Source: an uncultured Methanosarcinales archaeon
Lineage (GTDB): Archaea; Nanobdellota; Nanobdellia; Woesearchaeales; 21-14-0-10-32-9
Assembly: GCA_964501945.1 (NCBI GenBank)
Contig: CAZCTY010000001.1
Location: 49,187-113,186 of the forward strand
Direction of reading: 5' to 3'
DNA length: 64,000 nt
Shown here: piece after piece, positions 1-64,000 of the stretch
Layout of the letters: the number at the start of each line of letters is the position of its first letter
Position numbering within the stretch: position 1 is the stretch's first letter
Position numbers and translations under genes: made by a program
The notes under the pieces: generated by a model
What the model was told of the DNA's origin: nothing
Seen by the model: only the letters and a program-made list of their open reading frames with translations
The model's database searches: none

Positions 1-642
1 TTATCAAAAAAATACTTAAAAGACCCAGAAAGTGTGAAAGTGAGAAACCAAGTCGACCCAAAACTACTAACACAAGTATACTACGATGTTAGACGAGGAG
101 AAAAGTTATCATTACTAATACATTTAATCAAAAAAGAAACATCACAAAAAATAATGATTTTCTGCAACACAAGAGTGAACGCTGACTTAGTACAACAAAA
201 CCTGCAAAAAAACAATATAAAAGCATCAGCACTGCACGGAGGTTTTACACAAGCAAGCAGAACTAAAGTTATAGAAAAATTCAAAGAAGGAAAATCTAAA
301 GTGCTTGTATGCTCAGATGTCGCAGCTAGAGGAATACACGTAGATGATGTAACACACATATATAACTATGATATACCAAAAGATCCAAACGACTACGTGC
401 ACAGAATAGGAAGAACAGCAAGAGCAGGAAGCGAAGGCCTAGTAATAAATGTTTTATCAGATTTCGACCACCAAAACTTTTCAAGAATACTGCAAAATTA
501 CGATTTTGACATAACAAAAGCAGAAAAACCAAAAGATATGAAAAGAATAAAGTTCGATGCGCCAAGAAGAGATAACAGACAAAACAACAACAAACCACGA
601 GGCAATTTTAGAACAAAAAAAAGGTTTCCGAAAAGAAGATAA
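1..642 (+). CDS. DEAD-box RNA helicase, C-terminal (helicase_C) part; 5'-truncated at the window edge
   Basis: The frame is open from base 1, so the GTG at 34 is an internal codon. The translation carries DEAD-box motifs IV-VI (IMIFCNTR, ALHGGFTQASRTKVIEKFKEG, VLVCSDVAARGIHVDDV, YVHRIGRTARAG). An R/K-rich tail follows. Confidence 0.75.
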   Translation, partial: LSKKYLKDPESVKVRNQVDPKLLTQVYYDVRRGEKLSLLIHLIKKETSQKIMIFCNTRVNADLVQQNLQKNNIKASALHGGFTQASRTKVIEKFKEGKSKVLVCSDVAARGIHVDDVTHIYNYDIPKDPNDYVHRIGRTARAGSEGLVINVLSDFDHQNFSRILQNYDFDITKAEKPKDMKRIKFDAPRRDNRQNNNKPRGNFRTKKRFPKRR

Positions 643-677
643 AAAATAAAAAGAAATCACCACTTCTAAATTAAAAA

Positions 678-2174
678 ATGAGTGATGAAACAAGGAATCT
701 AAAAAACAAAATAGAAGAGCTTGAAAGAGAATTAAAACTAAAAAACATGGCGCTAGAGAACTCGCCAAGCCTTGTATTTGTTACAGATGAAGAAAATAAA
801 ATACTTGCAGCATACGGAACAAAAGAAGAACTTTTAGTACCGGAAGACGAAGTAATAAATAAAAAATTCTCACAATTTTTACCAAAACACGCAGCTACAG
901 ATGTTAGTAGAGCGATAGACAGAGCAAAGAGAACAAAAAAAGTCGCAAGAGCAGAATACGAACTAGATGTAAACGGAACATCAAAACACTACAGCATACG
1001 AGTAAATCAAGGAAGCGATGAAGAACACTACGTACACGTTGTAAATGATATAACAGCAAAAAAAATAGCACAAGAAGAATTAAAAAGAAGCGAACAACAA
1101 TTCAAAACATTATTTGAAACAACACCGGTCGGAATAATAGTCCACGATAAAGATACAGGAGATATAATATCAGCGAATCCAGCAGGGATGAAACTCTACG
1201 GATACGAATCAACAGAAGAATTTAAGAAAAAAGATATGTGGCTCGACGGAGAATATTCTTTTGAAGAAGCACTCAAAAAAATCCAAAAAACAACAAGAGA
1301 AGGACCGCAAAGATTTGAATGGAAAAACAGAAAAAAAACAGGCGAAATATTTTGGGAAGATGTATACTTGAATGTAGCAACCATCGATGGAGAGGAGAGA
1401 GTGCTAGCATCATCAATAGAAATTACAGAAAAAAAAGAATTAGAAAATGAACGAAAGAAAAATTATAAAGAACTAAAAGATGCAAACGAGACAAAAGAAA
1501 AAATGTTTTCAATAATAGGACACGACCTAAAAAGCCCATTTAATACAATATTAGGATTCACACAAATACTAAAAGAAGAATACGAAGATTTAACAGAGAA
1601 GGAGAGAAAAGAATTTATAAATATTGCATATGATTCATCAAAAAAAGCATACGGATTATTAGAACAATTACTAGAATGGTCTCTTGCAAGCCAAAGAGAG
1701 CAAAACTATAATCCACAACCACTAGACATAAGAACAATAATAAATGAAGTATACGAATTAAACGCGAGTTACATACAACAAAATGAAATAAGCTTCTCAA
1801 ATAAAATAAGACCAAACACATACATAGAAGCAGATAAAAACATGCTCTCAACAACATTTAGAAATTTGCTCTCAAACGCGATGAAATACACGCCAGAAAA
1901 CGGAAAAATAACAGTGGAAACACAAGAAAATGAAGATATGTACACAGTAAAAATAACAGACACAGGAACAGGAATGAGTGAGGAAATCAAAGATAGACTA
2001 CTACAAACAACAAAAACAAACCCAACAAAAGGACTTAGAGGAGAAATAGGAACAGGTCTTGGATTAGACCTTGCAAAAAGATTCATAAAAAAACACGAAG
2101 GAACCTTAAACCTTGACAGCGAAGAAGGAGCAGGAACAACATTTTATGTAACACTACCAAAAAAACAAAATTAA
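678..2174 (+). CDS. PAS-domain sensor histidine kinase
   Basis: N-terminal coiled coil, then two PAS-like segments (LFETTPVGIIVHDKDTGDIISANPA). The HisKA H-box is FSIIGHDLKSPFNTILGFTQIL. The HATPase_c N/G boxes are LLSNAMKYTPENGKI, ITDTGTGMS and GTGLGLDLAKRF. Confidence 0.85.
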   Translation: MSDETRNLKNKIEELERELKLKNMALENSPSLVFVTDEENKILAAYGTKEELLVPEDEVINKKFSQFLPKHAATDVSRAIDRAKRTKKVARAEYELDVNGTSKHYSIRVNQGSDEEHYVHVVNDITAKKIAQEELKRSEQQFKTLFETTPVGIIVHDKDTGDIISANPAGMKLYGYESTEEFKKKDMWLDGEYSFEEALKKIQKTTREGPQRFEWKNRKKTGEIFWEDVYLNVATIDGEERVLASSIEITEKKELENERKKNYKELKDANETKEKMFSIIGHDLKSPFNTILGFTQILKEEYEDLTEKERKEFINIAYDSSKKAYGLLEQLLEWSLASQREQNYNPQPLDIRTIINEVYELNASYIQQNEISFSNKIRPNTYIEADKNMLSTTFRNLLSNAMKYTPENGKITVETQENEDMYTVKITDTGTGMSEEIKDRLLQTTKTNPTKGLRGEIGTGLGLDLAKRFIKKHEGTLNLDSEEGAGTTFYVTLPKKQN

Positions 2175-2188
2175 AAAAATTAAAAAAA

Positions 2189-2785
2189 TTAATCGTCAGA
2201 AAAATCAGCAACAGAATACTTAAATTCGCCTTCTTTAACAATGCCTTTTTTCTCAGAGTAAAGCTTAGCTAACAAATAAAAAACCAAACCAAGACTTTTC
2301 TTACCTTTGTTATTACAAGGCACAACCAAATCTAAATTATTAGTCTGATTATTAGTATCACAAAGAGCAATAACAGGCAAACCAATCTTCAAAGCATCCT
2401 CAACAGCATTCTTATCAGGCCAAGAATCAGCAACTAAAATAACCTTAGCCTCGATGAAATTTTTCAAAGAAGGATTAGTTAAAACCCCAGGAGGATACCT
2501 GCCAGCAAAATGCTTAGAACCAGTAACCTCAGAGAAAAGCCTCACAGCCTTCCAACCAGTCTCCCTACGACAAACAACCAAGATTTCCTCAGGCTCATAA
2601 TTAGCAAGAAGATTAGCCGCGAGCCTAATACGCTCATCAATCCTTTGAACATTTAAAACACTAAGCCCATCCGGCCTCGTCTTATAAATAAAATTATCCA
2701 TGTATTTAGTCTTAAATTTAGTCCCAATATGAATACCAGACTTTAAGTACTCATCGTTTGGAATTAATAATGCTTCATCACTCAT
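2189..2785 (-). CDS. rps2: 30S ribosomal protein uS2 (archaeal/eukaryotic type)
   Basis: The translation from the internal Met MSDEALLIPNDEYLKSGIHIGTKFKTKYMDNFIYKTRPDGLSVLNVQRIDERIRLAA..LGLVFYLLA matches the archaeal S2 family. A GGAGGAG Shine-Dalgarno (complement of 2791..2797) lies 5 nt upstream of this ATG at 2785. The longer track ORF starting at 2863 is probably an over-extension. Confidence 0.85.
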   Translation of the reverse strand: MSDEALLIPNDEYLKSGIHIGTKFKTKYMDNFIYKTRPDGLSVLNVQRIDERIRLAANLLANYEPEEILVVCRRETGWKAVRLFSEVTGSKHFAGRYPPGVLTNPSLKNFIEAKVILVADSWPDKNAVEDALKIGLPVIALCDTNNQTNNLDLVVPCNNKGKKSLGLVFYLLAKLYSEKKGIVKEGEFKYSVADFSDD

Positions 2786-3041
2786 ATTTTCTCCTCCAAA
2801 ACTAACCTTTAAAAGAAATCCGCGAATATTTTTTACCTCACGCGGCATTCTCGAAACAAACAAGTCTCAAGGTCGGTTTTAATAAGAAGAAATACAAATT
2901 TATTTATAAATCTTTAGCCAAACACAAATTAACAAATACTCAGCAATAAAACAAAAAAACACGAAATAAAACACAATTCACAACTAATTTTTAGAAAAGT
3001 TTAAATATTTACAAGAAGGCATGATTTTTGGGTGGGTATAG

Positions 3042-4808
3042 TTGAATAAAAAACTCTTATTTTTAATAATAACAATATTTGCAATAACACTCTCATCATT
3101 TGCAATGGGAGCAGAACAAGTAATAGTGAACTCAGAAGATTGGCGAGATGTATATTCAGGACTTTTATATGCGAGCTTAGAAAATAAACAAGGACACTTT
3201 CTAACAAGCACACCTCACTCAAGAATAATTCTAGGAGGCATACCTACAGCATCAGAGAGCGTAGAAATTTTCAGCTCCAGAGCAAATCCATTCGTATCAA
3301 ATTACGAAGGCATACTCGTTAGCGAAGGATACCAAAACGTAGAAGAGACACGAATGCGAAACGCGAATCTAGAAATACTAGAATTATTGCCAAATATAAA
3401 CAAATTCATAATAGTAGATGATTCATACGGATACAACGCGGTATCAGTAGCACCTCTCGCGGCGCTAGGAGACTATTATGTGTTATTCTCAAACCAAAAC
3501 AATGTAAATCAAATAGTAAATGCGTTAGGAGATAGAGAAGTAGAAGAACTAATAATATATGGGCATGTTGAGAGAAGTTTGAGAGAGGACTTAGAAGAAT
3601 ACGACCCAGAAATCATTAATACTGGAGATAGATTCGATAATAATATAGAAATAGTGGAAAAATACCAAGAAATATACACAGAAATAAACGGCCACCCAAG
3701 AAGACAAGCAATACTTACAAACGGAGAATTTTTAGAAATAAGCATAATGAATGGAGCGGATCCAGTTTTATTTATAGGATTTGCAAACGTCCCAGATCAC
3801 GTTAGAGAATACATTGCAGGAAGCGACCTCGAGGTAGGAACACTGATAGGAAACGAACTAATAGGAACAGCCACATATATTAGAAGACAAACAGGACTTA
3901 GCGTGTTCGTAAAATTCGGACAAGGAGCAAGAGTCCCTGAAGGAGCAATAGCACAAGTAGAAGATTTAGACAGATTCGCAATACCAAGATATGACTTAAA
4001 CCTGGCAATCGCAGTAGCAGTTGTAAACACAGCATCAGATTCTCTAGAAGTCACGTACAGAAATTTCGCACCAGTAGCCACGTATTTTAGACCAATAAGC
4101 ATAAGAGTAGTGGATGATAATGTATCAACGACAGTAGAAATACCAAGCACGGAACCAGAATTTATAGATGGAAACGACTTTAAAACAATGATATACCCAC
4201 TAGTTGATGGAGATGGTGAGAGAATAGATTTAACAGGAGAAGACAAAAGATTAGATTTGAGCGTTATATACGGAGAGTCACCTAGAGCATTAGAACAAAC
4301 ACTCGAGACATCAGTTTCTCTAACAGAAGTTTCTATAATAGATGGTACAGACATAGAAATAGTGGATGTCGCATTTAATCTAAGAACAAATTCTTTTGAG
4401 ATAGAAGTGAGAAATATAGGAACAACAGATGCATACGCAACTGCAGAAATACATGATTTAATAGTTGATGGAGAAACACTTATTTTCGGAACAGACCAAA
4501 CAATAAGGCTAAGCCCTGGAAGATCAGGAACAATAACAGTAGAGACAACAATGGAAGAGGAAGATGTACAATTTAATGAGAGAATAAGAGTTAAAGTACT
4601 ATATGGAGAGCGAGAAAACTCACTTATTAAAGTTAGAGAAGGAGTCTTCGATTTCAAATACACATCAACAGACATAATTGTATACGTGCTAATAATACTA
4701 ATAATCTTAGTAGTGCTACTGTTTGTATTTAAGAAGAAATGCAAACACTGCAAAGCAAATAACCCTCCATTTAGAAAAAAATGTAGGCGATGCAAGCATA
4801 GATTATAA
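3042..4808 (+). CDS. Exported surface protein with C-terminal TM anchor and cytoplasmic CxxC-x11-CxxC zinc-ribbon-like tail
   Basis: TTG start immediately after an in-frame TAG. Sec-type signal peptide MNKKLLFLIITIFAITLSSFAMGA. A large hydrophilic ectodomain. The C-terminal TM is IIVYVLIILIILVVLLFVF, followed by KKKCKHCKANNPPFRKKCRRCKHRL. Confidence 0.55.
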   Translation: MNKKLLFLIITIFAITLSSFAMGAEQVIVNSEDWRDVYSGLLYASLENKQGHFLTSTPHSRIILGGIPTASESVEIFSSRANPFVSNYEGILVSEGYQNVEETRMRNANLEILELLPNINKFIIVDDSYGYNAVSVAPLAALGDYYVLFSNQNNVNQIVNALGDREVEELIIYGHVERSLREDLEEYDPEIINTGDRFDNNIEIVEKYQEIYTEINGHPRRQAILTNGEFLEISIMNGADPVLFIGFANVPDHVREYIAGSDLEVGTLIGNELIGTATYIRRQTGLSVFVKFGQGARVPEGAIAQVEDLDRFAIPRYDLNLAIAVAVVNTASDSLEVTYRNFAPVATYFRPISIRVVDDNVSTTVEIPSTEPEFIDGNDFKTMIYPLVDGDGERIDLTGEDKRLDLSVIYGESPRALEQTLETSVSLTEVSIIDGTDIEIVDVAFNLRTNSFEIEVRNIGTTDAYATAEIHDLIVDGETLIFGTDQTIRLSPGRSGTITVETTMEEEDVQFNERIRVKVLYGERENSLIKVREGVFDFKYTSTDIIVYVLIILIILVVLLFVFKKKCKHCKANNPPFRKKCRRCKHRL

Positions 4809-4912
4809 CTTTTTTTTATTTTTTTTTAAAATATTTCTAACACAAACATAAGTAAAAAAATAAGTAAATTTATAAGCAAACCTTTTTAAATAATTAAAAA
4901 CAAGTAACTACT

Positions 4913-5077
4913 GTGAACTTCAAAAGAAAGCTATATACAAGAGGAAATTCGTATGAGACAACAATTCCAAAACCACTACTATTTGAATTAAACCTAAACA
5001 AAAAACAAAACGTAATATTCAAATACGATTCTAAAAACAAAAAATGGTACATAGACTTTGAAGAATGCAAAAAATAA
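4913..5077 (+). CDS. Small (54 aa) AbrB/MazE-like swapped-hairpin DNA-binding protein (candidate; below the ORF-track size cutoff)
   Basis: A GTG-start ORF gives VNFKRKLYTRGNSYETTIPKPLLFELNLNKKQNVIFKYDSKNKKWYIDFEECKK. The pattern g-s-x-x-vtIPK..l..l..g..v-f matches AbrB/SpoVT-type domains. It ends 1 nt before the ATG at 5079. Confidence 0.35.
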   Translation: MNFKRKLYTRGNSYETTIPKPLLFELNLNKKQNVIFKYDSKNKKWYIDFEECKK

Positions 5078-5078
5078 A

Positions 5079-5759
5079 ATGGTAAAAACAAAAGTTATAA
5101 TAAGCGCAATAAGCATAATCATAGTATTACTAATAGGTATTATGTCTTTTTTTATACCCTCAAACATATCAGATATGATAACAGGAAAAACAACAGTCAC
5201 AAGAGCATTCATACACGAGTCATTACCAACAAATTGCACAGTAGAACTAAAACAAGGAATAAACATGGTATCATTTCCATGCGAGACAGGTGAGAGGGGG
5301 TTTAAAGAAGCATTATCTGATAAAAACGGAACACAACTAACCTTTAATAGCGTATTCTTTTTTAGAGCAGAAGATAGAGAAACACCATGGCGGAGCTACA
5401 ACCCAAAACTTCCAAACTGGACAACACAACACAAACCAAACTCAATAGATAGAACAAGAGGATATTTTATTTACATGGAAGAGTCAGGAACATATGAGGC
5501 AGAAGGATTACAATTTCCAATCTCAAACATACAACTAAGAGAAGGATGGAACTTAGTAGGATATCCATCAAACACAACACTTAACACAGAAGACGCCATA
5601 GACTCAATAAAAAATGTTTTCGCATCAATACACACATACAAAGAAGGAGAATGGATGCACTATAAAAACAACACAGAAGGGGATCTAACACACATAGAAC
5701 CAGGACGCGCCTACTGGATACGCGTAAAAGAAGATGCGGTATGGAGGATAAATTGGTAA
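5079..5759 (+). CDS. Hypothetical exported/membrane-anchored protein
   Basis: The ATG at 5079 (MVKTKVIISAISIIIVLLIGIMSFFIP) is preferred over the track's TTG at 5058. It has a short basic N-terminus plus a hydrophobic segment and an N-x-S/T-rich ectodomain with W/Y-rich motifs (GWNLVGYP, AYWIRV). Confidence 0.5.
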   Translation: MVKTKVIISAISIIIVLLIGIMSFFIPSNISDMITGKTTVTRAFIHESLPTNCTVELKQGINMVSFPCETGERGFKEALSDKNGTQLTFNSVFFFRAEDRETPWRSYNPKLPNWTTQHKPNSIDRTRGYFIYMEESGTYEAEGLQFPISNIQLREGWNLVGYPSNTTLNTEDAIDSIKNVFASIHTYKEGEWMHYKNNTEGDLTHIEPGRAYWIRVKEDAVWRINW

Positions 5760-7408
5760 AGAAAAACTATGCAAAGACAACAATCTTAATAGCGCTAGCT
5801 CTTCTACTATTCTTACCACTAATACACGCACAACCAAAAGTACCCATGGAAATATACGGCGAGGCAAGACTATTTAATGCGCCAGTACCACAAGGAACAA
5901 CGATTCACGCATTAAACATGGATGGGGAACATTGCGGCAGATTCACAGTAACACATAGAGGATTTTTTGGAACAATGTCTTGCATGAGCGAGAACACAAC
6001 ACAAGAGATGGGTGGTGCGAGTCCGAACGAGATAATAAGATTTAGAATAGGAAACTTCCCCGCATCAACCCTACTAAACGGAACAGCCGAATCGATAGGA
6101 AATTTAAACTGGGAGAGCGGAACATTTGAGGAAGTGATTTTAGTTTCACCGCCACTTGTTTGCGGAGATGGTTTTTGCGACACATTCGAAAACTGCCATA
6201 CATGCCCAGAAGATTGCGGAGAATGCCCAGAAGGTGAAGGAGATGGAACAGGTGTAGATGACATAACCTCAGATCCAACACTAGGATTGCCAGAAGAACC
6301 GCCACTAAGACCAGAGCCTGAAACACAATACCCAGAAGAGGAGTGCATAGAATCTTGGACTTGCTCAGACTGGGGTCCTTGCCAACCAGAAGGAATACAA
6401 ACAAGAACATGCATAGATGAAAATGACTGCGGAACAGAAGATGATAAACCAGAAACAGAGAGAGAATGCGAATACCAAGAACCAGAAAACATAACAATAA
6501 CAGAACCAGAACCCACTCCGCCAAGAGTAGAGACGCCTATAAGCATAGAAAAATGCGAAGCAAGACTCCCTTTTTGGAGCATGGAATCACTCACGTTTTT
6601 TATACTATTTACGATGCTTATACTAGGACCGCTAGCATACCTAACACATAAAAAGAGAAAAATAAAAAAAGAAAAACTCAAAAAAACAGACGAGTTAATA
6701 AAAATATACAAACTAGAAAACAAAATATACACAGCTATAATAATAATCTCGGTACTATCAATAATAGTTTACCTATACCATTACTTTTTCTACCTCTGCC
6801 CAGAGGTATACTACAACAACTTGTGGCTATTATTGGGCTTTATTTTACTCTCGCCCATAATCATAAACGTACTAATACACATACTCAAATACTCAGAGAG
6901 AAAAAAATTAACCATGGTCAAGCTATTAAAAGACACACACTACAACCACCTAAAATATTTACTAACTCTAATAAACAAAGACCTAACAAAATCAGAAGTA
7001 GAAATATCAAATAAAATCTACGCACTAAATAACAAAAACGAATTTTCAGATGTAATATCGAAAACAAAAGAACTAAAAAAAATATACGGCGACTTGTTGA
7101 AAATTTACTCTTTGTACTCAGAGGGAAAAGACTCATTTAAAGTAGAAAAAGATCTAATAGAACAAATAGAAATACTGGATAAAGACGAACAATTTAACAA
7201 AGTCGCAGAAGAATACCCAGAACTAAAAGGACTAAAAGATAACATTTTATTACTATATGAGGCTGAAACATCAAAACAAGAACTACTCAAAAAAATAAAA
7301 GAAACAGAAAAACAAATAGATCAGGAAGGACTAAAAGAAGAGATAAAAGAAAAACCAGACGAGAGAGAAAACACAAAAGATAGCAAAAACAAGGAAGATA
7401 CGGACTAA
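5741..7408 (+). CDS. Membrane protein with Cys-rich extracellular domain, three TM helices and cytoplasmic coiled coil
   Basis: The signal peptide ends in LIHAQP. Cys-rich stretches include CGDGFCDTFENCHTCPEDCGECPEG and ECIESWTCSDWGPCQPEGIQTRTCIDENDCG. There are three hydrophobic helices and a K/E-rich coiled-coil tail. It overlaps the upstream gene by 19 nt. Confidence 0.55.
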   Translation: MEDKLVKKNYAKTTILIALALLLFLPLIHAQPKVPMEIYGEARLFNAPVPQGTTIHALNMDGEHCGRFTVTHRGFFGTMSCMSENTTQEMGGASPNEIIRFRIGNFPASTLLNGTAESIGNLNWESGTFEEVILVSPPLVCGDGFCDTFENCHTCPEDCGECPEGEGDGTGVDDITSDPTLGLPEEPPLRPEPETQYPEEECIESWTCSDWGPCQPEGIQTRTCIDENDCGTEDDKPETERECEYQEPENITITEPEPTPPRVETPISIEKCEARLPFWSMESLTFFILFTMLILGPLAYLTHKKRKIKKEKLKKTDELIKIYKLENKIYTAIIIISVLSIIVYLYHYFFYLCPEVYYNNLWLLLGFILLSPIIINVLIHILKYSERKKLTMVKLLKDTHYNHLKYLLTLINKDLTKSEVEISNKIYALNNKNEFSDVISKTKELKKIYGDLLKIYSLYSEGKDSFKVEKDLIEQIEILDKDEQFNKVAEEYPELKGLKDNILLLYEAETSKQELLKKIKETEKQIDQEGLKEEIKEKPDERENTKDSKNKEDTD

Positions 7409-7462
7409 AAATTCAAATTTCTGAGGATTTAAACCGCCAAAAAACAAATATGAGTAATTAAA

Positions 7463-7484
7463 GTTATTTTGCTAGCAAAATAAC
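7463..7484. promoter_or_regulatory. Perfect 22-bp palindrome GTTATTTTGC-TA-GCAAAATAAC (terminator hairpin or operator)
   Basis: Read directly from the sequence. It lies 55 nt after the stop of 5741..7408 and 73 nt before the RHH start at 7557, and is followed by a T-rich run. Confidence 0.4.
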
Positions 7485-7556
7485 AAAGTATTTTATTAGC
7501 GAAATATTTATATATCTTTATAGTAATTTGGTAACTAGGAAGAAAAAATAGAGAAG

Positions 7557-7718
7557 ATGAAAAAGCAACTAAACATAAGACTTAGCGAAGAAATACGCAC
7601 CCAAGCTAAAATAACTGCTATTCTAAAAGGACTAACATTAAACGAGTACATAGAGAGAGCTATAAAAAAAGAACTCGAAAAAGATCAAAAAATAAACAAT
7701 TCAAAAAACAAAAAATGA
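7557..7718 (+). CDS. Small (53 aa) ribbon-helix-helix (CopG/Arc-like) DNA-binding protein
   Basis: MKKQLNIRLSEEIRTQAKITAILKGLTLNEYIERAIKKELEKD reads as a beta-strand followed by helix-turn-helix. Its TGA stop overlaps the ATG of the next gene (ATGA at 7715..7718). Confidence 0.5.
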   Translation: MKKQLNIRLSEEIRTQAKITAILKGLTLNEYIERAIKKELEKDQKINNSKNKK

Positions 7719-10444
7719 AAAAAAATAAACAAGACTGGATACTGAAAATAGGGATTTTCATAATTTTAACACTCATAACAATACAAACAACAAACGCACT
7801 AATAATAGAAACACCAGAATTAATAACAACACCAGAAGAGAAAATAGAATTTAAAATAAATATAAAAAACAACTCATCTAACGTAACAATAAAAACAGAA
7901 CCAGACATAGGAAAAATAACAAACCAAACACCTTTCACGTTCACATGGGACGTTAATTACGAGGATAAAACATACAAAGACATAATATTCATAGCAGAAG
8001 ATAACACAACAAAAACCAACTCAACAACAAGATTTGCAAAACCGCCAAAAATCACAGGACTTAATAACGACTCAATAGACAAAGAAACATACGAATTCAC
8101 ACTAAACACAGACATAGAAGCAACATGCAAATACGGATTAGAAAAAAAAGAACACAACGACCTAGAATACACAATGCAAACACAAGATAACAAAGCACAC
8201 AAAGGAACAACGCCAAAACTAAAACAAGACACACACACAATACACATAAACTGCAAAACAAACACAGGAGGAGAGAGTAAAGACTACTTCAAATTAGAAG
8301 TTAACCTGCCACCAACGGCGAGAATAAACCTCGAACCACCATCCCCACTAAGAGCAGGAATAATAGAAGTAGAAGTAATAACATCACAAGACCTAATAAC
8401 AGCGCCCGAACTTAGATATTTCTTCGACGACGATACATCTCCTAGAACAATAACCCTAACAGGCAGAGATAACAGGTGGACAGGACACATGATAATAGAG
8501 GAGACAACAAAAAGAAGAATAGGAACATTCACATTTAAAGGAAGAGACAAAACAAATATGGAGGGAGATGAAATAACCTCGGGAAAAACATTCATCGTAG
8601 ATAATAACAAACCAAAAACAATATCTAGCTTCACAGGAACAATGGAAGAAGATAGGATAAAATTAGAATGGAGATACTTAGATGAAGAGCTAGATGATAT
8701 AAAAGAATACAGAATATATAGACGAGAGAGAACTGGAGGCGTAGATTATACAGATTACTACCAAACAACACGAAACACATATTTTTACGATAGAGACGTA
8801 TCGCATAGCGAAGCATATTACTACAAAGTCACAGCGGTGAACCAAGCAGGAAGAGAGAGCGAACTCTCAAAAGAAATAGCACTAACATTCATCCCAGAAA
8901 CAAGAGAGGTGGAGGAGAGCGAAGAAGAACTAAAACCAATACTAAAAACACAACTAAATATAATAAAAAACCAAATAGATAACAAAATATTGAACTTAGA
9001 GACAACACAATCAAACCTTCAAAACAAGACAGACGAGAAAGCAGAAATAATACAAGATCTAAACTTACTACCAAAAATAATAACAGCCAAAAACAAATTA
9101 GAAAACATAAAAGAAGAACTAACAGACTTTGAGAAAAAATCACTGACAGAAACAGAATTTGAACAAATAACAAACCCACTAATTGAGGACGCAGAAAAAA
9201 TAGCTGAGGAAGCACTACAAGAAATAATAATAGAGGATGTAATAATATATGATGAAGAATTAAAAGAAGATATTGCTGAGAAGACCATAAAAAAATATCT
9301 TGAAACACAAAATATTAACCTAAGCCACAGAGATGCACAAAGATACATAGAGAACGCGATACAAGAACAAACACAATTCACAACAGAAGTAAAAATCATA
9401 AAAGCAAAAATAAAATATGCAAATAGAGAAGAGCCAATAACACATATAACAAAAAAAATAAAGAGTGATGAAAACCAACAAAACATAGTCTTACTAGATA
9501 ATATCAAATTAGATGAATTTGAAGAAATAAAATTCGTAGAATCTGTAACAAAAATAAAAGATGAAATAATAGCAAGACGATTAGATAATGCAGACGGAAA
9601 CAAAATAAGATATTACGCAACAGAGAACATAAGCGCAGATAACATACGTCAAACACAAACAATAATACTAAAAGAAGAAAAACTCGAGGAGACAAGAAAC
9701 CAAATAACAGCTATGGCAACAAAAGAGAGAGGAGATATAGAACACACACTCCTAATACCTCTAATTATAGCAATACTATCAGTACTAATACTATCAGTAT
9801 ACTACTTTAAAGACGATGAAACAACTATCATCGAGCTACTATCATTAAGAAACATAATACCAAAAAAAATATTTAAACAAAACCAACAACAAAGCAGAAA
9901 CCAAAAAATAGAACTAGAACAACCACCATCACTTGAAGAAACCAAAAACCTAGAACTAACTGAAAACGAAACAAAAACACTCACAAAATACACAACAAAA
10001 GAAGCTGATGCAAACAAGATACAAGAAACACAAAAAGAAGAACAAATAACAAAAACACAAGAACAACCAGAAGAACCAGAAGAACCAGAAGATGTATACA
10101 ACGTATTACACGATTTAAAAGACATGATGGAGGAGATATACTACGAAGATGACTTCGACGATTTTGAATATCTAAAAAAACTAAAACAAATAAGAAAAAA
10201 ATACAACAAAAAAGCGCCAGCAGGAAAAGAATTTATTTTAAAGACAGGAGAGAGAATAGACACAATAAATGAACTTAGACAGGCACTAAAAACAATGAGT
10301 AAAGAAACATTTAACCACCATGTAAACCAAGAAAAAAACGACTTCTACAAATGGATAAACGATGTATACAAATATAGGGGTCTTGCAAGAAGAATAAAAA
10401 GAGCAAAAACAAAAAAAGAAATAATAAAAAAACTAAAACCCTAA
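7715..10444 (+). CDS. Type I membrane surface protein: ectodomain with FN3-like module, TM helix, cytoplasmic E/K-rich region and C-terminal KNDF-W module
   Basis: The signal peptide ends in ITIQTTNALIIETP. An FN3-like segment is present (KEYRIYRRERTGGVDYTDYYQTTRNTYFYDRDVSHSEAYYYKVTAVNQAGRES). There is a coiled-coil region and a TM helix HTLLIPLIIAILSVLILSVYYF. The C-terminus reads ETFNHHVNQEKNDFYKWINDVYKYRGLARRIKRAKTKKEI. Confidence 0.7.
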   Translation: MKKNKQDWILKIGIFIILTLITIQTTNALIIETPELITTPEEKIEFKINIKNNSSNVTIKTEPDIGKITNQTPFTFTWDVNYEDKTYKDIIFIAEDNTTKTNSTTRFAKPPKITGLNNDSIDKETYEFTLNTDIEATCKYGLEKKEHNDLEYTMQTQDNKAHKGTTPKLKQDTHTIHINCKTNTGGESKDYFKLEVNLPPTARINLEPPSPLRAGIIEVEVITSQDLITAPELRYFFDDDTSPRTITLTGRDNRWTGHMIIEETTKRRIGTFTFKGRDKTNMEGDEITSGKTFIVDNNKPKTISSFTGTMEEDRIKLEWRYLDEELDDIKEYRIYRRERTGGVDYTDYYQTTRNTYFYDRDVSHSEAYYYKVTAVNQAGRESELSKEIALTFIPETREVEESEEELKPILKTQLNIIKNQIDNKILNLETTQSNLQNKTDEKAEIIQDLNLLPKIITAKNKLENIKEELTDFEKKSLTETEFEQITNPLIEDAEKIAEEALQEIIIEDVIIYDEELKEDIAEKTIKKYLETQNINLSHRDAQRYIENAIQEQTQFTTEVKIIKAKIKYANREEPITHITKKIKSDENQQNIVLLDNIKLDEFEEIKFVESVTKIKDEIIARRLDNADGNKIRYYATENISADNIRQTQTIILKEEKLEETRNQITAMATKERGDIEHTLLIPLIIAILSVLILSVYYFKDDETTIIELLSLRNIIPKKIFKQNQQQSRNQKIELEQPPSLEETKNLELTENETKTLTKYTTKEADANKIQETQKEEQITKTQEQPEEPEEPEDVYNVLHDLKDMMEEIYYEDDFDDFEYLKKLKQIRKKYNKKAPAGKEFILKTGERIDTINELRQALKTMSKETFNHHVNQEKNDFYKWINDVYKYRGLARRIKRAKTKKEIIKKLKP

Positions 10445-11340
10445 GCTGAAGGCGTAGCAGTAAATCTTAGAGTACCAGTACACTCTCCTTGAGGGTTAGG
10501 TGGAACATATAACTGCCAATAAACCTCCCAAATACTAGGAGCAGTCTCATCAGTTGCTTGAGGAATAGTAAAACCCATATCTTGATTAGATTCTGATAGA
10601 GGAGATTTATCTTCCCAATCAACAGAACTTGATGATGAAAACCTTTGATGCTCAACACCAATATCATCACCACGCTCACAAACCAAACCCAAACCATCAC
10701 CTTCTTCAACACCATAACCAAGAACACTAACATTAATATCCATGTTACCAATGTTAGCAATCAAAGCAGGAACATCCAAACTATAACTCATAACCGCCAC
10801 ATCACCATAATCAACAGTATCTGTAACGTTTAAAGCATACAACTCATTTATATCTGTGACATTTTCTAAAGAGCCGTTAAAACCCCAAGAGTCTTGAGCG
10901 CTTACATTACAAAACCACTCACCACTATTAGCATAATGAATAACATCAAAAGTACACGATGAATACGCTATGTATTCTCCATCATTATCATAAATCTCAC
11001 AACTACTATTAGTATAATGGACATTACCATCATCTTCCGCGCCGCTATGCGATGAGGAATGATAAAAAGTACCATTAACAGAAGTTATATCTTCCCAACC
11101 ATTCCAATCACGAATAGTAGCATTACAATAAACAGTCTTAAAATCACCCGCAACCAAAACAATGTCCTGATCAATATTAACTTCGAGCACCTCGGGGAGT
11201 GCGTTAGTAACATTTACACGAGTCACAGCTTCATCATATTCAAAATTTTGCTGCGCTGAAATAAAAGGCAAAAGAGCTAAAATAGATAAACATAGGACAA
11301 GACAAAACACCAATCCTTTGATTTTTAATCCATTCATCAT
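10441..11340 (-). CDS. Secreted protein, cassette family A (copy A1)
   Basis: The signal peptide ends in FISAQQ. It is a clear paralog of 52392..53267 (for example KTVYCNATIRDWNGWEDITSVNGTFY, HYTNSSCEIYDNDGEYIAYSSCTFDVIHYANSGEWFCNVSAQDSWGF, CTGTLRFTATPSA). Its C-terminal domain is also found in the 581-aa protein 22642..24387. Confidence 0.7.
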   Translation of the reverse strand: MMNGLKIKGLVFCLVLCLSILALLPFISAQQNFEYDEAVTRVNVTNALPEVLEVNIDQDIVLVAGDFKTVYCNATIRDWNGWEDITSVNGTFYHSSSHSGAEDDGNVHYTNSSCEIYDNDGEYIAYSSCTFDVIHYANSGEWFCNVSAQDSWGFNGSLENVTDINELYALNVTDTVDYGDVAVMSYSLDVPALIANIGNMDINVSVLGYGVEEGDGLGLVCERGDDIGVEHQRFSSSSSVDWEDKSPLSESNQDMGFTIPQATDETAPSIWEVYWQLYVPPNPQGECTGTLRFTATPSA

Positions 11341-11358
11341 AAAAACCTCATAAATACA

Positions 11359-12105
11359 TCAAGCACCTATTTCAGCATAAAAATAATACGTACTAGTACC
11401 AACAACCTGATCAGGCACAATACTCTGAAAATCAACTAAACTCCCAGTATTATAACTCTGCGTTCCTTTATTGATAGGAGTAGCATAAACCAAATCAGAA
11501 CCACTCGCAAGCAAAATCAAAGGAAAATCAGCATTGTTATGATCTTGAGGATTATTACTTACAAAAGTACTCGTACTCCTACAAGTATTCTCATCAATAT
11601 TAGTTAAACCTATAGATATCGTTGGATGAGTTTCCTCACTAAACGTTCTATTAACACTATCAGCAGAAGTAGAACTAAAACCTAAAGAGGAATCTTCATT
11701 TTCTATATCAATATCGGTAGGACAATCAATATCGGACCAATTAATAGAGTCACTACGACTAATAAAAACATTACCAGTCACATCCTCGTCCTCAAGCTCC
11801 CACCTAAAAATGGATTGACCTGACTCATCATCTAAAGTCAAAACACCTGTAAGGTTCCCCACGTATGCTTTCCACCTAGGGTTTTGCTGAACAACATCAA
11901 CTAAAATAGTATTAATGGTACCACCACTATCAGTTCTAGAGTCAGGAGAAACATCTGATCTACTCTCAGTCACACCGCTTTGAATTTCCAACCCTGTAGG
12001 CTGAGCCACGCTTATCTGAGCAGCTAATAAAAAAAACAAAAATACAGATAATAAGGAAAACAAAAATAACTTCAATTTTCCTTTACTTTTTTTGTTCGTT
12101 TCCAT
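11359..12105 (-). CDS. Secreted protein, cassette family B (copy B1); homologous to the C-terminal domain of the giant surface proteins
   Basis: The signal peptide ends in VAQP. Shared motifs are PRWKAYVGNLTG, IFRWELEDEDVTGNVFISRSDSINWSDIDCP and the C-terminal TYYFYAEI. It is a paralog of 53270..53980 and 55594..56349. Confidence 0.7.
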   Translation of the reverse strand: METNKKSKGKLKLFLFSLLSVFLFFLLAAQISVAQPTGLEIQSGVTESRSDVSPDSRTDSGGTINTILVDVVQQNPRWKAYVGNLTGVLTLDDESGQSIFRWELEDEDVTGNVFISRSDSINWSDIDCPTDIDIENEDSSLGFSSTSADSVNRTFSEETHPTISIGLTNIDENTCRSTSTFVSNNPQDHNNADFPLILLASGSDLVYATPINKGTQSYNTGSLVDFQSIVPDQVVGTSTYYFYAEIGA

Positions 12106-12154
12106 TTTTTTCTTCTCTATTTTTTATTTTTTATAAAAAAAACAAAAAAAGAAT

Positions 12155-12931
12155 TTAGTAAATCTCAACCCAAAAGTAATAAGGCGTTGTATCGCTATTT
12201 CCGAATTGGCCATTTTCAGCAACTAATAATTGAAAATCATAATCGCCACCATCATAACCATCTTTACCTTGCCTTGCACCTTCAGCCCTATCTTCTATTA
12301 TAGATGTAAAGATTAAAGCATCATTTTCATCAGTTAATAAAACAGCAGGAAAATCTCTTTCCGCCTCAGGATCTTCTTGCCTTTCACTATCAACAAAAGT
12401 ATAAGTAGTCCTACAACCATTAACAGTCGTAAAACCAACATAAAACTCAGGATGGCTAGTATAAGGATATGTTATGTTAATATTATCATAGTCTGTATCA
12501 AGCATCCCATAATAATCATACCACATACCTCTAAAAGTATCATCTTCTATATCTGCACAACCAACACTAGTCCAAGAAATAGTGTTATTTACAGACGCAT
12601 AAACTTGACCTTGAGGCTCAGCCGCAGACCAGTCATAAAACCTCATACCAGAAGAATCTTCTAATATGATTGTACCTGACACGTTCCCAAAGAAACCTTG
12701 CCAGCTCTTTGTCTGAGATACACCTGTGATGTTTAGCTCCGTTAAATTACCTGCTAGCGCAGGAACCATAGCTGCAGGGTACAGGCTCGTGTTAGAAGTT
12801 TCACTTCTTATAACAGTCGCGTTTTCAGCACCTAATGGCGCGTTAAACCCGTCGTTAGCAGAAACCAAACCTCCAAAAGCTATGATAAAAAGGCTTGCTA
12901 ACATTGCAATTTTAAACATTTTGACATTCAT
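12155..12931 (-). CDS. Secreted protein, cassette family C (copy C1); distant relative of family B
   Basis: The signal peptide ends in VSANDG. Shared motifs are SWQGFFGNVSG, FYDWSAAEPQGQVYASVNNTISWTSVGCADIEDD and the C-terminal TPYYFWVEIY. It is a paralog of 54009..54731. Confidence 0.7.
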   Translation of the reverse strand: MNVKMFKIAMLASLFIIAFGGLVSANDGFNAPLGAENATVIRSETSNTSLYPAAMVPALAGNLTELNITGVSQTKSWQGFFGNVSGTIILEDSSGMRFYDWSAAEPQGQVYASVNNTISWTSVGCADIEDDTFRGMWYDYYGMLDTDYDNINITYPYTSHPEFYVGFTTVNGCRTTYTFVDSERQEDPEAERDFPAVLLTDENDALIFTSIIEDRAEGARQGKDGYDGGDYDFQLLVAENGQFGNSDTTPYYFWVEIY

Positions 12932-13163
12932 TTTGATTTTTCACCTCTCGGTTTTTTTTATTGATCACGCACAAACCACGTAAACTCATATACAAATATG
13001 TATACTGATATATAAATCTTTCGAAAGGGGTTGGTTTTTCATCCTAAAAAATCAAAATTTTCAAGAAAGAAAGCCCAAAAACAAAAAATACATCAAAAGA
13101 AGAATATTTAACCAAAACAGAAGAAATAGACGAAGAACATATAAAGATATAAAAAAGAAACTA

Positions 13164-14087
13164 TCAATAATTTTCTAATAAATTAAGTAATTCCTCTCTA
13201 CTATAAACGCTTCTAATCTTGCGAGCGAGCTTCTCCTCACCAAAAACATGAAGCACCCACTCAGCAAAATCATTTTTACCCTCAAAGACATGCTTTTTAA
13301 AAACATCATCAGACATACCACGCAACTCATGAACCAAATCATTTAAACAAAGCAACAACTTACCATCAGCGAGAACAAAAGCCTTATCATGAGACACGTT
13401 TTTATTAAATAACTTAAAACGATCAGCCTTCCTAATTAACGCCTTAAGCTCCTCAGAAACCCTACCGATCTCATCTTCTTTTTCAACCAAAAGCTCCTTT
13501 GCAGCATTAAACTCTCTCGCCCTAATCAACCATTCCTCTTCAATTTCTTTTAATTTAAGCATTTTTTTATACAAAACATCTTCCAAATCCTGCTCGTGAA
13601 AAAAGAAATGCTCCCCTCTTGAACGAGCAGAATGATAACGCTTCATCATATCAACCAAATCAGATGAAATGTGCTTATCACTATCAGACTCACCGAGCTT
13701 TTTCTCTAAAACCTCAAAGAAAGACGGAAGCTTCTTAGACGAGACTTCCTCGCCAACATTATTATCTTGACTAGGCGAATTCTGGATAGGTGATTCTTGA
13801 TGGCTTTGCTTAATTGCATCGTTGTTTGAAGTATCACTATCTTTATTTTCAGAGGAATGCTCTTTAAAAAATTCAACACTAGATGAATTATCAAGCTTAT
13901 CAACAAAAATTTTTTTATCAGCAAGATCTTTTGGAAGCTGCCTCGGATGAGCTTCCTTAGACGCGACAGAACTTGATTCTTGATTAGCCAAACCATAAGT
14001 ATCAATTAAAGAATCAGGAAGAGACTTAGGAGCATCCAAACTAACATCTTTTTCAGAATCCTCACTTTTTTTATCCAACAAACCCAA
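13164..14087 (-). CDS. Cytoplasmic protein with disordered S/D/K-rich N-terminal half, coiled coil and C-terminal KNDF-W module
   Basis: No signal peptide or TM helix. The C-terminus reads LLLCLNDLVHELRGMSDDVFKKHVFEGKNDFAEWVLHVFGEEKLARKIRSVYSREELLNLLENY. Confidence 0.6.
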   Translation of the reverse strand: MGLLDKKSEDSEKDVSLDAPKSLPDSLIDTYGLANQESSSVASKEAHPRQLPKDLADKKIFVDKLDNSSSVEFFKEHSSENKDSDTSNNDAIKQSHQESPIQNSPSQDNNVGEEVSSKKLPSFFEVLEKKLGESDSDKHISSDLVDMMKRYHSARSRGEHFFFHEQDLEDVLYKKMLKLKEIEEEWLIRAREFNAAKELLVEKEDEIGRVSEELKALIRKADRFKLFNKNVSHDKAFVLADGKLLLCLNDLVHELRGMSDDVFKKHVFEGKNDFAEWVLHVFGEEKLARKIRSVYSREELLNLLENY

Positions 14088-14210
14088 AAAAACCCCTCTT
14101 TTTTACAATTAAAAATAATAACTAAATATATAAAGCTTTTTATTAAAAAAATAATAATAAAAATAACAAAAAGATTTAAAATAAAACAAAACTAAAACAC
14201 AAAATATACC

Positions 14211-15179
14211 ATGACATACCACAAACTACTAAAAAAAGTTCCAAAAGACAAAGAATTGAAACTAATAAGAGGAGTTACAGCACAAAACTACGAAGAATTA
14301 CTCACACAACTAATAAAAATAAAAGATGAAGATTTCAAAAAAATAATCAAAAAAGAAAACAAAATAATCAAATGGATAAAAGAAAACTACAATGACGAAA
14401 CACTAATTAACGAATTAAAAAATAAGAAAACCAAAAAAGAATACATGAAAAAAATATATGAGAGAATAGAGACAATAAAAAAAGAATCACAGGACCTCTC
14501 AACACTAATCAACCAAAGACAAAAACTAATAAAAAAGAAAACAAGCATCATGCCAATAATCTGGCTAAGTATATACATAATTTTAATCATACTACTAATA
14601 ACACAACACACATACTACACAAAACAAACAGACTACCTAAAAAACCGCGTAATAGACGAACAAGAAATAACAAAAAAATTCTACGAAGACAATATAAGAC
14701 TTAGAGAAAAAGAAACAGAACTGAGAGATGAAATACAAAAATTAAACGAAACAATAACCGAAATAGAGGAACAAAACACAGACCTAATGCAACAAATACG
14801 CGCACTAAACCTTGGAAGAACACAAGGACCAAAACCAAGGATTACAGAAGAAAACATAACAATAATAGATGAAGGCGTTATAATAAACGTTGATAATCCC
14901 TTATTTGCAATGTTTGAAGACACAAAATCAATGATACCAACAATAAACACCGATACAAAAGCAATACAAATAAAACCAAAAAATCCAGAAGACATACAAA
15001 AAGGAGATATAATAAGCTATGAGACGGAAGAGAAAATAATAATACACAGAGTTATAGAAGTAAATCAAGACGAAGAAGGATGGTACGCTACAACAAAAGG
15101 AGATAACACAAGACAACCAGACAGAGAAAAAGTAAGATTTGAACAAATAAGACGAATACTCATAGCACTAATATACTAA
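14211..15179 (+). CDS. Type I signal peptidase (S26B/Sec11-like) with an unusual N-terminal cytoplasmic extension, TM helix and coiled coil
   Basis: The C-terminal domain carries SPase boxes: the nucleophile box KSMIPTI, KGDIISY, the His box IIIHRVIEV (archaeal/ER Ser-His type) and GDN in TKGDNTRQPD. The TM helix is MPIIWLSIYIILIILLIT. The N-terminal approximately 90 aa resemble the KNDF-W module (EELLTQLIKIKDEDFKKIIKKENKIIKWIKENYNDETLINEL). Confidence 0.6.
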   Translation: MTYHKLLKKVPKDKELKLIRGVTAQNYEELLTQLIKIKDEDFKKIIKKENKIIKWIKENYNDETLINELKNKKTKKEYMKKIYERIETIKKESQDLSTLINQRQKLIKKKTSIMPIIWLSIYIILIILLITQHTYYTKQTDYLKNRVIDEQEITKKFYEDNIRLREKETELRDEIQKLNETITEIEEQNTDLMQQIRALNLGRTQGPKPRITEENITIIDEGVIINVDNPLFAMFEDTKSMIPTINTDTKAIQIKPKNPEDIQKGDIISYETEEKIIIHRVIEVNQDEEGWYATTKGDNTRQPDREKVRFEQIRRILIALIY

Positions 15180-15190
15180 AAAAAACATAA

Positions 15191-18100
15191 TTAAATTATC
15201 TCAATGTAAAAAGCCAACTTCTCATTACTACCAGAATAAGTCCTAAGCGTAGCAGGCACCCTGACTTCAAAGTCATAAATACCGAAACGACCCTCGCTAC
15301 TAGGATTAATCTCAGTAACAAAAACAACAGTTTCTTTGTCTGCAGAGTCAAAACGCTCATTACCAGAATCATCACTAGTATCCCAAAGGATGCCAGTAAC
15401 AAAATCATCATACTCAGTACTCGCAACAACAGGAACATTATTAACAGGGCCACTTGGAAGATTAAAAGTACGAGTCTCAACAGGCACCTCAGAACCCGCG
15501 CCCCACGTATTCCTAATAGAATCACTAAGACCCGCCGTGCCCATAACATCATCTAACGCAGAAAAATCACCACTCACAAGGCCGCCATCAACGTTCCGAG
15601 TGAGCGCTTGCAAATCACCATAAGAAAAGGACGCATCAACATCAGAAAAGAAAACCAAACCTCCTCTACTAGAGAGATTACGATACTCAATGAACATAGA
15701 CAAATCATCCTTACCAAGAACAATATCAGAACTAGAACTACCAAAATAATACTGATAAAGCTCAACATACAAAGAATTATTAGCAACATTGTTATCAACA
15801 GTAGTTTCATTAACAACGTCCTCAGGATCAACCACCACAAAAACATTATTAGAACCAAAAGACAAATCAAAATCAGCACCAACACTTACAACATCCAAAC
15901 TACCAAGCCCAGGAACTAAAGACGAGCTAATAAACTCCCCTCCCTCAACAGGATTACCAAGATAAAAAGAAACATTAAATGACTCCTCAGCATCACTAAG
16001 ACCCTCATTAGAAACATTAGCAAAAACACTAACCTCAACACCCTCAATTAACTCATCATAATCAAACCAAATATCATCATCACGAACAACCAAGTCAGGC
16101 GCAGAAATATTCAACAAGAAGTTCTCATCCGCAAAACCAACATTATCATAAGAATCAACACACTCAACGTTCCACTCATGAATACCAATATCAACAAGAA
16201 CACCCTCAAAAGTATTAGTTTCATTACTCACAACGTTAACATCAGTAACAACTTCCTCCAAGACACCACCATTACTACCCAAAAACAAAGTACAGTTATC
16301 CAAATTAAAATCATAAGGACGATAACTAAAATCAAACAAGCCCCTACCAGCCTCAAAACCATCCTCAGGATTAATAAGTGAAACATTAGGAGGAGTCACA
16401 TCAGGTGCAACCTCAAAAGTTGTAAAACTAGTCGCATCATCATAAGATTCAGCAGACGCTAAAACAACAGACGAATACAAACCTAAATCAACCCCTTGAG
16501 TATTCCACGAAAAAGAATCACAACCACAACTACCACTAGTCTCACCACTAAAAGAATCAACAAGAACTTCTTCACCAGAGACAAGAACCTCATCAACATC
16601 AGAATCTTTGATGTAAGTAACATTTAACTCAACCCAATACAAATACATAGTAATAGTAGCAGCCCCGCCACTCTTTACAACTTCTCCCTGAAGCCTAGTC
16701 CTATTAAGCTCAGACCAAGAAAGAGAAGAATAAGACTCAGTGATATCAAACCACTGCGAAGTCGTCTTACCAATAGTACCAGAAAAACGATTTAACTCAG
16801 TATAACTAGCACCATCATCAACACTATAATGAAAAATCCTATTACTGGCGCCTCCGCTCTCAGGCACCTCATACCTAAATCTGGCCTCAACTCTTTCAAT
16901 ATCCCCAAAAGTTTCATCAATAAAATCACGCCCATGAAGCAAAACATAACGATCACCACCACCGCTAGCCTCAATTACCGCGAAAGAATCATCATCCTTA
17001 CCAAGAATACTATCCAAATCAGAAAAAGAACCCCCTTCTTCATCATCAATATCACGATCATTAGCATTAAATAAAGCACTCTCAACCAAATCAAGCTCAA
17101 CAGAAGGACCGCCGGCGTTAGGATTATCATAATAAACATAATAAGAATCATAATTAACAATGTTAGCGTCAAGATTAACAGCGAAAGATACAAAACAAGA
17201 ATCAAGCGTTTCCCCATGAACAGTAAACAAAGACTCAACAGGATCTAAAGACTCATGATTAACAAACCTTAATTCATCACAACTCTCAACGCTACCCTCA
17301 AGACCGGTAATATTAACACTAGCCACGCCATCAACTAACTCAACACCAGAAGTTTCATTCATAACAATATTTCTTCTTCTACCCCAATCAGAATCCCACC
17401 AAGGAACACCAGTTTCACCACTAATAATGAACGCATCAAAAAAAGTATTAAGAGGACTTAAAAAAGCATCAGTACTATTAACCAAAATAGACGCAGGCGT
17501 GCCCACCTCCCATGAAGCCTCAGTCGAGACTTCAATGTTAATAGTATCATCATCAACACCAGTAAAAAAACGAGTCTCACTAACACCAGTATTATCAAAT
17601 ACATCAGTACACTCAACCCTCCAAGAATAATCATCCTCAACAACGCTTAGAGAAAAAAACTGAGAGGTGAACCTAGCAACATCCTCATCAACCTGATTTA
17701 ATTCACCATTAACATACAAAGAACAACTCTCAATAGGAGATGAATCATTAACATTATAATTTAAACTCCGCGTCCCAGTAGAAATTAAAGAATTATTACC
17801 AGGACTCTCAAGCAAAACAACAGGAGGAGACACATCTAAAACATTAACAGAATAAGTAATATTATCATAAAAATAATTATCAGTCTCATTGAAAACCAAA
17901 GAAACATTATAAGAACCAGGATCCTCAAATAATAAATCTTCCTCAACAAAACCATTACCAGAAGATATTAAATCATTATTCAAATACAATTCTAAATAAC
18001 CCTCATCAGGAATAGCAACGTCTCCTGCGATGCTTACAACTTCATTTTCATCAATAACCAAATCATCCTCAACACCATTTAAAGAAAGACTAAACACTGG

Positions 18101-21100
18101 CAAAGACTTATTAACAAAATAAGAAAAAGAAGACGTCTCATTAAAATTACCAGAAGAATCATTAGCAAACCAAGAATAACTATAAAGACCAGCATCCAAA
18201 TCCTCAACTGAAAAACTATAAACACCATTAACTAAAAATAATTCTTTTTCAACAAATTCACCAGAGAAATTATGCTGAAGTAAAACAGTATCAACCCCAA
18301 AATTATCCTCCCAAGAAATATTAAAATAATAAACCCTCTCAGCATAACTAACAGGAGACTGCGGGCTAACAACGATGTCGCTATATTCAGGAGCCTCAGT
18401 ATCAACACTCAAAGAAAAATTCTCAGAGGCAAAACTCACCCTAGAACTTTTATCAACACATAAAACATTCCAAGAAAAAGAACCACTAGGAACACTAACA
18501 CTAAAAACGTTTTGTGAACCACTAACAGGACTTGAATCACTCGCGGTTTCCTCAAAAGAACCACTAACATTACTATACAAAAAACACTCATCAAGATTTT
18601 CATCAAAAGGAGTGTACACAAAATTCACATCATCAAAATTTAAAAAAGCACCATCCTCAGGAATGTTCAAATCAACCACGGGGTCAGTCAAATCAACAGT
18701 GAAAAACTCAACACTCGAAAAACCAATATTATTCTCAGAACTATTATCAACGCAAGAAACACTCCAATTATACAAACCCTCAGAAAAATCACTAAGAGAA
18801 AAAGTATTAACCTCAAAATTATCAACACTAAAACTTTGAGCATCTAACTCATCATCAACAAACAAAGAACAACTCTCAATGCCAGTCGCATCCTCAACTA
18901 AGTATTCAAATAAAATACTAGATGAATTCAAAAATTCATCACTCTCAGGATTTAAAAGAGAAATAACAGGAGGATCAGTATCCAAAGATTCAACAGTTAA
19001 AAAACGAGAATCACTAACCTCAAAGTTACCAAGAGAATCAAAACAACGAACGTTCCACTCATAATAATTATTAGATAAAAAAGTAGACATATTAAAAGGA
19101 ACCTCATCAACAATATCGCTCTTAGTTTCTCTAACAGAACCATTAACTAATAATTCACAATAATCAATACCAGAAACATCACAACACGCACCCGCAGAGA
19201 AAGTTACAACGTTAGTATCATCAATCAAAGCACCATCATCAGGACTGAACAAAGAAATATCAGGGCCGGATTGATCAATAATAAAAGACCACGCATCAGA
19301 AATACCATCATTACCAGCCTCATCAAAACAATGAACCTCCCACTCAAAAGTATTTTCAAACAACTCACGCTCAAAAGAATTAACAACACCTTCAATAGGA
19401 GAAGAATCCACATCAACAACTTCTAAGACGCCAGACTCATTTGTATGCAACTCACAATGACTAAGCGTGTTTTCCTCACTTGGAATATATGAAAAAGAAA
19501 CCAAAGAATCACTAGTTAAAAAATTATCAACAGGAGCTTCCAAACTAACAACAGGAGCAGTCCTATCAGTTATGTACTTGAAAACACTACTAGACTCAAC
19601 AGAATTACCAAATACATCATACGCAATAACCTTCCAATAATAAATGCGGTTAGCATCCAACGCGAAATCTAAAGAATACTCACTTTGAGAAATACTACTA
19701 GATGAGTAAACAAAATCAGGACTGCTAAGAGAAGGATTATCAGCAATGATTAAAGTGTAATTATCAAAATCAGGAGTCACAGTCTCCTCCCAAGACATAG
19801 TCGGATTTAACTCACGAGACTCCGTAGCATTAAGAGGATTTAACAAATCAAATTCGGTGGGAGGCACAACTTCAACCTCGAACCACAAATCAACACTTTT
19901 CTCACTGCTCTGACCAAGAGTATCGTTCGCCCAAATATTAGTTATGTTGTAAATGCCCTCATCTAAAGTATCTGTGAAAACAAAAAAGAATTCATCACCA
20001 TCTCTTTCTAACTCATGCTCAACAACAGAAGAATCAGGATACATCGCGGTTATAGAAGCAATATCAACACCGAAACTATCAGTTATACTAACACTAAAAC
20101 GAACAGACCTGTTCTGTCTTATGATTGTTTCATTAAGTGCTTCATTTTCAATTAACGGAGGCTGAGCGTTAATAAAAACAGTCCTATTATCATCAGCGAA
20201 AGCAAATCTTTCATCCTCGTTCTCACACCTAACGTTCCACTCATAAACACCATCACTAGGACTAAGACTAAAACTAGTAAGCGTATCAGTATCTACATCA
20301 CTGAGAGTAGCAGAAATATCCCATGAACCAGTAATATTAGTATAAAGATCACAAGTTAAAGTAGAATAAGTCTCATCACTAGCACTAAATGAAAAGTCTA
20401 CTGGGGTGTTAGAAACAATCTCATTATCACCAGGCGCACTCAAAGAAACCTCTGGCGGAGGCGTACCAGTATCAACTTCCAAGTAAGCCGCATAAACAAC
20501 GGCATCAGTAGGCCTACCACCACTCGCTCTTTCAACATGTCCAAAATGAACACTCAAATCATCAAGAGAACCAGAAGGATCACTCCAAGTACAACTAGAC
20601 CAAGAAGTAGAACTACCTCCTGGAACGAGATTACTACAAACAGTAGTTCCGCCTTGCCTTAAAGAATAAGTAAACTCAGCAGTATTACCAGTATTAGAAT
20701 ATACCCACAAAGTAATCTCCTCAACACCTGTCTCAACAACACTAGAAAAACCAAACTCAGACTCTTCCTCATCACCCATCCCACTTGCTATGCTGGTAGC
20801 GGTACTAGGCGCACTGGGCTGACGAGTACCTTTGCTGATTTGCGTGTAAGAAGTACCAGAACCAGAACTCCACTCAGTAGTTATATCGCTTGTAGGATCA
20901 TAATACGTAATAGGATCAATAGCCAAGTACCAAGGACGAGCCTCTTCAAATAATTTAACCTCACTTTCTTTCTCATAATCAATGAAACTTTGAAAAGCCC
21001 AAAGATACGGAATAATAAAAGGAGAATTAAAACTATATGAGGCAGAAAAATCACCATTTAAATTACTCCAAGTCAAATAAATATTATCAGCATCACGCGT

Positions 21101-22600
21101 CTTAACCGCGGAACCATAATCCTCAACAGAGAAACTAGAAGGCAAAACCTCTGTAAAAGAATAATCACTAATATTAACCCTAGGAGATACATTAACACTT
21201 GATTTAAAAGGACCTTGATAAGGATCAATAGTCACAGGAGTATCCCTTATAATATCAAACTCGTACTCATCACGCACAACAAAAAAAGAAACCATAGAAT
21301 CATCAACATTCCGCCCAATAGCAGACACACCCAAATCATACCTGCCCTCAACACTAGTTGTATGATTCAAATAATAAATACCAGTACCTGCATCAACTAT
21401 ATCAGACGGACCATACTCAAAGAATTCACCACGAGGATCAGTGATATTAATAATGACATCCGCGCCAGGAGTTAAATAACCATCACGATCAAGAACAACC
21501 ACAACTAACTCAGCCACATCACCTGATTGATAAATAGATTTTTTAGAATTAATAGACGCAACACCAGTTTCAGCATAAGCATTATCATCAGATTTACTCA
21601 AAACAAGCTCATATTCCTCACCAGGCACCAAGTCTTTGACCTTACTCCAACTACCTTCACATTCTTGAGATTCAAAAACCCAAGAATCACACATCAACAA
21701 CTCAGAACCCTCAGCAACATTAACCAAAACAATCTCGTCAAATTCAAAATCAAAACCAAGAGATAAAATCTTACTATTTTTATCATTTAAACGAACATTT
21801 CGAATCTCCTCCAACCCAAAACGAGCATTAGGAGAATTATCAAAACCCCGCATCTTAATTTCTCTAACGCCCAGGCCACGAGGCTGAATATTAAAATCAG
21901 AAACATCACCAGAAGACAAAACACCAACGCCTCGACTCGCATCCTCAGACACATCAATTTTAACATCCCTAAAATTACCACGAGAATTAACAACACCAAA
22001 AGGAGCCATCGAAGATTCAACGTCCTCAACAAAGAAAACACCTTCAAAAGTCTCTCCTGAATCATCTTCAACTAAAACATAGTATTCACCAGGCTCAGAC
22101 GGGAAAAAACTAACAGGAAACGTAGGAGTCCCAGAGAAAGAAAACTCACGCTCACCAAATTTAATAACTAACTTATTAACATTTAAATCCTCAGATAAAT
22201 CAATCTCAACCTCCTCACCAATCCTATAATTCTCACGCCCAGTAAAAACAACATCGTCTGGGCTAGCATCAAAAGACTCCTCAGCAAAACCATCTTCTCC
22301 GATAACAGAAAAAGAAGCACTACCAACAATATCAGAACCATTAATAACATTAATAACATAATCCCCAGAGCTTTCAGGAAAAAAACTATGACTTCCAAGA
22401 ACGTCCCCAACCATTCTAAAAACACGATCATCATGAACAATTTCTAAACGAGTACCATTAAAAGAGACATAAAAATCAACTTGCACCCCCAAATCAAAAA
22501 CATCATCTTCTAAATCAACAAAGCCACTAACAAAAGGTACAAAAGAGAGAAAACTAATAATAAACAAAATACACAATCCCCAAAAAATCCTTCCCCTCAT
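15191..22600 (-). CDS. Giant (2469 aa) secreted cell-surface protein built of tandem approximately 95-aa beta-sandwich modules; conserved B/C-like C-terminal domain
   Basis: The signal peptide ends in FVPFVSG. There are at least 10 modules ending in a Y-x-W-x-V-x-C-x-D-x-x-G-N motif (YEWNVRCENEDE, FEWEVHCFDEAGN, YEWNVRCFDSLGN, YNWSVSCVDNS, FSWNVLCVDKS, YSWRVECTDVFDN, HEWNVECVDSYDN). N-x-S/T sequons are very frequent. The C-terminus TGILWDTSDD..FEVRVPATLRTYSGSNEKLAFYIEII aligns with the B-family proteins. Confidence 0.8.
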   Translation of the reverse strand: MRGRIFWGLCILFIISFLSFVPFVSGFVDLEDDVFDLGVQVDFYVSFNGTRLEIVHDDRVFRMVGDVLGSHSFFPESSGDYVINVINGSDIVGSASFSVIGEDGFAEESFDASPDDVVFTGRENYRIGEEVEIDLSEDLNVNKLVIKFGEREFSFSGTPTFPVSFFPSEPGEYYVLVEDDSGETFEGVFFVEDVESSMAPFGVVNSRGNFRDVKIDVSEDASRGVGVLSSGDVSDFNIQPRGLGVREIKMRGFDNSPNARFGLEEIRNVRLNDKNSKILSLGFDFEFDEIVLVNVAEGSELLMCDSWVFESQECEGSWSKVKDLVPGEEYELVLSKSDDNAYAETGVASINSKKSIYQSGDVAELVVVVLDRDGYLTPGADVIINITDPRGEFFEYGPSDIVDAGTGIYYLNHTTSVEGRYDLGVSAIGRNVDDSMVSFFVVRDEYEFDIIRDTPVTIDPYQGPFKSSVNVSPRVNISDYSFTEVLPSSFSVEDYGSAVKTRDADNIYLTWSNLNGDFSASYSFNSPFIIPYLWAFQSFIDYEKESEVKLFEEARPWYLAIDPITYYDPTSDITTEWSSGSGTSYTQISKGTRQPSAPSTATSIASGMGDEEESEFGFSSVVETGVEEITLWVYSNTGNTAEFTYSLRQGGTTVCSNLVPGGSSTSWSSCTWSDPSGSLDDLSVHFGHVERASGGRPTDAVVYAAYLEVDTGTPPPEVSLSAPGDNEIVSNTPVDFSFSASDETYSTLTCDLYTNITGSWDISATLSDVDTDTLTSFSLSPSDGVYEWNVRCENEDERFAFADDNRTVFINAQPPLIENEALNETIIRQNRSVRFSVSITDSFGVDIASITAMYPDSSVVEHELERDGDEFFFVFTDTLDEGIYNITNIWANDTLGQSSEKSVDLWFEVEVVPPTEFDLLNPLNATESRELNPTMSWEETVTPDFDNYTLIIADNPSLSSPDFVYSSSSISQSEYSLDFALDANRIYYWKVIAYDVFGNSVESSSVFKYITDRTAPVVSLEAPVDNFLTSDSLVSFSYIPSEENTLSHCELHTNESGVLEVVDVDSSPIEGVVNSFERELFENTFEWEVHCFDEAGNDGISDAWSFIIDQSGPDISLFSPDDGALIDDTNVVTFSAGACCDVSGIDYCELLVNGSVRETKSDIVDEVPFNMSTFLSNNYYEWNVRCFDSLGNFEVSDSRFLTVESLDTDPPVISLLNPESDEFLNSSSILFEYLVEDATGIESCSLFVDDELDAQSFSVDNFEVNTFSLSDFSEGLYNWSVSCVDNSSENNIGFSSVEFFTVDLTDPVVDLNIPEDGAFLNFDDVNFVYTPFDENLDECFLYSNVSGSFEETASDSSPVSGSQNVFSVSVPSGSFSWNVLCVDKSSRVSFASENFSLSVDTEAPEYSDIVVSPQSPVSYAERVYYFNISWEDNFGVDTVLLQHNFSGEFVEKELFLVNGVYSFSVEDLDAGLYSYSWFANDSSGNFNETSSFSYFVNKSLPVFSLSLNGVEDDLVIDENEVVSIAGDVAIPDEGYLELYLNNDLISSGNGFVEEDLLFEDPGSYNVSLVFNETDNYFYDNITYSVNVLDVSPPVVLLESPGNNSLISTGTRSLNYNVNDSSPIESCSLYVNGELNQVDEDVARFTSQFFSLSVVEDDYSWRVECTDVFDNTGVSETRFFTGVDDDTINIEVSTEASWEVGTPASILVNSTDAFLSPLNTFFDAFIISGETGVPWWDSDWGRRRNIVMNETSGVELVDGVASVNITGLEGSVESCDELRFVNHESLDPVESLFTVHGETLDSCFVSFAVNLDANIVNYDSYYVYYDNPNAGGPSVELDLVESALFNANDRDIDDEEGGSFSDLDSILGKDDDSFAVIEASGGGDRYVLLHGRDFIDETFGDIERVEARFRYEVPESGGASNRIFHYSVDDGASYTELNRFSGTIGKTTSQWFDITESYSSLSWSELNRTRLQGEVVKSGGAATITMYLYWVELNVTYIKDSDVDEVLVSGEEVLVDSFSGETSGSCGCDSFSWNTQGVDLGLYSSVVLASAESYDDATSFTTFEVAPDVTPPNVSLINPEDGFEAGRGLFDFSYRPYDFNLDNCTLFLGSNGGVLEEVVTDVNVVSNETNTFEGVLVDIGIHEWNVECVDSYDNVGFADENFLLNISAPDLVVRDDDIWFDYDELIEGVEVSVFANVSNEGLSDAEESFNVSFYLGNPVEGGEFISSSLVPGLGSLDVVSVGADFDLSFGSNNVFVVVDPEDVVNETTVDNNVANNSLYVELYQYYFGSSSSDIVLGKDDLSMFIEYRNLSSRGGLVFFSDVDASFSYGDLQALTRNVDGGLVSGDFSALDDVMGTAGLSDSIRNTWGAGSEVPVETRTFNLPSGPVNNVPVVASTEYDDFVTGILWDTSDDSGNERFDSADKETVVFVTEINPSSEGRFGIYDFEVRVPATLRTYSGSNEKLAFYIEII

Positions 22601-22641
22601 AATAACAATATAATCACTTAACCTTTTTAATTCTTATTTTT

Positions 22642-24387
22642 TTAACCATTAACCGAAAACACAATCATCCCCTCACAATCAGCTACCTCAGACGGAGGCG
22701 CCAGCAATTCCCAAAAAGTACTCTGACTAACCAACTCAGAGGAAGATTGCTTCTCCAAATCTTCAAATATAATACTAAAATCAGAGGACAAAACACTTTT
22801 AGATTCAAAAGGAACACCTTCCACAGTTGAAAAACGACTATTACCAACAGGAATATCAACATCATTATCACAAAACAAAGCAAACCCAGAACCCTCAAGA
22901 GGATCACTACCACCATAACCCCTAACAAAAACACTCACAGGCATATTACCCACATTAAAAACATCCAAAGAAACCTCCTCAGAAACATCACCAGCAGGAA
23001 TTTCGCCATAATCAAGATTAAAACTAGACAAATTAATAGCATAAAGCTCATCAACAAAACTCAAATTAAAACCAGAACCACTAAGACCTTGAGCATCAAA
23101 CGAGGTAACATTACAAACCCAAGAACCATTACTCGCATAATGCAACAAATCAAAAGAACAACTAAACTCACCAATATCCCCAAAAGTACTAACTAAATCA
23201 CACTCATCATAATAAACAATTTTATCATCAAGAGAAAAATCACCAATACCTTCTAAATGAAAAAAAGCCTCAACACTAGAAATATCACCCGCGCCATTGC
23301 CGTCTTCAACCAACACATCACATGTAACCTCTTTAGTAGAACCAGGATTGAGATTTACAACATCAGGAACACTAACACTTACAACTTGAGGAGGATGAAC
23401 CTCAACGAATAAATCAAAAATAGAAGATGAACCAGTCAAAAAAGGATTATCACACTCAACAAACCAAGTATAAAAACCATTACTAAGATTAACCACGAAC
23501 TCTTGCACAACACCAGAACTAACATCAAAAACAGTTTTATTTAAAGAATCATTAATAAACAAACGACACTCATCAATACTAGAATAATCCTCAACCAAAT
23601 AAGAGAAAACAATTTCATTATCAGCCATCTCAACACTCTCATTTTCAGGATCAATTAAAGTAACATTCGGAGGAGTGTCAGGAATAACCTCAACATCAAA
23701 TACTGTATCTTTATTATTACCCTCAAACACTACATCATCACTCTCACAAAAAACAGAAACCTCCAAATCAGATGAACCAAAACCAAAACTCTCCAACTCA
23801 AAGACAACATCCACGATTTCAGATTCAGGAATTAAAGTTACAAAAAGAGAATCACTCCCTTTAACATCCATAGAATCAGTATTACTAATAAAAAGCTCAA
23901 CATCACAATTCTCAGAATCACTAACAAGGGATGAGAGCTCAACAGAGACATTAAAATCAGAATAAGAACTAACCTCAAAATTATCAACAGGCTCAGATAT
24001 ATTAACAACGACTTCAGGAGGCCTAACAATATCTAAAGAAACATTAATTTCCTCAGAGGAACCACTCAAAACCCTAAACGTCTCACCATAAAAAGAATCA
24101 TTAAACGCACGAACAAGAACCTCATCACCAGAACTCGCAGTTATAGCAAGAGAATAAAAACCCTCAAAACCAGGAACACTCGGCGCAGAAACCTCAGTGA
24201 AAAAAACCTCGCCAGTATAAGTATTATTAACAATAACAGGCACACCATCAGGCGCCCCAACGCCATTATCTAAAAACACAAAACCATCAATATTAAAAGG
24301 AACAATTGGCTGAGTTGAAACAAAAACAGAGAAACAAATAATGAGACTAAACAAAACAACAAAACCCCTCAAAATTTTAAAAATCAT
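22642..24387 (-). CDS. Secreted 581-aa surface protein; its C-terminal domain is shared with cassette family A
   Basis: The signal peptide ends in FVSTQP. An internal W-x-V-x-C module is present (YTWFVECDNPF). The C-terminal part (FSCSFDLLHYASNGSWVCNVTSFDAQG...CEGMIVFSVNG) aligns with A1/A2 (SSCTFDVIHYANSGEWFCNVSAQDSWGF...CTGTLRFTATPSA). The start overlaps the upstream gene by 4 nt. Confidence 0.7.
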   Translation of the reverse strand: MIFKILRGFVVLFSLIICFSVFVSTQPIVPFNIDGFVFLDNGVGAPDGVPVIVNNTYTGEVFFTEVSAPSVPGFEGFYSLAITASSGDEVLVRAFNDSFYGETFRVLSGSSEEINVSLDIVRPPEVVVNISEPVDNFEVSSYSDFNVSVELSSLVSDSENCDVELFISNTDSMDVKGSDSLFVTLIPESEIVDVVFELESFGFGSSDLEVSVFCESDDVVFEGNNKDTVFDVEVIPDTPPNVTLIDPENESVEMADNEIVFSYLVEDYSSIDECRLFINDSLNKTVFDVSSGVVQEFVVNLSNGFYTWFVECDNPFLTGSSSIFDLFVEVHPPQVVSVSVPDVVNLNPGSTKEVTCDVLVEDGNGAGDISSVEAFFHLEGIGDFSLDDKIVYYDECDLVSTFGDIGEFSCSFDLLHYASNGSWVCNVTSFDAQGLSGSGFNLSFVDELYAINLSSFNLDYGEIPAGDVSEEVSLDVFNVGNMPVSVFVRGYGGSDPLEGSGFALFCDNDVDIPVGNSRFSTVEGVPFESKSVLSSDFSIIFEDLEKQSSSELVSQSTFWELLAPPSEVADCEGMIVFSVNG

Positions 24388-26171
24388 CTAACAACACCCA
24401 ACCATCTTTTTTTGAAAATAAAATGAATAAAAACAAAAACAACCAAAACAAACAAAAGAATAAAGTACGTAGATAAAAAAGTATCATTTTCTTTTTCAAT
24501 TAAGAATACAAACTCATTTACACCAGAACCCAAAATTAAAGTATCTTCCACAATTAAATCATCATAAAAAAGACGAAGACTCAACTCATCACCCAAAGAA
24601 CCAAAAACATCACCCGTATAAAAAAAAGAACCATCAAAAACTAACAAATCCAAAAAGAACTCATCACCTGTATTTTTATTAACAACTTCTAAAAATAAAG
24701 AATCAGAAACATTACTAATCTCAGCATCAGAAAAAGAAACTAACTTACCATTATCCAAAAACAAAACCTTGCCAAAAACAGAGAAACTGGGCTTAACTTC
24801 ATGAACCAACATAGGCTTTCTCACAGGAACAACATCTTCTCTATGAGTAATACCAAAAAAAGACAAACCATCAAAGATAGACTCAAAAAAGAACTCACCA
24901 CCATCTTCTTTTAAAAAAGATGTAGGCAACTCAACCCAATCACGATCCTCAAACCTAACTAGGACAATATCATCAACACCAAGACCTGTATCATTAAGCC
25001 ACGAACCACTAACAGAGAAAACCAAACTAACACTATCACTGAAAGATTCGTTTACATCAACACGAAAATACTCATAAGTCCTAGTACTCAAAGAACTAAT
25101 ACCCTCAGTCCTCGGAGAAAACTCACTAACACTTAAAGATAAAGACCTAAAAGTATCAAGCTCAACGCGCCTTAAAGCAAAACCTTTCTCGCTAAATGAT
25201 GCAGAAAAAGAATCCTTATCAGAGGTCGCTGCGGAAACATTACTAAAAAAAACCCTCTGACGCGAAGACCTCTCACGAGGCTCATCTACGGTTAAGAAAA
25301 ATATTTGCCGCACAACCTCACCGAGCAAATCCTCAACATCAATTATAATAATATACTCCCCACTATGATGACTTTCAGGCTCAAAAGTTAAAACATTACC
25401 ATCAAAAAACATACCCTCAGGACCTCTAAAAACAGAATAATTCAAAAAATCAACATCCTCATCCAAAACCTCAACTTCATACTCAAAAACATCACCTCGC
25501 ATAACAGATGTAACAGGCTCAGAGACAATACGAGGATCCTCTTTTTCAACAAAGACCTCAACAAAAAACTCCTGCAAAGAATAATCCACGCCATCAGAAG
25601 CATTAATCACAACGCTATGATTACCAAACTGATACCTCTCAGGAACCCAATAAACTACATTATCAGATAAAGACATACCACTAGGCGCATCAACCAAAGA
25701 ATATGAAATAACATCCTCATTCCAATCAAAAACCTCAACTTCATAAGAATATTCTTCACCAGCTAAAGCTTCAACTACAGGATCAGAAATAAAACTAGGC
25801 GCAACATTACCAATACTCATATTCAAATACAAATCAACATTACGATGCATACCACTGAGAGTAAAATTTGAACTATCAACAAAAAAAGAATTAGACACAC
25901 TAACATTTACATGACTACCCACGCTCCAATTTAAAACAACAGAGAAACGACCAGAACTACCACGACCAGTACGAGCAGTAATTACCTCGCCAGTGTCAAC
26001 ATTAGTAATATTAACAGGAACATTCTCAAATAATTCCCTGCCCTTTAAGTTGTACACAGAACCATCAACACCTAAAGGAACAGGATTTGCAAAAACAACT
26101 ACGAAAGATAAAATAAAAAATAAAAAAGACGCCATGAATGCAAATAAAATTTTATTATTCATGAATATCAC
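24384..26171 (-). CDS. 595-aa type I membrane surface protein
   Basis: The signal peptide ends in VVFANP. A carboxypeptidase-regulatory-like N-terminal beta domain is present (VPLGVDGSVYNLKGRELFENVPVNITNVDTGEVITARTGRGSSGRFSV). The C-terminal TM is TYFILLFVLVVFVFIHFIF, followed by KKRWLGVVR. Confidence 0.7.
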   Translation of the reverse strand: MIFMNNKILFAFMASFLFFILSFVVVFANPVPLGVDGSVYNLKGRELFENVPVNITNVDTGEVITARTGRGSSGRFSVVLNWSVGSHVNVSVSNSFFVDSSNFTLSGMHRNVDLYLNMSIGNVAPSFISDPVVEALAGEEYSYEVEVFDWNEDVISYSLVDAPSGMSLSDNVVYWVPERYQFGNHSVVINASDGVDYSLQEFFVEVFVEKEDPRIVSEPVTSVMRGDVFEYEVEVLDEDVDFLNYSVFRGPEGMFFDGNVLTFEPESHHSGEYIIIIDVEDLLGEVVRQIFFLTVDEPRERSSRQRVFFSNVSAATSDKDSFSASFSEKGFALRRVELDTFRSLSLSVSEFSPRTEGISSLSTRTYEYFRVDVNESFSDSVSLVFSVSGSWLNDTGLGVDDIVLVRFEDRDWVELPTSFLKEDGGEFFFESIFDGLSFFGITHREDVVPVRKPMLVHEVKPSFSVFGKVLFLDNGKLVSFSDAEISNVSDSLFLEVVNKNTGDEFFLDLLVFDGSFFYTGDVFGSLGDELSLRLFYDDLIVEDTLILGSGVNEFVFLIEKENDTFLSTYFILLFVLVVFVFIHFIFKKRWLGVVR

Positions 26172-29100
26172 CTAACGGATTATGCAACCAAACACTACTT
26201 TGCTTTGAGTTAAAATAATAAGAGTTTAAAGGCGTTAAATTAATCGCACGACTCCAACCATACGAAACATCATTAACAACGAAGTGAGACGAAGACACAA
26301 AACTGTTCTTATCAGGATCATAAAAATTAACATGAGATATAGAAAACTCAGGATCAGTATTAATTACAGGACCATCATAATTTCCAGTGAGCGGTAAAGA
26401 CTTTTCTTTCAAAGATAGCCAAGGAACCAAGTTTTGACCCTCATCTAAATTAATAGAAACATCACTATCAGGCACAACACCTCCAATCTTCAAGCTACAC
26501 GTATCATCTGCTTCAAAGAAGTAACCGTTCATAGGATCAAATTCAACAAAACTCTCACTTCCCTCACTTGGAACAAAAACACCATCAACCAAATCAACCC
26601 TCAAAAAAGAATTAGAAGAAGAATCAAACTCCCAAATCGCAACCAAACAATCAGAAAAAAACCTCAAACCATCATTATACCCATCAAATAATTCATACTC
26701 AGATAAATAAAAAGGAACACTAACCATATTAAAACCCTCTTTTAGAGTATGAGATGAAACACCAGCAAAACTACTATTAAAAGATTCAAAACCATTAGAT
26801 TCAGAAGTTATCTTAAAAAAAACATCACTTAAACCAGAAACATTATACTCAAAAAAAGACTCAGAGACAGAAAAATTAACCTCGTCAGAAAAATTATCAA
26901 AACTATTCGCTACATAAACATTATAAGAATCCGCCCCTTCAACTAAATCCCACGAGATAACAAAAGAATCATTCTCATACAAATCACTACTAACAACAGG
27001 CCTTGGCACAAAAACATCAAAAGAAAAATTCTCATCAGCAAAATCAAAATTACCAAAAGAATCATTACACCAAACATTCCAAACGTACTTTCCATAATCA
27101 AGCTCAACTTCAAAAGAATTCAATCCATTAGAAACATTACTACTAGAAACATTCAAAGACAAATTACTCTCATCACCTAAGTAAAGAGAACACGATTCTA
27201 AATTATGATCAAATACACTAAATGAAAAATTAACAACGCCCCTGTCTTGAAGAGAACCATTTAAAGGACTCAACAACTCAACACTTGGAGGAGTAACATC
27301 AGGAACTAAAGAGATAAAAGAAAAATTCTTCGCAGAATCAAAACCACTCCTACTAGCACTAACAACCAAAGAATAATCACCAACCCCTAAATCTTGCGTG
27401 CTCCAATTAAAACTAAGAAAACCAGAAGACGACGCATCACGAGAAAAAGTACCAACAAGCAACTCCTCACCTAAAAGAGCAGTATCAGTTACAACAACAT
27501 CCTTTTTATAAGAAACATTCAATTCAAACCAAAAAACATCAACAGTCGTATGACCTCCCCCACCATCTTTTTGCATAGTCCCTCTCAAAACAGTGCTGTT
27601 TAAAACATTCCACGAAAGAGATGAAAACTCCCCTGTGATATCATCCCAAGGGCTTGTTGTTTTACTAACAGCATTAACACCTGAAAAAGAATTAACAAAA
27701 CCAGAACCCTCAACATTATAACTAAGATACCAACCAACAAAATTATTAGCATTAGGAACAGCGTACCTATAACGAACAAAAACTTCTTCTGCAGATCCAA
27801 GAGGAATGAAATCAACAAACCCTGATCCGAGAACAGAAATAGTGCTAGGACCTCCACCCACAGCCTCTAACCTCGCAAAGGTATCATCATTTTTACCAAG
27901 AACATTTTGAGGATTTTGAACATTACCATCCTCATCAAAATCATGCGCATTAAACAAAACACTATCAAACAAATCCAAAGCATCAGATGGGGCACTCGCA
28001 TCAGAATTATTATAATACACAAAATAATCTGAGCTAAAAGAATTACTAGGAACACTAACTTCAAATAAAACCTCACACCAACCACTACCAGAATTATTAA
28101 CCAAAAACAAAACTTCCTCAGAATCAACACTTTCATGATTAACTACACGAACCTCATCACAAACAACTCCAGGAGAGCTAACATTAATACTTGCAATACC
28201 TTCAATAATGTCCTCGCCAAGAGTCTCATTTAAAACAATGTTTTGACGAGAAACCCAAGAAGAATTCCACCAAGGCACACTACTATTACCCGAAATAGCA
28301 AAAGAATCAACACTAGCAGACAGATAATCTCCAAGCAAATCAAAAACACTAACATTAAAATTAATAAGAGCTCCCTGCTCAAATTCATCACCAACAGACA
28401 AATTAACAAACAAATCACTCAAATCAAGAACTTCAAAAGACCAAGAATCACTAACACCAAGATTACCAAAAGAATCAACACACTCAACACGCCACACATA
28501 AAAACCCTCATCAATACTCAAATAAAATTCTTCAACAAAATCACGAGGAACACCACTAACATTATCAACTAAAGAACCATCAACAAAAAAAGCACAATGA
28601 TCAATAGGACTGGAATCACTCACAGAAAAACCAAAATATCTAGGTCCTGCGCTGATCTGAGTATTGTTTAAAGGATACTCTAAACTAACAACAGGAGGAG
28701 TTACATCAATAACATCAACAAAAAAACTAATACGCCGCCCCAAAAAATTATCAGTCTCATTAAAAACTAAAGAAACATTATAAGACCCAGGCTCAGCAAA
28801 AAAATAATCTAAACTAAAAGAACCATTTTCTAAAAGAACAACACTCCCGTCAATTAATAAAGAAAACTCTCCATCCAAAGGATCTAAAACTTCTCCTGAA
28901 ATATTTACAAAAGAACCCTCAACAACAGACAAATTATCACTAGTACTATTAAGATACAAATTAATATCAGGCAAACCCCTCAAAACATCATAATCAAAAA
29001 AATCAGTAACATTACTATTACCAGCAGAGTCATTTGCATGCCACCTAAAACTATAACTACTAGCATTTAATTTTGTTGCAAACCAATAAACATCACTTCC

Positions 29101-31866
29101 AAGAATTGTCTCATTAACAAACTCACCTGAAAAATTATGCTCAAATAAAACAGAATCAACACCAAAATTATCAAACCAAGAAATACTAAAATTATGAACT
29201 TTACCCTCACTAAAATTAGTAGGACTTAGAAAAGAAGTATTAATATCAAAATACTTAGGAGGTGTAGTGTCAACTAAAACAGAAAAAGTCTCAGCGAAAG
29301 AAGACCTACCACTAAGATCAAAACACCTAACACTCCAAGAAAACACACCATCATCTAAACTTCTAGAAATAATATTTTGAGAACCACTAACAGGATTTAA
29401 TAAGCTATCAACCACATCAAAAGAACCAGACTCATTAGTATAAAGAGAACAATAATCTAAATTATCATCAAGCGGAATAAAAACAAAATCAACAACATTA
29501 GAAGTATACCAAGAATCATTAACAGGAGATATTAAATCAACAACTGGATCAACCAAGTCAACAAAAAAAGTCCTAGTATCAGATACACCAACCTGATTAT
29601 CCAAAGAATCATCAACACACTCAACCCGCCAAGAATGAGAACCATCAAAACCACCAATACTAAAATTAAAAGAAGAAAAAGTATCAACATCCTCAACAGT
29701 TTCATTAAGCGAATCATCAACAAATAAAGAACAATTATCAATACCAACAGCGCTCTCAACAACTAACTCAAAGAAAATAGTAGAAGAATTCAAAAAAACA
29801 TTATCGTCAGGATTTAAAAGAGAAATAACAGGAGGATCAACTTCTAAAGCCTCAACTTCAAGAGAATAAACATCAGAAAAACCAACCCAATTAGAAGAGT
29901 CAACACAAGAAACCTGCCAAGAATAAATACCATCAGACAAAAACCTCTCAAAAGAATTAAAACCCTCAAAGACATCAAAAGAAGTACGCTCAACACTACC
30001 ATTAATTAAAAGAGAACAAGACTCAACATCAGAGTAAGAATCAAAAACACTATAATTAAAAAAAACAAGATTAGACTCATTAAACAAGTAACCATCCACA
30101 GGAGAAACCAAATCAATAACAGGAGGAGACAAATCAACAACCAAAGTCCTATTATCCGATGCAAAAGCACTATTACCTGCCAAATCAAAACACTCAACAT
30201 TCCACAAATTAAAACCCTCAACTAACTGACCAGATAAAAAATTAGAACCCTCACTAATTGTATCAGAAGAATTAATAACGCTCCAAGAATTAGAAGAATT
30301 AGTATACAAATAACAAACATCTAAAGTATTATCATCAAACACAGAGAATTCAAATTCAAAAAAAGAATAATTACTAATAAAAAAATCAGCAGTACTCAAA
30401 GAAACACTAGGAGGCGTGTTATCAGTAGTATACATAAAAACAGAACTATTAACAACATTACCAAAAACATTGTACGCTGACACGCCCCAAAAATAAGTCT
30501 CATCAAAACCAAGATTAGAAGATAAAAACAATCCAGTCTCAAAAACATCAAACGAAGACTCAACAAATAAAGGATCAGACAAATCACTATTCAAAGAAAC
30601 AAACAAAGTATAATTACCAAAAAAATCCTCGCTAGTAGGCTCCCACGAAAATAACGGAGATAAGTTTTTTGATTCAAAACCATCAACAGGACTAAGCAAA
30701 TCAAAATCATCAGGAACAACCTTTTCAACAACAAAACTCAAATCAGGATAAAAAACACCGCTCTTACCAAGATTATCCTCCGCATAAATACTAACAACTT
30801 CGTACGTACCACTACTCATCGTATCAGAAAAATCCAAAAAGAATTCATCACCATCACGATCAAGCAAGAAAACTTCCTCAACGCCAGAAGGATACTTAAT
30901 TGTAACATTAGCATAATCAACACCAAAATAATCAGTTATAGAAACATTAAACCTAATAGTCTCACTTTGATTAATAACAGTTTCATTTAACGTAGCACCC
31001 TCAAAGATAGGGGGCTCAGAATTCATAAAAAAAGAAAAATTATCCTCACCAAAAGATGACCTACCAAAATCATTCTCACAGAGAACATTCCAAGAATAAT
31101 AACCATCATTCTCAGAGATAGAAAAAGATGAAACAGTATCATTACCAACATCAACCAACTCATCAACAAAATCCCAAGAACCACTAAAATTACCAAACAA
31201 AGAACAAGAACTAATACTAGAATAAAAATCATCAATCACAACGAAATCAAGACTCGCAGGAGATGTTAAAATAACATCATCAACCTCTGGCGATAAAAGA
31301 GAAACAACAGGAGGAAGAGGACCAGTATCAACCTCTAAATAAGACGCATAAACCAAAGCATTCGTAGGCTGACCACCACTAGCTCTCTCAACCGTCCCTA
31401 AATAAAGACGCAAATCATCAAGAGAACCAGAAGGACTATCCCAAGTACAACTAAACCAACCAAGACCAGAACTACCAGGAACGAATTCACTACATACATT
31501 ATTTGAACCTTGCCTTAAATAAAAAGTAAACTCAGCAGTATTACCAGTACTTGCATAAACCCAAAGAGTGATATTTTCAACAAATTCTTCAACAACTTCA
31601 GGAAAACCAAACTCAGACGAAACACCATCTCCCATTCTAGAGTCAACAAAACTACTAGTACTAGGACTGTCAGGAAAACGAGCAGAATCAATGATTTCTT
31701 CATGACCCAAAGAACCAGTAGAGCCCCAACCATCTAAAATAGTACTACTAGGATCATAAGTTGCAATTAAACCACTAACAAAACTAGTCGTTGCAGACAA
31801 AAATAAAAGAGATACAACTAATAACAAAAAAATTTTCACACATCCCCCAATTTTTTTTTCAAACAT
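26155..31866 (-). CDS. Giant (1903 aa) secreted cell-surface protein, paralog of 15191..22600 with shuffled module order
   Basis: The signal peptide ends in FLSATTSFVSG. The N-terminal approximately 170-aa module (ITLWVYASTGNTAEFTFYLRQGSNNVCS..CTWDSPSGSLDDL..VERASGGQPTNALVYASYLEVDTG) is about 65% identical to an internal module of the 2469-aa protein. Many W-x-V-x-C-x-D modules and N-glycosylation sequons are present. Confidence 0.8.
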   Translation of the reverse strand: MFEKKIGGCVKIFLLLVVSLLFLSATTSFVSGLIATYDPSSTILDGWGSTGSLGHEEIIDSARFPDSPSTSSFVDSRMGDGVSSEFGFPEVVEEFVENITLWVYASTGNTAEFTFYLRQGSNNVCSEFVPGSSGLGWFSCTWDSPSGSLDDLRLYLGTVERASGGQPTNALVYASYLEVDTGPLPPVVSLLSPEVDDVILTSPASLDFVVIDDFYSSISSCSLFGNFSGSWDFVDELVDVGNDTVSSFSISENDGYYSWNVLCENDFGRSSFGEDNFSFFMNSEPPIFEGATLNETVINQSETIRFNVSITDYFGVDYANVTIKYPSGVEEVFLLDRDGDEFFLDFSDTMSSGTYEVVSIYAEDNLGKSGVFYPDLSFVVEKVVPDDFDLLSPVDGFESKNLSPLFSWEPTSEDFFGNYTLFVSLNSDLSDPLFVESSFDVFETGLFLSSNLGFDETYFWGVSAYNVFGNVVNSSVFMYTTDNTPPSVSLSTADFFISNYSFFEFEFSVFDDNTLDVCYLYTNSSNSWSVINSSDTISEGSNFLSGQLVEGFNLWNVECFDLAGNSAFASDNRTLVVDLSPPVIDLVSPVDGYLFNESNLVFFNYSVFDSYSDVESCSLLINGSVERTSFDVFEGFNSFERFLSDGIYSWQVSCVDSSNWVGFSDVYSLEVEALEVDPPVISLLNPDDNVFLNSSTIFFELVVESAVGIDNCSLFVDDSLNETVEDVDTFSSFNFSIGGFDGSHSWRVECVDDSLDNQVGVSDTRTFFVDLVDPVVDLISPVNDSWYTSNVVDFVFIPLDDNLDYCSLYTNESGSFDVVDSLLNPVSGSQNIISRSLDDGVFSWSVRCFDLSGRSSFAETFSVLVDTTPPKYFDINTSFLSPTNFSEGKVHNFSISWFDNFGVDSVLFEHNFSGEFVNETILGSDVYWFATKLNASSYSFRWHANDSAGNSNVTDFFDYDVLRGLPDINLYLNSTSDNLSVVEGSFVNISGEVLDPLDGEFSLLIDGSVVLLENGSFSLDYFFAEPGSYNVSLVFNETDNFLGRRISFFVDVIDVTPPVVSLEYPLNNTQISAGPRYFGFSVSDSSPIDHCAFFVDGSLVDNVSGVPRDFVEEFYLSIDEGFYVWRVECVDSFGNLGVSDSWSFEVLDLSDLFVNLSVGDEFEQGALINFNVSVFDLLGDYLSASVDSFAISGNSSVPWWNSSWVSRQNIVLNETLGEDIIEGIASINVSSPGVVCDEVRVVNHESVDSEEVLFLVNNSGSGWCEVLFEVSVPSNSFSSDYFVYYNNSDASAPSDALDLFDSVLFNAHDFDEDGNVQNPQNVLGKNDDTFARLEAVGGGPSTISVLGSGFVDFIPLGSAEEVFVRYRYAVPNANNFVGWYLSYNVEGSGFVNSFSGVNAVSKTTSPWDDITGEFSSLSWNVLNSTVLRGTMQKDGGGGHTTVDVFWFELNVSYKKDVVVTDTALLGEELLVGTFSRDASSSGFLSFNWSTQDLGVGDYSLVVSASRSGFDSAKNFSFISLVPDVTPPSVELLSPLNGSLQDRGVVNFSFSVFDHNLESCSLYLGDESNLSLNVSSSNVSNGLNSFEVELDYGKYVWNVWCNDSFGNFDFADENFSFDVFVPRPVVSSDLYENDSFVISWDLVEGADSYNVYVANSFDNFSDEVNFSVSESFFEYNVSGLSDVFFKITSESNGFESFNSSFAGVSSHTLKEGFNMVSVPFYLSEYELFDGYNDGLRFFSDCLVAIWEFDSSSNSFLRVDLVDGVFVPSEGSESFVEFDPMNGYFFEADDTCSLKIGGVVPDSDVSINLDEGQNLVPWLSLKEKSLPLTGNYDGPVINTDPEFSISHVNFYDPDKNSFVSSSHFVVNDVSYGWSRAINLTPLNSYYFNSKQSSVWLHNPLGDIHE

Positions 31867-31867
31867 A

Positions 31868-34800
31868 TTATTTTATCTCCGTATAAAAAATAACCCTCTC
31901 CAAATCAGGACCTTGATACTCACGAAGAGTGGCAGGAACCCTAATTTCAAAATCATTAATACCGCCCTGATAACCAACTTGATCTTTATTAACCTGAGTT
32001 ATGAAAACAACGTTCTCAGAACCCGAATACTGAGAAGACTCAGAATGATCCCACAAAATACCAGTCTTAAAATTATCAGACGTAGTACTATTTACAACAG
32101 GAACATCCTCAATGGTTTGACCAAAAATTTCAAAAGTCACACCACTTAAAATCTCGCCATTCCTAGTATAAGTATTATTAATAGAATCACCAAACTCATC
32201 AGCACCAAGCGCGTTATCAAGCAACACAAAATCCTCCATACGCACATTATCATTTACATCTTTTCCAAGCGCTTGAAGAGTAGTCCACGAAATCTGAGAA
32301 TCAAAATCCGTAACATAAATATTACTACCAGTAGAATTATCAACATTCCAATCAAACAACAAACCAAGAGATGCATCCGTTACGCGAAGAGAATCATCAG
32401 TAGTACCAAGAGCGTAATGCCAAAACTCTACGCTAATATTACGAGAAGCAATGTTGTTATCATAATCACTTTCAACAACTCTCTGATCAGGATTTACCAC
32501 TGCAAAGATTTCAGTGGAACCAATAGGAACATTAAACGATGTAGAAACATTAATAGCAGAGCCCTCACCTAAAGAATCAACATTAATAGTATCGCCTATT
32601 TGATTACCAACAACATCGACCTCATTAGCCCAAAACTCAACATCAAAATCCTCAGCTAAACCCTCCCCAATGTTCCTAATAGTAGCAGTCACATTAATTA
32701 ATTCTCCCTCACGCGGATTAGTCTCATTGAAATAAATCTCAGTGTTATTAACGCTCAAATCAGGAATAGGAACAAAGAACTCCCATGTATCGCTCACACC
32801 AGGATTCCCTGCGAAATCAAAACAAGTCACATTCCAAACATAAAGACCACCAATCAAACCAGTTAACTCAACAATTTCCTCAACGCCATTAGAAACAGAC
32901 AAATCCTCTCTAACAAGATCGTTGTTTAGAGTTACATCACACACTAAAGGATCAGCTATGTTATCAGTAGCAGTAAAACTAAGATTCACATCACTACTAA
33001 AAACCTCAGAATCATTAACAGGATAATTTAAATTAACAACTGGCGGAACAGTATCAATATTAATAATCAAGGTTTCACTAATATTAACATTACCAGCCAA
33101 ATCCTCTGCGATAACGAAGACTTCATAAGAACCATCAGTTAAACCAGAGAGCTCAGATGACGTTACAACGCCATTATTACCAGAACCACTATCTTCCAAA
33201 GAACCATTCACATAAACCTCGTAATCAATAACGTTCGCCAAATCATCTTCTAAAATAAATTCTAAAATGGGCGAATCATTAAACCAAGTATCATTCTCTG
33301 TAACAAAGGAAACACTAGGAGGAACCAAGTCAACATTTAAAGTCCTCGTATTAGAAACTCCAAGAACATTCAAAACAGTAGTATCAATACACTCAACTCT
33401 CCAACTATAAATGCCTTCCATGTTATTTACAAAGAAAGAATTCTGAGCGTCATTTAAAACAGAAGTATCAGTTTGGTTCAGTTCGTCATTAATAAACAAA
33501 GAACACTGCTCAACACCGGTATCATCAAATACGCGATAGACAAATTCCTGATTAGTTACATTAGTCCAAAGATTATCATCAGGACTAATCAACGTAATTT
33601 CAGGAGGAATAAAAACACTAAAATCACGAGTCTCACTCTCATCAACGTTTCCTGCGAGATCACGACAAGTCACACTCCACGTATGATTATCCTCGCTCAA
33701 ACCAAAAACAGATTCTTGATACGGCACACCGTTTAAAACCTGAATGTTCTCACTTTCAACCTCGCCGTTTATGTTAAGATCACAATACAAAACAGGACTC
33801 AACAAATCAGTAACAGTCCAATTAAAAACAATCGGACTCTCATCTAATAATTCATCTTGCAAAGGATTATGAAGTTCAACTTCAGGAGCTAATAAATCAA
33901 CATAAAAAGAAAAAGGCTCAGGCGCAAAAACATTATTATCAAGATCAGTACACGCAACAGTCCAATTATACTCACCCTCATCTAAATCATCAAGCTCAAA
34001 AGTGTTCAAATTCTTATTTAAAACAGAACTCGTAGATTCAATTACTTCATCATTAATTATTAATTCACATTGAGAAATACCAAAATCATCCTCAGGCAAA
34101 TAAGTCAAAGTTACACTATCAGTATTAAACCAAGAATAATTTTCAGGACTAACTAATGTAACATTAGGAGGCGCATCAACCTCAAAGAAAAACTCCTCTG
34201 ACTGATTATATAAGCCTGCGATGTCAGAACAAAAAACACTCCAAGAATAATTCCCATCAGGCAACAAATAACTAAAATTATGAACAGTATTATTTTCAAC
34301 AAGCAAACTGTCTGGTGTAAGCGAATAAGTATCAACAACAGGCTCATACTCAGTTAAAATAACATCACAATACATCTCAGGACTAACCTCGTCCCTAGCT
34401 AAAAAACTAAACGTGACATTATTAAAAATTTCAACTGTTTCATTTAACGGATTAAACATTAAAATTTCGTAAGGAGGCTCAGTATCAACATAATAAATCC
34501 AAGAATCATCAGCAGAACCAGTCATATCATTAGTATCTGTGCACTGAACGTTCCACCCATAAGCACCATCATCCATGTTCTCAACTAAAAAAGTACTAAC
34601 CTCTCCAAGAGGAGCATCACTAATAGTATCAACAACATCATTATTTAATATCAAAGAACAAACAGGGAATTCCCCACTACCCTCGCTTGGAATAAAACTA
34701 AACTCAGTATCCTGAGAATCACTACCAGTATTATTCGCAGGACTTACAAGAGTAACTTTCGGAGGCAATAAAACCTCGAAGTTAATAGTATCACTAACAT

Positions 34801-37800
34801 TAATGTTCCCAGCTTCATCACTACAAGCAACACTCCAATTATATGAACCAGTAAAAAAACCACCAATCTCTACAGCTACCTCAGAGTTGTTTTCAACAAT
34901 TAAAGATTCAACTAATTCATCATCCAAGAAAACATCACAAGACATATTACTTGAGAATTCATCAATAACATTAAACCTAAAATCATAAGATGACGTTTCA
35001 ACAACTTGCGCATCTAAAGGATCTAAAAGAGATAAACTAGGAGGCGTCCTATCAACGACGAAACTCCAAGTATCGCTCACATTAACATTAGAAAACATAC
35101 CTGAATCCTGACACAAAACACTCCAATCATACAACCCTTCATCTAAATCAGGAACCAAGAAACTAGAAAGCTCACCACTTGAAACATTAGATGAATTACT
35201 CATCTCAAATTCATCGTTTAAATACAACTCACAAAAATCAAAACCATCATTATCAAACGCAAAATAAGACAAATTAATAACTAAATCATTTAAATGAGAC
35301 CCAATAAGAGGAGAATCTAAATTAATAGTAGGGCTTTCATTAATAGTAAAATCACGAGTCTCACTAACATTAACATTACCACCAATATCAACACACATAA
35401 CATTCCAATCATGAAAACCATCAGGCAAACCACTAACAGTTTCTGAAACAGTAACACCGCTCGTAGTGTTAGAGCTAAAAAGAGGCTCATCATTAAAATT
35501 AACAGTACAAGTTAGAGGGTCCCAATTATCAAAACCAGTATAAGAAAACAAAACACTAGAATCTGGGAAATAAGCATCATTAACAGGGCTGTGAAGCTCA
35601 ATAGTCGGTGGAGTAAAATCACCAAAGAAAACCCACGTATCACTAATACCAGTATTATCATTTGAATCTAAACACTCAACGCGCCAAGAATAAGCCTCTT
35701 CCAAGGCATTAAAAGAAAAAGAATTAACTTCATTAGGAACAACCCCTGTATCAGTTTCCTCAAGAGTATCATTTATGAAAAGAGAACATTGCTGCAAACC
35801 AAAACCATCAAACGGAACATACTCTAAAGCGACTGGGCTTGTATTGACGCCGGTAAAATTTTCAGGACTCACCAATTCAACAACAGGAGGAACATCAACA
35901 ATACTAAGATTAAAAGTATCACTAACATTAACATTGCCTGCCAAGTCTTCACACTCAATTCTCCAAGTATAATTACCAATATCAAAACCCTCAACTGTAA
36001 CATTAGACACAGTATCATTAAATGAAGTAACACTCTCAGTTAGAACATCATCAACAAAAATATTACAAGTCATCTCAGAAGACCTAGCATCACGAACAAT
36101 CCACTCAAAATTAACCCAAGACTGAGTCAGAGTATCCTCAGGGATTTGAGGGCTGAAAATGTTTAACTCGTATGGAGGAGTTCTATCAACATCAAAAAAA
36201 GAAACATTAGACTCACCAACAAGGCCACCTATATCAACACATGTAACACTCCAATTATAACTATTCTCACTTAAGCCAGAGACACTAAAAGAGTTCTGAG
36301 AATTAGCACTAGGAGACGTATCAGTGTCCTCAAGAGAACCATCAACGTATAACTCACAATAATCAAGAGTTGAAAAAGTTTGAGGAGTATACAAAAAATC
36401 AATAGGCTCATCATTCACCCAAGAATTATTCTCAGGGAAATCAAGACTAATAACAGGAGGCTCAGTAGTCGCAACAATAACTTCCTCAAAATCACTAACA
36501 GCAGAAGAATACTTTGACTCGACCAAACAACGAACATCAACAACACCAGGAGTTCCACCCTCAAGTGAAATAGTTACAGGCACAGTAGAATTAAAAACAT
36601 CACCTGCAAACTCAGGATTACTTTGCTCAGAGCCAAGAACAACAACACCTGATGTACCAACATCGCTCCAAGAACCACCACTGCGAACCTGCGCGTAAAC
36701 ATCAACATCCAAACAAGAACCTTGCTCACACGCCACATCACAAACCAAATCAAAAGAACCACCCTGACCAACACTCAAAGACTCATTAGGCTGATTCAAA
36801 AAAGCACTAAGACTACCAATTTGAGTAAAACCAAGAACATCAACAAAACTTTCAGGATGATCAACTAAATGATTAAAACTCCTCGCTTGATTAGGATGAT
36901 CATTTTCAATACGAATAACATAAAACAGAGAATCCGTACTCTCAAGCCTAATATCGCTAGGAATAGAACAAGAACCAATATTCGCACTATTATCACTACT
37001 AGCACTAGTACTCTCCTCAGAACAAATCAAAGTATTATCGCCACTATCAGACCGCTTATATAATTGCCAAGAAGGCGTTAAACGATTATCGCCTGCAGAA
37101 AAATAAGTACTAAAATCAACACTAGAACCGCCACTAATCTCTGCACCATTAGAACTCATAAAAGGACTTGTGGCCTCAACTATGGTTACTGTTTGACCAG
37201 ATGAAACAGAACCCGAAATACTATCTTCATCACCATCAGTTTCTTGCGCTAAACCAATCTCACACGGAAAAGTAGAACAATCACCTGTAGCAGTCTCAAA
37301 CCACAAACCCTCATAAATAACAGGAGGCACATCAACAGTTAAAGACCTAGTATCACTAACCGCATCATTACCTGCAACATCATAACACATAATATTCCAA
37401 TTAAAAACATTATTACTAAAAACACTGCTAATAATAACTTCCTCATCACGAGGAACATCATACAAAGTGTTAACCACGCTATCATTTACTAAAAGAGAAC
37501 AATTACTAATGGGGGAATCATCACTAACCTCAAAAGCAAAAGAAACAACACTAGAATCAGTTTCAACAAAATTATCAATAGGACTTACAAGAGAAATACT
37601 AGGAGGAGTTCTATCAATATGAATCGTCCTATTATTAATCCCCCACGCAACATCGGAGTTCTCATCTTCACATAAAACGTTCCAAGAATAAGAACCCTCA
37701 TCACTAAACGAAGCACTCAAAGAATTAACAGAACCCTCAACGACATTACTAGTAGAATTTTTAGAACTCCAACCACCCTCACTAGTATAAAGAGAACAAC

Positions 37801-39274
37801 TCTCAATTAAAGTAGATTCACTATTTGGAACAAACTCAAATAATTGATCTGGGTCTGCACGAGTAATAAAATTATTATTAGGACTTTCCAATACAACAGC
37901 AAAATCGCCAGGCTCAGTATAATTAATAGTAGTCTCAACCTCATTTAAAATCAAACTAAAATAAATAAACCTGTTCTGATTACCAGGAGCATTATAAGTA
38001 ACATCTCCTTCAAGATGAATATAATAAGTACAATAATCAGGCCAATTATCACAATTATCCTCATTAAATGATTGACTGCCGGTTTCATCAATATCACTAT
38101 TAGTCCAAGTAAGAGTTGAAGGCGTAGTAACACTTGATGAACCAACAAGGATTTCATTACCATTACCAAGAACATCATCATTATCAAAATAACCACTCTG
38201 AGAACTACTAGTTATACTAACAGGACCCGCACTATCAAAATCAGCATCAACAACATAAGTTATTTCCTCTAAGAAAAAAGAAACAGCGTTTTGAGGAACC
38301 TGAATAGTATGCTCACAGACAACACTATCACTAAGAGTGCCACCAGAACCTGTAGTGTCAATTACAAAACCACAATCAAGATCATCATCGACCTCAACAA
38401 ATAAAGGATCCTCAGGAGTTAGAGTGAAAGTGTAAACCTCGCCAGGAGTAATATCACGTTTTTTTTGCAAATCACCAAAACACTCCTGAGTAGAAAAATT
38501 ATACTCTTTACAAATATACAAAGTAGTACCCTCAGCAACCACGGAAACAGTAGCCTCATCAAAATCAACAGTCGTAGGATCAATTGCATAACTTTTAACA
38601 CTATCTCTGCCACGAATACTTATAGGATGCGTGATATCTTCAATACCAAGCCGAGGAGGAGCAGTATCACGCAAGCCCCTAAACAAAATATTTTCAACCG
38701 CGTTAATAGGACGATCCAAGGACAAACCACGACCCCTAAAAGTGCCAACCTCTTCGAACCTAACAGGCCTTTTAACATTCGCATGATTTTCAACAATTAA
38801 ACCACCAGGATTATTAATAAAAGAATCTTTTGAACCATCAACTTTTAACTCAGATAAAAAATCATCAACGTCCTCACCCTCAACAAACTCATCATCAAAC
38901 TCACGCGTATCAACAACAACCTCACTAATAACAATATCAGCAGTTTTATCAAACAATTTTATAACATACCTATCAGGCTCAATCAAATTAAACTTAACAG
39001 GAAACTCAGGAACACCAATATAATTATATACTTGAGAACTAGTCTCAACACTCAAAGACAAATAATCAAAATCATCACCTAAAAGCTCAGGCTCAGTATC
39101 AATAAAAATAACATCCTCCCCAGACACAACTTTTTCTCGAGCAATAAGATCTATATCAGAAAACTCAAAATCAGCAAACCCAGATATAGGGACAAAAAAT
39201 AAAAAAAGAGTAAGAACTAGGACGAAACTACAAAGTACTCCTAACCACCCTTTCTTCAACATCTTAAAAAACAC
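31868..39274 (-). CDS. Giant (2468 aa) secreted cell-surface protein with about 15 tandem W-x-V-x-C-x-D-x-x-G-N modules and a B/C-like C-terminal domain
   Basis: The signal peptide ends in FFVPISGFA. Modules include YSWNVLCEDENSD, FNWNIMCYDVAGN, YNWSVTCVDIGG, YTWRIECEDLAGN, YSWRVECLDSNDN, HDWNVMCVDIGGN, YDWSVLCQDSG, YNWSVACSDEAGN, YGWNVQCTDTNDM, YSWSVFCSDIAG, YNWTVACTDLDNN, HTWSVTCRDLAGN, YSWRVECIDTTV, EVFVIAEDLAGN and YVWNVTCFDFAGN. The C-terminus TGILWDHSE..FEIRVPATLREYQGPDLERVIFYTEIK matches the other giant protein and family B. Confidence 0.8.
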   Translation of the reverse strand: MFFKMLKKGWLGVLCSFVLVLTLFLFFVPISGFADFEFSDIDLIAREKVVSGEDVIFIDTEPELLGDDFDYLSLSVETSSQVYNYIGVPEFPVKFNLIEPDRYVIKLFDKTADIVISEVVVDTREFDDEFVEGEDVDDFLSELKVDGSKDSFINNPGGLIVENHANVKRPVRFEEVGTFRGRGLSLDRPINAVENILFRGLRDTAPPRLGIEDITHPISIRGRDSVKSYAIDPTTVDFDEATVSVVAEGTTLYICKEYNFSTQECFGDLQKKRDITPGEVYTFTLTPEDPLFVEVDDDLDCGFVIDTTGSGGTLSDSVVCEHTIQVPQNAVSFFLEEITYVVDADFDSAGPVSITSSSQSGYFDNDDVLGNGNEILVGSSSVTTPSTLTWTNSDIDETGSQSFNEDNCDNWPDYCTYYIHLEGDVTYNAPGNQNRFIYFSLILNEVETTINYTEPGDFAVVLESPNNNFITRADPDQLFEFVPNSESTLIESCSLYTSEGGWSSKNSTSNVVEGSVNSLSASFSDEGSYSWNVLCEDENSDVAWGINNRTIHIDRTPPSISLVSPIDNFVETDSSVVSFAFEVSDDSPISNCSLLVNDSVVNTLYDVPRDEEVIISSVFSNNVFNWNIMCYDVAGNDAVSDTRSLTVDVPPVIYEGLWFETATGDCSTFPCEIGLAQETDGDEDSISGSVSSGQTVTIVEATSPFMSSNGAEISGGSSVDFSTYFSAGDNRLTPSWQLYKRSDSGDNTLICSEESTSASSDNSANIGSCSIPSDIRLESTDSLFYVIRIENDHPNQARSFNHLVDHPESFVDVLGFTQIGSLSAFLNQPNESLSVGQGGSFDLVCDVACEQGSCLDVDVYAQVRSGGSWSDVGTSGVVVLGSEQSNPEFAGDVFNSTVPVTISLEGGTPGVVDVRCLVESKYSSAVSDFEEVIVATTEPPVISLDFPENNSWVNDEPIDFLYTPQTFSTLDYCELYVDGSLEDTDTSPSANSQNSFSVSGLSENSYNWSVTCVDIGGLVGESNVSFFDVDRTPPYELNIFSPQIPEDTLTQSWVNFEWIVRDARSSEMTCNIFVDDVLTESVTSFNDTVSNVTVEGFDIGNYTWRIECEDLAGNVNVSDTFNLSIVDVPPVVELVSPENFTGVNTSPVALEYVPFDGFGLQQCSLFINDTLEETDTGVVPNEVNSFSFNALEEAYSWRVECLDSNDNTGISDTWVFFGDFTPPTIELHSPVNDAYFPDSSVLFSYTGFDNWDPLTCTVNFNDEPLFSSNTTSGVTVSETVSGLPDGFHDWNVMCVDIGGNVNVSETRDFTINESPTINLDSPLIGSHLNDLVINLSYFAFDNDGFDFCELYLNDEFEMSNSSNVSSGELSSFLVPDLDEGLYDWSVLCQDSGMFSNVNVSDTWSFVVDRTPPSLSLLDPLDAQVVETSSYDFRFNVIDEFSSNMSCDVFLDDELVESLIVENNSEVAVEIGGFFTGSYNWSVACSDEAGNINVSDTINFEVLLPPKVTLVSPANNTGSDSQDTEFSFIPSEGSGEFPVCSLILNNDVVDTISDAPLGEVSTFLVENMDDGAYGWNVQCTDTNDMTGSADDSWIYYVDTEPPYEILMFNPLNETVEIFNNVTFSFLARDEVSPEMYCDVILTEYEPVVDTYSLTPDSLLVENNTVHNFSYLLPDGNYSWSVFCSDIAGLYNQSEEFFFEVDAPPNVTLVSPENYSWFNTDSVTLTYLPEDDFGISQCELIINDEVIESTSSVLNKNLNTFELDDLDEGEYNWTVACTDLDNNVFAPEPFSFYVDLLAPEVELHNPLQDELLDESPIVFNWTVTDLLSPVLYCDLNINGEVESENIQVLNGVPYQESVFGLSEDNHTWSVTCRDLAGNVDESETRDFSVFIPPEITLISPDDNLWTNVTNQEFVYRVFDDTGVEQCSLFINDELNQTDTSVLNDAQNSFFVNNMEGIYSWRVECIDTTVLNVLGVSNTRTLNVDLVPPSVSFVTENDTWFNDSPILEFILEDDLANVIDYEVYVNGSLEDSGSGNNGVVTSSELSGLTDGSYEVFVIAEDLAGNVNISETLIINIDTVPPVVNLNYPVNDSEVFSSDVNLSFTATDNIADPLVCDVTLNNDLVREDLSVSNGVEEIVELTGLIGGLYVWNVTCFDFAGNPGVSDTWEFFVPIPDLSVNNTEIYFNETNPREGELINVTATIRNIGEGLAEDFDVEFWANEVDVVGNQIGDTINVDSLGEGSAINVSTSFNVPIGSTEIFAVVNPDQRVVESDYDNNIASRNISVEFWHYALGTTDDSLRVTDASLGLLFDWNVDNSTGSNIYVTDFDSQISWTTLQALGKDVNDNVRMEDFVLLDNALGADEFGDSINNTYTRNGEILSGVTFEIFGQTIEDVPVVNSTTSDNFKTGILWDHSESSQYSGSENVVFITQVNKDQVGYQGGINDFEIRVPATLREYQGPDLERVIFYTEIK

Positions 39275-40329
39275 TATTTCTTTTTAAACAATTTTTTAAA
39301 AAAACCTTTTTTCTCCTCCACAGTTTTCTCCTTATCAACACTTTTGTCTTGCTCATCAGGCTTTGATGCGGAACTATCTTCCTTTGATGCAGAAGTATCA
39401 TCTTTTGAAGATACAACACTTTCACCACCTACATCTTCAACTTTCAAATTTAACTGCCTAATCGCCGAATCTAATTTTGACTTAATCTCTTTTTTTAACA
39501 AAGACATATTTTTCTTAACATCCTCATTAGTTGATTTAGAACGCTTATCCATCAAATCAATAATCTTAGTGGTGTGCTTTTCAAAATCATTAAACTTATT
39601 GATAAATTTCAAAAGCTCTTTTTTATCAGTCTTATCTTCCAACTTAACTTTCATTTTATCAAAGTCGCCCTGAATTTTTTCAAAAGAACGCTTCAAATCC
39701 TTAACAGAATCATTGAACTTATCAAACTCAGTAAACTTCTTTTCAACCTCTACATAAATAGTTTCAACTTTGTTACTATGCCTATCAATCTCACCCTCAA
39801 TTTTTTTAATTTGAATAAGCTCATCTTTAATTTCTTCATTGAGCTTAGTAACTTGTTCAATACCCTTATAAAAATCCATTTTCTTACGCATCTCTTTAAC
39901 TTCTTTCATCATATCAGACATTAAAGATTCAGAACTCTCAACGCCAGCTTTAACGCTCTCAATTTTAGAATCTTGCTTTCTAACTTCAAGCATTAATTTA
40001 TCAGGCTTCACGCTTTCAACTAAGTCAATCGCCTTAGTTGCAGACGCCTCAATGTTACCAACACTTTTGTTAGTATCCATAATCATGCCGCGAATCTCAC
40101 CAATCTCCTCACTAATACGAGAAAAACGCTCATTAGTCGCCTGACGCTGTTCGTTTAAACCCTCAAGCTGAGCCTTAATTTTAGTAACCTCAACGCCCAA
40201 CTTCGAATCGCCAAGATCATCTTCCTTTTTATTATTAGCAGCCTCTTTTTCTTCAAGCTCTTGCTGCTGCGCCTCAATATTTTTTTTAATTAATTCCTCA
40301 TCACTAACTTTTTTCTTAAACAAACCCAT
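39274..40329 (-). CDS. 351-aa cytoplasmic coiled-coil protein with K-rich termini
   Basis: Heptad-rich and E/K-rich throughout (MGLFKKKVSDEELIKKNIEAQQQELEEKE ... KKGFFKKLFKKK). No TM helix. Its stop overlaps the downstream start by 1 nt. Confidence 0.6.
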   Translation of the reverse strand: MGLFKKKVSDEELIKKNIEAQQQELEEKEAANNKKEDDLGDSKLGVEVTKIKAQLEGLNEQRQATNERFSRISEEIGEIRGMIMDTNKSVGNIEASATKAIDLVESVKPDKLMLEVRKQDSKIESVKAGVESSESLMSDMMKEVKEMRKKMDFYKGIEQVTKLNEEIKDELIQIKKIEGEIDRHSNKVETIYVEVEKKFTEFDKFNDSVKDLKRSFEKIQGDFDKMKVKLEDKTDKKELLKFINKFNDFEKHTTKIIDLMDKRSKSTNEDVKKNMSLLKKEIKSKLDSAIRQLNLKVEDVGGESVVSSKDDTSASKEDSSASKPDEQDKSVDKEKTVEEKKGFFKKLFKKK

Positions 40330-40340
40330 ACTTCATCCTC

Positions 40341-41333
40341 TCAATTTTTTAATTTATTTTTTTTAATGACATCTCCATTAACATTAGCCTTTTCCAAAAC
40401 TTCTTTTTTTATGTCAAGCTCAACAAATTGCTCAGCACTAGCAATTTCCTCCTCAACCTCGTCTAACAAGTTTTTAACTTTGTCTCTTGCCTCAAAAGAA
40501 TTATCAACTTCTAAGAAATGAATCTTAGGCTTAATCAATTTAAGCTTCATAAAAGGAATAAGCATATCAATACCTCTCCTCCTTTTCGCAGATATCAAAG
40601 AATAAAGAGATTCATACCTCTCATTAATATCAGAAACATTAGCCTTTAAAACTTCCTCGTTTAAATAAGTATTTTGCTTCATTTTCTTTGTTTTTTCTAA
40701 AAGTTGCTCACTACGCTCAGATAATGAAGCAGGAGCTGAGGTCTCAAAATCTTTTTCAGTAGAGGAGTCTTTATTCAAACTATCATTTGTTGAAGAAGGC
40801 TGTTCTATTTTTTCAGAAACATTATTAGAAGCATCACTGTCATTAGAATTTTCGACATCTTCCTTTTTAGTTTTATTTACATCAACTTCTGTTTTATTCT
40901 CTGAATTATTTTCATCAAGAGAAGCCACATCATTTGATATATTTTCATCAGATTCTTTTTTATTTCTTTTAAACAGATTCTTTAGATAATTTTTTTCTTT
41001 TTTTCTTTTATTTTCATGAGGCTTACTAATATCAGTTTTATTTTTTTTTCTAAAACTAATCTTTTTTTTCTTTTTCTTTCCATTCAAATGCTCATTAAGA
41101 ATACTTAATAAATCCTCAGGAGAACTTTTTTTCGAAAAAGAGTTAGCCAAATCTTCTTTTCCAAAAAAGCCTCTAACCCAATTCGCATAATCATTATTAG
41201 TGTCAGTAACATGTCTTTGAAAATTATGAAGATTAATTCCCTTAACATTTTTTTCTAATTCTTCTTTCAATTCGCTTAAATCTCTGAGAACTTCACCATT
41301 ACTAAAATAAAAATATTTATCTGGACTAACCAT
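40341..41333 (-). CDS. 330-aa cytoplasmic protein: N-terminal KNDF-W-like module, K/N-rich linker, C-terminal coiled coil
   Basis: The N-terminus SNGEVLRDLSELKEELEKNVKGINLHNFQRHVTDTNNDYANWVRGFFGKEDLANSF aligns with the recurring module. Its start overlaps the upstream ATPase gene by 8 nt. Confidence 0.6.
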   Translation of the reverse strand: MVSPDKYFYFSNGEVLRDLSELKEELEKNVKGINLHNFQRHVTDTNNDYANWVRGFFGKEDLANSFSKKSSPEDLLSILNEHLNGKKKKKKISFRKKNKTDISKPHENKRKKEKNYLKNLFKRNKKESDENISNDVASLDENNSENKTEVDVNKTKKEDVENSNDSDASNNVSEKIEQPSSTNDSLNKDSSTEKDFETSAPASLSERSEQLLEKTKKMKQNTYLNEEVLKANVSDINERYESLYSLISAKRRRGIDMLIPFMKLKLIKPKIHFLEVDNSFEARDKVKNLLDEVEEEIASAEQFVELDIKKEVLEKANVNGDVIKKNKLKN

Positions 41334-44300
41334 TTCTAAGCACCTCTTTTATAGCTGCCCTATCTTTCGCATGACGAATTTTCTCAGCTAATTCTTTTTC
41401 ATCAAACACGTGCTCTACCCAATTTGCAAAGTCGTTTTTCTCAGAAGTTACGTGCTTATAAAAAATATCGTCAGAAATTTTATCTAATAAATTATAAAGA
41501 TCTTTTATACTATGCAATTTTAATCCAGTCTCAAGCAAGAATGTTTTATCATCAGGCGCAATTTTTTCAAAAGCAGAGGAAACCTTAGAAGAAGTTTCAT
41601 CATCGAATTGCTCTTCTTCATCCTCTTCTTGATTCTTTTTTTCAACAGATTCATCAGATGAAGCAGCAGATTCTTTTTTAATAACGTCTTCGCTATCACT
41701 GCTTTCTTTTTTTACAGGATCTTCTTTTTCATTGCTTTCATTTTTTTCGTTTTCTTGTTCTTTGTTTTCTGCTTCAGCGTTTCCTTGTGTTTCTTTTTCA
41801 GCGCTTTCTTGTTTGTTTTCGTCGGTTGCTTCTTGTTTGTTTTCTTGTGTTTCTTTTTCGGTGTTTTCTGGTTCGTTTTCGTCGGTTTCTTTTTCTTGTT
41901 TGTCGTCATTATCGTCTTTTTTGTTTTTTGTTTCAGCACTTTCTTGTGTTTCTTTTTCTTTTTCAGTGTTTTCTGGTTCGTTTTCGTCGGTTTCTTCTTT
42001 TTTGTCTTCAGACTCTTTTTTTTCTAAAGGAGGCAGTTTTTCACCCTTGCCACGCTTATCAAGCAAATCAAGAATTTCTTTTCTATCCTTAGTATTAGCT
42101 AAATGCTCGCCTAATTCAATGTCGCCGACAGCGTTTTTAAACCAATCAGCGAAATCATTCTTTTTATCATTAACATGAAATTCAAAATCAGAGTCTTTCA
42201 TGGCTTCAATTTCAGAATACAAACTACTAGGAGTTACAACTAACATGTCATTGTTAAGCTTTAAGATTTTATCAGGAGGAACATCTTTTTTAAATTTCTC
42301 AGAAGGACTCTCTTCTTTAGAATCTCCACCACTTTCTTCTTTTTTATTTTCTTTATCAAACTTATCACGCTCACTTTGCGCCTTTTTCAAATCTTTTTCC
42401 AACTCTTCTTTAGAAACCATTTTAGGCTTTAGAATCTTAGGTTCTTTACCAATCTTATCCCACAATTTCTTTAACCTAGGTTCAAGACCCTCAATGTAAA
42501 TTTTAACCATGTTAAAATTACCAGCCTTGACTTTATCAAGTGCTAATTTAAGCTCTAACTTTAAATCAAAAACATCCTGACCTTCCTCTTCTAATTGTTC
42601 CATTTCATAAGTCATCTGATCAATTTTTTTGTTATACTCATTATACTGAGAAATTTCATCATCACTCAAACGAGCAACAGAGTGCAAGATAGGCCTGAAA
42701 GTAGTAAAATAAGGCCGACCTCTATTGTAAGCAGAGTTTTGAACCATACCAGTACCAATACTTGCCTTAACTAAGCTTTGAAGAACATCCGCGCCATACT
42801 TAGTTTTAATACGATCAAGATCTCCCTCGTCCCTAGTTCTCATCTGAATTTCTGTGTTAATGTTAGCTTTAATTTGACCAACGAAATCCGCGAGTACCTG
42901 AGATATAAGCATAACACCAATACCCCACTTCCTAAACTCACGACAAGCACGCTCAATTTGCAAGAAACCCTCACCACTACCACCAAACTTAGGCAACAAC
43001 CTGTGAACCTCATCGTAAACCAAACAAAGCCTTAAAGGCTCAGACTCATCAAAATTAGCATGAAACACCTCTCGCACAGTGTTTGCTACGAAGATATCAA
43101 TATCTTTAGGATCAAGCTTGTGAACCGCAAATACCTGAATCTCACCCGGCTTCATATATTTACGAATATCAATTAACTCACGAGCATTATCAATTTGACG
43201 AATGTTACCAACAAAAGGACGCGCATCTTTAGGCTTCATACCAAAACTCGGATACAAACCCATCAAACCTTTATTTGTAAGCTTACGAAGCATACCAGTC
43301 CATTGAGCAGTAGGATCAAAAACAATAACAGCAACATCCTTCATTAACATTTCTTCAATAATAACTTGAGCGGAAAAACTCTTACCACCACCAGTACTAC
43401 CAGCTACGATTGTGTGAGTTTTAAAATTTTCAAGATTCATATAAGACTTCTTTTCAGTCTCAGCAATCTTACCAACAAAAGCACTACGAGGCCCAGGCTT
43501 AGGCAACTCAGAATATTCAACTTTTAAATGATACTTCTTTTTAGCCTCCATCCTTTTCTTAAAAACTATTATTCCAATAATAATACCAAAGAGCAACAAA
43601 CTTCCAAGAATAGCATGCCAAACCCGCACACCCCAAAACAAAGTATATTGGTGAAATGGCAAACTAACAGTGAAAACATGACTCGAACTAGAACTCAAAT
43701 CTAAATAATTCGCAGTTACACGAATAACATACTCACCAGGAGGTAAATTATTAGGCAACTCAACGTTTCTAAGCAAAGAAACAGTAGTCTTCAAGAAAAC
43801 ATTCGCAGACTGAGTCCAAATAGTTTCCTCACCAGAAATATCTTGAATGCTAAAGAGAACATTAACAGGATACTCCCTATCAGATAACATATTAGTAAGA
43901 TCAGTTCTAAACGTGAACCTAGAACCAGAATAAATAGTTCTATCAGACATACTAATACCAATAAGAAGAGCCTGAATAGGAATTTTATCTTTATCAAGAA
44001 TTTCAATCTCAACAGGAATATTCGCATCAATATCCCCAGTTATATTAATAGTACCATTATAAATACCAGGAGTTTGATTACCAAAGAAAGTTAAAGTAAC
44101 GCGACCATCACCCCTTGCACCAATAGAAATACTGTCCCTATCAATATTAGTAATATTTTTAAAATCACCAACTAAGTCAAAATTAACCTGCATGGTGCCA
44201 TCTCTAAAACTTTGAATAACAACAGTTTCTTGAGCAAACTCTCCCTCACGAATACGCTTAGTTATACGATTAAAAGGAATCCAAAATTCCTGCCCCTCAA

Positions 44301-45459
44301 TTTCAGCAGGACGCTCAATTTGAAAAGGAACCTCACCAGGACCAACATCTTCCCCAAAATCAGGGCCTATATCAGGATGCATATCAACAAAATCAACAGG
44401 AGGCGCATCTATCTCAAGCATTATATTATGCTCAGTTTCTTCATTTAATGTAACGTTTATATCACTCTCATAAGTAGAGTAACCTTCCAAAATAGCAATT
44501 ATCTTTGACGGGCCCGCCCTAGTAGTCAAGTTATAAAAACCTTGACCATCAGTTACAGTAGAATAACCTGCAACAGTTATCAAAACATCTTCCAAAGGAT
44601 TACCAGATAAATCAGTCACAGAACCATAAACAATACCTTGCTCCTCAGGCTCATCATCCCCTCCGACACAGACATTGAAAGGATCAATAAAAACATGATA
44701 CGTAGTGGTTGAATTGTCTATAATAGGTAACAAGAATTGATAATTATAAAAACGATTATTAAAACCTCTCGAAAGAGCCTCATTTAACTCAGCGACATAA
44801 ACATAATTATCGTTTTCATCTTTTAAAATACCAGTATTAAACATACCCTCAGGTGTATCGGTGCCAACATTAGTTTTAACAGCAGGAATATTACTAATCG
44901 TTCGCTCCCCAAGAGTTATACTCATAGTTTCAGTAAAAGTCTTAGTAGCAGAATCATAATAAGACGCATCAATACCGATGAGCGCATCAATTTCTTCAGG
45001 TGATGCAGGAGTTAGAGAGTTAATAGACACCTCGGCTTCAGGAACATAACTTGCAAATAACAAATTAACCTTATCAGGCTCAACACAATCAAAAAACATA
45101 TTCGCCTCATTAGTGCTACCTTGCTCAATATCAAACATCCACGGCTGTTCTTGACCCACACCGAAAGCAGCACCATACAAACCAGCCCAATTAAAAGCAG
45201 GCTTTTTATACAATAACTCCATTTGATAAATAGTCCCGCCAATACCTTCATGATACGCAACATAACCAGTATAAATAGTAGTAGACGCGAGCAAAATAAT
45301 ACTCAAAACAAATAAAGAAATTAATAATATGTCGCTAAAAGATTTACGCTTATTCTTTTTAGGAACTGAACGATTATTAATAGCATCATCAATACTAATA
45401 TCTTTTTCCTCAAACAATTTATTTACAAAATTCCTCAAATTCCACTTCTTCTTACTCAT
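41326..45459 (-). CDS. 1377-aa membrane-anchored FtsK/HerA/VirB4-superfamily (DUF87-like) P-loop ATPase with large extracellular domain and two C-terminal KNDF-W modules
   Basis: An N-terminal TM (ILLISLFVLSIILLASTTIY) is followed by an ectodomain of about 560 aa containing a carboxypeptidase-regulatory-like beta domain (GIVYGSVTDLSGNPLEDVLITVAGYSTVTDGQGFYNL). A second TM (WHAILGSLLLFGIIIGIIVF) is followed by the ATPase core: Walker A THTIVAGSTGGGKSF, IVFDPTAQW and Walker B CLVYDEVHRLLP. Then come a coiled coil, a KNDF-W module (KNDFADWFKNAVGD), an acidic low-complexity stretch of about 170 aa and a second module (KNDFANWVEHVFDEKELAEKI). Confidence 0.8.
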   Translation of the reverse strand: MSKKKWNLRNFVNKLFEEKDISIDDAINNRSVPKKNKRKSFSDILLISLFVLSIILLASTTIYTGYVAYHEGIGGTIYQMELLYKKPAFNWAGLYGAAFGVGQEQPWMFDIEQGSTNEANMFFDCVEPDKVNLLFASYVPEAEVSINSLTPASPEEIDALIGIDASYYDSATKTFTETMSITLGERTISNIPAVKTNVGTDTPEGMFNTGILKDENDNYVYVAELNEALSRGFNNRFYNYQFLLPIIDNSTTTYHVFIDPFNVCVGGDDEPEEQGIVYGSVTDLSGNPLEDVLITVAGYSTVTDGQGFYNLTTRAGPSKIIAILEGYSTYESDINVTLNEETEHNIMLEIDAPPVDFVDMHPDIGPDFGEDVGPGEVPFQIERPAEIEGQEFWIPFNRITKRIREGEFAQETVVIQSFRDGTMQVNFDLVGDFKNITNIDRDSISIGARGDGRVTLTFFGNQTPGIYNGTINITGDIDANIPVEIEILDKDKIPIQALLIGISMSDRTIYSGSRFTFRTDLTNMLSDREYPVNVLFSIQDISGEETIWTQSANVFLKTTVSLLRNVELPNNLPPGEYVIRVTANYLDLSSSSSHVFTVSLPFHQYTLFWGVRVWHAILGSLLLFGIIIGIIVFKKRMEAKKKYHLKVEYSELPKPGPRSAFVGKIAETEKKSYMNLENFKTHTIVAGSTGGGKSFSAQVIIEEMLMKDVAVIVFDPTAQWTGMLRKLTNKGLMGLYPSFGMKPKDARPFVGNIRQIDNARELIDIRKYMKPGEIQVFAVHKLDPKDIDIFVANTVREVFHANFDESEPLRLCLVYDEVHRLLPKFGGSGEGFLQIERACREFRKWGIGVMLISQVLADFVGQIKANINTEIQMRTRDEGDLDRIKTKYGADVLQSLVKASIGTGMVQNSAYNRGRPYFTTFRPILHSVARLSDDEISQYNEYNKKIDQMTYEMEQLEEEGQDVFDLKLELKLALDKVKAGNFNMVKIYIEGLEPRLKKLWDKIGKEPKILKPKMVSKEELEKDLKKAQSERDKFDKENKKEESGGDSKEESPSEKFKKDVPPDKILKLNNDMLVVTPSSLYSEIEAMKDSDFEFHVNDKKNDFADWFKNAVGDIELGEHLANTKDRKEILDLLDKRGKGEKLPPLEKKESEDKKEETDENEPENTEKEKETQESAETKNKKDDNDDKQEKETDENEPENTEKETQENKQEATDENKQESAEKETQGNAEAENKEQENEKNESNEKEDPVKKESSDSEDVIKKESAASSDESVEKKNQEEDEEEQFDDETSSKVSSAFEKIAPDDKTFLLETGLKLHSIKDLYNLLDKISDDIFYKHVTSEKNDFANWVEHVFDEKELAEKIRHAKDRAAIKEVLRNG
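41740..42000. repeat. Intragenic imperfect tandem duplication (unit roughly 100 bp) in the acidic low-complexity region of the ATPase gene
   Basis: ggtgttttctggttcgttttcgtcggtttct at about 41861 recurs as agtgttttctggttcgttttcgtcggtttct at about 41961. The protein reads KETDENEPENTEKE...KETDENEPENTEKE. Confidence 0.5.
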
Positions 45460-48443
45460 TTTAATTTCTTCAACTCATCACCAAGCAATAAAACTTGATC
45501 CTTGAAACTTTTTTGAATATCAACATCAGCCTTATTGAAAACATCAGATAAAAGATTGTAAGTTTTAATAGCATCATCTACACTGCCTTCTTTTTGAGAG
45601 GCATGCACGCGATTAATTAAATATTCAATGTACTTTTCATTTAATAAATTCACAAGTAAAGAAATATCGTCATATACCTGATTTTTAATTTTTCCAGGAG
45701 CATTTTCATACAACATTTTAATTTCTTTGTATATAAGATTCGCACGCTCTAAATTCTGAATTTCCAAATAATCTTTAGCATCATTTATGAGAACCTTCAA
45801 CTCTTTCATCTTACGATCACTTCTAAAATTATTAACAAAACCAAACAACTTATCTTTAACATTAAAGGCATAAAACAAATAAGCCAAAACCAATATTATC
45901 AACAATAAAAACAAACCAGTGGTATGATCAACATCTCCAGCTCTTGAAGTTACCATGCCTGTAAAACTAGGAATATTGCTTCTAGAACTACTAGAAGAGA
46001 ATGCGTCCCCACCCAAAAGCAAAGTATGGGCTTTTTTAACATCATCTAAAGAAGAATGACCAACAGAGTAATAAGTTATAAAATCTGGCTTTTCTAAAAC
46101 CAATAATTCATTTCTTATAAGAGAGTCATGACTTTGCAACACAGTCAAATCAGAACGTAAATTCTCAGGCACACTTTCCAATAAAAATTGATCCCTTTTA
46201 GTCTCGCCAGTATACTCAACAGTTTTATGAACTAAAGTAATATCTTTAGTAGACCCATCCAAATAAGTAATAGTTAAATGAGCAGTGAAAGTACGAGTTC
46301 TAAAAAGATTTTGAAGCCTTTCAACTTCCCTCATGTTAACGCCGCCTTGAAGATTCCTATTTTCAAAATAAGCACTAGCAATCTCTTCCAATTCATCAGA
46401 GTCAGGATACGCAATGAACTCCTCAGATTTTTCAAGCTCAATTAATAAAGGCGTTTCTTTTTCTAATTCACGAATCAAATCTTTATATTCCTCAATTCTC
46501 TCCTCTTTTTGAACATCACTTAAATCTCGTCTCAAAGCCAAACTATTAATATCTCTTAAAATACGCTCATAATCCCTTAAACTAACTCTGAGCGTTTCCT
46601 CAACATTTAAAGCATCAGCAGCCCTTCTCGCCTCAAGCTCTAAATCATTAAAATTATCATTAGCGTTCTCAATTTTTCTCCTCAACTCACCAGCATCAAT
46701 TATATCAGATATATCATCCGCGGTAGTTGCTGAAAAACTTTCTTGAGACGCTGAAACACTCAAATCACGTACCTCAGAATCCTCATCACCACAACTAATC
46801 TGCCAACTATACTCCCCGTCATCAAGCTTTTCAACAAAAGATAGAGAGCCTTCCTTAACATCTTCTTTTTTAGCAAGATCTGCAAACCAAGAACTACCTT
46901 TTTCAGCAATTAAAAGACTACAAGTTTTTTCTTCTTCTAAAGATAAAATAGCTTCAAAACTCACTTCCTCGCGGGAGATAGATGCGCCAGCCTCAGGTGA
47001 CTGCAAAAATATAGGTGAGGTGCTATCGCTCGTGCTACTTGGGGAGGACTCAATTTTATCTAACCTAATTGTCACAGATAAATCTTCATCTAATTCAATG
47101 TCTTGATTTCTACTTGAATGACCCTCACCGCCAACTCTTAAACGATAATCATCTTCACGAAGCCTGAAAGTTACACGGCCATTACTATCAGTAAAATCAG
47201 ATTTTCTCAAATCAACAATTTGAACATCAGCATCTTCCATTACATTATTTTCATGATCTCTAACTTCAACAACCAAATCATAATACCTATCAACATCAAT
47301 TTCAAAATCTTTAACTTTCCTATTACCGCGAGAATCAACAACGATTAAAGAAACTTCGTGGGATCCAGCACTGGAGAAAGACAAATCAACCTCATCATCA
47401 GATTCAGTTTCGCCATCAAACTCCCAAGTATATTCATAAGGAGAAATACCTCCTGAAGCACTAGCTTTCAAAGTTATTTCTTCATCAACTTCCAAATCTT
47501 TTTTTCCACTCAAAGAAATATCAATAGTGTTCGTTACTTTGTATGAAACATTATGAGTAACACCAGATTCTTTTAAAATAAAATCAAGCCTATAATCTCC
47601 TGCGACGAATGCTTTTTCAAAATCAATTTTTTGCCACAACTTACCATCTTTATTGATGTTCAAATTATCAATTGTGAACTCTTCAGATTTTTCTAAGGTT
47701 TCAAAGTTAGGATTTTTCTCAGAACGCAACCAAACCTTTAATTCAAATTCTAAACCTTCCTCGCCATGAACTAAAAGATAACCTTCCTCGCCAAGAGAGA
47801 AATTTTTATCACTCAACTCAACATAAAAAGGCTCAACCACATCAACCTTTCTAATAACTTGCATAGGAGTATAATTTTCATTTTCATTGAACCTAGCGGT
47901 GATTTCATAAGTTTTGAAATCTTCAAATTTTTCACTTGACGATAATTTTGAAGCATTAGCTTTGCTCAAAACAACCTCGCCATCAATTAATAATTCTAAT
48001 TCGCCTTTAACATCAGAATCTATAGATATGTTTACAGTTTCATTTCTAAAAACAGTCAAATCTTCTGTTTTACCATTTAAAGATAAATTAAGTTTCGGCG
48101 TGGCTTTTTCAATTTCATAATTACCGGAAATATTAGTTGTGTTAGTTTCATTTCCTTTTTCCCACAAGTAATTATATTCTCCAGCGCTTAAATCATCTAT
48201 ATTTACCAAATAAGAATTTCTTTCTTTGTCATAATCAACTTTTTCCCTTGATAAAATTACTAATTTATCTTTAGATAGCTTAAACCAAACAGTATCGTTT
48301 AACTCTTCTAAATCAAGCATAAAATCATAAGATTTATCAGGCTCATAAACAGGAGATTCAGGATGGACATTACTAATAGCTGAAATAGTTGGAACTAATA
48401 GCAATATCATTAAAGTTGCCAGATAAAATATTTTGTTTTTCAT
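45456..48443 (-). CDS. 995-aa type I membrane protein with PKD-like and carboxypeptidase-regulatory-like extracellular domains, a TM helix and a cytoplasmic tail of about 130 aa
   Basis: The signal peptide ends in LLLVPTISAIS. A PKD-like segment is GGISPYEYTWEFDGETESDDEVDLSFSSAGSHEVSLIVVDSRGN. A CarboxypepD_reg-like segment is YDLVVEVRDHENNVMEDADVQIVDLRKSDFTDSNGRVTF. The TM is TGLFLLLIILVLAYLFYAF. Four-nucleotide overlaps occur at both ends. Confidence 0.75.
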   Translation of the reverse strand: MKNKIFYLATLMILLLVPTISAISNVHPESPVYEPDKSYDFMLDLEELNDTVWFKLSKDKLVILSREKVDYDKERNSYLVNIDDLSAGEYNYLWEKGNETNTTNISGNYEIEKATPKLNLSLNGKTEDLTVFRNETVNISIDSDVKGELELLIDGEVVLSKANASKLSSSEKFEDFKTYEITARFNENENYTPMQVIRKVDVVEPFYVELSDKNFSLGEEGYLLVHGEEGLEFELKVWLRSEKNPNFETLEKSEEFTIDNLNINKDGKLWQKIDFEKAFVAGDYRLDFILKESGVTHNVSYKVTNTIDISLSGKKDLEVDEEITLKASASGGISPYEYTWEFDGETESDDEVDLSFSSAGSHEVSLIVVDSRGNRKVKDFEIDVDRYYDLVVEVRDHENNVMEDADVQIVDLRKSDFTDSNGRVTFRLREDDYRLRVGGEGHSSRNQDIELDEDLSVTIRLDKIESSPSSTSDSTSPIFLQSPEAGASISREEVSFEAILSLEEEKTCSLLIAEKGSSWFADLAKKEDVKEGSLSFVEKLDDGEYSWQISCGDEDSEVRDLSVSASQESFSATTADDISDIIDAGELRRKIENANDNFNDLELEARRAADALNVEETLRVSLRDYERILRDINSLALRRDLSDVQKEERIEEYKDLIRELEKETPLLIELEKSEEFIAYPDSDELEEIASAYFENRNLQGGVNMREVERLQNLFRTRTFTAHLTITYLDGSTKDITLVHKTVEYTGETKRDQFLLESVPENLRSDLTVLQSHDSLIRNELLVLEKPDFITYYSVGHSSLDDVKKAHTLLLGGDAFSSSSSRSNIPSFTGMVTSRAGDVDHTTGLFLLLIILVLAYLFYAFNVKDKLFGFVNNFRSDRKMKELKVLINDAKDYLEIQNLERANLIYKEIKMLYENAPGKIKNQVYDDISLLVNLLNEKYIEYLINRVHASQKEGSVDDAIKTYNLLSDVFNKADVDIQKSFKDQVLLLGDELKKLK

Positions 48444-48709
48444 TTTTTAAGCTCCATTATTATGTTTTGAAGTTCTTCAAGCAATTTTTCTTTGTCTTTA
48501 GTTTCTTTTGTGTTTGAAATTTTCTGTTCTAATTGCTCTCTCATTTTTTGCACTTCGTATTTGTAGGGGGATTGATGCTGCTCACATTTTTTTCTTATGA
48601 TTGTTCTTATTTGCTCAGATAAATCTAAGTAATGATTTTCTTGGGCGAGCTCTTTTAATTCTTGAACTAACGTATTCGGGAGACGTATGCTCACAACTGT
48701 ATCTTTCAT
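48440..48709 (-). CDS. Ribbon-helix-helix transcriptional regulator (89 aa) with coiled-coil tail
   Basis: MKDTVVSIRLPNTLVQELKELAQENHYLDLSEQIRTIIRK is an RHH fold pattern. There are ATGA overlaps with the upstream RHH ORF and with the downstream 995-aa gene. Confidence 0.55.
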   Translation of the reverse strand: MKDTVVSIRLPNTLVQELKELAQENHYLDLSEQIRTIIRKKCEQHQSPYKYEVQKMREQLEQKISNTKETKDKEKLLEELQNIIMELKK

Positions 48710-48870
48710 ATCTCGCCCCCTCTTCGTTTAAGTTTTTGTTCTTGAACGTATTCGCGTAAGAATTCTCTGATTGCCTCAGATCTAGAACTGAATGTTTTTT
48801 CTTCAAGCAGAGGCTCGAGCCTTTTGAGAAGTTCTTTTGGCACCCTCACGTTTATTACTTCGGTTTTCAT
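48706..48870 (-). CDS. Ribbon-helix-helix transcriptional regulator (54 aa; below the ORF-track cutoff), first gene of the long minus-strand gene string
   Basis: Translated by hand from the minus strand: MKTEVINVRVPKELLKRLEPLLEEKTFSSRSEAIREFLREYVQEQKLKRRGGEI. This is a classic CopG-like RHH. Its TGA overlaps the ATG of the next RHH gene. Confidence 0.5.
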   Translation of the reverse strand: MKTEVINVRVPKELLKRLEPLLEEKTFSSRSEAIREFLREYVQEQKLKRRGGEI

Positions 48871-49132
48871 TATTGTCCTCAAAAAAACACTGCGTTAAAA
48901 CAAATTGTGTGTTTTTTGTAGTTTTTTATATGATTTTTGTATGACAAATGTAAGACATTTTATACCATTTTTGTATATTTGTATTACAAATGTGTGCTTT
49001 TTATACTTTTTTTGTGTGATGATAGTATATAAATGTTTTGGTTTTTAGAGAATAAAACAAAATTTACAATATGGAAAATAATTAAAAATTATTTATAAAA
49101 AAGAATTTAAACAAAACAAATATTATGATTGT
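48871..49132. promoter_or_regulatory. Divergent promoter/operator region with a repeated TTTTTGTAT / ACAAAT(T)GTGTG motif array
   Basis: acaaattgtgtgttttttgta (about 48899), atttttgtatgacaaatgt (about 48933) and atttttgtatatttgtattacaaatgtgtgc (about 48967). The TTTGTA/TACAAA half-sites are mutually inverted. TATA-like tttataaaa lies about 35 nt before the 49133 ATG. Confidence 0.4.
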
Positions 49133-49843
49133 ATGTTTGAGCCAAAAACTGTTTTTAAAAAAAACTTTCTTATATTAATTTTTATAATTCTATTAATGGT
49201 CCAAGTTCAAGCAAACGAATTATACGCAGATATAGAAATAAGACTAAATCAGAGAGGGGATGCAATAATTACAGGTGTGACAAATCACCCAACGCTTATA
49301 GGAACCTATAAAGACATGACTTCAAAACAAGAACAATACTGGCTTTTTAACTTAACAAAAGAAAATTTCACTAGCGCACTTTTTCGCATAGATTTCCCTG
49401 AAGATGTTATCATAACATATATAAGAAGCACAGCACGAATAAATATTGGAGCTGATGACGCGCCTTTTATTAAAGGAACATTAAGAAATAAACCACTAGA
49501 AATAATAGTACAATACTATTTTGACGAACCTTCTGAAGTGAGAACAAACTATTTACAAATAATAATCAGCACTATACTTATATTATTAGGAATATATATA
49601 ATGTTTTTTCATAAAAAGAAAAAAGAGAGTATAAAAGAAGAAAAGGGTCTAAGCGAGAGACAAAAAAAAATTATAGAACTTCTGGGAAAAAAAGACGGCG
49701 TAACACAAAAATACATAGAAGAAAAATTAAACTTGCCAAAATCATCAATTTCAAGAAACATATCAACACTTGAGAGAAAAGGCATAATAAAAAAAATAAC
49801 AAAAGGATTTAGCAACACAATATATTTGAATAAAAACAAATAA
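49133..49843 (+). CDS. Membrane-tethered winged-HTH transcriptional regulator (extracytoplasmic domain, TM helix, cytoplasmic wHTH)
   Basis: N-terminal signal/TM (FLILIFIILLMVQVQA). An ectodomain of about 130 aa. The TM is ISTILILLGIYIMFF. The cytoplasmic tail LSERQKKIIELLGKKDGVTQKYIEEKLNLPKSSISRNISTLERKGIIKK is a MarR/ArsR-type wHTH. Confidence 0.6.
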   Translation: MFEPKTVFKKNFLILIFIILLMVQVQANELYADIEIRLNQRGDAIITGVTNHPTLIGTYKDMTSKQEQYWLFNLTKENFTSALFRIDFPEDVIITYIRSTARINIGADDAPFIKGTLRNKPLEIIVQYYFDEPSEVRTNYLQIIISTILILLGIYIMFFHKKKKESIKEEKGLSERQKKIIELLGKKDGVTQKYIEEKLNLPKSSISRNISTLERKGIIKKITKGFSNTIYLNKNK

Positions 49844-49850
49844 ACGAGGA

Positions 49851-49921
49851 GTTCCACCTACTTACTAGTTGTTCCGCTAAGTTCCGGGCAAAAACTATAT
49901 GCTGTTCCACCTTACTAATAT
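49851..49921. promoter_or_regulatory. Array of four GTTCC direct repeats (two extended copies GTTCCACCT(AC)TTACTA)
   Basis: gttccacctacttactag at 49851, gttccgctaa at 49871, gttccgggca at 49881 and gttccaccttactaatat at 49904. They lie between the wHTH gene and the 49957 ATG. Confidence 0.35.
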
Positions 49922-49956
49922 TGTCAAACCCCAAAAAGGGATGCGAGGTGAAAAAA

Positions 49957-50838
49957 ATGAGAAATATAACAAAAACATTTCTTGTGGCTTTTACTTTGTT
50001 ATTAGCTTTGCCATTAACCATGGCACAAGCAGATATAACAAATGAAGTCGGACAAGAAACTAATGCACGCGAGGTAATGCCTTTTGAAACAATTCATGGC
50101 GCAGAAATGAGATTGCTACAATTAGAGAGAGCAATACACAGAAATATATTAAACGGCGAAACAATAATTGAAAGCCTTGATGCAGAATTAGAAAATGAAA
50201 CAATTATAGAATTAGAAGCAATTCTTCAAAGCATGATTGACTTAAAAGAAGAAGTATCTGCATACGAAGTAGGCACAGAAGACGATGTTGAAAATTTTGT
50301 GAGCTTTAGACAAGAAGCATCAGCCCTAACAAAAGAATTTAGAGACACAGTGAGAGAAACCGTTGATGAGGAAAGAGCACAAGAAATTAGAACCGCTGCA
50401 AATGAGCGAGCAAGAGATGCCATAGCGGAGTACCAAGAAAACATAAATGAGCGCGCTAGGGCACACAACGAAGAAATAACACAGAGAAGAATAGAAGTTC
50501 AAGGAATTATTAGCGAAGACTTACTTGAGAAAATAAGAACTGGAGAAATAGAACCTCAACAAATAAGAGAAGAAGTACTGAATCTAGTTAGAGAAAACCT
50601 AGGAGAACAAGCTAGTGACGCAATAGAAAACATGCGCGAGGATGCACTCAGGCAAGAGATAACTGCTAGAGAAAACATAAATAGAATAAGAGAAGAAGTC
50701 CTAGAAAATAATACGGCGCGAGCAAAAGAGAGAATCCAAGAAGTAAGAGATAGACTGCCTGATGATTTAGAACAAAACATTAGCGAGAGAATAAAAGATT
50801 TAAATGAGAGAATACAAAATAGAGGAGGGATAAGATGA
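49957..50838 (+). CDS. Secreted coiled-coil protein (E/R-rich)
   Basis: The ATG at 49957 follows GAGGTGA. The signal peptide MRNITKTFLVAFTLLLALPLTMAQA is followed by a long E/R/I-rich helical region. The track's TTG at 49921 would add 12 aa before the signal peptide. Confidence 0.6.
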   Translation: MRNITKTFLVAFTLLLALPLTMAQADITNEVGQETNAREVMPFETIHGAEMRLLQLERAIHRNILNGETIIESLDAELENETIIELEAILQSMIDLKEEVSAYEVGTEDDVENFVSFRQEASALTKEFRDTVRETVDEERAQEIRTAANERARDAIAEYQENINERARAHNEEITQRRIEVQGIISEDLLEKIRTGEIEPQQIREEVLNLVRENLGEQASDAIENMREDALRQEITARENINRIREEVLENNTARAKERIQEVRDRLPDDLEQNISERIKDLNERIQNRGGIR

Positions 50839-51026
50839 AATACTTAATAGCAATATTGCTGATTTCAGTTTTGGCAATTACAGCCTGCGCGCCTGAAGAT
50901 GTAGACATACCACCTGAAGACCCTATAATAGATGATGAAGATGATGCAGATGATGAAGCACAAGAAGACATCTTATCAGACTTAGTAGACGAAGATGAAG
51001 ATATAGAAATCGGCGAGATGATATAG
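50835..51026 (+). CDS. Small acidic lipoprotein-like protein (63 aa)
   Basis: MKYLIAILLISVLAITAC is a lipobox-like signal. It is followed by a D/E-rich tail. There is an ATGA overlap with the upstream gene. Confidence 0.45.
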   Translation: MKYLIAILLISVLAITACAPEDVDIPPEDPIIDDEDDADDEAQEDILSDLVDEDEDIEIGEMI

Positions 51027-51029
51027 ACT

Positions 51030-52250
51030 TCAAAACTTTTTTCTTTTTTTCTTTTTTTCTTTTCTCAAAATCAAAAAAACCAACAAGAAAAATATAACAA
51101 CTAAAACAGAAAAGAACCAAACAATGAAATCAACACTCCCAGCTACACTACCTTCTTCATCAAAGTTAACATTAATAATAGTACCCCTCTCATAAGAAAC
51201 CCTGTTATTAAAATGAACCCTACCAGAAACCCTGTACTGACCAGAATCATCAGGCGAGAAAAACGAATCCAACTCAACCTCCGAGTCAGGAGGAACATTA
51301 ATAACATCAGATTCTACGATCTCAATAACCCTATCATCTTTTGTTACAGTTCCTTTAAACTGAGCACTCACAGTTCTAGAACCTTCGTTTTTAAAAGTAG
51401 CAATAATCGGAACAATTTCACCAACAGAAGCCCACGTTTTAGCACTAACTTTTTCTAAAACCCCTGTATCACTAATACCACCACGCTCTAAAACACTAAA
51501 TGTAATCATAGACCTAGAACCACAAACGGGCTCAGAAACCTCGGCCCAATACTGACCAGGATCTAAATCAAGATTAAAAGAACCCTCAATTAAAGAAGTC
51601 CTAGTAGGAATTATATCTTCGTTATGGCTATAAGTATATTCTTTGACTACCTCATCTTGCATTTGAGAAAACACTTTAACATCAAAAGCAGGAGAATACC
51701 TAACATTACCAGTATTTCTAACCCTCGCAGAGATAACATTTTCCTCATCAATTTCAACATCACTAATATCTAAACCACCAGCAGTACAAGAAACAATTTG
51801 AGTATCAGTAATATTGATGAGAACATCAACCTCAAATGCAACAACGACATTAGAACCCATAGCAGAACTAACATTACCAAGTGCGCCAGTACTAATAAAA
51901 ACAGTGCCCTCATAAGAATCAACACGAGCATCACTAGGAGGCTCAACCATCACCGAAATAACACCAGGATCACCTTCACTCACAAAAAAACTACCCTCGG
52001 ATGGCTCAAAACTAATCCAATCAGCAATCTCACCACGCGCCTCAAAGAAAACAAAGACATCATCAGGACGACCAATACTAACAATAATTTCTTCTTCAGC
52101 AAAACCCCCTCTTAAAACATTATCAAACGTAACAGATGCACGATTAACACCAAGAATAGCAGCATCAACAAAAGATGCACTAAATAAAATAAAAACTAGA
52201 ACAATAAATACAAAAACCAAATTAGCAAACACTTTTTTATTCATCATCAC
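51030..52250 (-). CDS. Surface protein with C-terminal TM anchor and poly-K tail
   Basis: The signal peptide ends in FSASFVDAA. The beta-rich ectodomain is followed by a C-terminal TM (VDFIVWFFSVLVVIFFLLVFLIL) and then RKEKKKKRKKF. Confidence 0.6.
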   Translation of the reverse strand: MMMNKKVFANLVFVFIVLVFILFSASFVDAAILGVNRASVTFDNVLRGGFAEEEIIVSIGRPDDVFVFFEARGEIADWISFEPSEGSFFVSEGDPGVISVMVEPPSDARVDSYEGTVFISTGALGNVSSAMGSNVVVAFEVDVLINITDTQIVSCTAGGLDISDVEIDEENVISARVRNTGNVRYSPAFDVKVFSQMQDEVVKEYTYSHNEDIIPTRTSLIEGSFNLDLDPGQYWAEVSEPVCGSRSMITFSVLERGGISDTGVLEKVSAKTWASVGEIVPIIATFKNEGSRTVSAQFKGTVTKDDRVIEIVESDVINVPPDSEVELDSFFSPDDSGQYRVSGRVHFNNRVSYERGTIINVNFDEEGSVAGSVDFIVWFFSVLVVIFFLLVFLILRKEKKKKRKKF

Positions 52251-52391
52251 ACAAAAACAAACAAGCTTTTTTTAAATCTTCCTGAAATTACAAGCCAAGA
52301 GAAAAATCTAACAAAATATCTTGACTAATATTCTCAACGTCTTTTACATAATCTTTCATAATATCAAACCTCCCACAAAAAAATATAATAT

Positions 52392-53267
52392 TTAAGGAAC
52401 TGTAGCAGTAAACCTCAAAGTACCAACACACTCCCCGAAAGGATTAGGCGGCACGAATAACCTCCAATAAAGTGACGATTCAACAGGTGAGGTAGCATCA
52501 GTAGGCTGCAAAAGAGTAATACCAACATCCTGATAATCAGAACTCAACGCAGTTTTTTCCTCCCACAAATTGTCAGTGTCTAAAGAAAAACGCTGATTTT
52601 CAACAGTTATGTTAGAACCCTCATCACAAACCAAACCTAAACCATCACCTTCCTCAACGCCATAACCTAAGACACTAACATTAATATCAACATTACCAAA
52701 ATTAGTAATGGACGATAAAACATCAGGACTGTAATCTAAAACAGATAAGTCTCCATAATCAATAGTATCAGTAACATTGAGAGCATATAATTCATTTATA
52801 GTCGTCTCATTTTCCAAAGAGTCAACAAAACCAAAAGAATCCTCAGCACTCACATTACAAACCCAATCACCATTATTAGCATAATGCAAAACCTCAAATG
52901 TACATGAAGAATAAGCTATGTACTCCCCATCATTATCATAAATCTCACAACTACTATTAGTATAATGAAGATTACCATCATCAACGTCACCACTAAAACT
53001 GTCAGGCTCATAAAAGAAAGTTCCATTAACAGCAATTACATCTTCCCAACCATTCCAATCACGAATAGATGCATTACAATAAACAGTCTTCACGCCTCCA
53101 GCATTAAGAGTTATGTCCTCATCAACAATAACTTCTAAAATCTCAGGCACCGCATTAGTAATGTTTGCCCTCGTGATAACATCAACGTCTTCATAATTAT
53201 AAGCGCTAACGCTACTTATAAGAAGCACTAAGCTAAACACTGCAAACGTTAATATATTAAATTTCAT
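52392..53267 (-). CDS. Secreted protein, cassette family A (copy A2)
   Basis: Paralog of 10441..11340 (KTVYCNASIRDWNGWEDVIAVNGTFF, HYTNSSCEIYDNDGEYIAYSSCTFEVLHYANNGDWVCNVSAEDSFGF, CVGTLRFTATVP). Confidence 0.7.
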   Translation of the reverse strand: MKFNILTFAVFSLVLLISSVSAYNYEDVDVITRANITNAVPEILEVIVDEDITLNAGGVKTVYCNASIRDWNGWEDVIAVNGTFFYEPDSFSGDVDDGNLHYTNSSCEIYDNDGEYIAYSSCTFEVLHYANNGDWVCNVSAEDSFGFVDSLENETTINELYALNVTDTIDYGDLSVLDYSPDVLSSITNFGNVDINVSVLGYGVEEGDGLGLVCDEGSNITVENQRFSLDTDNLWEEKTALSSDYQDVGITLLQPTDATSPVESSLYWRLFVPPNPFGECVGTLRFTATVP

Positions 53268-53269
53268 AA

Positions 53270-53980
53270 TTATCCGCCCAACTCCACATAAAAGTAATAA
53301 GTCGTTGTATCTTCAGGATTGTTAGCCATAATTAACTGAAAATCAAATAAAGACCCGCCATCATAACCAACAGTTGAAGGATTAATAGGCGTTACATAAA
53401 TCAAGTCAGTAGGATCTTCTAATAATACAATAGGAAAATCCGAACCACTCTGATCTTGCCTAGCACTATCAACGAAGGTACTAGTCGCAGGACAATTATC
53501 CTGATCAGCCAAACCAACAGTTATAGTAGGGTGAACAGTTTCATTGAAAGTATTGGAAATACTATCAGCAGAAGCACTACTTATCGAGAGAAAAGACTCT
53601 TCTGAGGAAATAGTCGCACCAGCTGCACAATCAATATCTCCCCAATCAATGCTATCACTCCTACTCGAATAAATCTCACCGCTAATACTTGCTTGATCAA
53701 GAGCCCAATTAAAGATAGTATTGCCATCACCATCATCAAGAGTTAAACTACCTGTGATGTTCCCTACGTAGGCTTTCCACCTAGGGTTTTGCTGAAGAGC
53801 ATCAACAACTAAAGTAGTAATAGTACCTCCATCGTCAGTCCTACTATCAGGCGGACTTTCTTCAACCAAGTCAGTAACAATGTGGGTGACATCTGTTCCA
53901 GTCGGCTGAGCTAAGACGAAGGAGGAAACAATTAATACGAACCCTACAAACAAAGCCAAAAAACTCAAATTCTTAATCAT
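53270..53980 (-). CDS. Secreted protein, cassette family B (copy B2)
   Basis: The signal peptide ends in VLAQPTG. Motifs PRWKAYVGNITGSLTLDDGDGNTIFNWAL, IDWGDIDCAA and the C-terminal TTYYFYVELGG. Confidence 0.7.
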   Translation of the reverse strand: MIKNLSFLALFVGFVLIVSSFVLAQPTGTDVTHIVTDLVEESPPDSRTDDGGTITTLVVDALQQNPRWKAYVGNITGSLTLDDGDGNTIFNWALDQASISGEIYSSRSDSIDWGDIDCAAGATISSEESFLSISSASADSISNTFNETVHPTITVGLADQDNCPATSTFVDSARQDQSGSDFPIVLLEDPTDLIYVTPINPSTVGYDGGSLFDFQLIMANNPEDTTTYYFYVELGG

Positions 53981-54008
53981 TTTAATTCATTCCCTCCTAT
54001 GTATTGTC

Positions 54009-54731
54009 TTATTGCAACTCCAAGTAAAAGTAGTACGGAGTAGGATTTTCATCAGTACCGTCTTCACCAACAAGTAATTGGAAATGCCAAGGAAGACCAT
54101 CGAAACCAGCAGGACTAGTATCTTCTATTATGGTTGTGTAAACCATATCATCTCCTGCCTTTAACAAAACCTGCCAAAAAGCATTACCTTGCTCACCACT
54201 CGCATTATATGCTTGAGTCGTAGGACAACCAGTAATCGCTTGACCACCAACTTCAAAAGCAGGGTGATCTGTATTAGTAAAAGTATTATTAACACTATCA
54301 GGATCATCAGGCGATTGACCCAAAGCAGCCGCCTCATCAGATATATCAGTTACATCAGGACACAAAATAGTATCCCAACTCACAGCATCGTTCCTACTAG
54401 CATAAACCTGACCTGTAGGTACAGAAACATTCCAGTCATAAAAATTATTACCACTAGAATCTGCAAGGACAATTTCCCCTGTTATGTTACCATAGAAACC
54501 TTGCCAATGCCTAGTTACAGACAAACCATGCAAGGACAATTCAGTCACATTACCTGCCTGCGCATCAACTTCTTGCGGCGCGATTTCTTCTTCAAACCTC
54601 GAACTCTCTATTACGTCTGCTGTCTCAGCACCCAAAGGCTGCGCTGCTACAAAACTTACCATTAGTAGCAAAGAGAGAGCAAACACTCCCAAAAAATATG
54701 TTCTCCCCTTCATTTTCTTTTTTTCCTCCAA
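54009..54731 (-). CDS. Secreted protein, cassette family C (copy C2)
   Basis: The signal peptide ends in FVAAQP. Motifs HWQGFYGNITGEIVLADSSGNNFYDWNVSVPTGQVYASRNDAVSWDTILCPD and the C-terminal TPYYFYLELQ. Confidence 0.7.
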   Translation of the reverse strand: MEEKKKMKGRTYFLGVFALSLLLMVSFVAAQPLGAETADVIESSRFEEEIAPQEVDAQAGNVTELSLHGLSVTRHWQGFYGNITGEIVLADSSGNNFYDWNVSVPTGQVYASRNDAVSWDTILCPDVTDISDEAAALGQSPDDPDSVNNTFTNTDHPAFEVGGQAITGCPTTQAYNASGEQGNAFWQVLLKAGDDMVYTTIIEDTSPAGFDGLPWHFQLLVGEDGTDENPTPYYFYLELQ

Positions 54732-54749
54732 ATCTTTTTTAACTTTATT

Positions 54750-55322
54750 TTAAGTTATCATCCTCTTACTAATTTTATGAGGATCGTAAATAGGATAGTA
54801 GCTTTCTTGAGATGCCTCAACATCACCAACAGTGATTTCTTCAACACCCAAACCATCAACTAATTTTTTTGAAACATTATCCTTGAAAATTATTTTAACA
54901 CTTGATTTAGGAGATTCTTCAACAAAAATCCCAGCTATTTGATCGATGCTTTCTTTTAACGCGAAGTACGTTTTTTCTATTTCCTCGTGCTTGTTACTGT
55001 ATGGATAGAGCCAAATTTTAATCAAAGCTTTTTTGTGCTCGTCAATACTGATCATTTTTTTCTCAACGAAACCATCAGCTGTTACAATTAAGTAAGCATT
55101 ATCTTTCGCGATGCTATAAACAACTCTTGGCTGGCCCTTGTCACGATTACTTATTCTCTCACTTTTTACGATGTTTGCAAGCTCGAGGAATCTTAATGAT
55201 TGGCTGATGTTTGACATTGAAGTATTTGCAAGCTTTGCCAATTCTAAAGGTGATTTTTTTTCTCGAGCTAACGCTTTCAAAATGTTCCATTTTGCGCTTG
55301 TAAAAAGTGTCTCTTGATCCAT
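54750..55322 (-). CDS. Winged-HTH transcriptional regulator (ArsR/MarR-like N-terminal domain plus C-terminal domain), first gene of the C2-B2-A2 cassette
   Basis: The start is taken at the internal ATG MDQETLF (the track ORF extends to 55385). The wHTH segment is AKWNILKALAREKKSPLELAKLANTSMSNISQSLRFLELANIVKSERISNRDKGQPRVVYSI. Confidence 0.6.
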   Translation of the reverse strand: MDQETLFTSAKWNILKALAREKKSPLELAKLANTSMSNISQSLRFLELANIVKSERISNRDKGQPRVVYSIAKDNAYLIVTADGFVEKKMISIDEHKKALIKIWLYPYSNKHEEIEKTYFALKESIDQIAGIFVEESPKSSVKIIFKDNVSKKLVDGLGVEEITVGDVEASQESYYPIYDPHKISKRMIT

Positions 55323-55515
55323 TTTTGCTCTTTTTTCTCTCCTAAACAAACACAAAAATGCGTCTTTTAAGCCACGTATATACAAAATCGTTGCTTGTGG
55401 CTTTTAGTATACATTTTTGTATTCTGATTTAATCAATGTGATAGCTCATATTTAAATGTTTCGTTTTTTACAATAAAATTTAATTTGTAGAAGTTGAAAA
55501 TAAACAAAAATAAAG

Positions 55516-55549
55516 TTATTACACTAATTAAGTTATTTATGAATTAGTT
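55516..55549. repeat. Left copy of a perfect 34-bp inverted repeat (ttattacactaattaagttatttatgaattagtt)
   Basis: It is the exact reverse complement of 57045..57078. The pair was found by direct comparison of the two intergenic regions. Confidence 0.75.
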
Positions 55550-55593
55550 ATTTTTAAAGCCTGAAAACTAAAAATTTTTGATAATTGCAGAAA

Positions 55594-56349
55594 TCAATAA
55601 ATTTCTGCAAAGAAATAATAAGTTGTAGGATCGGCAGCAGTCGGATCTTCAGGAACAATTAATTGAAAATCATAAAACTGAGAATCATAACCAACTTGAG
55701 CTTGCTCTATTAACGATGCAAAAACCAAATTACTAGATCCATCTTCAAGCAAAATTTCCTGGAAACTAGACTCGACAGACGGCTCTTGCCTAGCATCATC
55801 AACGTAAGTTGCAATAGCTCTACAAGAACTTTCAACTATTTGAGTGGTTCCAACAAAGAAACTCCTATGAATTGTTTCGTTAAACGTTCTATTTATACTA
55901 TCAGCACTCTCATCATCAATATTCAAATTGAGTTGCTCACTTAATATGCTCTGCTCACTCGCACAATCTATGCTTGCCCAATCAATATCTTCATGACGTG
56001 TAACATAAACTTGACCTGAAACAGTGACTAAATCCCAATCATAAATAGATTGGCTGCTCGCATCTTGCAGAGCAAGTCTACCGGAGACGTTACCAACATA
56101 CGCTTTCCAACGAGGAGTTTGAAAAGTACCATTTAAAACAAGCGTAGTAAATGTTCCGCCAGCAGTAGTTAACTCGGCAGCAGGCTCAGGAGTAATAGTT
56201 TCAGTTTCGTTTAGTGATATATCTACACCGGCAGGCTGAGCACTAACACTGCTTGAAATATTTAAAGCCCCAAAAGAGCTTGTTATGAGTAAAACTAAGA
56301 GGAATACAATAACTAATTTCTCCATCCGCAAATTAGTCGCTTTACTCAT
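55594..56349 (-). CDS. Secreted protein, cassette family B (solo copy B3) inside the IR-bounded segment
   Basis: The signal peptide ends in SVSAQPAG. Motifs PRWKAYVGNVSGRLALQDASSQSIYDWDL, IDWASIDCAS and the C-terminal TTYYFFAEIY. Confidence 0.7.
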   Translation of the reverse strand: MSKATNLRMEKLVIVFLLVLLITSSFGALNISSSVSAQPAGVDISLNETETITPEPAAELTTAGGTFTTLVLNGTFQTPRWKAYVGNVSGRLALQDASSQSIYDWDLVTVSGQVYVTRHEDIDWASIDCASEQSILSEQLNLNIDDESADSINRTFNETIHRSFFVGTTQIVESSCRAIATYVDDARQEPSVESSFQEILLEDGSSNLVFASLIEQAQVGYDSQFYDFQLIVPEDPTAADPTTYYFFAEIY

Positions 56350-56845
56350 TTTTTACACCTTTTTTATCGAGCTTTTTTTTGGCCCTGCTCAAAACAGTCC
56401 AAACAGTTTTCTCATTTTTTCCTAAAATTAAAGCAATTTTTTTAACACTAAATCCAAGATTTTTCAAATACAGAGAAACAGACTCTAAAACAGACAATTC
56501 TCTATTTTTTAGAACATCACTACTTATGCTGACGGTTGGGCAAGAATTGTTTTCCTTGAAGAAAATTTGCTTGGATTTGGCTTTGTTGTAAGTTACCCAA
56601 ACAGTTCTTTGATCTCGGTTAATTAAAGAACCTATCTTAGAGTATTGCATAGAATGTTGCTCTTTTAGATATTTTACAATCGCCTCTAAACCGCTAAGTC
56701 CTTGTCTGAAAATCTCGCAAGGAATACTTATTTTGATGCCTTCATCAATGTTTTGAAGGTTTTGATTGAAATTATTTTGCGAGATGGAGAGCTCCATTTT
56801 GCTTTCATAAGAATTTTTATCAATAGAGCTCTCTGTAAAAAACAT
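56342..56845 (-). CDS. Small regulator with two tandem sigma70-region-4/LuxR-like HTH modules
   Basis: The two internal repeats are LSGLEAIVKYLKEQHSMQYSKIGSLINRDQRTVWVTYNKAKSK and LSVLESVSLYLKNLGFSVKKIALILGKNEKTVWTVLSRAKKKL. It overlaps B3 by 8 nt. Confidence 0.55.
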   Translation of the reverse strand: MFFTESSIDKNSYESKMELSISQNNFNQNLQNIDEGIKISIPCEIFRQGLSGLEAIVKYLKEQHSMQYSKIGSLINRDQRTVWVTYNKAKSKQIFFKENNSCPTVSISSDVLKNRELSVLESVSLYLKNLGFSVKKIALILGKNEKTVWTVLSRAKKKLDKKGVKNE

Positions 56846-56948
56846 AAATACTTATTATGTGGGGTTTATTTATAAATGTTTTGATGATGTTTTTAATAAA
56901 TGCTTATTATGTAAGATTAATTTTTTTATTAATACTTATTATGTAGGG
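56846..56948. repeat. Three direct repeats AA(T)RCTTATTATGTRRG in the promoter of the double-HTH regulator
   Basis: aaatacttattatgtgggg (56846), aaatgcttattatgtaag (56898) and taatacttattatgtaggg (56930). Spacings are 52 and 32 bp. TATA-like tttataaat lies at about 56871. Confidence 0.5.
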
Positions 56949-57044
56949 TTGTTTTTTAGGGGTTTTTTAGTTTTTGGGGTTGTTGTTTTGGCGTTGTGTT
57001 TTTTTGCGATTGTTTATAATTTTGCTTTTTTAGGGCTTTAAATA

Positions 57045-57078
57045 AACTAATTCATAAATAACTTAATTAGTGTAATAA
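57045..57078. repeat. Right copy of the perfect 34-bp inverted repeat (aactaattcataaataacttaattagtgtaataa)
   Basis: Exact reverse complement of 55516..55549. Confidence 0.75.
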
Positions 57079-57262
57079 ATTAAATTTATTGTTTAATGAA
57101 GTATTGTGGTTTATGAAGTGTTGTGTTTTTTAAAATATTGTTTTTTTATAATTATTGTGGGATATGTAATTGTGAATTAGCGGTATTGTGGACGAGAAAA
57201 ACTAAAAAAAACAATTTATGCGTAGAAAAAACTAAAAAATAAGAATGAAAAACAACGAAAAA

Positions 57263-58336
57263 TCAATTTTTATGATTATCAAAAGGCTCTAAGAAATTAC
57301 TAAGTTGTTGATTTACCATGATAAAAGTCGTACGCTTACTAAACTCACGCAGATTCCTCGCACCGATATAAGTTCCCGTACTACGAAGAGAACCAAGAAC
57401 TTCCTGAACGAAATTATTAACGTCGCCTTTGTAAGGCACCTCTGTAGTTCTACCTTCGCTCGCGCGATGCTCATCAACTTTTCCGTAGAATTTGTTCATA
57501 GCGGTTTTTGAGCTCATCCCGAAGTGTTCTTTGAATTTTTGACCATTCTTTTCAATCAAGTCTCCTCCGCTCTGCTCATAACCTGCAAACATAGAACCAA
57601 CCATGACAAAGTCAGCTCCACCACCAAAAGCCTTTGCAATACACGAAGGGCTGGTAATTCCTCCATCACTCATAATTCTCCCAGCGCCTTCTCCTTTGCT
57701 TATGCCGTGAGCAGCGTCTCCGCATTCTATTACTGCGCTTAGCTGAGGATAGCCAACACCTGTTTGTTTTCGCGTTAGACAAGCACTACCACTCCCAATA
57801 CCAATTTTTACTATGTCTGCCCCTTCTAATAATAATTGTTCTGTTATCTCATTTGTTACAACGTTACCAGCAATTATTATATGCTCAGGGCATAAGCTTC
57901 TGAGTTTTTTTACTGCGCCTGAAAATCTTTCTAAGTATCCGTTAGGAACATCTAAACAAAGAAAGCTAAAGTTATCTAACAATTTTTTTTCTTTCATAAA
58001 ATGTAATTTTTCAAAGTCCTCATCTCTAATACCTAAGGTGTATGCTACATAATCAGGATTGTTAAATTCTTGAAAGAATTTTTCAAATTCTTCAACGGAG
58101 TAAAATTTATGAAAAGCAGTAATCATTTTGTGTTTGCTTAACGCATGCGCCATGCCAAACGTTCCTGAAGTTGCCATGTTCGCCGTGATTATAGGAATAC
58201 CGGTCCAAGTCTTAGGCGAGTGTAAGAATTTAAATGTACGCTCTAAAACAACATCTTTTCTAGATGTTAGGGTGCTTCGCTTCGGCCTTATTAATACGTT
58301 CGAAAAATCTAACTTGGGTTCATGATCTATTCTCAT
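57263..58336 (-). CDS. guaC: GMP reductase
   Basis: The protein aligns along its whole length with GuaC (LDFSNVLIRPKRSTL, GIPIITANMATSGTFGMA, CLDVPNGY, IIAGNVVT, GADIVKIGIGSGSACLTRKQTGVGYPQLSAVIECGDAAHG, SDGGITSPSCIAKAFGGGADFVMVGSMFAG). It is 357 aa and has no CBS insert. Confidence 0.88.
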   Translation of the reverse strand: MRIDHEPKLDFSNVLIRPKRSTLTSRKDVVLERTFKFLHSPKTWTGIPIITANMATSGTFGMAHALSKHKMITAFHKFYSVEEFEKFFQEFNNPDYVAYTLGIRDEDFEKLHFMKEKKLLDNFSFLCLDVPNGYLERFSGAVKKLRSLCPEHIIIAGNVVTNEITEQLLLEGADIVKIGIGSGSACLTRKQTGVGYPQLSAVIECGDAAHGISKGEGAGRIMSDGGITSPSCIAKAFGGGADFVMVGSMFAGYEQSGGDLIEKNGQKFKEHFGMSSKTAMNKFYGKVDEHRASEGRTTEVPYKGDVNNFVQEVLGSLRSTGTYIGARNLREFSKRTTFIMVNQQLSNFLEPFDNHKN

Positions 58337-58471
58337 AAAAATATAAGAATTTTAAGAAGTATATTAAAGTTTCTCAAAAACAAGAAAATTTGTCACCATT
58401 AATAAATAGAAAATTTTATATAGGTGATAGGTTTTAACAAAAATAATAGCTAAAATCAGGGAAAAATTACT

Positions 58472-58969
58472 ATGCAAAATGAAGATTCTATACAAGACCA
58501 ACAATTATTCCACTTAATTAAAAATATAGCAAATAGAACTGAAAACGGGGTAGAAACAAACCTAATAGTGGGATATAGCTTGTTTAAAGCACTATCAAGA
58601 TATGAACCAGAATCACAAAATATATCACCAGAACAAGCAAAATTCGATGAAATAAAACAAGTTTACAGAGAACTAAAACAAAATCTACAATACTGCATAA
58701 AACACGGAGGACAAAAAACATTTTTGAACCTTATTCCAACAGAAGGAGTCATGCGAGAGTATGCAACAGAACAAATGAAACCGAGAAGCAAATTACTAGA
58801 ACAAATAGTTAGAACAAACTCTTTTCAACGAGCAGAGAAAAACTTCGGAGACTACGTAGAGACAAAAGCAGACAAATTACAAGAAATAGTTTTAGATAGA
58901 GGAGAGTTTAAAGGAAATAAGAATACACTCACAAACGATTATGAGGCAGTTTTAAAATCATTTTTATAA
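58472..58969 (+). CDS. Hypothetical protein (165 aa)
   Basis: Open reading frame with typical composition. No recognisable motif. Confidence 0.4.
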   Translation: MQNEDSIQDQQLFHLIKNIANRTENGVETNLIVGYSLFKALSRYEPESQNISPEQAKFDEIKQVYRELKQNLQYCIKHGGQKTFLNLIPTEGVMREYATEQMKPRSKLLEQIVRTNSFQRAEKNFGDYVETKADKLQEIVLDRGEFKGNKNTLTNDYEAVLKSFL

Positions 58970-58996
58970 AAAAACAGTTTTTTTGAGGGGGAAGTA

Positions 58997-60613
58997 ATGA
59001 CTAATGCAAACCAATACCACAATATATATGTGCCTTTAGCAGACGTAATAGATTTATCAGGACCAGGAGTCTTAAAAGAGTTCGAACCTAAAGCAGAAGA
59101 TGAAAAAAACTTAATTGTTTTACATGAAGGGATGAAAAAAGAGCTTACAAGATTAAAAAATAGAGGCTCAGTCGCCGCAAGAGATTTTCTAAGAGAAATG
59201 CAACAATCAACAGATAAAATAAGTTGGAATGAATCAAAACCAGATGACTATGTAATACATAATATTTCAAGCAAATTAGATGTTGCCTTTTTGAAAGGAG
59301 AGATAAGAAATGAAGCCGAATTTAAAGGACTTGAAGATAGAATAAAAAAAACATGGTCAGCAACAGATTTAGATGAAAAAAATCCATATACAAAACCAAT
59401 ATTTATCACAACGAAAGATGAAGATGTAATAGATTTAAAACACCAAAAAATAATATCACAAAAACCAGACTTTTTAATAGTGGATTCAGATGTAGTAAAA
59501 AAAGGAGTTGTAACAGCGACGTCTTCAAAATTCATACAAAGAATCTTCTCTGACCCGAATAATACTATGAGCTTAGATGAGGCAATAGACTTAATAAGAC
59601 CGCAAGGAGATGTATTATACCCGAATCAATTCATAAGAATAAGGGGGGGAGGCGAGGAACAATACGCAAAAGTAGCATGCGATTTAATAAAATCACCATC
59701 AGGAAAAATAATAGGATATGAAAATGCACGAGTCGAACTTTTTGGAAAAAAAGAATACGGAAAAGAAATTAAAATAGGAGAGCGTAGAAGAACGCCAGAC
59801 ATTTTAGGAATCACGCCACAAGACATGGAACAATACATAGCATTCCAACACATGTTCTACAACCAAGACGTAGAAGTAGTATTTTTAACAGGATACGCAG
59901 GCTCAGGAAAAACATTACTATCATATGCGGCAGCAATAGACCACGTACTACAATACGATAAAGAAGTAGCTAAATTAAGAGGTAGTGGACTAGACAAATA
60001 TGGAAAAGAGAGAAGAAGCTTTTTTGATAAAGCACTACTAATAAAACCAGACGACTTCGTCGGAGGCAGAAACCCAGGATGGCTACCAGGAGATTTGTTT
60101 AAAAAATTAAAAGATCACTTCAAACCATTTCTACACGCACATGAAGAGACAGTTTTAGATGAGACTATGAGATTTGATGATTTATTTGCACACCCAAAAA
60201 GAGGCAACGATTATTTTGAAAAACCAAGAGAGGAGGGTGTGAGTAGAGCAAAAATAAATGGCGAGGCATATTTACCTTCAAAAAATGAAGCATTAGTACC
60301 AATACACATAGGACATATAAGAGGAGCATCAATGAAACACTTAATAGTAGTTGATGAACCATCAAATCTAACACCCTACGAGATGAAAACACTCATGGAG
60401 AGAGCAGCACCAGGCTCTAGAATATTCATATCAGGAGACCCAAAACAAGTAGATAACCCGAGATGCACAACGGATATAAATGGATTAACACACGCAGTAA
60501 AACACTACCTGCCATCACCAATCTCAGCAGTACTACACCTAACAAGAAATTACAGATCAGCAGCCGCAGAACACGCTAGAACGTGGAACGTGTACCAAGA
60601 CTCACACCAATAA
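58997..60613 (+). CDS. PhoH-like ATPase with N-terminal PIN-like domain (YlaK-type)
   Basis: The N-terminus NIYVPLADVIDLSGPGVLKEFEP...NLIVLHEGMKKELTRLK is a PIN-like pattern. Walker A is VVFLTGYAGSGKTLLS. PhoH-family motifs are HLIVVDEPSNLTPYEMKTLMERAAPGSRIFISGDPKQVD and NGLTHAV. Confidence 0.75.
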   Translation: MTNANQYHNIYVPLADVIDLSGPGVLKEFEPKAEDEKNLIVLHEGMKKELTRLKNRGSVAARDFLREMQQSTDKISWNESKPDDYVIHNISSKLDVAFLKGEIRNEAEFKGLEDRIKKTWSATDLDEKNPYTKPIFITTKDEDVIDLKHQKIISQKPDFLIVDSDVVKKGVVTATSSKFIQRIFSDPNNTMSLDEAIDLIRPQGDVLYPNQFIRIRGGGEEQYAKVACDLIKSPSGKIIGYENARVELFGKKEYGKEIKIGERRRTPDILGITPQDMEQYIAFQHMFYNQDVEVVFLTGYAGSGKTLLSYAAAIDHVLQYDKEVAKLRGSGLDKYGKERRSFFDKALLIKPDDFVGGRNPGWLPGDLFKKLKDHFKPFLHAHEETVLDETMRFDDLFAHPKRGNDYFEKPREEGVSRAKINGEAYLPSKNEALVPIHIGHIRGASMKHLIVVDEPSNLTPYEMKTLMERAAPGSRIFISGDPKQVDNPRCTTDINGLTHAVKHYLPSPISAVLHLTRNYRSAAAEHARTWNVYQDSHQ

Positions 60614-61222
60614 AAGAAATAAATAAGCCAAACCAAAATATAAGGCTTCAAGAAAAATAGATAAGAAACTAGACATAATAAAAATAGCAAAAAGCATAGG
60701 ATATACTTCTCGCCAAGTCAAACTATAAATAGATGTTAATAACAAATACAAAAAGATAGATGTAATAATAGCATCAACTAAGAAAATAGGCGTACCTGCA
60801 AAAACAAGAAAAGCACTCAAAAAAAAGCCCACAATTAAACTTTCTTTAAATGAGGAAACATCTTGCTTGATACGAGCCCTATAACCTCTAAGAAACCAAT
60901 GAAGAACGGACGCAATAAAAAAACTATAAAATAAGAATAAAACAAGGCTAGGAACAATAGAAACAAAACTCCCAGTATCAAATAAAAACCAATAAATAAC
61001 AAGAAAAATAAAAATACCGGTAGTGTACAAATAAAAGTATTTAGCAAAAAAAGACAAAACAAGATCAAAACCCTTAGACGAAAAACTCTTAGTTTCCTCT
61101 AAAGTCTCATCAATTAAAGATTCCTCAACACCAAGCTCTAAGAATTTACGCTTAATAAAATCATCATCAATTCTTTTTTTCCTCAAATCAATAATACTTC
61201 TGCGAAGCTCACCTTTTTTCAT
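60602..61222 (-). CDS. Polytopic membrane protein, unknown function
   Basis: Charged N-terminal 45 aa followed by 5-6 hydrophobic helices. Convergent 12-nt overlap with the PhoH-like gene. Confidence 0.5.
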   Translation of the reverse strand: MKKGELRRSIIDLRKKRIDDDFIKRKFLELGVEESLIDETLEETKSFSSKGFDLVLSFFAKYFYLYTTGIFIFLVIYWFLFDTGSFVSIVPSLVLFLFYSFFIASVLHWFLRGYRARIKQDVSSFKESLIVGFFLSAFLVFAGTPIFLVDAIITSIFLYLLLTSIYSLTWREVYPMLFAIFIMSSFLSIFLEALYFGLAYLFLLLV

Positions 61223-61338
61223 AAAATAAAAATAAAAAGCCAGGCTTTAAATATTTTTATACTAAAGATAAAAATAAAAAAAGCTAAGAAAATCAAAAAA
61301 TTATATAAACAAAGAACAAAATATAAAAAAATAAGAAG

Positions 61339-62103
61339 ATGAAAATGAAAATAATAACGATAATAACACTATTACTTCTAGTAGCTCTAACAAGCTGCAC
61401 AACACAAGAACAAGTAACAATACCAGAAGAGAAACAAGTAAGACTCGATATAAACCTCGGATTTACACCGAATATAAACCCAGAGTTTAACGCATCAATG
61501 ACAACACCATCACCAAGCCTTTACGCATACAAAGAAAACGAAACCGAGAATATAATAGCGCACGACACAAGATTATACAAATTCAGCCATTACAAAATAG
61601 AACCAGAAAACGAAGAAAAATACGAAGTAACAAAGAATAATTACACATTAAACCTAACCCAAAATTACACGGTGACAGCATTTTTCGGATGCCAAATAAC
61701 ACAAGCATGCAATAAAGTGAGCATATGCGAAAATAATAAGTGCAAATCAATAATCGAACAAGAACCACAACCAAAAGCAACAATAACTAAACCAAACTCA
61801 ACAATACGAATAGATGAAACGCTCGCAACAAGAATAGATAATATACTAAAACAACTAAAATTTGAAAACATAGAGCACCAAACATTTGAAGAAATGACAA
61901 TAAATCAAACACACAACCAAACAACAATAGCAATATTCGAACAAGAAATAGCAATAATTAGAGGTAAAGACACAGACCTCGCCCAAGGCGTATTTGAAAG
62001 ATTAATAAAAGATACACTAATAGGTCAAGGAATAGATGAGGCACAAATAAAAAATATAAGAAGCAACCAATTAAGACGAGATTTATATGAAATATTTATA
62101 TAA
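61339..62103 (+). CDS. Putative secreted lipoprotein
   Basis: MKMKIITIITLLLLVALTSC is a lipobox-like signal. The mature part is N-x-S/T-rich with two Cys pairs. Confidence 0.5.
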   Translation: MKMKIITIITLLLLVALTSCTTQEQVTIPEEKQVRLDINLGFTPNINPEFNASMTTPSPSLYAYKENETENIIAHDTRLYKFSHYKIEPENEEKYEVTKNNYTLNLTQNYTVTAFFGCQITQACNKVSICENNKCKSIIEQEPQPKATITKPNSTIRIDETLATRIDNILKQLKFENIEHQTFEEMTINQTHNQTTIAIFEQEIAIIRGKDTDLAQGVFERLIKDTLIGQGIDEAQIKNIRSNQLRRDLYEIFI

Positions 62104-62108
62104 AAAAA

Positions 62109-64000
62109 CTAATCATACTTCTTCTCAACAACATCATTAATCTTCTTAGCCTTCTTCTCACCAACTAAGTCAACCTTTCTCAAATCAGAAACATCGGCAT
62201 TAATAACGCTTTTAACAGAACCAAAACGCTTCAACAAATAAGGCGCAATCCTAGCACCAACACCAGGAAGACTAGAAACAATGAACTCTTGACGCTCCCT
62301 ATCAGATAACGGCTTTGAGGAATGATACTGAAAATCCTTAGACTCAGGATTTTGCTCCTTTTCCGCAATAAATAACAAATAAGAGGCAGTATCTTTAGGA
62401 TTTTTAGTAAAAATAATAGGAATCTTAAAAACAGACGTTAGAGTATAAACCATGCCACGAATAGCATTAGAATGAACACGACGCTGAGCATAAATGTCCT
62501 CAGAACCCTCAACGATAAATAAAGGCCTACTATACTGCTTCAAATCTTTCGCTTGAGAGAGCAAACGACCATCAACAATACTATCAACAAAATCCTTAAC
62601 AGTTTTAAACTCAACAACACAATCCTCACTTAGATGAAAATCACCCACCTGCAAACTCTCAAGCTCTAAACTAACACCCAAATTAAGCAAAGCCTTCATA
62701 ACAGCAGAACCCTTCTCACGATAATCAACCAATAAAGTCACGTTTTTACTATCAAAATCAACAAGAGACTTTTGAGGCGCACGATCCATAGACGAAACCT
62801 TACGCTTAATATTATCAAGAACACGATACATCCTCTTCTCCTTATGATGCGCAACCCACCTAGTATTCTCATCACGAGTATCCCTAGTTAAAAGAACAAC
62901 AACCCTACCAGCCTTATGACGCCCAGTCCTACCACGACGCTGAACAGTCCTAATAGCACTAGGAACAGGCTCATAGAAAATAACAAGATTAACCTCAGGA
63001 ATATCCAAACCTTCCTCACCAACACTGGTCGCAACCAAACAACTAAAACCATTATCACGAAACTTATCAATCATAGCCTTCTGATTCTTCTGAGAGAGCC
63101 CAGTATTATTCTTCTTAGCCTGACCAGTAAACAACTCACTTTTAACAAAACAAGAATCAAGCAACTCCTTAATTTTAACACCACTCTCCCTAAACTGAGT
63201 AAAAACAATAATTCTAGACGAAGGATTCTTTTCAAGCTCACCTAAAACCAAAGACTTAACAGAATCAATTTTAGGATGAGAATAATCCCTATCTTTAATC
63301 GCTTTTGCCGCGATTAAAGCAGAACGAAAATTAACATCACGAACCAAGTTCTTAACAGCACGAGTATTAGAAGATAAAGCTTGCTTTTCCAAACCCTCAA
63401 GATATGCAACCAACGGATGAATGCCCTGCGTTTCAACAAGATCTTGCGCGTGCTGAACCTTTAACGCCTCACTTAACAAACTAATAGTCTTTAAAACCTC
63501 AAAATTCTTCTCACCAACCGCGACCTTACCATGAAGCTCAGAGACCAATTTTAAAAGAGCAGTCTTAGAATAAGCAGACTTATCACTAATATAACCAAGA
63601 ACAGCAGCATCTTTTAATTTAGAATCAAAACATTTGTCGAGAAACATTTTAACACGCTTAAGCTCATCAGGCAAATCAACTTTTACATACTCAACATCCA
63701 AATCCTGAACATAAAGAGAAACATCAGGAGAATCAACAGAACGATACTCAACCTCCTCAATACCAAGATTACGACAAACATCAAGAATGGTCTCCTCATC
63801 ACTACCAGGACTCGCAGTTAAACCAAGAACACGAGGATTATTAGCAACCTCCAAATACTTTTTAGCAATAAAAACATAAGAATAATCCCCAACCGCGCGA
63901 TGAGCCTCATCAAAAACAATGAGGGACACGTCTTTTAAAGAGATACGATTACTAATAACATCATTCTCAAAACCCTGAGGAGTACTCACAAACAAATTAT
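62109..64000 (-). CDS. hef: Hef (helicase plus ERCC4/XPF-type nuclease) DNA repair protein; N-terminus lies beyond the window
   Basis: Helicase motifs LIVFDEAHRAVGDY, LGLTASPG and VATSVGEEGLDIPEVNLVIFYEPVPSAIRTVQRRGRTGR. The ERCC4 nuclease segment is LLVDYREKGS...LQVGDF...FKTVKDFVDSI. The HhH2 segment is SSLPGVGARIAPYLLKRFGSVKSV. The frame stays open to base 64000. Confidence 0.85.
   Translation of the reverse strand, partial: NLFVSTPQGFENDVISNRISLKDVSLIVFDEAHRAVGDYSYVFIAKKYLEVANNPRVLGLTASPGSDEETILDVCRNLGIEEVEYRSVDSPDVSLYVQDLDVEYVKVDLPDELKRVKMFLDKCFDSKLKDAAVLGYISDKSAYSKTALLKLVSELHGKVAVGEKNFEVLKTISLLSEALKVQHAQDLVETQGIHPLVAYLEGLEKQALSSNTRAVKNLVRDVNFRSALIAAKAIKDRDYSHPKIDSVKSLVLGELEKNPSSRIIVFTQFRESGVKIKELLDSCFVKSELFTGQAKKNNTGLSQKNQKAMIDKFRDNGFSCLVATSVGEEGLDIPEVNLVIFYEPVPSAIRTVQRRGRTGRHKAGRVVVLLTRDTRDENTRWVAHHKEKRMYRVLDNIKRKVSSMDRAPQKSLVDFDSKNVTLLVDYREKGSAVMKALLNLGVSLELESLQVGDFHLSEDCVVEFKTVKDFVDSIVDGRLLSQAKDLKQYSRPLFIVEGSEDIYAQRRVHSNAIRGMVYTLTSVFKIPIIFTKNPKDTASYLLFIAEKEQNPESKDFQYHSSKPLSDRERQEFIVSSLPGVGARIAPYLLKRFGSVKSVINADVSDLRKVDLVGEKKAKKINDVVEKKYD

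What the first reader, a model, noticed from the sequence alone, without database searches (positions are those of the whole stretch)
48871..49132. Divergent control region with an array of TTTTTGTAT / ACAAATGTGTG motifs between the gene-string promoter and a membrane-tethered wHTH regulator gene
At least three TTTTTGTAT copies and two ACAAAT(T)GTGTG copies occur, with TTTGTA/TACAAA half-sites in inverted orientation. Related TATACAAA/TTTGTATA inverted pairs occur upstream of C1 (12989..13004) and upstream of the wHTH gene at 55376..55424. These could be operators for the RHH or wHTH proteins that control the surface loci.
Basis: seen in the sequence. Interest (0 to 1): 0.55.

Follow-up and report, generated by a model that had tools for sequence, protein, structure and literature searches.

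The report
Helically phased operator array, RHH operon
The repeated TTTGTAT-type words are real. They form a strongly conserved 118-bp array of about eleven boxes, one per DNA helical turn, next to the promoter of a 33-kb surface-protein operon in an uncultured archaeon. The array is most likely a binding platform for the two small ribbon-helix-helix repressors encoded at the head of that operon.

Summary

**What is there**
- 48871-49132 is the divergent spacer between an RHH gene (48706-48870, minus strand) and a membrane-anchored wHTH gene (49133-49843). The RHH gene heads an RHH-RHH-giant-surface-protein operon.
- Exact TTTTTGTAT occurs twice, not three times. ACAAAT(T)GTGTG occurs twice.
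- The structure is 48903-49020: about 11 boxes (consensus TTTGTAT, invariant core TGT), all on one strand. The period is 10.6-10.8 bp, with a 41-42-bp super-repeat.

**Why it is not chance**
- Across five orthologous loci the array is 80% identical, while four-fold sites of the flanking genes are saturated (15-45%).
- The array is absent elsewhere in the window.
- It follows the RHH operon in 11 of 11 loci, including four with no adjacent wHTH gene.
- In two loci it is inverted and lies upstream of the TATA box, which rules out an RNA leader element.

**Promoter elements, all distinct from the boxes**
- A canonical BRE/TATA for the operon lies at 49026-49041 (minus strand), so the array spans about -16 to +101.
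- A separate palindrome, Box B, lies at 49063-49078.
- A leaderless wHTH promoter lies at 49100-49113.

**Best reading:** cooperative, CopG-like binding on one face of the helix by RHH1 and/or RHH2. Binding is inferred, not shown.

The parts
48903..49020 (+). Phased box array S1-S11. The T-rich strand is the + strand; in the direction of operon transcription the boxes read ATACAAA. Eleven-mers start at about 48902 (S1 AAATTGTGTGT), 48913 (S2 TTTTTGTAGTT), 48924 (S3, degenerate TTTTATATGA), 48934 (S4 TTTTTGTATGA), 48945 (S5 CAAATGTAAGA), 48956 (S6, TTTTATACC here but TTTGTTACC/TTTGTGACC in orthologues), 48968 (S7 TTTTTGTATAT), 48976 (S8 TATTTGTATTA), 48987 (S9 CAAATGTGTGC), 48998 (S10 TTTTTATACTT) and 49009 (S11 TTTTTGTGTGA).
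   Evidence: Site table. 80% mean pairwise identity in 5 lineages against 15-45% at four-fold sites. Period 10.6-10.8 bp with 0-3/500 shuffles. TRF periods 11 and 41. PWM hits of 8 bits or more: 8 on one strand here, and no other cluster in 64 kb.
48977..48991 (.). 15-bp palindrome ATTTGTA-T-TACAAAT, centred on box S8. It is the best-conserved box and the candidate primary (nucleation) site.
   Evidence: S8 TATTTGTATTA identical in 4 of 5 lineages, one change in L005. TGTAATACA is invariant in 9 type-I loci. A GTAATACAAAA copy sits between TATA and ATG in the type-II loci L171 and L173.
49026..49041 (-). Canonical archaeal BRE/TATA of the RHH-led operon. It reads CCAAAACA-TTTATATA on the minus strand. 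The predicted TSS is about 49003 (+/-3), which gives a leader of about 133 nt.
   Evidence: Matches the consensus RAAANNTTTAWATA derived from about 12 other promoters of the window. Invariant AAA-CAAAA-ATTTA-ATA in 9 loci, at -160 to -172 from the ATG in 8 of them. The TSS is inferred from the 27-30 nt TATA-to-ATG spacing of the leaderless wHTH genes.
48876..48880 (-). Shine-Dalgarno-like GAGGA, 5 nt upstream of the RHH1 ATG.
   Evidence: Read directly. GAGGA/GGAG is conserved in orthologues.
49063..49078 (.). Box B, a second and different palindrome: TTTACAATATGGAAAA here, and perfect TTTC-N-ATAT-N-GAAA in L004, L005 and L088. It is centred about 41 bp upstream of the operon TATA and about 62 bp upstream of the wHTH ATG.
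   Evidence: 83% mean pairwise identity. Unique in the window and present only at the orthologous position among 167 loci. Retained in L168, where the neighbour is gyrA rather than the wHTH gene.
49100..49113 (+). BRE/TATA of the wHTH gene (AAAGAA-TTTAAACA). The ATG lies 27 nt after the first T, so the mRNA is leaderless or nearly so.
   Evidence: TTTAAAC/TATATAAA lies 27-30 nt upstream of the ATG in L004, L005, L006 and L088.
48706..48870 (-). RHH1, 54 aa, first gene of the operon. The beta-strand KTEVINVRVP has invariant N7 and R9.
   Evidence: Pfam RHH_1 E 9e-8. PDB profile hits to NikR RHH domains, E 4e-5. Alignment.
48440..48709 (-). RHH2, 89 aa. Its start overlaps the RHH1 stop (ATGA). 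It consists of an RHH-like N-terminal half plus a long C-terminal helix.
   Evidence: Pfam RHH_1 E 0.004, below the cut-off. Family members carry PF01402. Cross-hit to RHH1, E 3e-4. The AF2 monomer shows an extended N-terminus, helices 12-24 and 27-46, and a long helix 48-88; pLDDT 71.
49133..49843 (+). 236-aa membrane-anchored regulator. It has an N-terminal signal/TM segment, an extracytoplasmic domain of about 110 aa, a TM helix and a cytoplasmic C-terminal wHTH.
   Evidence: Pfam DUF7343 E 6e-10 and MarR_2 E 6e-8. Alignment of 18 homologues. MarR-family PDB hits.

Best explanation
The array is a DNA-level operator platform for the promoter of the RHH-led giant surface-protein operon.

**Shown**
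- About 11 TGT-core boxes lie on one strand, one per helical turn (10.6-10.8 bp).
- They are interleaved with phased T-tracts.
- They start about 6 bp after a canonical BRE/TATA (49026-49041, minus strand) and run about 118 bp toward the RHH1 start codon.
- The whole block is under stronger constraint than the neighbouring genes.

**Inferred**
- RHH1 and/or RHH2 are translationally coupled and may form a hetero-oligomer. RHH2 carries a long C-terminal helix that could mediate higher-order contacts.
- They nucleate at the best-conserved box S8, the palindrome ATTTGTATTACAAAT.
- They then spread cooperatively along one face of the curved DNA, as CopG does over four turns.
- This would cover the TSS and the initially transcribed region and shut off their own 33-kb operon (negative autoregulation).
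- Box B (49063-49078), upstream of the BRE, is a separate site for another factor, possibly the membrane-anchored wHTH protein. It could couple an external signal to both divergent promoters.
For: 1. **Phylogenetic footprint.** The array is 80%, BRE/TATA 83% and Box B 83% mean pairwise identical. Spacers are 34-49% and four-fold sites 15-45%.
2. **Helical phasing.** The phasing is significant in each lineage, and TRF finds periods of 11 and 41 bp.
3. **Phase-preserving deletion.** A 22-bp (two-turn) deletion in L169 removes two boxes and keeps the phase.
4. **Box, not palindrome, is conserved.** Substitutions that break the palindrome regenerate direct in-phase boxes.
5. **Co-inheritance.** The array accompanies the RHH-RHH operon in 11 of 11 loci. 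These include L168 (gyrA neighbour), L169, L171 and L173, which have no adjacent wHTH gene.
6. **Reading residues.** The RHH beta-strand residues are invariant.
7. **Precedent.** Four CopG dimers bind sites one helical turn apart on one face of the DNA (PMC2724298). Up to eight ParG dimers are thought to coat degenerate boxes in direct or inverted orientation separated by AT-rich spacers (PMC3130281). The archaeal-virus RHH repressor SvtR is proposed to polymerise along DNA toward BRE/TATA, and it represses its own promoter and that of a large structural-protein gene (PMC5569661).
8. **Curvature.** A wedge model puts the array in the top 2-3% most curved 120-bp stretches of the window (parameters recalled from memory).
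Against: - No binding, footprint or TSS data exist.
- The promoter, and therefore the '-16 to +101' placement, is predicted from consensus only.
- A conserved TATAAAAA (S10) could be a second TATA box, which would change the geometry.
- RHH2's RHH assignment is below Pfam's cut-off in this protein.
- Eleven turns is far longer than characterised RHH operators with one-turn spacing (CopG has four).
- Direct 11-bp repeats also fit head-to-tail winged-helix binding.
- The binding unit (direct 11-mer, ACA-WW-TGT or TGTA-N-TACA) cannot be decided from sequence.
- Only one sequence family supplies the comparison: 11 loci, of which 9 are type I.
Confidence: 0.55

Rival explanations
1. The membrane-anchored wHTH protein, not the RHH proteins, binds the array. 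It would bind head-to-tail on the 11-bp direct repeats, in the manner of PhoB/OmpR/ToxR-type winged-helix factors on phased direct repeats. This would tie operon expression to an extracytoplasmic signal.
For: - The wHTH gene is the divergent neighbour in 7 of 11 loci.
- Direct repeats with an 11-bp period are the classic geometry of tandem winged-helix binding (own knowledge of pho boxes and ToxR sites, not checked here).
- The protein is a bona fide wHTH with a conserved recognition helix PKSSISRN.
Against: - The array persists where the wHTH gene is not adjacent: L168, L169, L171 and L173.
- 126 upstream regions of distant family members with the same recognition helix show no enrichment of any of the boxes.
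- The wHTH is MarR/TrmB-like, a class that usually binds palindromes as dimers. Box B fits that better.
Confidence: 0.2
2. The array acts mainly through DNA shape. Phased T-tracts would make an intrinsically curved, histone- or chromatin-protein-positioning or promoter-enhancing segment. The TGT cores would then be incidental to curvature rather than read by a specific regulator.
For: - T-tracts are phased at 10.7 bp (0-2 of 500 shuffles in four of five lineages).
- The wedge model predicts a bend of about 97 degrees, in the top 2-3% of the window.
Against: - Curvature needs only phased A/T tracts. Here specific G and C positions (TGT, TACA) are invariant across 9 loci, while the neighbouring A/T positions vary.
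- Other 120-bp stretches of the window are predicted to be more curved but have no such conservation test.
- The array is unique in 64 kb.
Confidence: 0.12
3. The conserved block works as RNA. It would be a structured or protein-bound 5' leader of the operon mRNA (A-rich, with AUACAAA repeats), or a small RNA gene.
For: - In type-I loci the block lies between the predicted TSS and the SD, so it is probably transcribed.
- The palindromes could form small hairpins.
Against: - There is no Rfam hit.
- RNAalifold gives -2.9 and -9 kcal/mol with penalising covariation terms, and substitutions break the pairs.
- The 10.7-nt period is that of B-DNA.
- In L171 and L173 the array is inverted and lies upstream of the only canonical TATA box, directly after the preceding gene. 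It therefore cannot be the same RNA.
Confidence: 0.05
4. It is a chance AT-rich repeat or generic promoter sequence with no specific function.
For: Within the single sequence, overall repeat content is not significant (P 0.08-0.34). Single PWM hits occur about once per 1.7 kb per strand.
Against: - 80% identity where neutral sites are saturated.
- Phasing is significant in independent lineages.
- The boxes differ from the genome's BRE/TATA consensus.
Confidence: 0.02

Closest known systems
CopG (pMV158) operator at promoter Pcr
   Same: A small RHH repressor is encoded as the first gene of the operon it represses. Its operator consists of sites one helical turn apart on one face of the DNA, nucleated at a pseudosymmetric primary site, with cooperative spreading and DNA bending (PMC2724298).
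   Different: CopG uses four sites (about 4 turns) overlapping a bacterial sigma-70 promoter. Here there are about 11 boxes over 118 bp, placed downstream of an archaeal BRE/TATA (or upstream and inverted in two lineages). There are also two different RHH proteins, one with a long C-terminal helix. Binding is not shown here.
ParG on the OF operator and parH centromere (plasmid TP228)
   Same: An array of about 100 bp holds 8-12 degenerate short boxes (ACTC), in direct or inverted orientation, separated by AT-rich spacers. Each box is thought to take one RHH dimer, and the dimers coat the DNA cooperatively. Orientation of individual boxes is tolerated (PMC3130281).
   Different: The ParG period is 8 bp (4-bp box plus 4-bp spacer) and parH is not intrinsically curved. 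Here the period is 10.7 bp with phased T-tracts. There is no ParA-type partner or partition context.
SvtR / AvtR, RHH regulators of archaeal viruses
   Same: These are archaeal RHH repressors of their own promoter and of a promoter for a very large structural-protein gene. They are proposed to polymerise along DNA toward BRE/TATA (PMC5569661).
   Different: They are viral proteins with a single high-affinity imperfect inverted repeat plus degenerate sites. No regular helically phased multi-box array is described for them. There is no sequence similarity of sites.
ToxR/CadC-type membrane-bound one-component regulators
   Same: A transmembrane protein has a cytoplasmic winged-helix domain, encoded next to surface-related genes and an AT-rich direct-repeat region (own knowledge).
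   Different: Here the wHTH is MarR/TrmB/DUF7343-like and C-terminal, not OmpR-like and N-terminal. Nothing shows that it binds the array.

Membership tests
Autoregulatory RHH (CopG/Arc/MetJ-type) operator | An RHH DNA-binding protein is encoded in the regulated operon. | tested here: met
   RHH1: Pfam RHH_1 E 9e-8, above the cut-off, and NikR RHH hits E 4e-5. RHH2 is weaker (E 0.004), but family members carry PF01402.
Autoregulatory RHH (CopG/Arc/MetJ-type) operator | Repeated subsites lie at a fixed spacing that allows dimer-dimer cooperativity (one helical turn in CopG and Arc). | tested here: met
   Period 10.6-10.8 bp, 0-3/500 shuffles. TRF period 11. A 22-bp deletion keeps the phase.
Autoregulatory RHH (CopG/Arc/MetJ-type) operator | The operator overlaps or abuts the operon's own promoter. 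| tested here: inconclusive
   The array begins about 6 bp from a canonical, invariant BRE/TATA. The promoter and TSS are predicted, not mapped.
Autoregulatory RHH (CopG/Arc/MetJ-type) operator | The RHH protein physically binds the boxes and represses transcription. | not testable with these tools
   Needs EMSA or footprinting and in vitro transcription.
Archaeal core promoter elements (BRE/TATA) | Match to the genome's own consensus RAAANNTTTAWATA, 27-30 nt upstream of the TSS. | tested here: not met
   The boxes (TTTGTAT, ACAAATGT) do not match. The mid-array 'TTTTATACC' is TTTGTTACC/TTTGTGACC in orthologues. True BRE/TATA elements lie at 49026-49041 (minus strand) and 49100-49113 (plus strand).
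cis-regulatory RNA leader / small RNA | A conserved secondary structure with compensatory changes, and a fixed orientation downstream of a promoter. | tested here: not met
   No Rfam hit. No supported consensus fold. Inverted and upstream of TATA in L171 and L173.
RHH centromere (ParG/omega type Ib partition site) | An adjacent ParA-type ATPase and a plasmid or partition context. | not tested
   No ParA-like gene was seen among the called neighbours, but no dedicated search was made. The only ATPase domain noted is DUF87 inside a 1377-aa surface-operon protein.
ToxR-like membrane-bound transcription factor system | An OmpR-type N-terminal wHTH, a single TM segment and a periplasmic sensor. | tested here: not met
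   The wHTH is C-terminal and MarR/DUF7343-type. The membrane anchoring itself is met.

The most novel reading that the evidence does not exclude
The array is the scaffold of an extended nucleoprotein switch. An RHH1-RHH2 hetero-oligomer would wrap about 11 turns of curved DNA to silence a 33-kb giant surface-protein (host-contact) operon in a DPANN-like archaeon. The neighbouring membrane-anchored wHTH sensor, acting at Box B, would relieve or reinforce it in response to an external (cell-contact) signal. The array module can be flipped relative to the TATA box (type I versus type II loci) without loss, so it would act by architecture rather than simple occlusion.
Probability: 0.15. Interest if true: 0.7.

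Novelty: new variant of a known kind. Interest (0 to 1): 0.45.

Why it matters
- No transcriptional regulation in DPANN-type archaea came up in this work, and giant surface-protein operons are presumed to mediate attachment to hosts.
- Here a complete, testable control region emerges from comparative sequence alone. It comprises two promoters, a helically phased 11-box array, a second palindrome, two RHH proteins and a membrane-bound wHTH.
- If the RHH proteins do coat the array, it would be one of the longest regularly phased RHH operators known.
- It would also be a defined handle on how such cells switch a 33-kb surface locus on and off.
- If not, the finding is still a clean example of a phylogenetic footprint that separates operator boxes from BRE/TATA in an AT-rich genome.

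Tried and rejected
- **tRNA and Rfam scans of the window:** nothing.
- **RNA structure of the array on either strand:** weak energies, no covariation.
- **Small protein in the array** (47-aa + strand ORF at 48905-49048): rejected, because L004 has a 1-nt insertion inside it.
- **Boxes as tandem TATA boxes:** rejected, because the mid-array TTTTATAC is not TATA-like in orthologues. S3 is only an A-tract in most loci.
- **wHTH autoregulation motif shared across the family:** 126 de-duplicated upstream regions of distant homologues show no enrichment of TTTGTAT, ACAWWTGT, TGTANTACA, Box B or ATACA-N4-TGTAT. Only one of them has a divergent RHH.
- **Near-identical strains** (L001-L003): uninformative.
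- **Scan of IMG/VR for the invariant 18-mer TTGTATATTTGTATKACA:** 26 hits, all with unrelated flanks and no array, so chance or unrelated.
- **Bacterial promoter/terminator scan:** at chance level.
- **'Control' intergenic regions** chosen as neutral references turned out to hold their own conserved elements. Four-fold sites and the non-conserved spacers were used as the neutral benchmark instead.
- **Organism names** could not be obtained. The DPANN assignment rests only on the taxonomy of distant family members.
- **E. coli NikR half-site GTATGA** (recalled from memory) resembles TGTATGA in the boxes. The DNA-reading residues differ, however, so this is treated as coincidence.

Full report
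**Setting**

The window is AT-rich (about 34% G+C). Positions 15191-48870 on the minus strand hold an uninterrupted string of genes for very large proteins of 995 to 2469 aa. These carry PKD, CARDB, Big and CarboxypepD_reg domains.

Two small overlapping genes head the string:
- RHH1 (48706-48870, 54 aa; Pfam RHH_1 E 9e-8).
- RHH2 (48440-48709, 89 aa; RHH_1 E 0.004, below cut-off). Homologues carry PF01402, and it cross-hits RHH1.

On the other side of the 262-bp spacer lies 49133-49843. This is a 236-aa protein with an N-terminal hydrophobic segment, a conserved domain of about 110 aa, a second hydrophobic helix followed by KKKK, and a C-terminal DUF7343/MarR-type wHTH.

**The observation**

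- Exact TTTTTGTAT occurs twice in the spacer (48934, 48968), not three times.
- ACAAATGTGTG occurs once, and once more with an extra T.
- There is one genuine palindrome, ATTTGTA-T-TACAAAT (48977-48991), with an imperfect copy 42 bp away.
- Against dinucleotide shuffles of the spacer itself, the chosen words are moderately over-represented (P 0.003-0.013). Overall repeat content is not (P 0.08-0.34).

On this sequence alone the case is weak.

**Related loci**

Protein searches with the wHTH protein and RHH2 gave syntenic loci at graded distance:
- L004 (wHTH 66% identical), L005 (53%), L006 (50%), L088 (49%), L172 and L174.
- Four loci in which the RHH-RHH-PKD operon has other neighbours: L168 (gyrA), L169 (an HTH_5 cluster), and L171 and L173 (the end of an upstream co-directional gene; SpoIIM in L171).

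Four-fold degenerate sites of RHH1, RHH2 and the wHTH gene are only 15-45% identical between lineages, which means they are saturated. In the same comparisons:

| Segment | Mean pairwise identity |
|---|---|
| 48903-49020 (array) | 80% |
| 49021-49047 (BRE/TATA) | 83% |
| 49064-49083 (Box B) | 83% |
| Stretches between them | 34-49% |

The array is more conserved than the coding DNA around it.

**Anatomy**

Laid out by helical turns, the conserved block is a series of about 11 boxes on the + strand with consensus TTTGTAT and an invariant TGT core.
- Boxes S1, S2, S4, S5, S7, S8 and S9 are strong.
- S6 is intact in three of five lineages.
- S3 and S10 are TTTTTATA variants, and S11 is YGTR.
- Start-to-start spacings are 11, 21, 11, 23, 8, 11 and 22 bp.

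Fourier analysis gives a period of 10.6-10.8 bp for TGT, TGTA and TTTT. In most lineages only 0-3 of 500 shuffles reach the observed power. The same holds for TACA/TGTA in the six loci added later. TRF independently reports an 11-bp period (48905-48943) and a 41-bp period (48936-49015).

Two evolutionary events are telling:
- In L006 and L088, ACAAAT became ACATTT. This destroys the palindrome but creates a further direct TTTGTAT in phase.
- L169 has lost exactly 22 bp, which is two boxes and two turns.

A PWM built from the strong boxes finds eight hits of 8 bits or more on one strand of the array, and no other cluster in 64 kb.

**Promoters**

Upstream regions of about a dozen other genes in the window share RAAANNTTTAWATA. 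The spacer contains two such elements.

The first is CCAAAACA-TTTATATA on the minus strand (49041 to 49026).
- It is invariant in nine loci.
- It lies 160-172 nt from the RHH1 ATG in eight of them.

The second is AAAGAA-TTTAAACA on the plus strand (49100-49113).
- It lies 27 nt before the wHTH ATG.
- Orthologues show the same 27-30-nt spacing, which implies a leaderless mRNA.

Applying that spacing to the minus-strand TATA puts the operon's TSS near 49003. The array would then span about -16 to +101, followed by an SD (GAGGA, 48876-48880). This is inference, because no TSS data exist. A conserved TATAAAAA in S10 could be a second TATA box.

The boxes themselves are not BRE/TATA. The mid-array TTTTATACC is TTTGTTACC or TTTGTGACC in orthologues.

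**Box B**

Between the two TATA boxes lies a different palindrome: TTTC-N-ATAT-N-GAAA, perfect in L004, L005 and L088 and with one mismatch here (49063-49078). It is unique in the window and occurs only at the orthologous position among 167 loci. It is kept at about 45 bp from the operon TATA in L168, where the neighbour is gyrA. It therefore belongs to the operon's promoter region.

**DNA or RNA?**

- Rfam finds nothing.
- RNAalifold gives negligible energies and penalising covariation terms on both strands.
- In L171 and L173 the array aligns with the window's + strand. It lies on the RHH coding strand, directly after the preceding gene and upstream of the only canonical TATA. One extra GTAATACAAAA copy sits between that TATA and the ATG.

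An element that works in either orientation, upstream or downstream of the TATA box, with the period of B-DNA, acts as DNA.

**Who binds?**

This is not shown. The case for the RHH proteins is as follows.
- The array accompanies the RHH pair in 11 of 11 loci, but the wHTH gene is adjacent in only 7.
- Distant wHTH homologues with the same recognition helix have none of the motifs upstream.
- The RHH beta-strand residues (RHH1 ..NVR.., RHH2 ..S[IV][RK]..) are essentially invariant.
- RHH2 has a predicted 40-residue C-terminal helix suited to oligomerisation (pLDDT 71).

The literature provides precedents:
- CopG dimers bind four sites one turn apart on one face of the DNA (PMC2724298).
- ParG coats arrays of degenerate boxes in either orientation (PMC3130281).
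- The archaeal-virus RHH repressor SvtR is proposed to polymerise toward BRE/TATA (PMC5569661).

Phased T-tracts predict intrinsic curvature. A wedge model puts the array in the top 2-3% of the window with a bend of about 97 degrees (parameters recalled from memory, so indicative only).

The wHTH protein remains a serious rival for the array and a natural candidate for Box B.

ATACA-N4-TGTAT occurs exactly twice in the window.
- 12990-13003 lies 7 nt after the TATA of gene 12155-12931.
- 55409-55422 lies about +6 to +19 relative to the predicted start of the ArsR-type gene 54750-55322.

These sites share the TGTAT half-site with the array, but in a different arrangement. In the one orthologue available (L169) only the left half is conserved. 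A common regulon is possible but unproven. Single PWM hits are about 4-fold denser in intergenic than in coding DNA, which composition alone might explain.

**Verdict**

This is a real, strongly constrained cis-regulatory array. It is best explained as a CopG-like, one-face cooperative operator of the RHH-led surface operon.
- Confidence that it is a protein-binding DNA element: about 0.85.
- Confidence that the RHH proteins are the binders and repress: about 0.55.

It is a new variant of a known kind and of moderate interest.

Noticed in passing
window 49844-49956: The spacer between the wHTH stop and the next gene (49957-50838) holds four conserved GTTCC(G/A) boxes. Three lie upstream and one downstream of a TATA-like AAAAACTATATG. 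They are conserved in L004, L005, L006 and L088, and look like a second, unrelated operator array.
   Followed up: partly
window ~52303-52377 (minus strand): A micro-ORF of about 24 aa (MKDYVKDVENISQDILLDFSLGL) lies between genes 52392-53267 and 51030-52247. It is conserved at the protein level in L005, L006 and L088 and was not called as a gene in the source assemblies.
   Followed up: no
window 12990-13003 and 55409-55422: The 14-bp palindrome ATACA-N4-TGTAT occurs exactly twice in 64 kb. Each copy lies just downstream of a canonical TATA box (genes 12155-12931 and 54750-55322, the latter ArsR/HTH_5-type). Only the left half is conserved in L169.
   Followed up: partly
L171 2646-2846; L173 181-362: In the two most divergent RHH operons the whole box array is inverted and lies upstream of the TATA box, with one extra GTAATACAAAA box between TATA and ATG. 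This gives two promoter architectures built from the same module.
   Followed up: yes
L169 (alignment A10, columns 212-233): A 22-bp deletion removes exactly two boxes (two helical turns) from the array.
   Followed up: yes
L001 position equivalent to window 49096: A near-identical strain carries T->C in the TATA-like TATTTATAAAA upstream of the wHTH promoter. L002 and L003 have an extra A in the A-run near 49113.
   Followed up: no
L169 335-664: Three copies of AAAATACAAAAACAC-like words lie upstream of the HTH_5 gene orthologue. This suggests that ATACAAA boxes recur at other promoters of this lineage.
   Followed up: no
upstream regions of distant wHTH homologues (loci L008-L167): A word resembling ATGTCGTTTCAGGAAGAAACTTTAATAATC is strongly enriched; for example, 26 of 126 loci share CCTGAAAC or CGTTTCAG. 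It is probably the 5' end of a conserved divergent neighbour gene.
   Followed up: no
L022 3903-4000: In an Altiarchaeota MAG a wHTH homologue also has a divergent RHH gene. The 98-bp spacer holds two TATGTATAT boxes about 25 bp apart.
   Followed up: no
L168 1-2549: The gyrA gene next to the RHH operon in this relative contains an intein (Intein_splicing and LAGLIDADG_3 hits).
   Followed up: no
window 57151-57290: The wedge model marks this intergenic stretch, upstream of gene 56342-56845, as the most curved DNA in the window (predicted bend about 150 degrees). That upstream region also shows repeated CCCTACATAATAAGTATT / CTTACATAATAAGCATTT / CCCCACATAATAAGTATTT words.
   Followed up: no

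What the first reader, a model, noticed from the sequence alone, without database searches (positions are those of the whole stretch)
49133..49843. Membrane-tethered one-component regulator (ectodomain, TM, cytoplasmic winged HTH) divergent from the gene string
The protein has an N-terminal signal/TM, an ectodomain of about 130 aa, a second TM and a MarR/ArsR-like wHTH. That architecture would let an extracellular cue, such as host contact, control transcription of the adjacent surface-apparatus genes directly.
Basis: inference. Interest (0 to 1): 0.55.

Follow-up and report, generated by a model that had tools for sequence, protein, structure and literature searches.

The report
Membrane-anchored archaeal regulator with its own operator

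Summary
The ORF 49133..49843 (+, 236 aa) is real. Its architecture is confirmed with corrections. It has a probably cleaved Sec signal peptide, a conserved all-beta ectodomain of about 105-110 aa, one TM helix, a basic linker and a cytoplasmic winged HTH (Pfam DUF7343, above cut-off).

It belongs to a large uncharacterised archaeal family: 281 clusters (50% identity) at E<=1e-30. Members come from DPANN, Thermoplasmatota, Altiarchaeota and other lineages.

The link to the divergent surface-gene string is not conserved: 0 of 80 species-level loci keep it. What is conserved is a self-contained three-gene cassette:
- gene 1, the regulator;
- gene 2, a secreted all-alpha protein (49957..50838);
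- gene 3, a small lipid- or TM-anchored acidic peptide ending in an almost invariant VEIGEMI (50835..51026).

Gene 2 follows gene 1 on the same strand in 65 of 69 loci with enough downstream DNA.

The gap between genes 1 and 2 holds a promoter conserved across phyla. It has three TGTTCCG boxes at 10-bp spacing, a BRE/TATA, and a fourth box 23 bp after the third. GTTCC is enriched 16-fold there.

The best reading is that the regulator binds these boxes and controls genes 2-3, probably as envelope feedback. DNA binding and the sensed signal are inferred, not shown.

The parts
49092..49103 (+). Putative TATA box of gene 1 (TTTATAAAAAAG), about 30 nt before the ATG
   Evidence: Read from the sequence. 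Assigned by position only; inference.
49133..49843 (+). Gene 1: type-I membrane-anchored wHTH protein, 236 aa
   Evidence: ORF. DUF7343 and MarR_2 above cut-off. 18 full-length homologues. 281 clusters at E<=1e-30. AF2 model with pLDDT 88.8.
49133..49213 (+). Signal peptide, aa 1-27, predicted cleavage after VQA
   Evidence: Hydropathy and the small-x-small site 2-4 aa before the invariant YYAD in all 18 homologues. Helix 10-24 in the model.
49214..49546 (+). Ectodomain, aa 28-138: conserved all-beta domain with motifs YYAD, TNHP, TSK, W-x-F-N-x-S/T and QY
   Evidence: pLDDT 96-97, all strands. Invariant columns. No Pfam or PDB sequence match. Weak fold match to Ost1/ribophorin I.
49547..49615 (+). 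Single TM helix, aa 139-161
   Evidence: Kyte-Doolittle peak of 2.5, positive-inside charge bias. Helix 140-165.
49616..49645 (+). Basic juxtamembrane linker, aa 162-171 (HKKKKESIKE)
   Evidence: Sequence. pLDDT below 50 at 163-169. Family median linker is 19 aa, range 6-38.
49646..49828 (+). Cytoplasmic winged HTH, aa 172-232. Recognition helix PKSSISRNISTLER is aa 202-215 (49736..49777).
   Evidence: Pfam hits. H175-186, H192-199, H203-215 and a beta wing at 219-232. The motif PK[SA]S[IVL]SRN[IV] is present in 137 of 162 HMMER-found members.
49851..49855 (+). GTTCC box 1 (distal)
49871..49875 (+). GTTCC box 2
49881..49885 (+). GTTCC box 3, 10 bp after box 2, abutting the BRE
   Evidence: 10 bp is the dominant spacing (63 instances).
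49890..49901 (+). BRE/TATA-like element of the gene 2 promoter (AAAAACTATATG)
   Evidence: Conserved as AAAnTAnATATG in the anchored alignment of 35 loci. Assigning it as BRE/TATA is inference.
49904..49908 (+). GTTCC box 4, 2 nt after the TATA and 23 bp after box 3
   Evidence: The 23-bp spacing occurs 37 times.
49945..49950 (+). Shine-Dalgarno-like GAGGTG, 6 nt before the gene 2 ATG
   Evidence: Sequence. The same GAGGTG/GGAGG precedes gene 2 in many loci.
49957..50838 (+). Gene 2: secreted all-alpha protein, 293 aa, conserved core GAEVRLLQLExxIxRNIL
   Evidence: Alignments. Follows gene 1 on the same strand in 65 of 69 loci. AF2 pLDDT 79.5, pTM 0.78. No Pfam hit and no PDB fold match.
50835..51026 (+). 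Gene 3: 63-aa lipobox (ITAC) protein with an acidic variable linker and a nearly invariant C-terminal IEIGEMI. Its start overlaps the gene 2 stop by 4 nt.
   Evidence: Alignments. Lipobox in 47-49 of 65. C-terminus VEIGEMI or IEIGEMI in 29 of 65, with conservative variants in most of the rest.

Best explanation
Gene 1 is the regulator of a self-contained three-gene archaeal envelope module.

1. After signal-peptide removal it sits in the membrane as a type-I protein. A conserved beta-sandwich-like domain faces outward. A minimal winged HTH sits 6-38 residues below the inner face of the membrane.
2. Several copies bind side by side to an array of TGTTCC boxes. Three boxes at 10-bp spacing abut the BRE. 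A fourth lies just after the TATA box. This promoter is immediately downstream of its own gene.
3. Binding there sets transcription of gene 2 (a secreted helical-bundle protein) and gene 3 (a membrane-anchored acidic peptide ending in VEIGEMI), which appear to be translationally coupled.
4. Both products end up on the same side of the membrane as the ectodomain. The most economical circuit is therefore feedback: the ectodomain reads the amount or state of these two products, or a cue that acts through them, and adjusts their synthesis.
5. The tight linkage of regulator gene and target promoter would keep the target DNA near the membrane, through co-translational insertion of all three products. 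The factor could then act without being released.

Shown here: the architecture, the topology signals, the cassette, the box array and its conservation.

Inferred: that the wHTH binds the boxes, whether regulation is activation or repression, and what is sensed.
For: Architecture and topology.

Family size and spread.

Cassette:
- Genes 2 and 3 are homologous across loci.
- The order gene 1, gene 2, gene 3 on one strand holds in 65 of 69 (gene 2) and 58 of 69 (both) species-level loci with at least 1.8 kb downstream. Two further loci have a divergent gene 2.
- No other neighbour is shared by more than 13 of 83 loci.

Operator:
- The consensus is tGTTCCgg.TTGTTCCG.t.tGTTCCGGt.AAA.Ta.ATATGcTGTTcCA.
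- 66 of 74 loci have at least 2 exact GTTCC, and 39 have at least 3.
- Density is 14.6 per kb against 0.91 per kb elsewhere in the same loci.
- Box spacings peak sharply at 10, 23 and 33 bp.
- The boxes stay with gene 2 when an insertion separates the genes (L012, L018, L080) or when gene 2 is divergent (L079, L083).
- The recognition helix is nearly invariant in members found without reference to it. This matches an operator that is invariant across phyla.
- The gap is not a structured RNA (z = +1.72) and matches no Rfam family.
- In the 64-kb window the exact double box in intergenic DNA occurs only here.
Against: - No binding experiment exists, and no co-variation between protein and site could be measured, because both are nearly invariant.
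- The 80 genome loci were retrieved with a peptide pattern taken from the recognition helix. Helix conservation within that set is therefore circular. Only searches are free of this.
- GTTCC boxes are not enriched upstream of gene 1, so autoregulation is not supported family-wide.
- Another factor could bind the boxes.
- The cytoplasmic domain is a bare wHTH without a recognisable dimerisation element. Cooperative array binding is assumed.
- Nothing shows that the products of genes 2 and 3 touch the ectodomain.
It gives no information on a wider regulon.
Confidence: 0.6

Rival explanations
1. The protein senses an external cue such as host contact and directly controls the divergently transcribed surface-apparatus string (48882 down to about 15191, minus strand) through the shared 48883..49132 region.
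For: - The genes are divergent and share a 250-bp AT-rich intergenic region.
- That region is unusually well conserved with L006 and L010: 77% column identity, although the proteins are only about 50% identical.
- The arrangement is kept in those near relatives.
Against: - None of the 80 species-level loci has homologues of the RHH pair, the 995-aa protein or the 1377-aa protein beside the regulator.
- The shared region holds no GTTCC box array.
- Its conserved TTTGT-N3-ACAAA palindromes occur only in loci that carry the RHH-led string. They are more simply operators for the two ribbon-helix-helix proteins at the head of that string.
- Nothing bears on host contact.
Confidence: 0.08
2. Proteolytic release. 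The membrane form is an inactive precursor. A signal triggers ectodomain shedding and intramembrane cleavage, and the freed wHTH then acts on the boxes, and perhaps on distant targets.
For: - The single-pass type-I layout with a short basic linker resembles substrates of regulated intramembrane proteolysis (established knowledge of RseA/RsiV-type systems; PMC4183432 was only listed in the results and was not read).
- The TM has S, T and G residues.
- The linker is disordered in the model.
Against: - No protease gene is conserved next to the cassette.
- The strict adjacency of the regulator gene and its target promoter is what a non-released, membrane-bound factor would need. A diffusible one would not need it.
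- Membrane-bound archaeal and bacterial regulators are known to bind DNA while anchored (PMC6396743, PMC10269533).
Confidence: 0.15
3. Peptide signalling. Gene 3 is a pro-peptide whose conserved C-terminal heptapeptide (VEIGEMI) is the ligand of the ectodomain, either released or tethered. Gene 2 processes, carries or sequesters it. This would be an autocrine or quorum-like loop.
For: - Gene 3 has an export signal, a variable acidic spacer and a nearly invariant C-terminal 7-mer. This layout recalls the precursors of Gram-positive peptide pheromones (own knowledge).
- It is encoded beside a regulator with an extracellular domain, and under that regulator's putative operator.
Against: - The peptide is almost identical from DPANN to Thermoplasmatota. 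Communication peptides normally diverge between lineages.
- It is anchored by a lipobox or a TM segment rather than freely secreted.
- No protease or exporter is linked to the cassette.
- The invariance fits a structural contact better. This is really a sub-case of the main explanation.
Confidence: 0.12
4. Not a transcription factor. The protein is a structural envelope or translocon-associated subunit. Its winged helix mediates protein contacts or a non-specific DNA-membrane tether, and the ectodomain is related to the membrane-proximal domain of Ost1/ribophorin I.
For: - The best Foldseek PDB matches of the model are Ost1/ribophorin I chains (6s7o_E, 8b6l_O, 6c26_1; E about 1e-3), ranked ahead of the wHTH matches.
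- A W-x-F-N-x-S/T sequon is present in 71 of 83 ectodomains.
- The cassette is kept in very small DPANN genomes.
Against: - The fold match is weak (TM-score 0.25-0.30, rmsd 14-18 A). It may only reflect a beta-sandwich followed by a TM helix.
- There is no sequence support from PDB or Pfam profiles.
- This reading does not explain a phylum-spanning box array on the neighbouring promoter, or the conserved recognition-helix motif typical of DNA-reading wHTH proteins.
Confidence: 0.07

Closest known systems
Transmembrane transcription regulators (TTRs) as defined by Demey et al. 2023 (PMC10269533)
   Same: The protein has a predicted DNA-binding domain plus a TM segment. The survey found such proteins widespread, about 4 per archaeal genome, and mostly single-pass.
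   Different: That work is a census by domain content. I found no description of this family, its ectodomain, its partner genes or its operator. 'DUF7343' returns no paper.
ToxR/ToxS, TcpP/TcpH and CadC of Gammaproteobacteria (own knowledge of the literature)
   Same: A membrane-bound wHTH acts on DNA while anchored. It recognises direct repeats next to the core promoter. An extracytoplasmic domain does the sensing. A small extracytoplasmic partner is encoded immediately downstream.
   Different: - The polarity is opposite: here the sensor is N-terminal and outside, after a signal peptide, and the wHTH is C-terminal and inside.
- The wHTH is DUF7343/MarR-like, not OmpR/PhoB-type.
- The promoter is archaeal, with BRE/TATA.
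- The partners appear to be the regulated target rather than co-transcribed chaperones only.
ArnR and ArnR1 of Sulfolobus acidocaldarius (PMC6396743)
   Same: These are archaeal membrane-bound one-component regulators that bind repeated boxes upstream of BRE/TATA. Both boxes are needed for binding.
   Different: ArnR has an N-terminal HTH, HAMP and sensor domains in the cytoplasm, and two C-terminal TM helices. Its boxes are inverted repeats (TCGAC-N5-GTCGA). It has no extracellular domain and no co-encoded secreted partners.
Pfam PF24034 (DUF7343) and MarR/TrmB-type winged helices
   Same: The cytoplasmic 60 residues score above the DUF7343 and MarR_2 cut-offs. The PDB fold neighbours are MarR, ArsR and CodY wHTH domains.
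   Different: Only the HTH core matches, about 50-57 residues. The MarR dimerisation helices are absent. DUF7343 has no assigned function.
Envelope-stress feedback circuits such as CpxA/CpxP/NlpE (own knowledge)
   Same: The logic is similar: a sensor controls synthesis of an extracytoplasmic helical protein, and a lipoprotein takes part in signalling.
   Different: There is no homology and no kinase or response regulator. The analogy is functional only and is untested.

Membership tests
Pfam DUF7343 (PF24034) | Whole-protein score at or above the curated gathering cut-off (27.6 bits) | tested here: met
   39.3 bits, E 6e-10, residues 176-232 against model positions 4-61 of 62. The family is also precomputed for 16 of the 18 proteins returned by the homologue search.
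Transmembrane transcription regulator (TTR, PMC10269533) | A predicted DNA-binding domain and at least one predicted TM region in one polypeptide | tested here: met
   wHTH plus a TM helix at 139-161.
Transmembrane transcription regulator (TTR, PMC10269533) | Regulates transcription from the membrane | not testable with these tools
   Only indirect support: a conserved box array on the adjacent promoter.
MarR family | wHTH core matching the MarR models above cut-off | tested here: met
   MarR_2 at 33.2 against 27; MarR at 25.0 against 24.6; about 50 residues only.
MarR family | N- and C-terminal helices that form the dimer interface around the wHTH (a domain of about 140 aa) | tested here: not met
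   The cytoplasmic part is about 75 aa, with three helices and a wing only. The Pfam match covers model positions 1-52 of 59-61.
ToxR/CadC-type regulators | N-terminal cytoplasmic OmpR/PhoB-type wHTH, then a TM, then a C-terminal periplasmic domain | tested here: not met
   No OmpR-type (Trans_reg_C) hit among 25 Pfam matches. The domain order and topology are the reverse.
ArnR-type archaeal regulators | N-terminal HTH, HAMP and sensor domains, and two C-terminal TM helices | tested here: not met
   No HAMP hit. One TM, preceded by an exported domain. The ArnR layout is taken from PMC6396743.
Substrates of regulated intramembrane proteolysis | Signal-dependent site-1 and site-2 cleavage that releases the cytoplasmic domain | not testable with these tools
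   No protease is conserved in the neighbourhood. Cleavage itself cannot be assessed from sequence.
Ribophorin I / Ost1 | Sequence membership (Pfam Ribophorin_I) or a clear fold match of the luminal domains plus the TM | tested here: inconclusive
   Foldseek E about 1e-3 and TM-score 0.25-0.30 for 150-170 columns. No Pfam or PDB sequence-profile match.

The most novel reading that the evidence does not exclude
This is the founding example of a pan-archaeal outside-to-promoter signalling module.
- A type-I membrane-anchored winged-helix factor polymerises on a helically phased TGTTCC array that wraps the core promoter of its two extracytoplasmic partner genes.
- The invariant C-terminal VEIGEMI peptide of the lipid-anchored partner serves as a tethered ligand for an ectodomain that is distantly related to the membrane-proximal domain of Ost1/ribophorin I.

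It would be the first archaeal transcription factor shown to read the cell exterior directly. Its operator would be conserved from DPANN to Thermoplasmatota.
Probability: 0.25. Interest if true: 0.78.

Novelty: new variant of a known kind. Interest (0 to 1): 0.6.

Why it matters
Very little is known about how archaea couple events outside the membrane to transcription. This is especially true of DPANN lineages, which have tiny genomes and almost no classical two-component systems. The only studied membrane-bound archaeal regulators, ArnR and ArnR1, sense inside the cell.

This family offers a compact, widespread and self-contained system with three things already defined:
- a sensor-regulator with an exported domain;
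- a predicted operator that is the same in distant phyla;
- two candidate extracytoplasmic partners.

Binding, stoichiometry and ligand questions can therefore be tested at once with short synthetic DNA, a 75-residue domain and a 7-residue peptide.

The result also corrects the local annotation. The regulator should not be used to infer how the neighbouring surface apparatus is controlled.

Tried and rejected
1. Fused-chain AF2 prediction (ectodomain, GS linker, gene 3 C-terminus, 40 paired rows) to test docking.
2. Foldseek of the gene 2 model against the PDB. It returned only generic helical bundles with E>=0.1.
3. Pfam and NCBIfam scans of genes 2 and 3 found no family. Pfam and a PDB sequence-profile search of the ectodomain also found nothing.
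4. The TTTGT-N3-ACAAA palindromes at 48936 and 48978 as the regulator's operator. Rejected, because they occur only in loci with the RHH-led string.
5. K-mer enrichment upstream of gene 1 across loci. It found only a clade-specific GAAAC/GTTTC pattern in Thermoplasmatota-type loci and no GTTCC enrichment.
6. A metagenome-wide scan for the triple box, to ask which genes it precedes. One of 120 stretches carried the cassette (L096). Many of the others are satellite-like or other GTTCC repeat arrays. The scan is uninformative about a wider regulon.
7. Searches for a further conserved neighbour, such as a protease or a glycosylation gene. None was found in more than 13 of 83 loci.
8. An RNA-element reading of the gene 1-gene 2 gap. 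Rejected: no Rfam hit, and it folds worse than shuffled sequences.
9. Literature searches for DUF7343 and COG2512, and the reviews of archaeal 'dark matter', gave no description of the cassette. Source names are absent or read 'hypothetical' or 'uncharacterized membrane protein'.
Full report
**Observation.** The ORF 49133..49843 (+) starts with ATG, encodes 236 aa, and is called identically on four public contigs. Pfam places a winged HTH at residues 172-232. DUF7343 (PF24034) scores 39.3 bits against a cut-off of 27.6, and MarR_2 scores 33.2 against 27. Many other wHTH models score below their cut-offs. NCBIfam gives only sub-threshold wHTH matches.

Eighteen full-length homologues of 230-322 aa share the whole layout. 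An exhaustive profile search found 281 clusters (50% identity) at E<=1e-30 and 847 at E<=1e-10.

**Topology.** Every homologue begins with a basic n-region, a 12-15 residue hydrophobic core and a small-x-small site. This site lies 2-4 residues before the invariant YYAD (VQA|NELYAD in the window). The second hydrophobic segment (139-161) is followed by 5-10 K/R in 15 residues in most homologues, against 0-3 before it.

The AF2 model (pLDDT 88.8) shows these elements:
- a helix at 10-24;
- an all-beta domain at 31-130, with pLDDT 96-97;
- a TM helix at 140-165;
- a disordered basic stretch at 163-169;
- three helices plus a beta wing at 175-232.

I read this as a cleaved signal peptide and a single-pass type-I protein, with an ectodomain of about 105-110 aa and a cytoplasmic wHTH. 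No dedicated signal-peptide or topology predictor was available, so cleavage is an inference from the (-3,-1) rule and its fixed distance to YYAD.

**What the ectodomain is.** It matches no Pfam family and no PDB sequence by profile search. Foldseek of the full model ranks Ost1/ribophorin I chains first (6s7o_E, 8b6l_O, 6c26_1). These have E about 1e-3, 150-170 columns, TM-score 0.25-0.30 and rmsd 14-18 A. MarR, ArsR and CodY wHTH domains follow. I treat the Ost1 match as a lead only. A beta-sandwich followed by a TM helix is rare among solved structures, and that alone may explain the ranking.

A W-x-F-N-x-S/T sequon is present in 71 of 83 ectodomains.

**Context: the key correction.** In the window the gene is divergent from a long minus-strand string. 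That string starts with two ribbon-helix-helix proteins and continues with large PKD/CarboxypepD_reg/CARDB proteins. It includes a 1377-aa protein with a HerA/DUF87 ATPase domain. Relatives with about 50% identity (L006, L010) keep this arrangement. More distant ones (L004, L008) do not.

A scan of one genome per species returned 132 relatives. The 80 kept loci carry record titles from Woesearchaeota, Nanoarchaeota, Aenigmatarchaeota, Iainarchaeum, Altiarchaeota, Thermoplasmatota and Methanobacteriota, plus MAGs titled Methanosarcinales. None of the 80 has a homologue of the RHH pair, the 995-aa protein or the 1377-aa protein nearby.

By contrast, two co-oriented downstream genes are conserved.
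- Gene 2 (49957..50838) has a signal peptide and the core GAEVRLLQLExxIxRNIL.
- Gene 3 (50835..51026) is a 63-aa protein.

Both are homologous across loci. Of 69 species-level loci with at least 1.8 kb of downstream DNA, 65 have gene 2 after gene 1 on the same strand, and 58 have both genes detected. Two more have gene 2 divergent. No other gene family recurs in more than 13 of 83 neighbourhoods. The conserved unit is therefore exactly three genes.

**The partners.** Gene 2 is modelled as a compact all-alpha bundle (pLDDT 79.5, pTM 0.78). It has no PDB fold match better than E 0.1 and no Pfam family.

Gene 3 has a signal peptide with a lipobox cysteine in 47-49 of 65 cases. About 15 Thermoplasmatota-type versions lack the cysteine and appear to keep an uncleaved N-terminal anchor. 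A variable acidic spacer follows, and then an almost invariant C-terminus, VEIGEMI or IEIGEMI. The cysteine-less versions agree with the reported gaps of the lipoprotein-lipidation enzyme AliA in Thermoplasmata (PMC12462473).

Gene 3 overlaps the gene 2 stop by 4 nt in the window and in several other loci. This suggests translational coupling.

**The operator.** Listing the gene 1-gene 2 gaps revealed a promoter conserved across phyla. Anchored on the TATA-proximal box, 35 loci give the consensus tGTTCCgg.TTGTTCCG.t.tGTTCCGGt.AAA.Ta.ATATGcTGTTcCA.
- At least 2 exact GTTCC occur in 66 of 74 loci, and at least 3 in 39.
- Density is 14.6 per kb, against 0.91 per kb per strand in the rest of the same loci.
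- Distances between successive boxes peak at 10 bp (63 instances), 23 bp (37) and 33 bp (17). The boxes therefore lie on roughly one face of the helix, on both sides of the BRE/TATA.
- The array stays with gene 2 when other DNA is inserted between the genes (L012, L018, L080) and when gene 2 is divergent (L079, L083).

In the window the boxes are at 49851, 49871, 49881 and 49904. The TATA-like element is at 49890..49901. A GAGGTG lies 6 nt before the ATG at 49957. That ATG agrees with the public gene call, and the longer TTG-initiated ORF at 49921 can be set aside.

The exact double box occurs in intergenic DNA only here in the 64 kb. One other exact match lies inside a large coding region. 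The gap has no Rfam match and folds worse than shuffled sequence, with z = +1.72. The conservation is therefore at the DNA level.

**Linking operator and protein.** The recognition helix carries PK[SA]S[IVL]SRN[IV] in 137 of 162 members, and a loose version in 154. These members were retrieved by HMMER without reference to that motif. The 80 genome loci were retrieved with that very pattern, so its constancy within that set is circular and I do not count it.

A nearly invariant reading head next to a nearly invariant site, always in cis, is the basis for assigning the boxes to this wHTH. This is an inference. GTTCC is not enriched upstream of gene 1. Only Thermoplasmatota-type loci show a conserved GAAAC-TATA-GTTTC arrangement there, together with a GTTTCA variant of box 4.

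**The shared divergent region.** 48883..49132 is strikingly conserved with L006 and L010. It holds two TTTGT-N3-ACAAA palindromes 42 bp apart, against 0.2 expected by chance. These occur only where the RHH-led string is present. I assign them provisionally to the RHH proteins, not to the regulator.

**Mechanism proposed.** Several membrane-anchored wHTH copies occupy the phased boxes around the core promoter of genes 2-3. The ectodomain modulates this according to the state of the extracytoplasmic face, most simply through the two products it controls.

Upstream boxes abutting the BRE are typical of archaeal activators, and a box between the TATA and the start site is typical of repressors (own knowledge). 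The sign of regulation is therefore open.

The obligatory adjacency of regulator gene and target promoter fits a factor that stays in the membrane. Release by proteolysis cannot be excluded.

**Comparison with what is known.** The protein meets the broad definition of a transmembrane transcription regulator (PMC10269533). It works like ToxR/ToxS-type systems, but with opposite polarity, a different wHTH class and an archaeal promoter. It differs from ArnR/ArnR1, the studied archaeal membrane regulators, which have an N-terminal HTH, cytoplasmic HAMP and sensor domains, two C-terminal TM helices and inverted-repeat boxes (PMC6396743). It is a member of DUF7343 by score, and it is not a full MarR protein.

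I found no publication on the family or the cassette.

**Verdict.** It is a new variant of a known kind, of moderate to high interest because the predictions are sharp and cheap to test.

Noticed in passing
window 48883-49132 (palindromes at 48936-48948 and 48978-48990): The divergent intergenic region is more conserved than the flanking proteins: 77% column identity with L006 and L010, against about 50% protein identity. It holds two TTTGT-N3-ACAAA palindromes 42 bp apart, found only in loci with the RHH-led gene string. They are probably operators for the two ribbon-helix-helix proteins at 48706-48882 and 48440-48709.
   Followed up: partly
L021, L022, L024, L028, L032, L036, L040, L041, L048, L054, L056, L067 (about 40-90 nt upstream of gene 1): Thermoplasmatota-type loci share GGAAGAAAC-TTTAATAATAA-N8-GTTTCAGG around the gene 1 TATA box. 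They use GTTTCA instead of GTTCC as box 4 of the gene 2 promoter. This may be clade-specific autoregulation.
   Followed up: partly
window 41326-45459 (-): A 1377-aa protein in the surface-gene string combines a CarboxypepD_reg domain, a HerA/DUF87 ATPase core and DUF5752. It is flanked by proteins of 2468, 1903 and 2469 aa with CARDB and Ig-like domains.
   Followed up: no
window 53270-53980, 54009-54731, 55594-56349 (all -): Three paralogous secreted proteins of 236-251 aa end in a shared YYF(Y/F)xE(L/I) motif. An ArsR-type HTH protein (54750-55385) lies among them.
   Followed up: no
L006 10852-13250: In this near relative the gene 2-gene 3 pair is duplicated in tandem: 10852-11898 with 11906-12103, then 12143-13015 with 13023-13250. 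Only about 40 nt separate the two pairs, so the second pair probably has no box array of its own. I did not inspect this.
   Followed up: no
L017 8428-9798: A second, longer ORF (456 aa) matches the regulator profile weakly (E 4.8e-13), a few kb downstream of the cassette. It may be a paralogue with a different exported part.
   Followed up: no
gene 1 aa 70-75 (window 49340-49357) and homologues: A W-x-F-N-x-S/T motif, which is an N-glycosylation sequon, is kept in 71 of 83 ectodomains. The best PDB fold matches of the model are Ost1/ribophorin I subunits of oligosaccharyltransferase. The coincidence is unexplained.
   Followed up: partly
L092, L152, L161; L157, L164: Unrelated metagenome contigs carry other phased GTTCCG arrays (for example GTTCCgggatGTTCCggaatGTTCCggaatGTTCCatGTTCC) without the cassette. 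They may be iterons or binding arrays of other systems.
   Followed up: no
gene 3 in L020-L022, L027, L028, L032, L035, L036, L040, L041, L048, L054, L056, L070, L085: These versions of the small partner lack the lipobox cysteine and have a hydrophobic N-terminus ending in SYAYF or similar. This matches the reported patchy presence of the lipidation enzyme AliA in Thermoplasmata.
   Followed up: partly

What the first reader, a model, noticed from the sequence alone, without database searches (positions are those of the whole stretch)
55516..57078. A 1.56-kb two-gene cassette (B3 plus double-HTH regulator plus repeat array) bounded by perfect 34-bp inverted repeats
The 34-mer at 55516..55549 is the exact reverse complement of 57045..57078. 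A chance occurrence is negligible in 64 kb. The bounded segment carries a solo B paralog, its own small regulator and promoter repeats, but no transposase or recombinase. That is consistent with a non-autonomous mobile or invertible cassette that delivers or swaps surface-protein variants.
Basis: seen in the sequence. Interest (0 to 1): 0.7.

Follow-up and report, generated by a model that had tools for sequence, protein, structure and literature searches.

The report
Inverted regulatory repeats flanking an archaeal operon
A perfect 34-bp inverted repeat really does flank a regulator-plus-secreted-protein operon in this DPANN (Woesearchaeota-type) archaeon, but it is not a jumping cassette: both arms are copies of a conserved control element of the neighbouring operon, and one related genome carries the same two genes flipped in place.

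Summary
55516-55549 is the exact reverse complement of 57045-57078, and chance cannot explain it. The arms are longer than reported (87 nt at 79%).

The 'mobile cassette' reading is not supported. I found no target-site duplication, no transposase or recombinase in the ORFs scanned across the 64 kb, and no third copy. The order REG -> B3 -> ArsR-like -> B -> B(-> C) recurs in 13 other Woesearch/Nanoarchaeota genomes.

The left arm is the core of a ~58-nt module found next to B3 and upstream of the ArsR-like gene in 12 related genomes. It lies a fixed ~52-58 nt before that operon's BRE/TATA in the five genomes aligned. The right arm is an inverted paralogue of this module. It is shared with relative L008, where the arms have diverged to ~71%. 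Their 34/34 identity here therefore implies gene conversion.

The 'invertible' reading is partly supported. In relative L092 the REG-B3 segment, also flanked by inverted modules, sits flipped in place between the same neighbours.

The promoter travels with the genes, so flipping would not switch or swap a surface protein. Whether flipping happens within populations could not be tested.

The parts
55516..55549 (.). Left arm, perfect 34-bp core. It contains the dyad ACTAATT-N12-AATTAGT.
57045..57078 (.). Right arm, perfect 34-bp core (exact reverse complement of the left).
55507..55593 (-). Extended left arm, the ancestral copy of the conserved module. In gene orientation it reads T-tracts, GGCTTTAAA, then the TAATT-rich core. 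It starts right after the B3 stop and ends about 56 nt before the ArsR-like BRE/TATA.
57001..57087 (+). Extended right arm, an inverted paralogue of the module. It is orthologous to the inverted copies upstream of REG in L008.
55594..56349 (-). B3: a 251-aa secreted protein (Sec-type signal peptide, by eye) of a Woesearchaeota-wide family. It has no Pfam match and no PDB fold match, and paralogues B1/B2 lie downstream.
56342..56845 (-). REG: a 167-aa regulator with two sigma-70-region-4/LuxR-like HTH halves. It overlaps the B3 start by 8 nt, so the two genes form an operon.
56851..56946 (-). Three operator-like repeats (C/T)TACATAATAAG, with half-sites CTTA-N5-TAAG, at 56851-62, 56903-14 and 56935-46. 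They are conserved at REG promoters in L006, L008, L009, L091 and L092, and in the window occur only here.
56867..56883 (-). Putative archaeal BRE/TATA of REG (CAAAACATTTATAAATA). It ends about 21 nt before the ATG, which implies a leaderless mRNA, and it lies inside the repeat-bounded segment.
   Evidence: Read from the sequence and conserved in the alignment. Assignment as a promoter is inferred.
56946..57015 (.). G/T-rich (A/C-rich in gene orientation) 14-15-nt tandem repeats between the right arm and the operators. L008 has the homologous stretch.
57091..57160 (.). A 17-nt tandem repeat (x4, CACAATAC in gene orientation) just outside the right arm. It forms the junction with the IMPDH/GMP-reductase gene.
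55449..55466 (-). BRE/TATA of the ArsR-like operon (AAAACGAAACATTTAAAT), outside the segment. It is nearly invariant in L006, L008, L092 and L093.
54750..55322 (-). ArsR-like wHTH regulator (190 aa from the ATG at 55322). It is the first gene of the downstream operon ArsR-B2-B1-C.

Best explanation
The 1.56-kb segment is a resident, vertically inherited two-gene operon (autoregulated REG plus secreted protein B3). It belongs to a conserved Woesearchaeota surface-protein cluster and is not a mobile cassette.

Its two borders carry inverted copies of one conserved cis-element. The ancestral copy (left arm) lies between the B3 stop and the promoter of the next operon (ArsR-like, B2, B1, C), at a fixed distance upstream of that promoter. 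It is most likely a protein-binding upstream control site combined with the T-tract terminator of B3. The right arm is an inverted paralogue that arose before this lineage split from L008.

The cores of the two arms are kept identical here by gene conversion. The same recombination, general (RadA-type or template-switch) rather than programmed, occasionally resolves as a crossover and flips REG-B3 in place, as fixed in relative L092. Because REG's promoter and operators flip with the genes, inversion changes the wiring from tandem to divergent with the ArsR-like operon. It does not switch or swap a surface protein.

Shown: the repeat, the conservation and position of the module, the shared ancestry of the right arm, and the inversion in L092. 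Inferred: protein binding, gene conversion, and the recombination pathway.
For: The repeat is real and non-random.

An nhmmer model of the arm finds the module in gene orientation beside B3 and upstream of the ArsR-like gene in L006, L008, L009/L011, L012, L013, L021, L057, L091, L092 and L093 and in L100. Inverted copies upstream of REG occur only in the window, L008 and L092.

The spacing from module to BRE/TATA is about 52-58 nt in the window, L008, L093, L092 and L006. In L092 one copy stays with the ArsR-like promoter even though B3 has moved away.

Tandem REG>B3>ArsR-like synteny holds in 13 other genomes.

L092 compared with L006: neighbour gene X is 80% identical and reversed, operators+REG+B3 are 72% and forward, and ArsR-like plus promoter plus module is 74% and reversed. 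That is a clean in-place inversion. Its arms are 55 nt at 80%, and by eye their longest exact shared run is under 20 nt, so a misassembly through the repeat is unlikely.

The whole REG upstream region, including the inverted module, is collinear between the window and L008. Yet the L008 arms are only ~71% alike, while the window arms are 34/34 identical and share lineage-specific bases.

Module copy number differs between samples of one species: L098 has 2 copies and L100 has 1, in otherwise 99.7% identical DNA. The array is therefore recombination-prone.

The module shows no RNA structure signal and no Rfam match. No recombinase or transposase domain was found in the 29 ORFs scanned, all but one of them 100 aa or longer, across the 64 kb.
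Against: Only one inverted genome was found, against 13 tandem ones, so the inversion could be a single accident unrelated to the repeats. L006 and L091, the closest tandem relatives of L092, show no clear inverted module upstream of REG. The L092 inversion may therefore have created its inverted arrangement rather than used one.

No binding data exist, and which regulator binds the module, if any, is unknown.

Identity of 34/34 could also come from very strong co-selection of two binding sites, or from the requirements of a site-specific recombinase encoded elsewhere in the genome.

The right arm does not have the same geometry relative to the REG promoter that the left arm has relative to the ArsR-like promoter, so a regulatory role for the right arm is unproven.
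Confidence: 0.58

Rival explanations
1. Programmed inverton. A site-specific recombinase encoded elsewhere in the genome binds the dyad inside the 34-bp core and reversibly flips REG-B3. This would give population heterogeneity in how the two surface-protein operons are wired: tandem, with possible read-through, or divergent with a shared control region.
For: The arms are perfect 34-bp copies with an internal 7-N12-7 dyad. They border surface-protein genes, as many bacterial invertons do (abstracts listed). Both orientations exist among relatives that have inverted modules: the window and L008 are tandem and L092 is flipped. In Ureaplasma, inversions at short repeats next to surface-protein genes have been described (PMC3047005, abstract). 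Archaeal invertons are barely explored; 12 putative ones came from 42 long-read datasets (PMC10028968).
Against: No recombinase domain was found in the 64 kb scanned. The promoter and operators lie inside the segment, so flipping does not uncouple a promoter from a gene. The core is conserved as a single copy in most relatives, so its primary role is not recombination. The arms in L008 and L092 are only 71-80% alike. The ENA and Logan contigs recovered for this strain all show the same orientation or are uninformative.
Confidence: 0.15
2. Operator sites only. Both arms are binding sites for the locus regulators, for example bridging the two sites to loop out or insulate REG-B3. Their identity is kept purely by selection, and the L092 inversion is an unrelated illegitimate rearrangement.
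For: The core is the most conserved part of the module across species. It has dyad symmetry. By eye, its outer half (TTACACTAATTAAG) resembles the REG operator (TTACATAATAAG). The left arm keeps a fixed distance to the ArsR-like promoter.
Against: Selection alone does not readily explain identity at positions that vary freely between species (AAC against TAA/TAT within the core). In L008 the same two sites have been allowed to diverge to ~71%. The right arm is inverted and about 170 nt from the REG TATA, unlike the left arm's geometry. The L092 breakpoints fall at or within the module arrays.
Confidence: 0.17
3. Non-autonomous mobile cassette (a MITE-like or composite element with 34-bp terminal inverted repeats) that delivers a B paralogue and its regulator.
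For: Inverted repeats border a gene pair that lacks a transposase. A Logan contig spans exactly the segment.
Against: There is no target-site duplication at any boundary offset. There are no further copies in the window, and the degenerate-core scans gave 0 hits in viral contigs and only one unrelated low-complexity hit in JGI metagenomes. REG-B3 sits at the same place next to the ArsR-like operon in 13 other genomes, most without a second arm. Similarity decays gradually inward rather than ending at defined termini. The Logan contig boundary is a k=31 graph artefact of a 34-bp inverted repeat: the contig runs 55520-57074, leaving k-1=30 nt of each arm.
Confidence: 0.03

Closest known systems
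Bacterial invertons and phase-variable DNA inversions (fimS/FimBE, hin/hix, Bacteroides invertible promoters, Ureaplasma mba locus)
   Same: Short inverted repeats border a segment next to surface-protein genes. Both orientations of the segment are seen among related genomes. The core contains a dyad of the sort recombinases bind.
   Different: The segment carries a whole operon with its own promoter, so inversion would not switch expression on or off or exchange coding ends. No recombinase was found in 64 kb, within-population switching has not been shown, and the host is a DPANN archaeon. The arms derive from a regulatory module that is single-copy in most relatives.
Chromosomal inversion and gene conversion by homologous recombination between inverted paralogous repeats (as between inverted IS copies or rRNA operons)
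   Same: Inverted paralogous sequences flank the inverted interval. The arms evolve in concert in one lineage and diverge in another. Copy number of the same repeat varies between strains.
   Different: The arms are very short (34 bp perfect, about 87 bp in all) and are intergenic control DNA rather than IS or rRNA genes. The interval is only about 1.5 kb.
Archaeal upstream operator/UAS elements of wHTH regulators (ArsR/SmtB-type dyad operators; upstream activating sites of Lrp/Ptr2-type regulators). This comparison rests on general knowledge, not on a test here.
   Same: The element is AT-rich with dyad symmetry. It lies at a conserved distance upstream of a BRE/TATA, next to genes for locus-specific HTH regulators, and is repeated in arrays.
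   Different: The binding protein is unknown, one copy is inverted and distant from any promoter in the same geometry, and the element has not been described before.
MITEs and non-autonomous transposons
   Same: Terminal inverted repeats and no transposase inside.
   Different: No target-site duplication, not dispersed, 1.56 kb carrying two conserved syntenic genes, and present in relatives that lack one of the repeats.

Membership tests
Non-autonomous transposable element / mobile cassette | Terminal inverted repeats with defined ends | tested here: inconclusive
   A perfect 34-bp IR is present. However, similarity continues inward for about 50 nt at roughly 70% and there is no defined terminus.
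Non-autonomous transposable element / mobile cassette | Target-site duplication flanking the repeats | tested here: not met
   There is no direct repeat of 4 nt or more at any of 18 boundary offsets. Only trivial 2-3-nt AT matches occur.
Non-autonomous transposable element / mobile cassette | Multiple dispersed copies, or presence/absence (empty-site) polymorphism | tested here: not met
   The window holds only two copies. Pattern scans gave 0 relevant hits in JGI metagenomes and viral contigs. The module occurs only at this locus in about 90 fetched loci. REG-B3 is syntenic in 13 other genomes. The rest of this genome was not available.
Non-autonomous transposable element / mobile cassette | Cognate transposase somewhere in the genome | not testable with these tools
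   None was found in the 64-kb window.
Programmed inverton (site-specific DNA inversion switch) | Inverted repeats flanking the invertible segment | tested here: met
   Also met in L008 and L092.
Programmed inverton (site-specific DNA inversion switch) | Both orientations coexisting within one population or strain | not testable with these tools
   All contigs recovered for this strain show one orientation or stop at the repeat.
Programmed inverton (site-specific DNA inversion switch) | Both orientations found among related genomes | tested here: met
   L092 is inverted in place relative to L006, L091, L008 and the window. It is 1 inverted genome against 13 tandem ones.
Programmed inverton (site-specific DNA inversion switch) | Dedicated tyrosine or serine recombinase (usually adjacent) | tested here: not met
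   Pfam scans of 29 ORFs of the window, all but one of them 100 aa or longer, gave no recombinase, integrase or transposase hit. The called genes on L092 and L008 carry no such Pfam hit either. An unlinked enzyme cannot be excluded.
Programmed inverton (site-specific DNA inversion switch) | Inversion uncouples or recouples a promoter and a gene, or exchanges coding segments | tested here: not met
   The REG BRE/TATA and all three operators lie inside the segment. The ArsR-like promoter lies outside and is unaffected. No silent B copy abuts either arm.
Cis-regulatory operator/upstream element | Conserved sequence at a conserved position relative to a promoter across species | tested here: met
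   This holds for the left arm. The module is found in 12 related genomes, about 52-58 nt upstream of the ArsR-like BRE/TATA in the five aligned. It is not met for the right arm.
Cis-regulatory operator/upstream element | Dyad symmetry or repeated half-sites | tested here: met
   ACTAATT-N12-AATTAGT lies in both arms. TAATT repeats recur in the orthologues.
Cis-regulatory operator/upstream element | Bound by a regulator, with an effect on transcription | not testable with these tools
   This needs EMSA or DAP-seq, plus TSS and expression data.
Structured non-coding RNA | Stable or conserved secondary structure, or a known family | tested here: not met
   Fold z-scores run from -1.2 to +1.1 for five orthologous modules. 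No Rfam match was credible; the best is E=0.16 at 17 bits against a 100-bit threshold.

The most novel reading that the evidence does not exclude
The 34-bp core is the crossover site of a genuine archaeal inverton in a DPANN (Woesearchaeota-type) genome. An unlinked recombinase would reversibly flip a regulator-plus-secreted-protein operon. This would toggle the locus between a tandem and a divergent arrangement with the neighbouring surface-protein operon, and so create cell-surface heterogeneity in an episymbiont-type archaeon.
Probability: 0.13. Interest if true: 0.7.

Novelty: new variant of a known kind. Interest (0 to 1): 0.4.

Why it matters
DNA inversion switches are central to surface variation in bacteria but are almost unexplored in archaea. 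One survey found 12 putative cases in 42 long-read datasets (PMC10028968), and my literature searches found nothing for DPANN.

This locus gives a concrete, cheap test case. It has a defined 34-bp crossover candidate, both junction sequences can be predicted, there are public read sets from at least two samples, and a relative already has the flipped state fixed.

Even under the ordinary reading, the work defines three things: a previously undescribed conserved control module, a REG operator motif, and the organisation of a widespread, unannotated Woesearchaeota secreted-protein cluster. It also shows that such short regulatory repeats drive copy-number change, gene conversion and inversion in these small genomes.

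Tried and rejected
- **Logan contig as evidence of excision or mobility.** Logan contig L003 equals window 55520-57074. I rejected it as evidence: a 34-bp inverted repeat longer than k=31 forces a unitig break exactly there. The ArsR-side Logan contigs behave the same way.
- **Other copies in public collections.** An exact-core pattern gave 0 hits in JGI metagenomes and 0 in viral contigs. A degenerate core gave one hit, L090, which is a low-complexity TTAATTAATT stretch in eukaryote-like DNA with sparse ORFs and is unrelated.
- **Target-site duplications.** None.
- **RNA element.** No credible Rfam match, and folds are no better than shuffles.
- **A wider operator regulon.** TTACATAATAAG occurs only at the REG promoter in the window, and looser forms are at chance level.
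- **Inverted variant of the same strain.** Exact-protein look-ups for B3, REG and the ArsR-like protein gave only the known orientation.
- **Second inverted example or an empty site.** ArsR-seeded look-ups found none, but did reveal module copy-number variation.
- **Identity of B3.** It has no Pfam hit. The AF2 model is confident (pLDDT 82.6) but has no PDB Foldseek match (best E=0.2).
- **Replication-origin ORB idea.** Considered from memory and dropped. No orc/cdc6 gene turned up in the ORFs scanned, cumulative GC skew shows no turning point at the locus, and the arms are 1.4 kb apart around genes.
Full report
**1. The observation**

The 34-mer TTATTACACTAATTAAGTTATTTATGAATTAGTT lies at 55516-55549. 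Its exact reverse complement lies at 57045-57078. There is no third copy in the window at up to 3 mismatches, and no dinucleotide shuffle reproduced even a pair. By my own estimate, the chance expectation for a perfect 34-bp inverted repeat in 64 kb of this base composition is about 1e-10. It is also the only strong inverted repeat within 10 kb anywhere in the window.

The arms are longer than reported. 55507-55593 pairs with 57001-57087 over 87 nt at 79%. The extra similarity runs mainly inward and decays gradually, so the 34-mer is a perfect core inside an older repeat.

**2. What lies between and around the arms**

The organism is a DPANN archaeon of the Woesearchaeota/Nanoarchaeota type. 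This follows from the source names on homologues and from a Hef-type helicase-nuclease in the flank. All genes in this part of the window read on the minus strand. In gene orientation the order is:

- an IMPDH/GMP-reductase-family gene (57263-58336);
- a 417-nt spacer, containing 17-nt tandem repeats, the right arm, an A/C-rich 14-15-nt repeat stretch, three operator-like repeats (C/T)TACATAATAAG, and a BRE/TATA-like CAAAACATTTATAAATA ending about 21 nt before the ATG;
- REG (167 aa, two sigma-70-region-4-like HTH halves);
- B3 (251 aa, signal peptide, no Pfam hit), overlapping REG by 8 nt;
- the left arm;
- the promoter AAAACGAAACATTTAAAT;
- an ArsR-like wHTH gene, then B2, B1, C and a CARDB-like 406-aa protein.

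Pfam scans of 29 ORFs across the window, all but one of them 100 aa or longer, gave no recombinase, integrase or transposase hit. No target-site duplication exists at any boundary offset.

**3. Same-strain data**

Two ENA MEGAHIT contigs from other samples are 99.9% identical across the region and have the same orientation. A Logan contig corresponds exactly to window 55520-57074. This looks like an excised cassette but is what a k=31 de Bruijn graph must produce for a 34-bp inverted repeat. The flanking Logan contigs likewise start inside the core. These data therefore say nothing for or against inversion. Raw reads could not be examined.

**4. Relatives**

B3 has hundreds of homologues in Woesearch/Nanoarchaeota. 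I fetched contexts by exact-protein look-ups and 79 genome loci seeded on REG.

A tblastn map shows the order REG > B3 > ArsR-like > B > B (> C), all on one strand, in L006, L008, L021, L022, L027, L038, L040, L047, L057, L070 and L072. L093 and L100 have the same order. That makes 13 genomes besides the window. The pair is thus an old, fixed part of the cluster, which argues strongly against a recently delivered cassette.

The three operator repeats at the REG promoter are conserved in L006, L008, L009, L091 and L092. In the window they occur nowhere else. This fits autoregulation, which is an inference.

**5. What the arms are**

In gene orientation the left arm reads T-tracts, GGCTTTAAA, then a TAATT-rich core ending in GTGTAAT. 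An nhmmer model built from the two arms and iterated finds this roughly 58-nt module in the same orientation in twelve related genomes. It lies just after B3 in most of them and always upstream of the ArsR-like gene. The genomes are L006 (3 tandem copies), L008, L009/L011, L012, L013, L021, L057, L091 (2 copies), L092, L093 and L100.

Its distance to the ArsR-like BRE/TATA is about 52-58 nt in the window, L008, L093, L092 and L006. In L021, where the B3-to-ArsR-like spacer is long, the module sits in the half nearer the ArsR-like gene.

The module has no RNA-structure signal and no Rfam match. I therefore read it as a DNA-level upstream control element of the ArsR-like operon, fused to the T-tract terminator of B3. 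The binding protein is unknown. By eye, the outer half of the core (TTACACTAATTAAG) resembles the REG operator (TTACATAATAAG), which makes REG a candidate. That is inference only.

**6. Origin of the right arm**

Inverted copies of the module upstream of REG are significant only in the window (alignment score 99 against 32 or less in shuffles) and in L008 (63 against 36 or less). L092 also has them (55 nt at 80%).

The whole REG upstream region of the window and L008 is collinear: CACAA-type repeats, inverted module, A/C-rich spacer, and three operators around the TATA box. The inverted copy therefore predates the split of these two lineages, whose B3 proteins are 75% identical.

In L008 the inverted and direct copies are only about 71% alike. 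In the window the cores are 34/34 identical and share bases that differ from every other species. The simplest account is recent gene conversion between the arms, meaning the arms do recombine physically. Very strong co-selection is the alternative.

**7. Evidence for inversion**

L092 is a JGI metagenome contig whose IMPDH is 83%, ArsR-like protein 66% and B3 63% identical to the window. It has this order: <B2 <ArsR-like | module(-) | operators | REG> B3> | module(+) module(+) | <X.

Its closest tandem relative, L006, has X> | operators REG> B3> | modules | ArsR-like>. X is also the upstream neighbour in L091 and L008.

A blastn comparison shows X at 80% identity and reversed, operators+REG+B3 at 72% and forward, and ArsR-like plus promoter plus last module at 74% and reversed. 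By eye, the longest exact run shared by L092's arms is under 20 nt, so a misassembly through the repeat is unlikely.

Two caveats apply. It is one genome out of fourteen. And L006 and L091 lack a clear inverted module upstream of REG, so the L092 event may have created its inverted arrangement, with a breakpoint inside a tandem module array, rather than exploited an existing one.

Independently, module copy number differs between samples of one species: L098 has 2 copies and L100 has 1 in otherwise 99.7% identical DNA. Contigs also often end in these arrays. The region is recombination-prone.

**8. Consequence of flipping**

A crossover within the core would leave REG's promoter, its operators and B3's T-tracts attached to the genes. 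The ArsR-like promoter would stay in place. Nothing is switched on or off, and no alternative B gene is brought to an expression site. Only the relative arrangement changes, from tandem to divergent, bringing the REG operators to within a few hundred nt of the ArsR-like promoter. The 'swap surface-protein variants' idea is therefore not supported.

**9. Verdict**

- The mobile-cassette reading is rejected (confidence about 0.03).
- Best explanation (0.58): a resident operon flanked by inverted paralogues of a conserved control module. The arms are homogenised by gene conversion and can undergo occasional recombination-mediated inversion.
- Rivals: a programmed inverton with an unlinked recombinase (0.15), and pure operator sites with no recombination role (0.17).

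The discriminating experiment is junction-spanning read counting in the source runs. Literature searches found no description of such elements in DPANN archaea, and archaeal invertons in general are barely studied. The finding is of moderate interest: probably ordinary repeat-driven genome dynamics, but a well-defined and cheaply testable candidate for an archaeal inversion switch.

Noticed in passing
window 10441-12931 (- strand) versus 52392-54731: A second paralogous secreted-protein cluster (C', B, B) lies here. Its C' gene shares about 80% nucleotide identity over 470 nt with the C gene of the studied cluster. The five B paralogues are 32-44% identical to B3 and share an invariant C-terminal YYF.xE motif.
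   Followed up: partly
window 15191-22600 (2469-aa ORF, C-terminus): The giant surface protein ends in ...YDFEVRVP...LAFYIEII. This resembles the conserved C-terminus of the B family (DFQLIVP...YYFYAEI) and suggests a shared C-terminal sorting or assembly signal across the island of very large proteins (15-48 kb).
   Followed up: no
window 55594-56349 (B3) and homologues: The B family has 548 hits at E<=1e-3, is restricted to Woesearch/Nanoarchaeota-type MAGs, and has no Pfam domain. A confident AF2 model (pLDDT 82.6, mostly beta) has no PDB Foldseek match better than E=0.2. The fold may be undescribed.
   Followed up: partly
window 55349-55423 (ArsR-like 5' leader): An inverted repeat, GATACAAAA...N25-30...TTTTGTATC, lies between the ArsR-like TATA box and the ATG. 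The arms are 27 nt at 74% in the window, and the repeat is conserved in L006, L008, L092 and L098. It is probably the ArsR-like autoregulatory operator or a leader hairpin.
   Followed up: partly
L098:1-220 versus L100:1157-1380: Two samples of one species (99.7% identical DNA) differ by a tandem duplication of about 155 nt that contains the module. MEGAHIT and Logan contigs repeatedly end in these arrays.
   Followed up: yes
window 57079-57262, and L006/L091/L092/L008: The 912-936-aa gene X, which precedes REG in L006, L091 and L008 and adjoins the flipped segment in L092, has no homologue in the window. In L091 and L092, IMPDH is separated from REG-B3 by about 5-6 kb that also holds a cold-shock-domain gene and other ORFs. 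Here IMPDH abuts the REG upstream region, so the outer flank of the right arm is a lineage-specific deletion or rearrangement junction.
   Followed up: partly
window 48905-49015: Tandem repeats (an 11-nt unit x3.6 and a 41-nt unit x1.9) lie in the divergent intergenic region upstream of a MarR/DUF7343-type regulator gene (49133-49843). This may be another repeat-rich control region of the surface-protein island.
   Followed up: no
window 41326-45459: A 1377-aa protein combines a carboxypeptidase-regulatory-like domain with a HerA/DUF87 ATPase domain and DUF5752. It lies inside the surface-protein gene row. The architecture is unusual and was not examined.
   Followed up: no
L090:2430-2464: The only JGI metagenome hit to the degenerate core pattern is a TTAATTAATT low-complexity stretch in eukaryote-like DNA with sparse ORFs. 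It is a chance match.
   Followed up: yes
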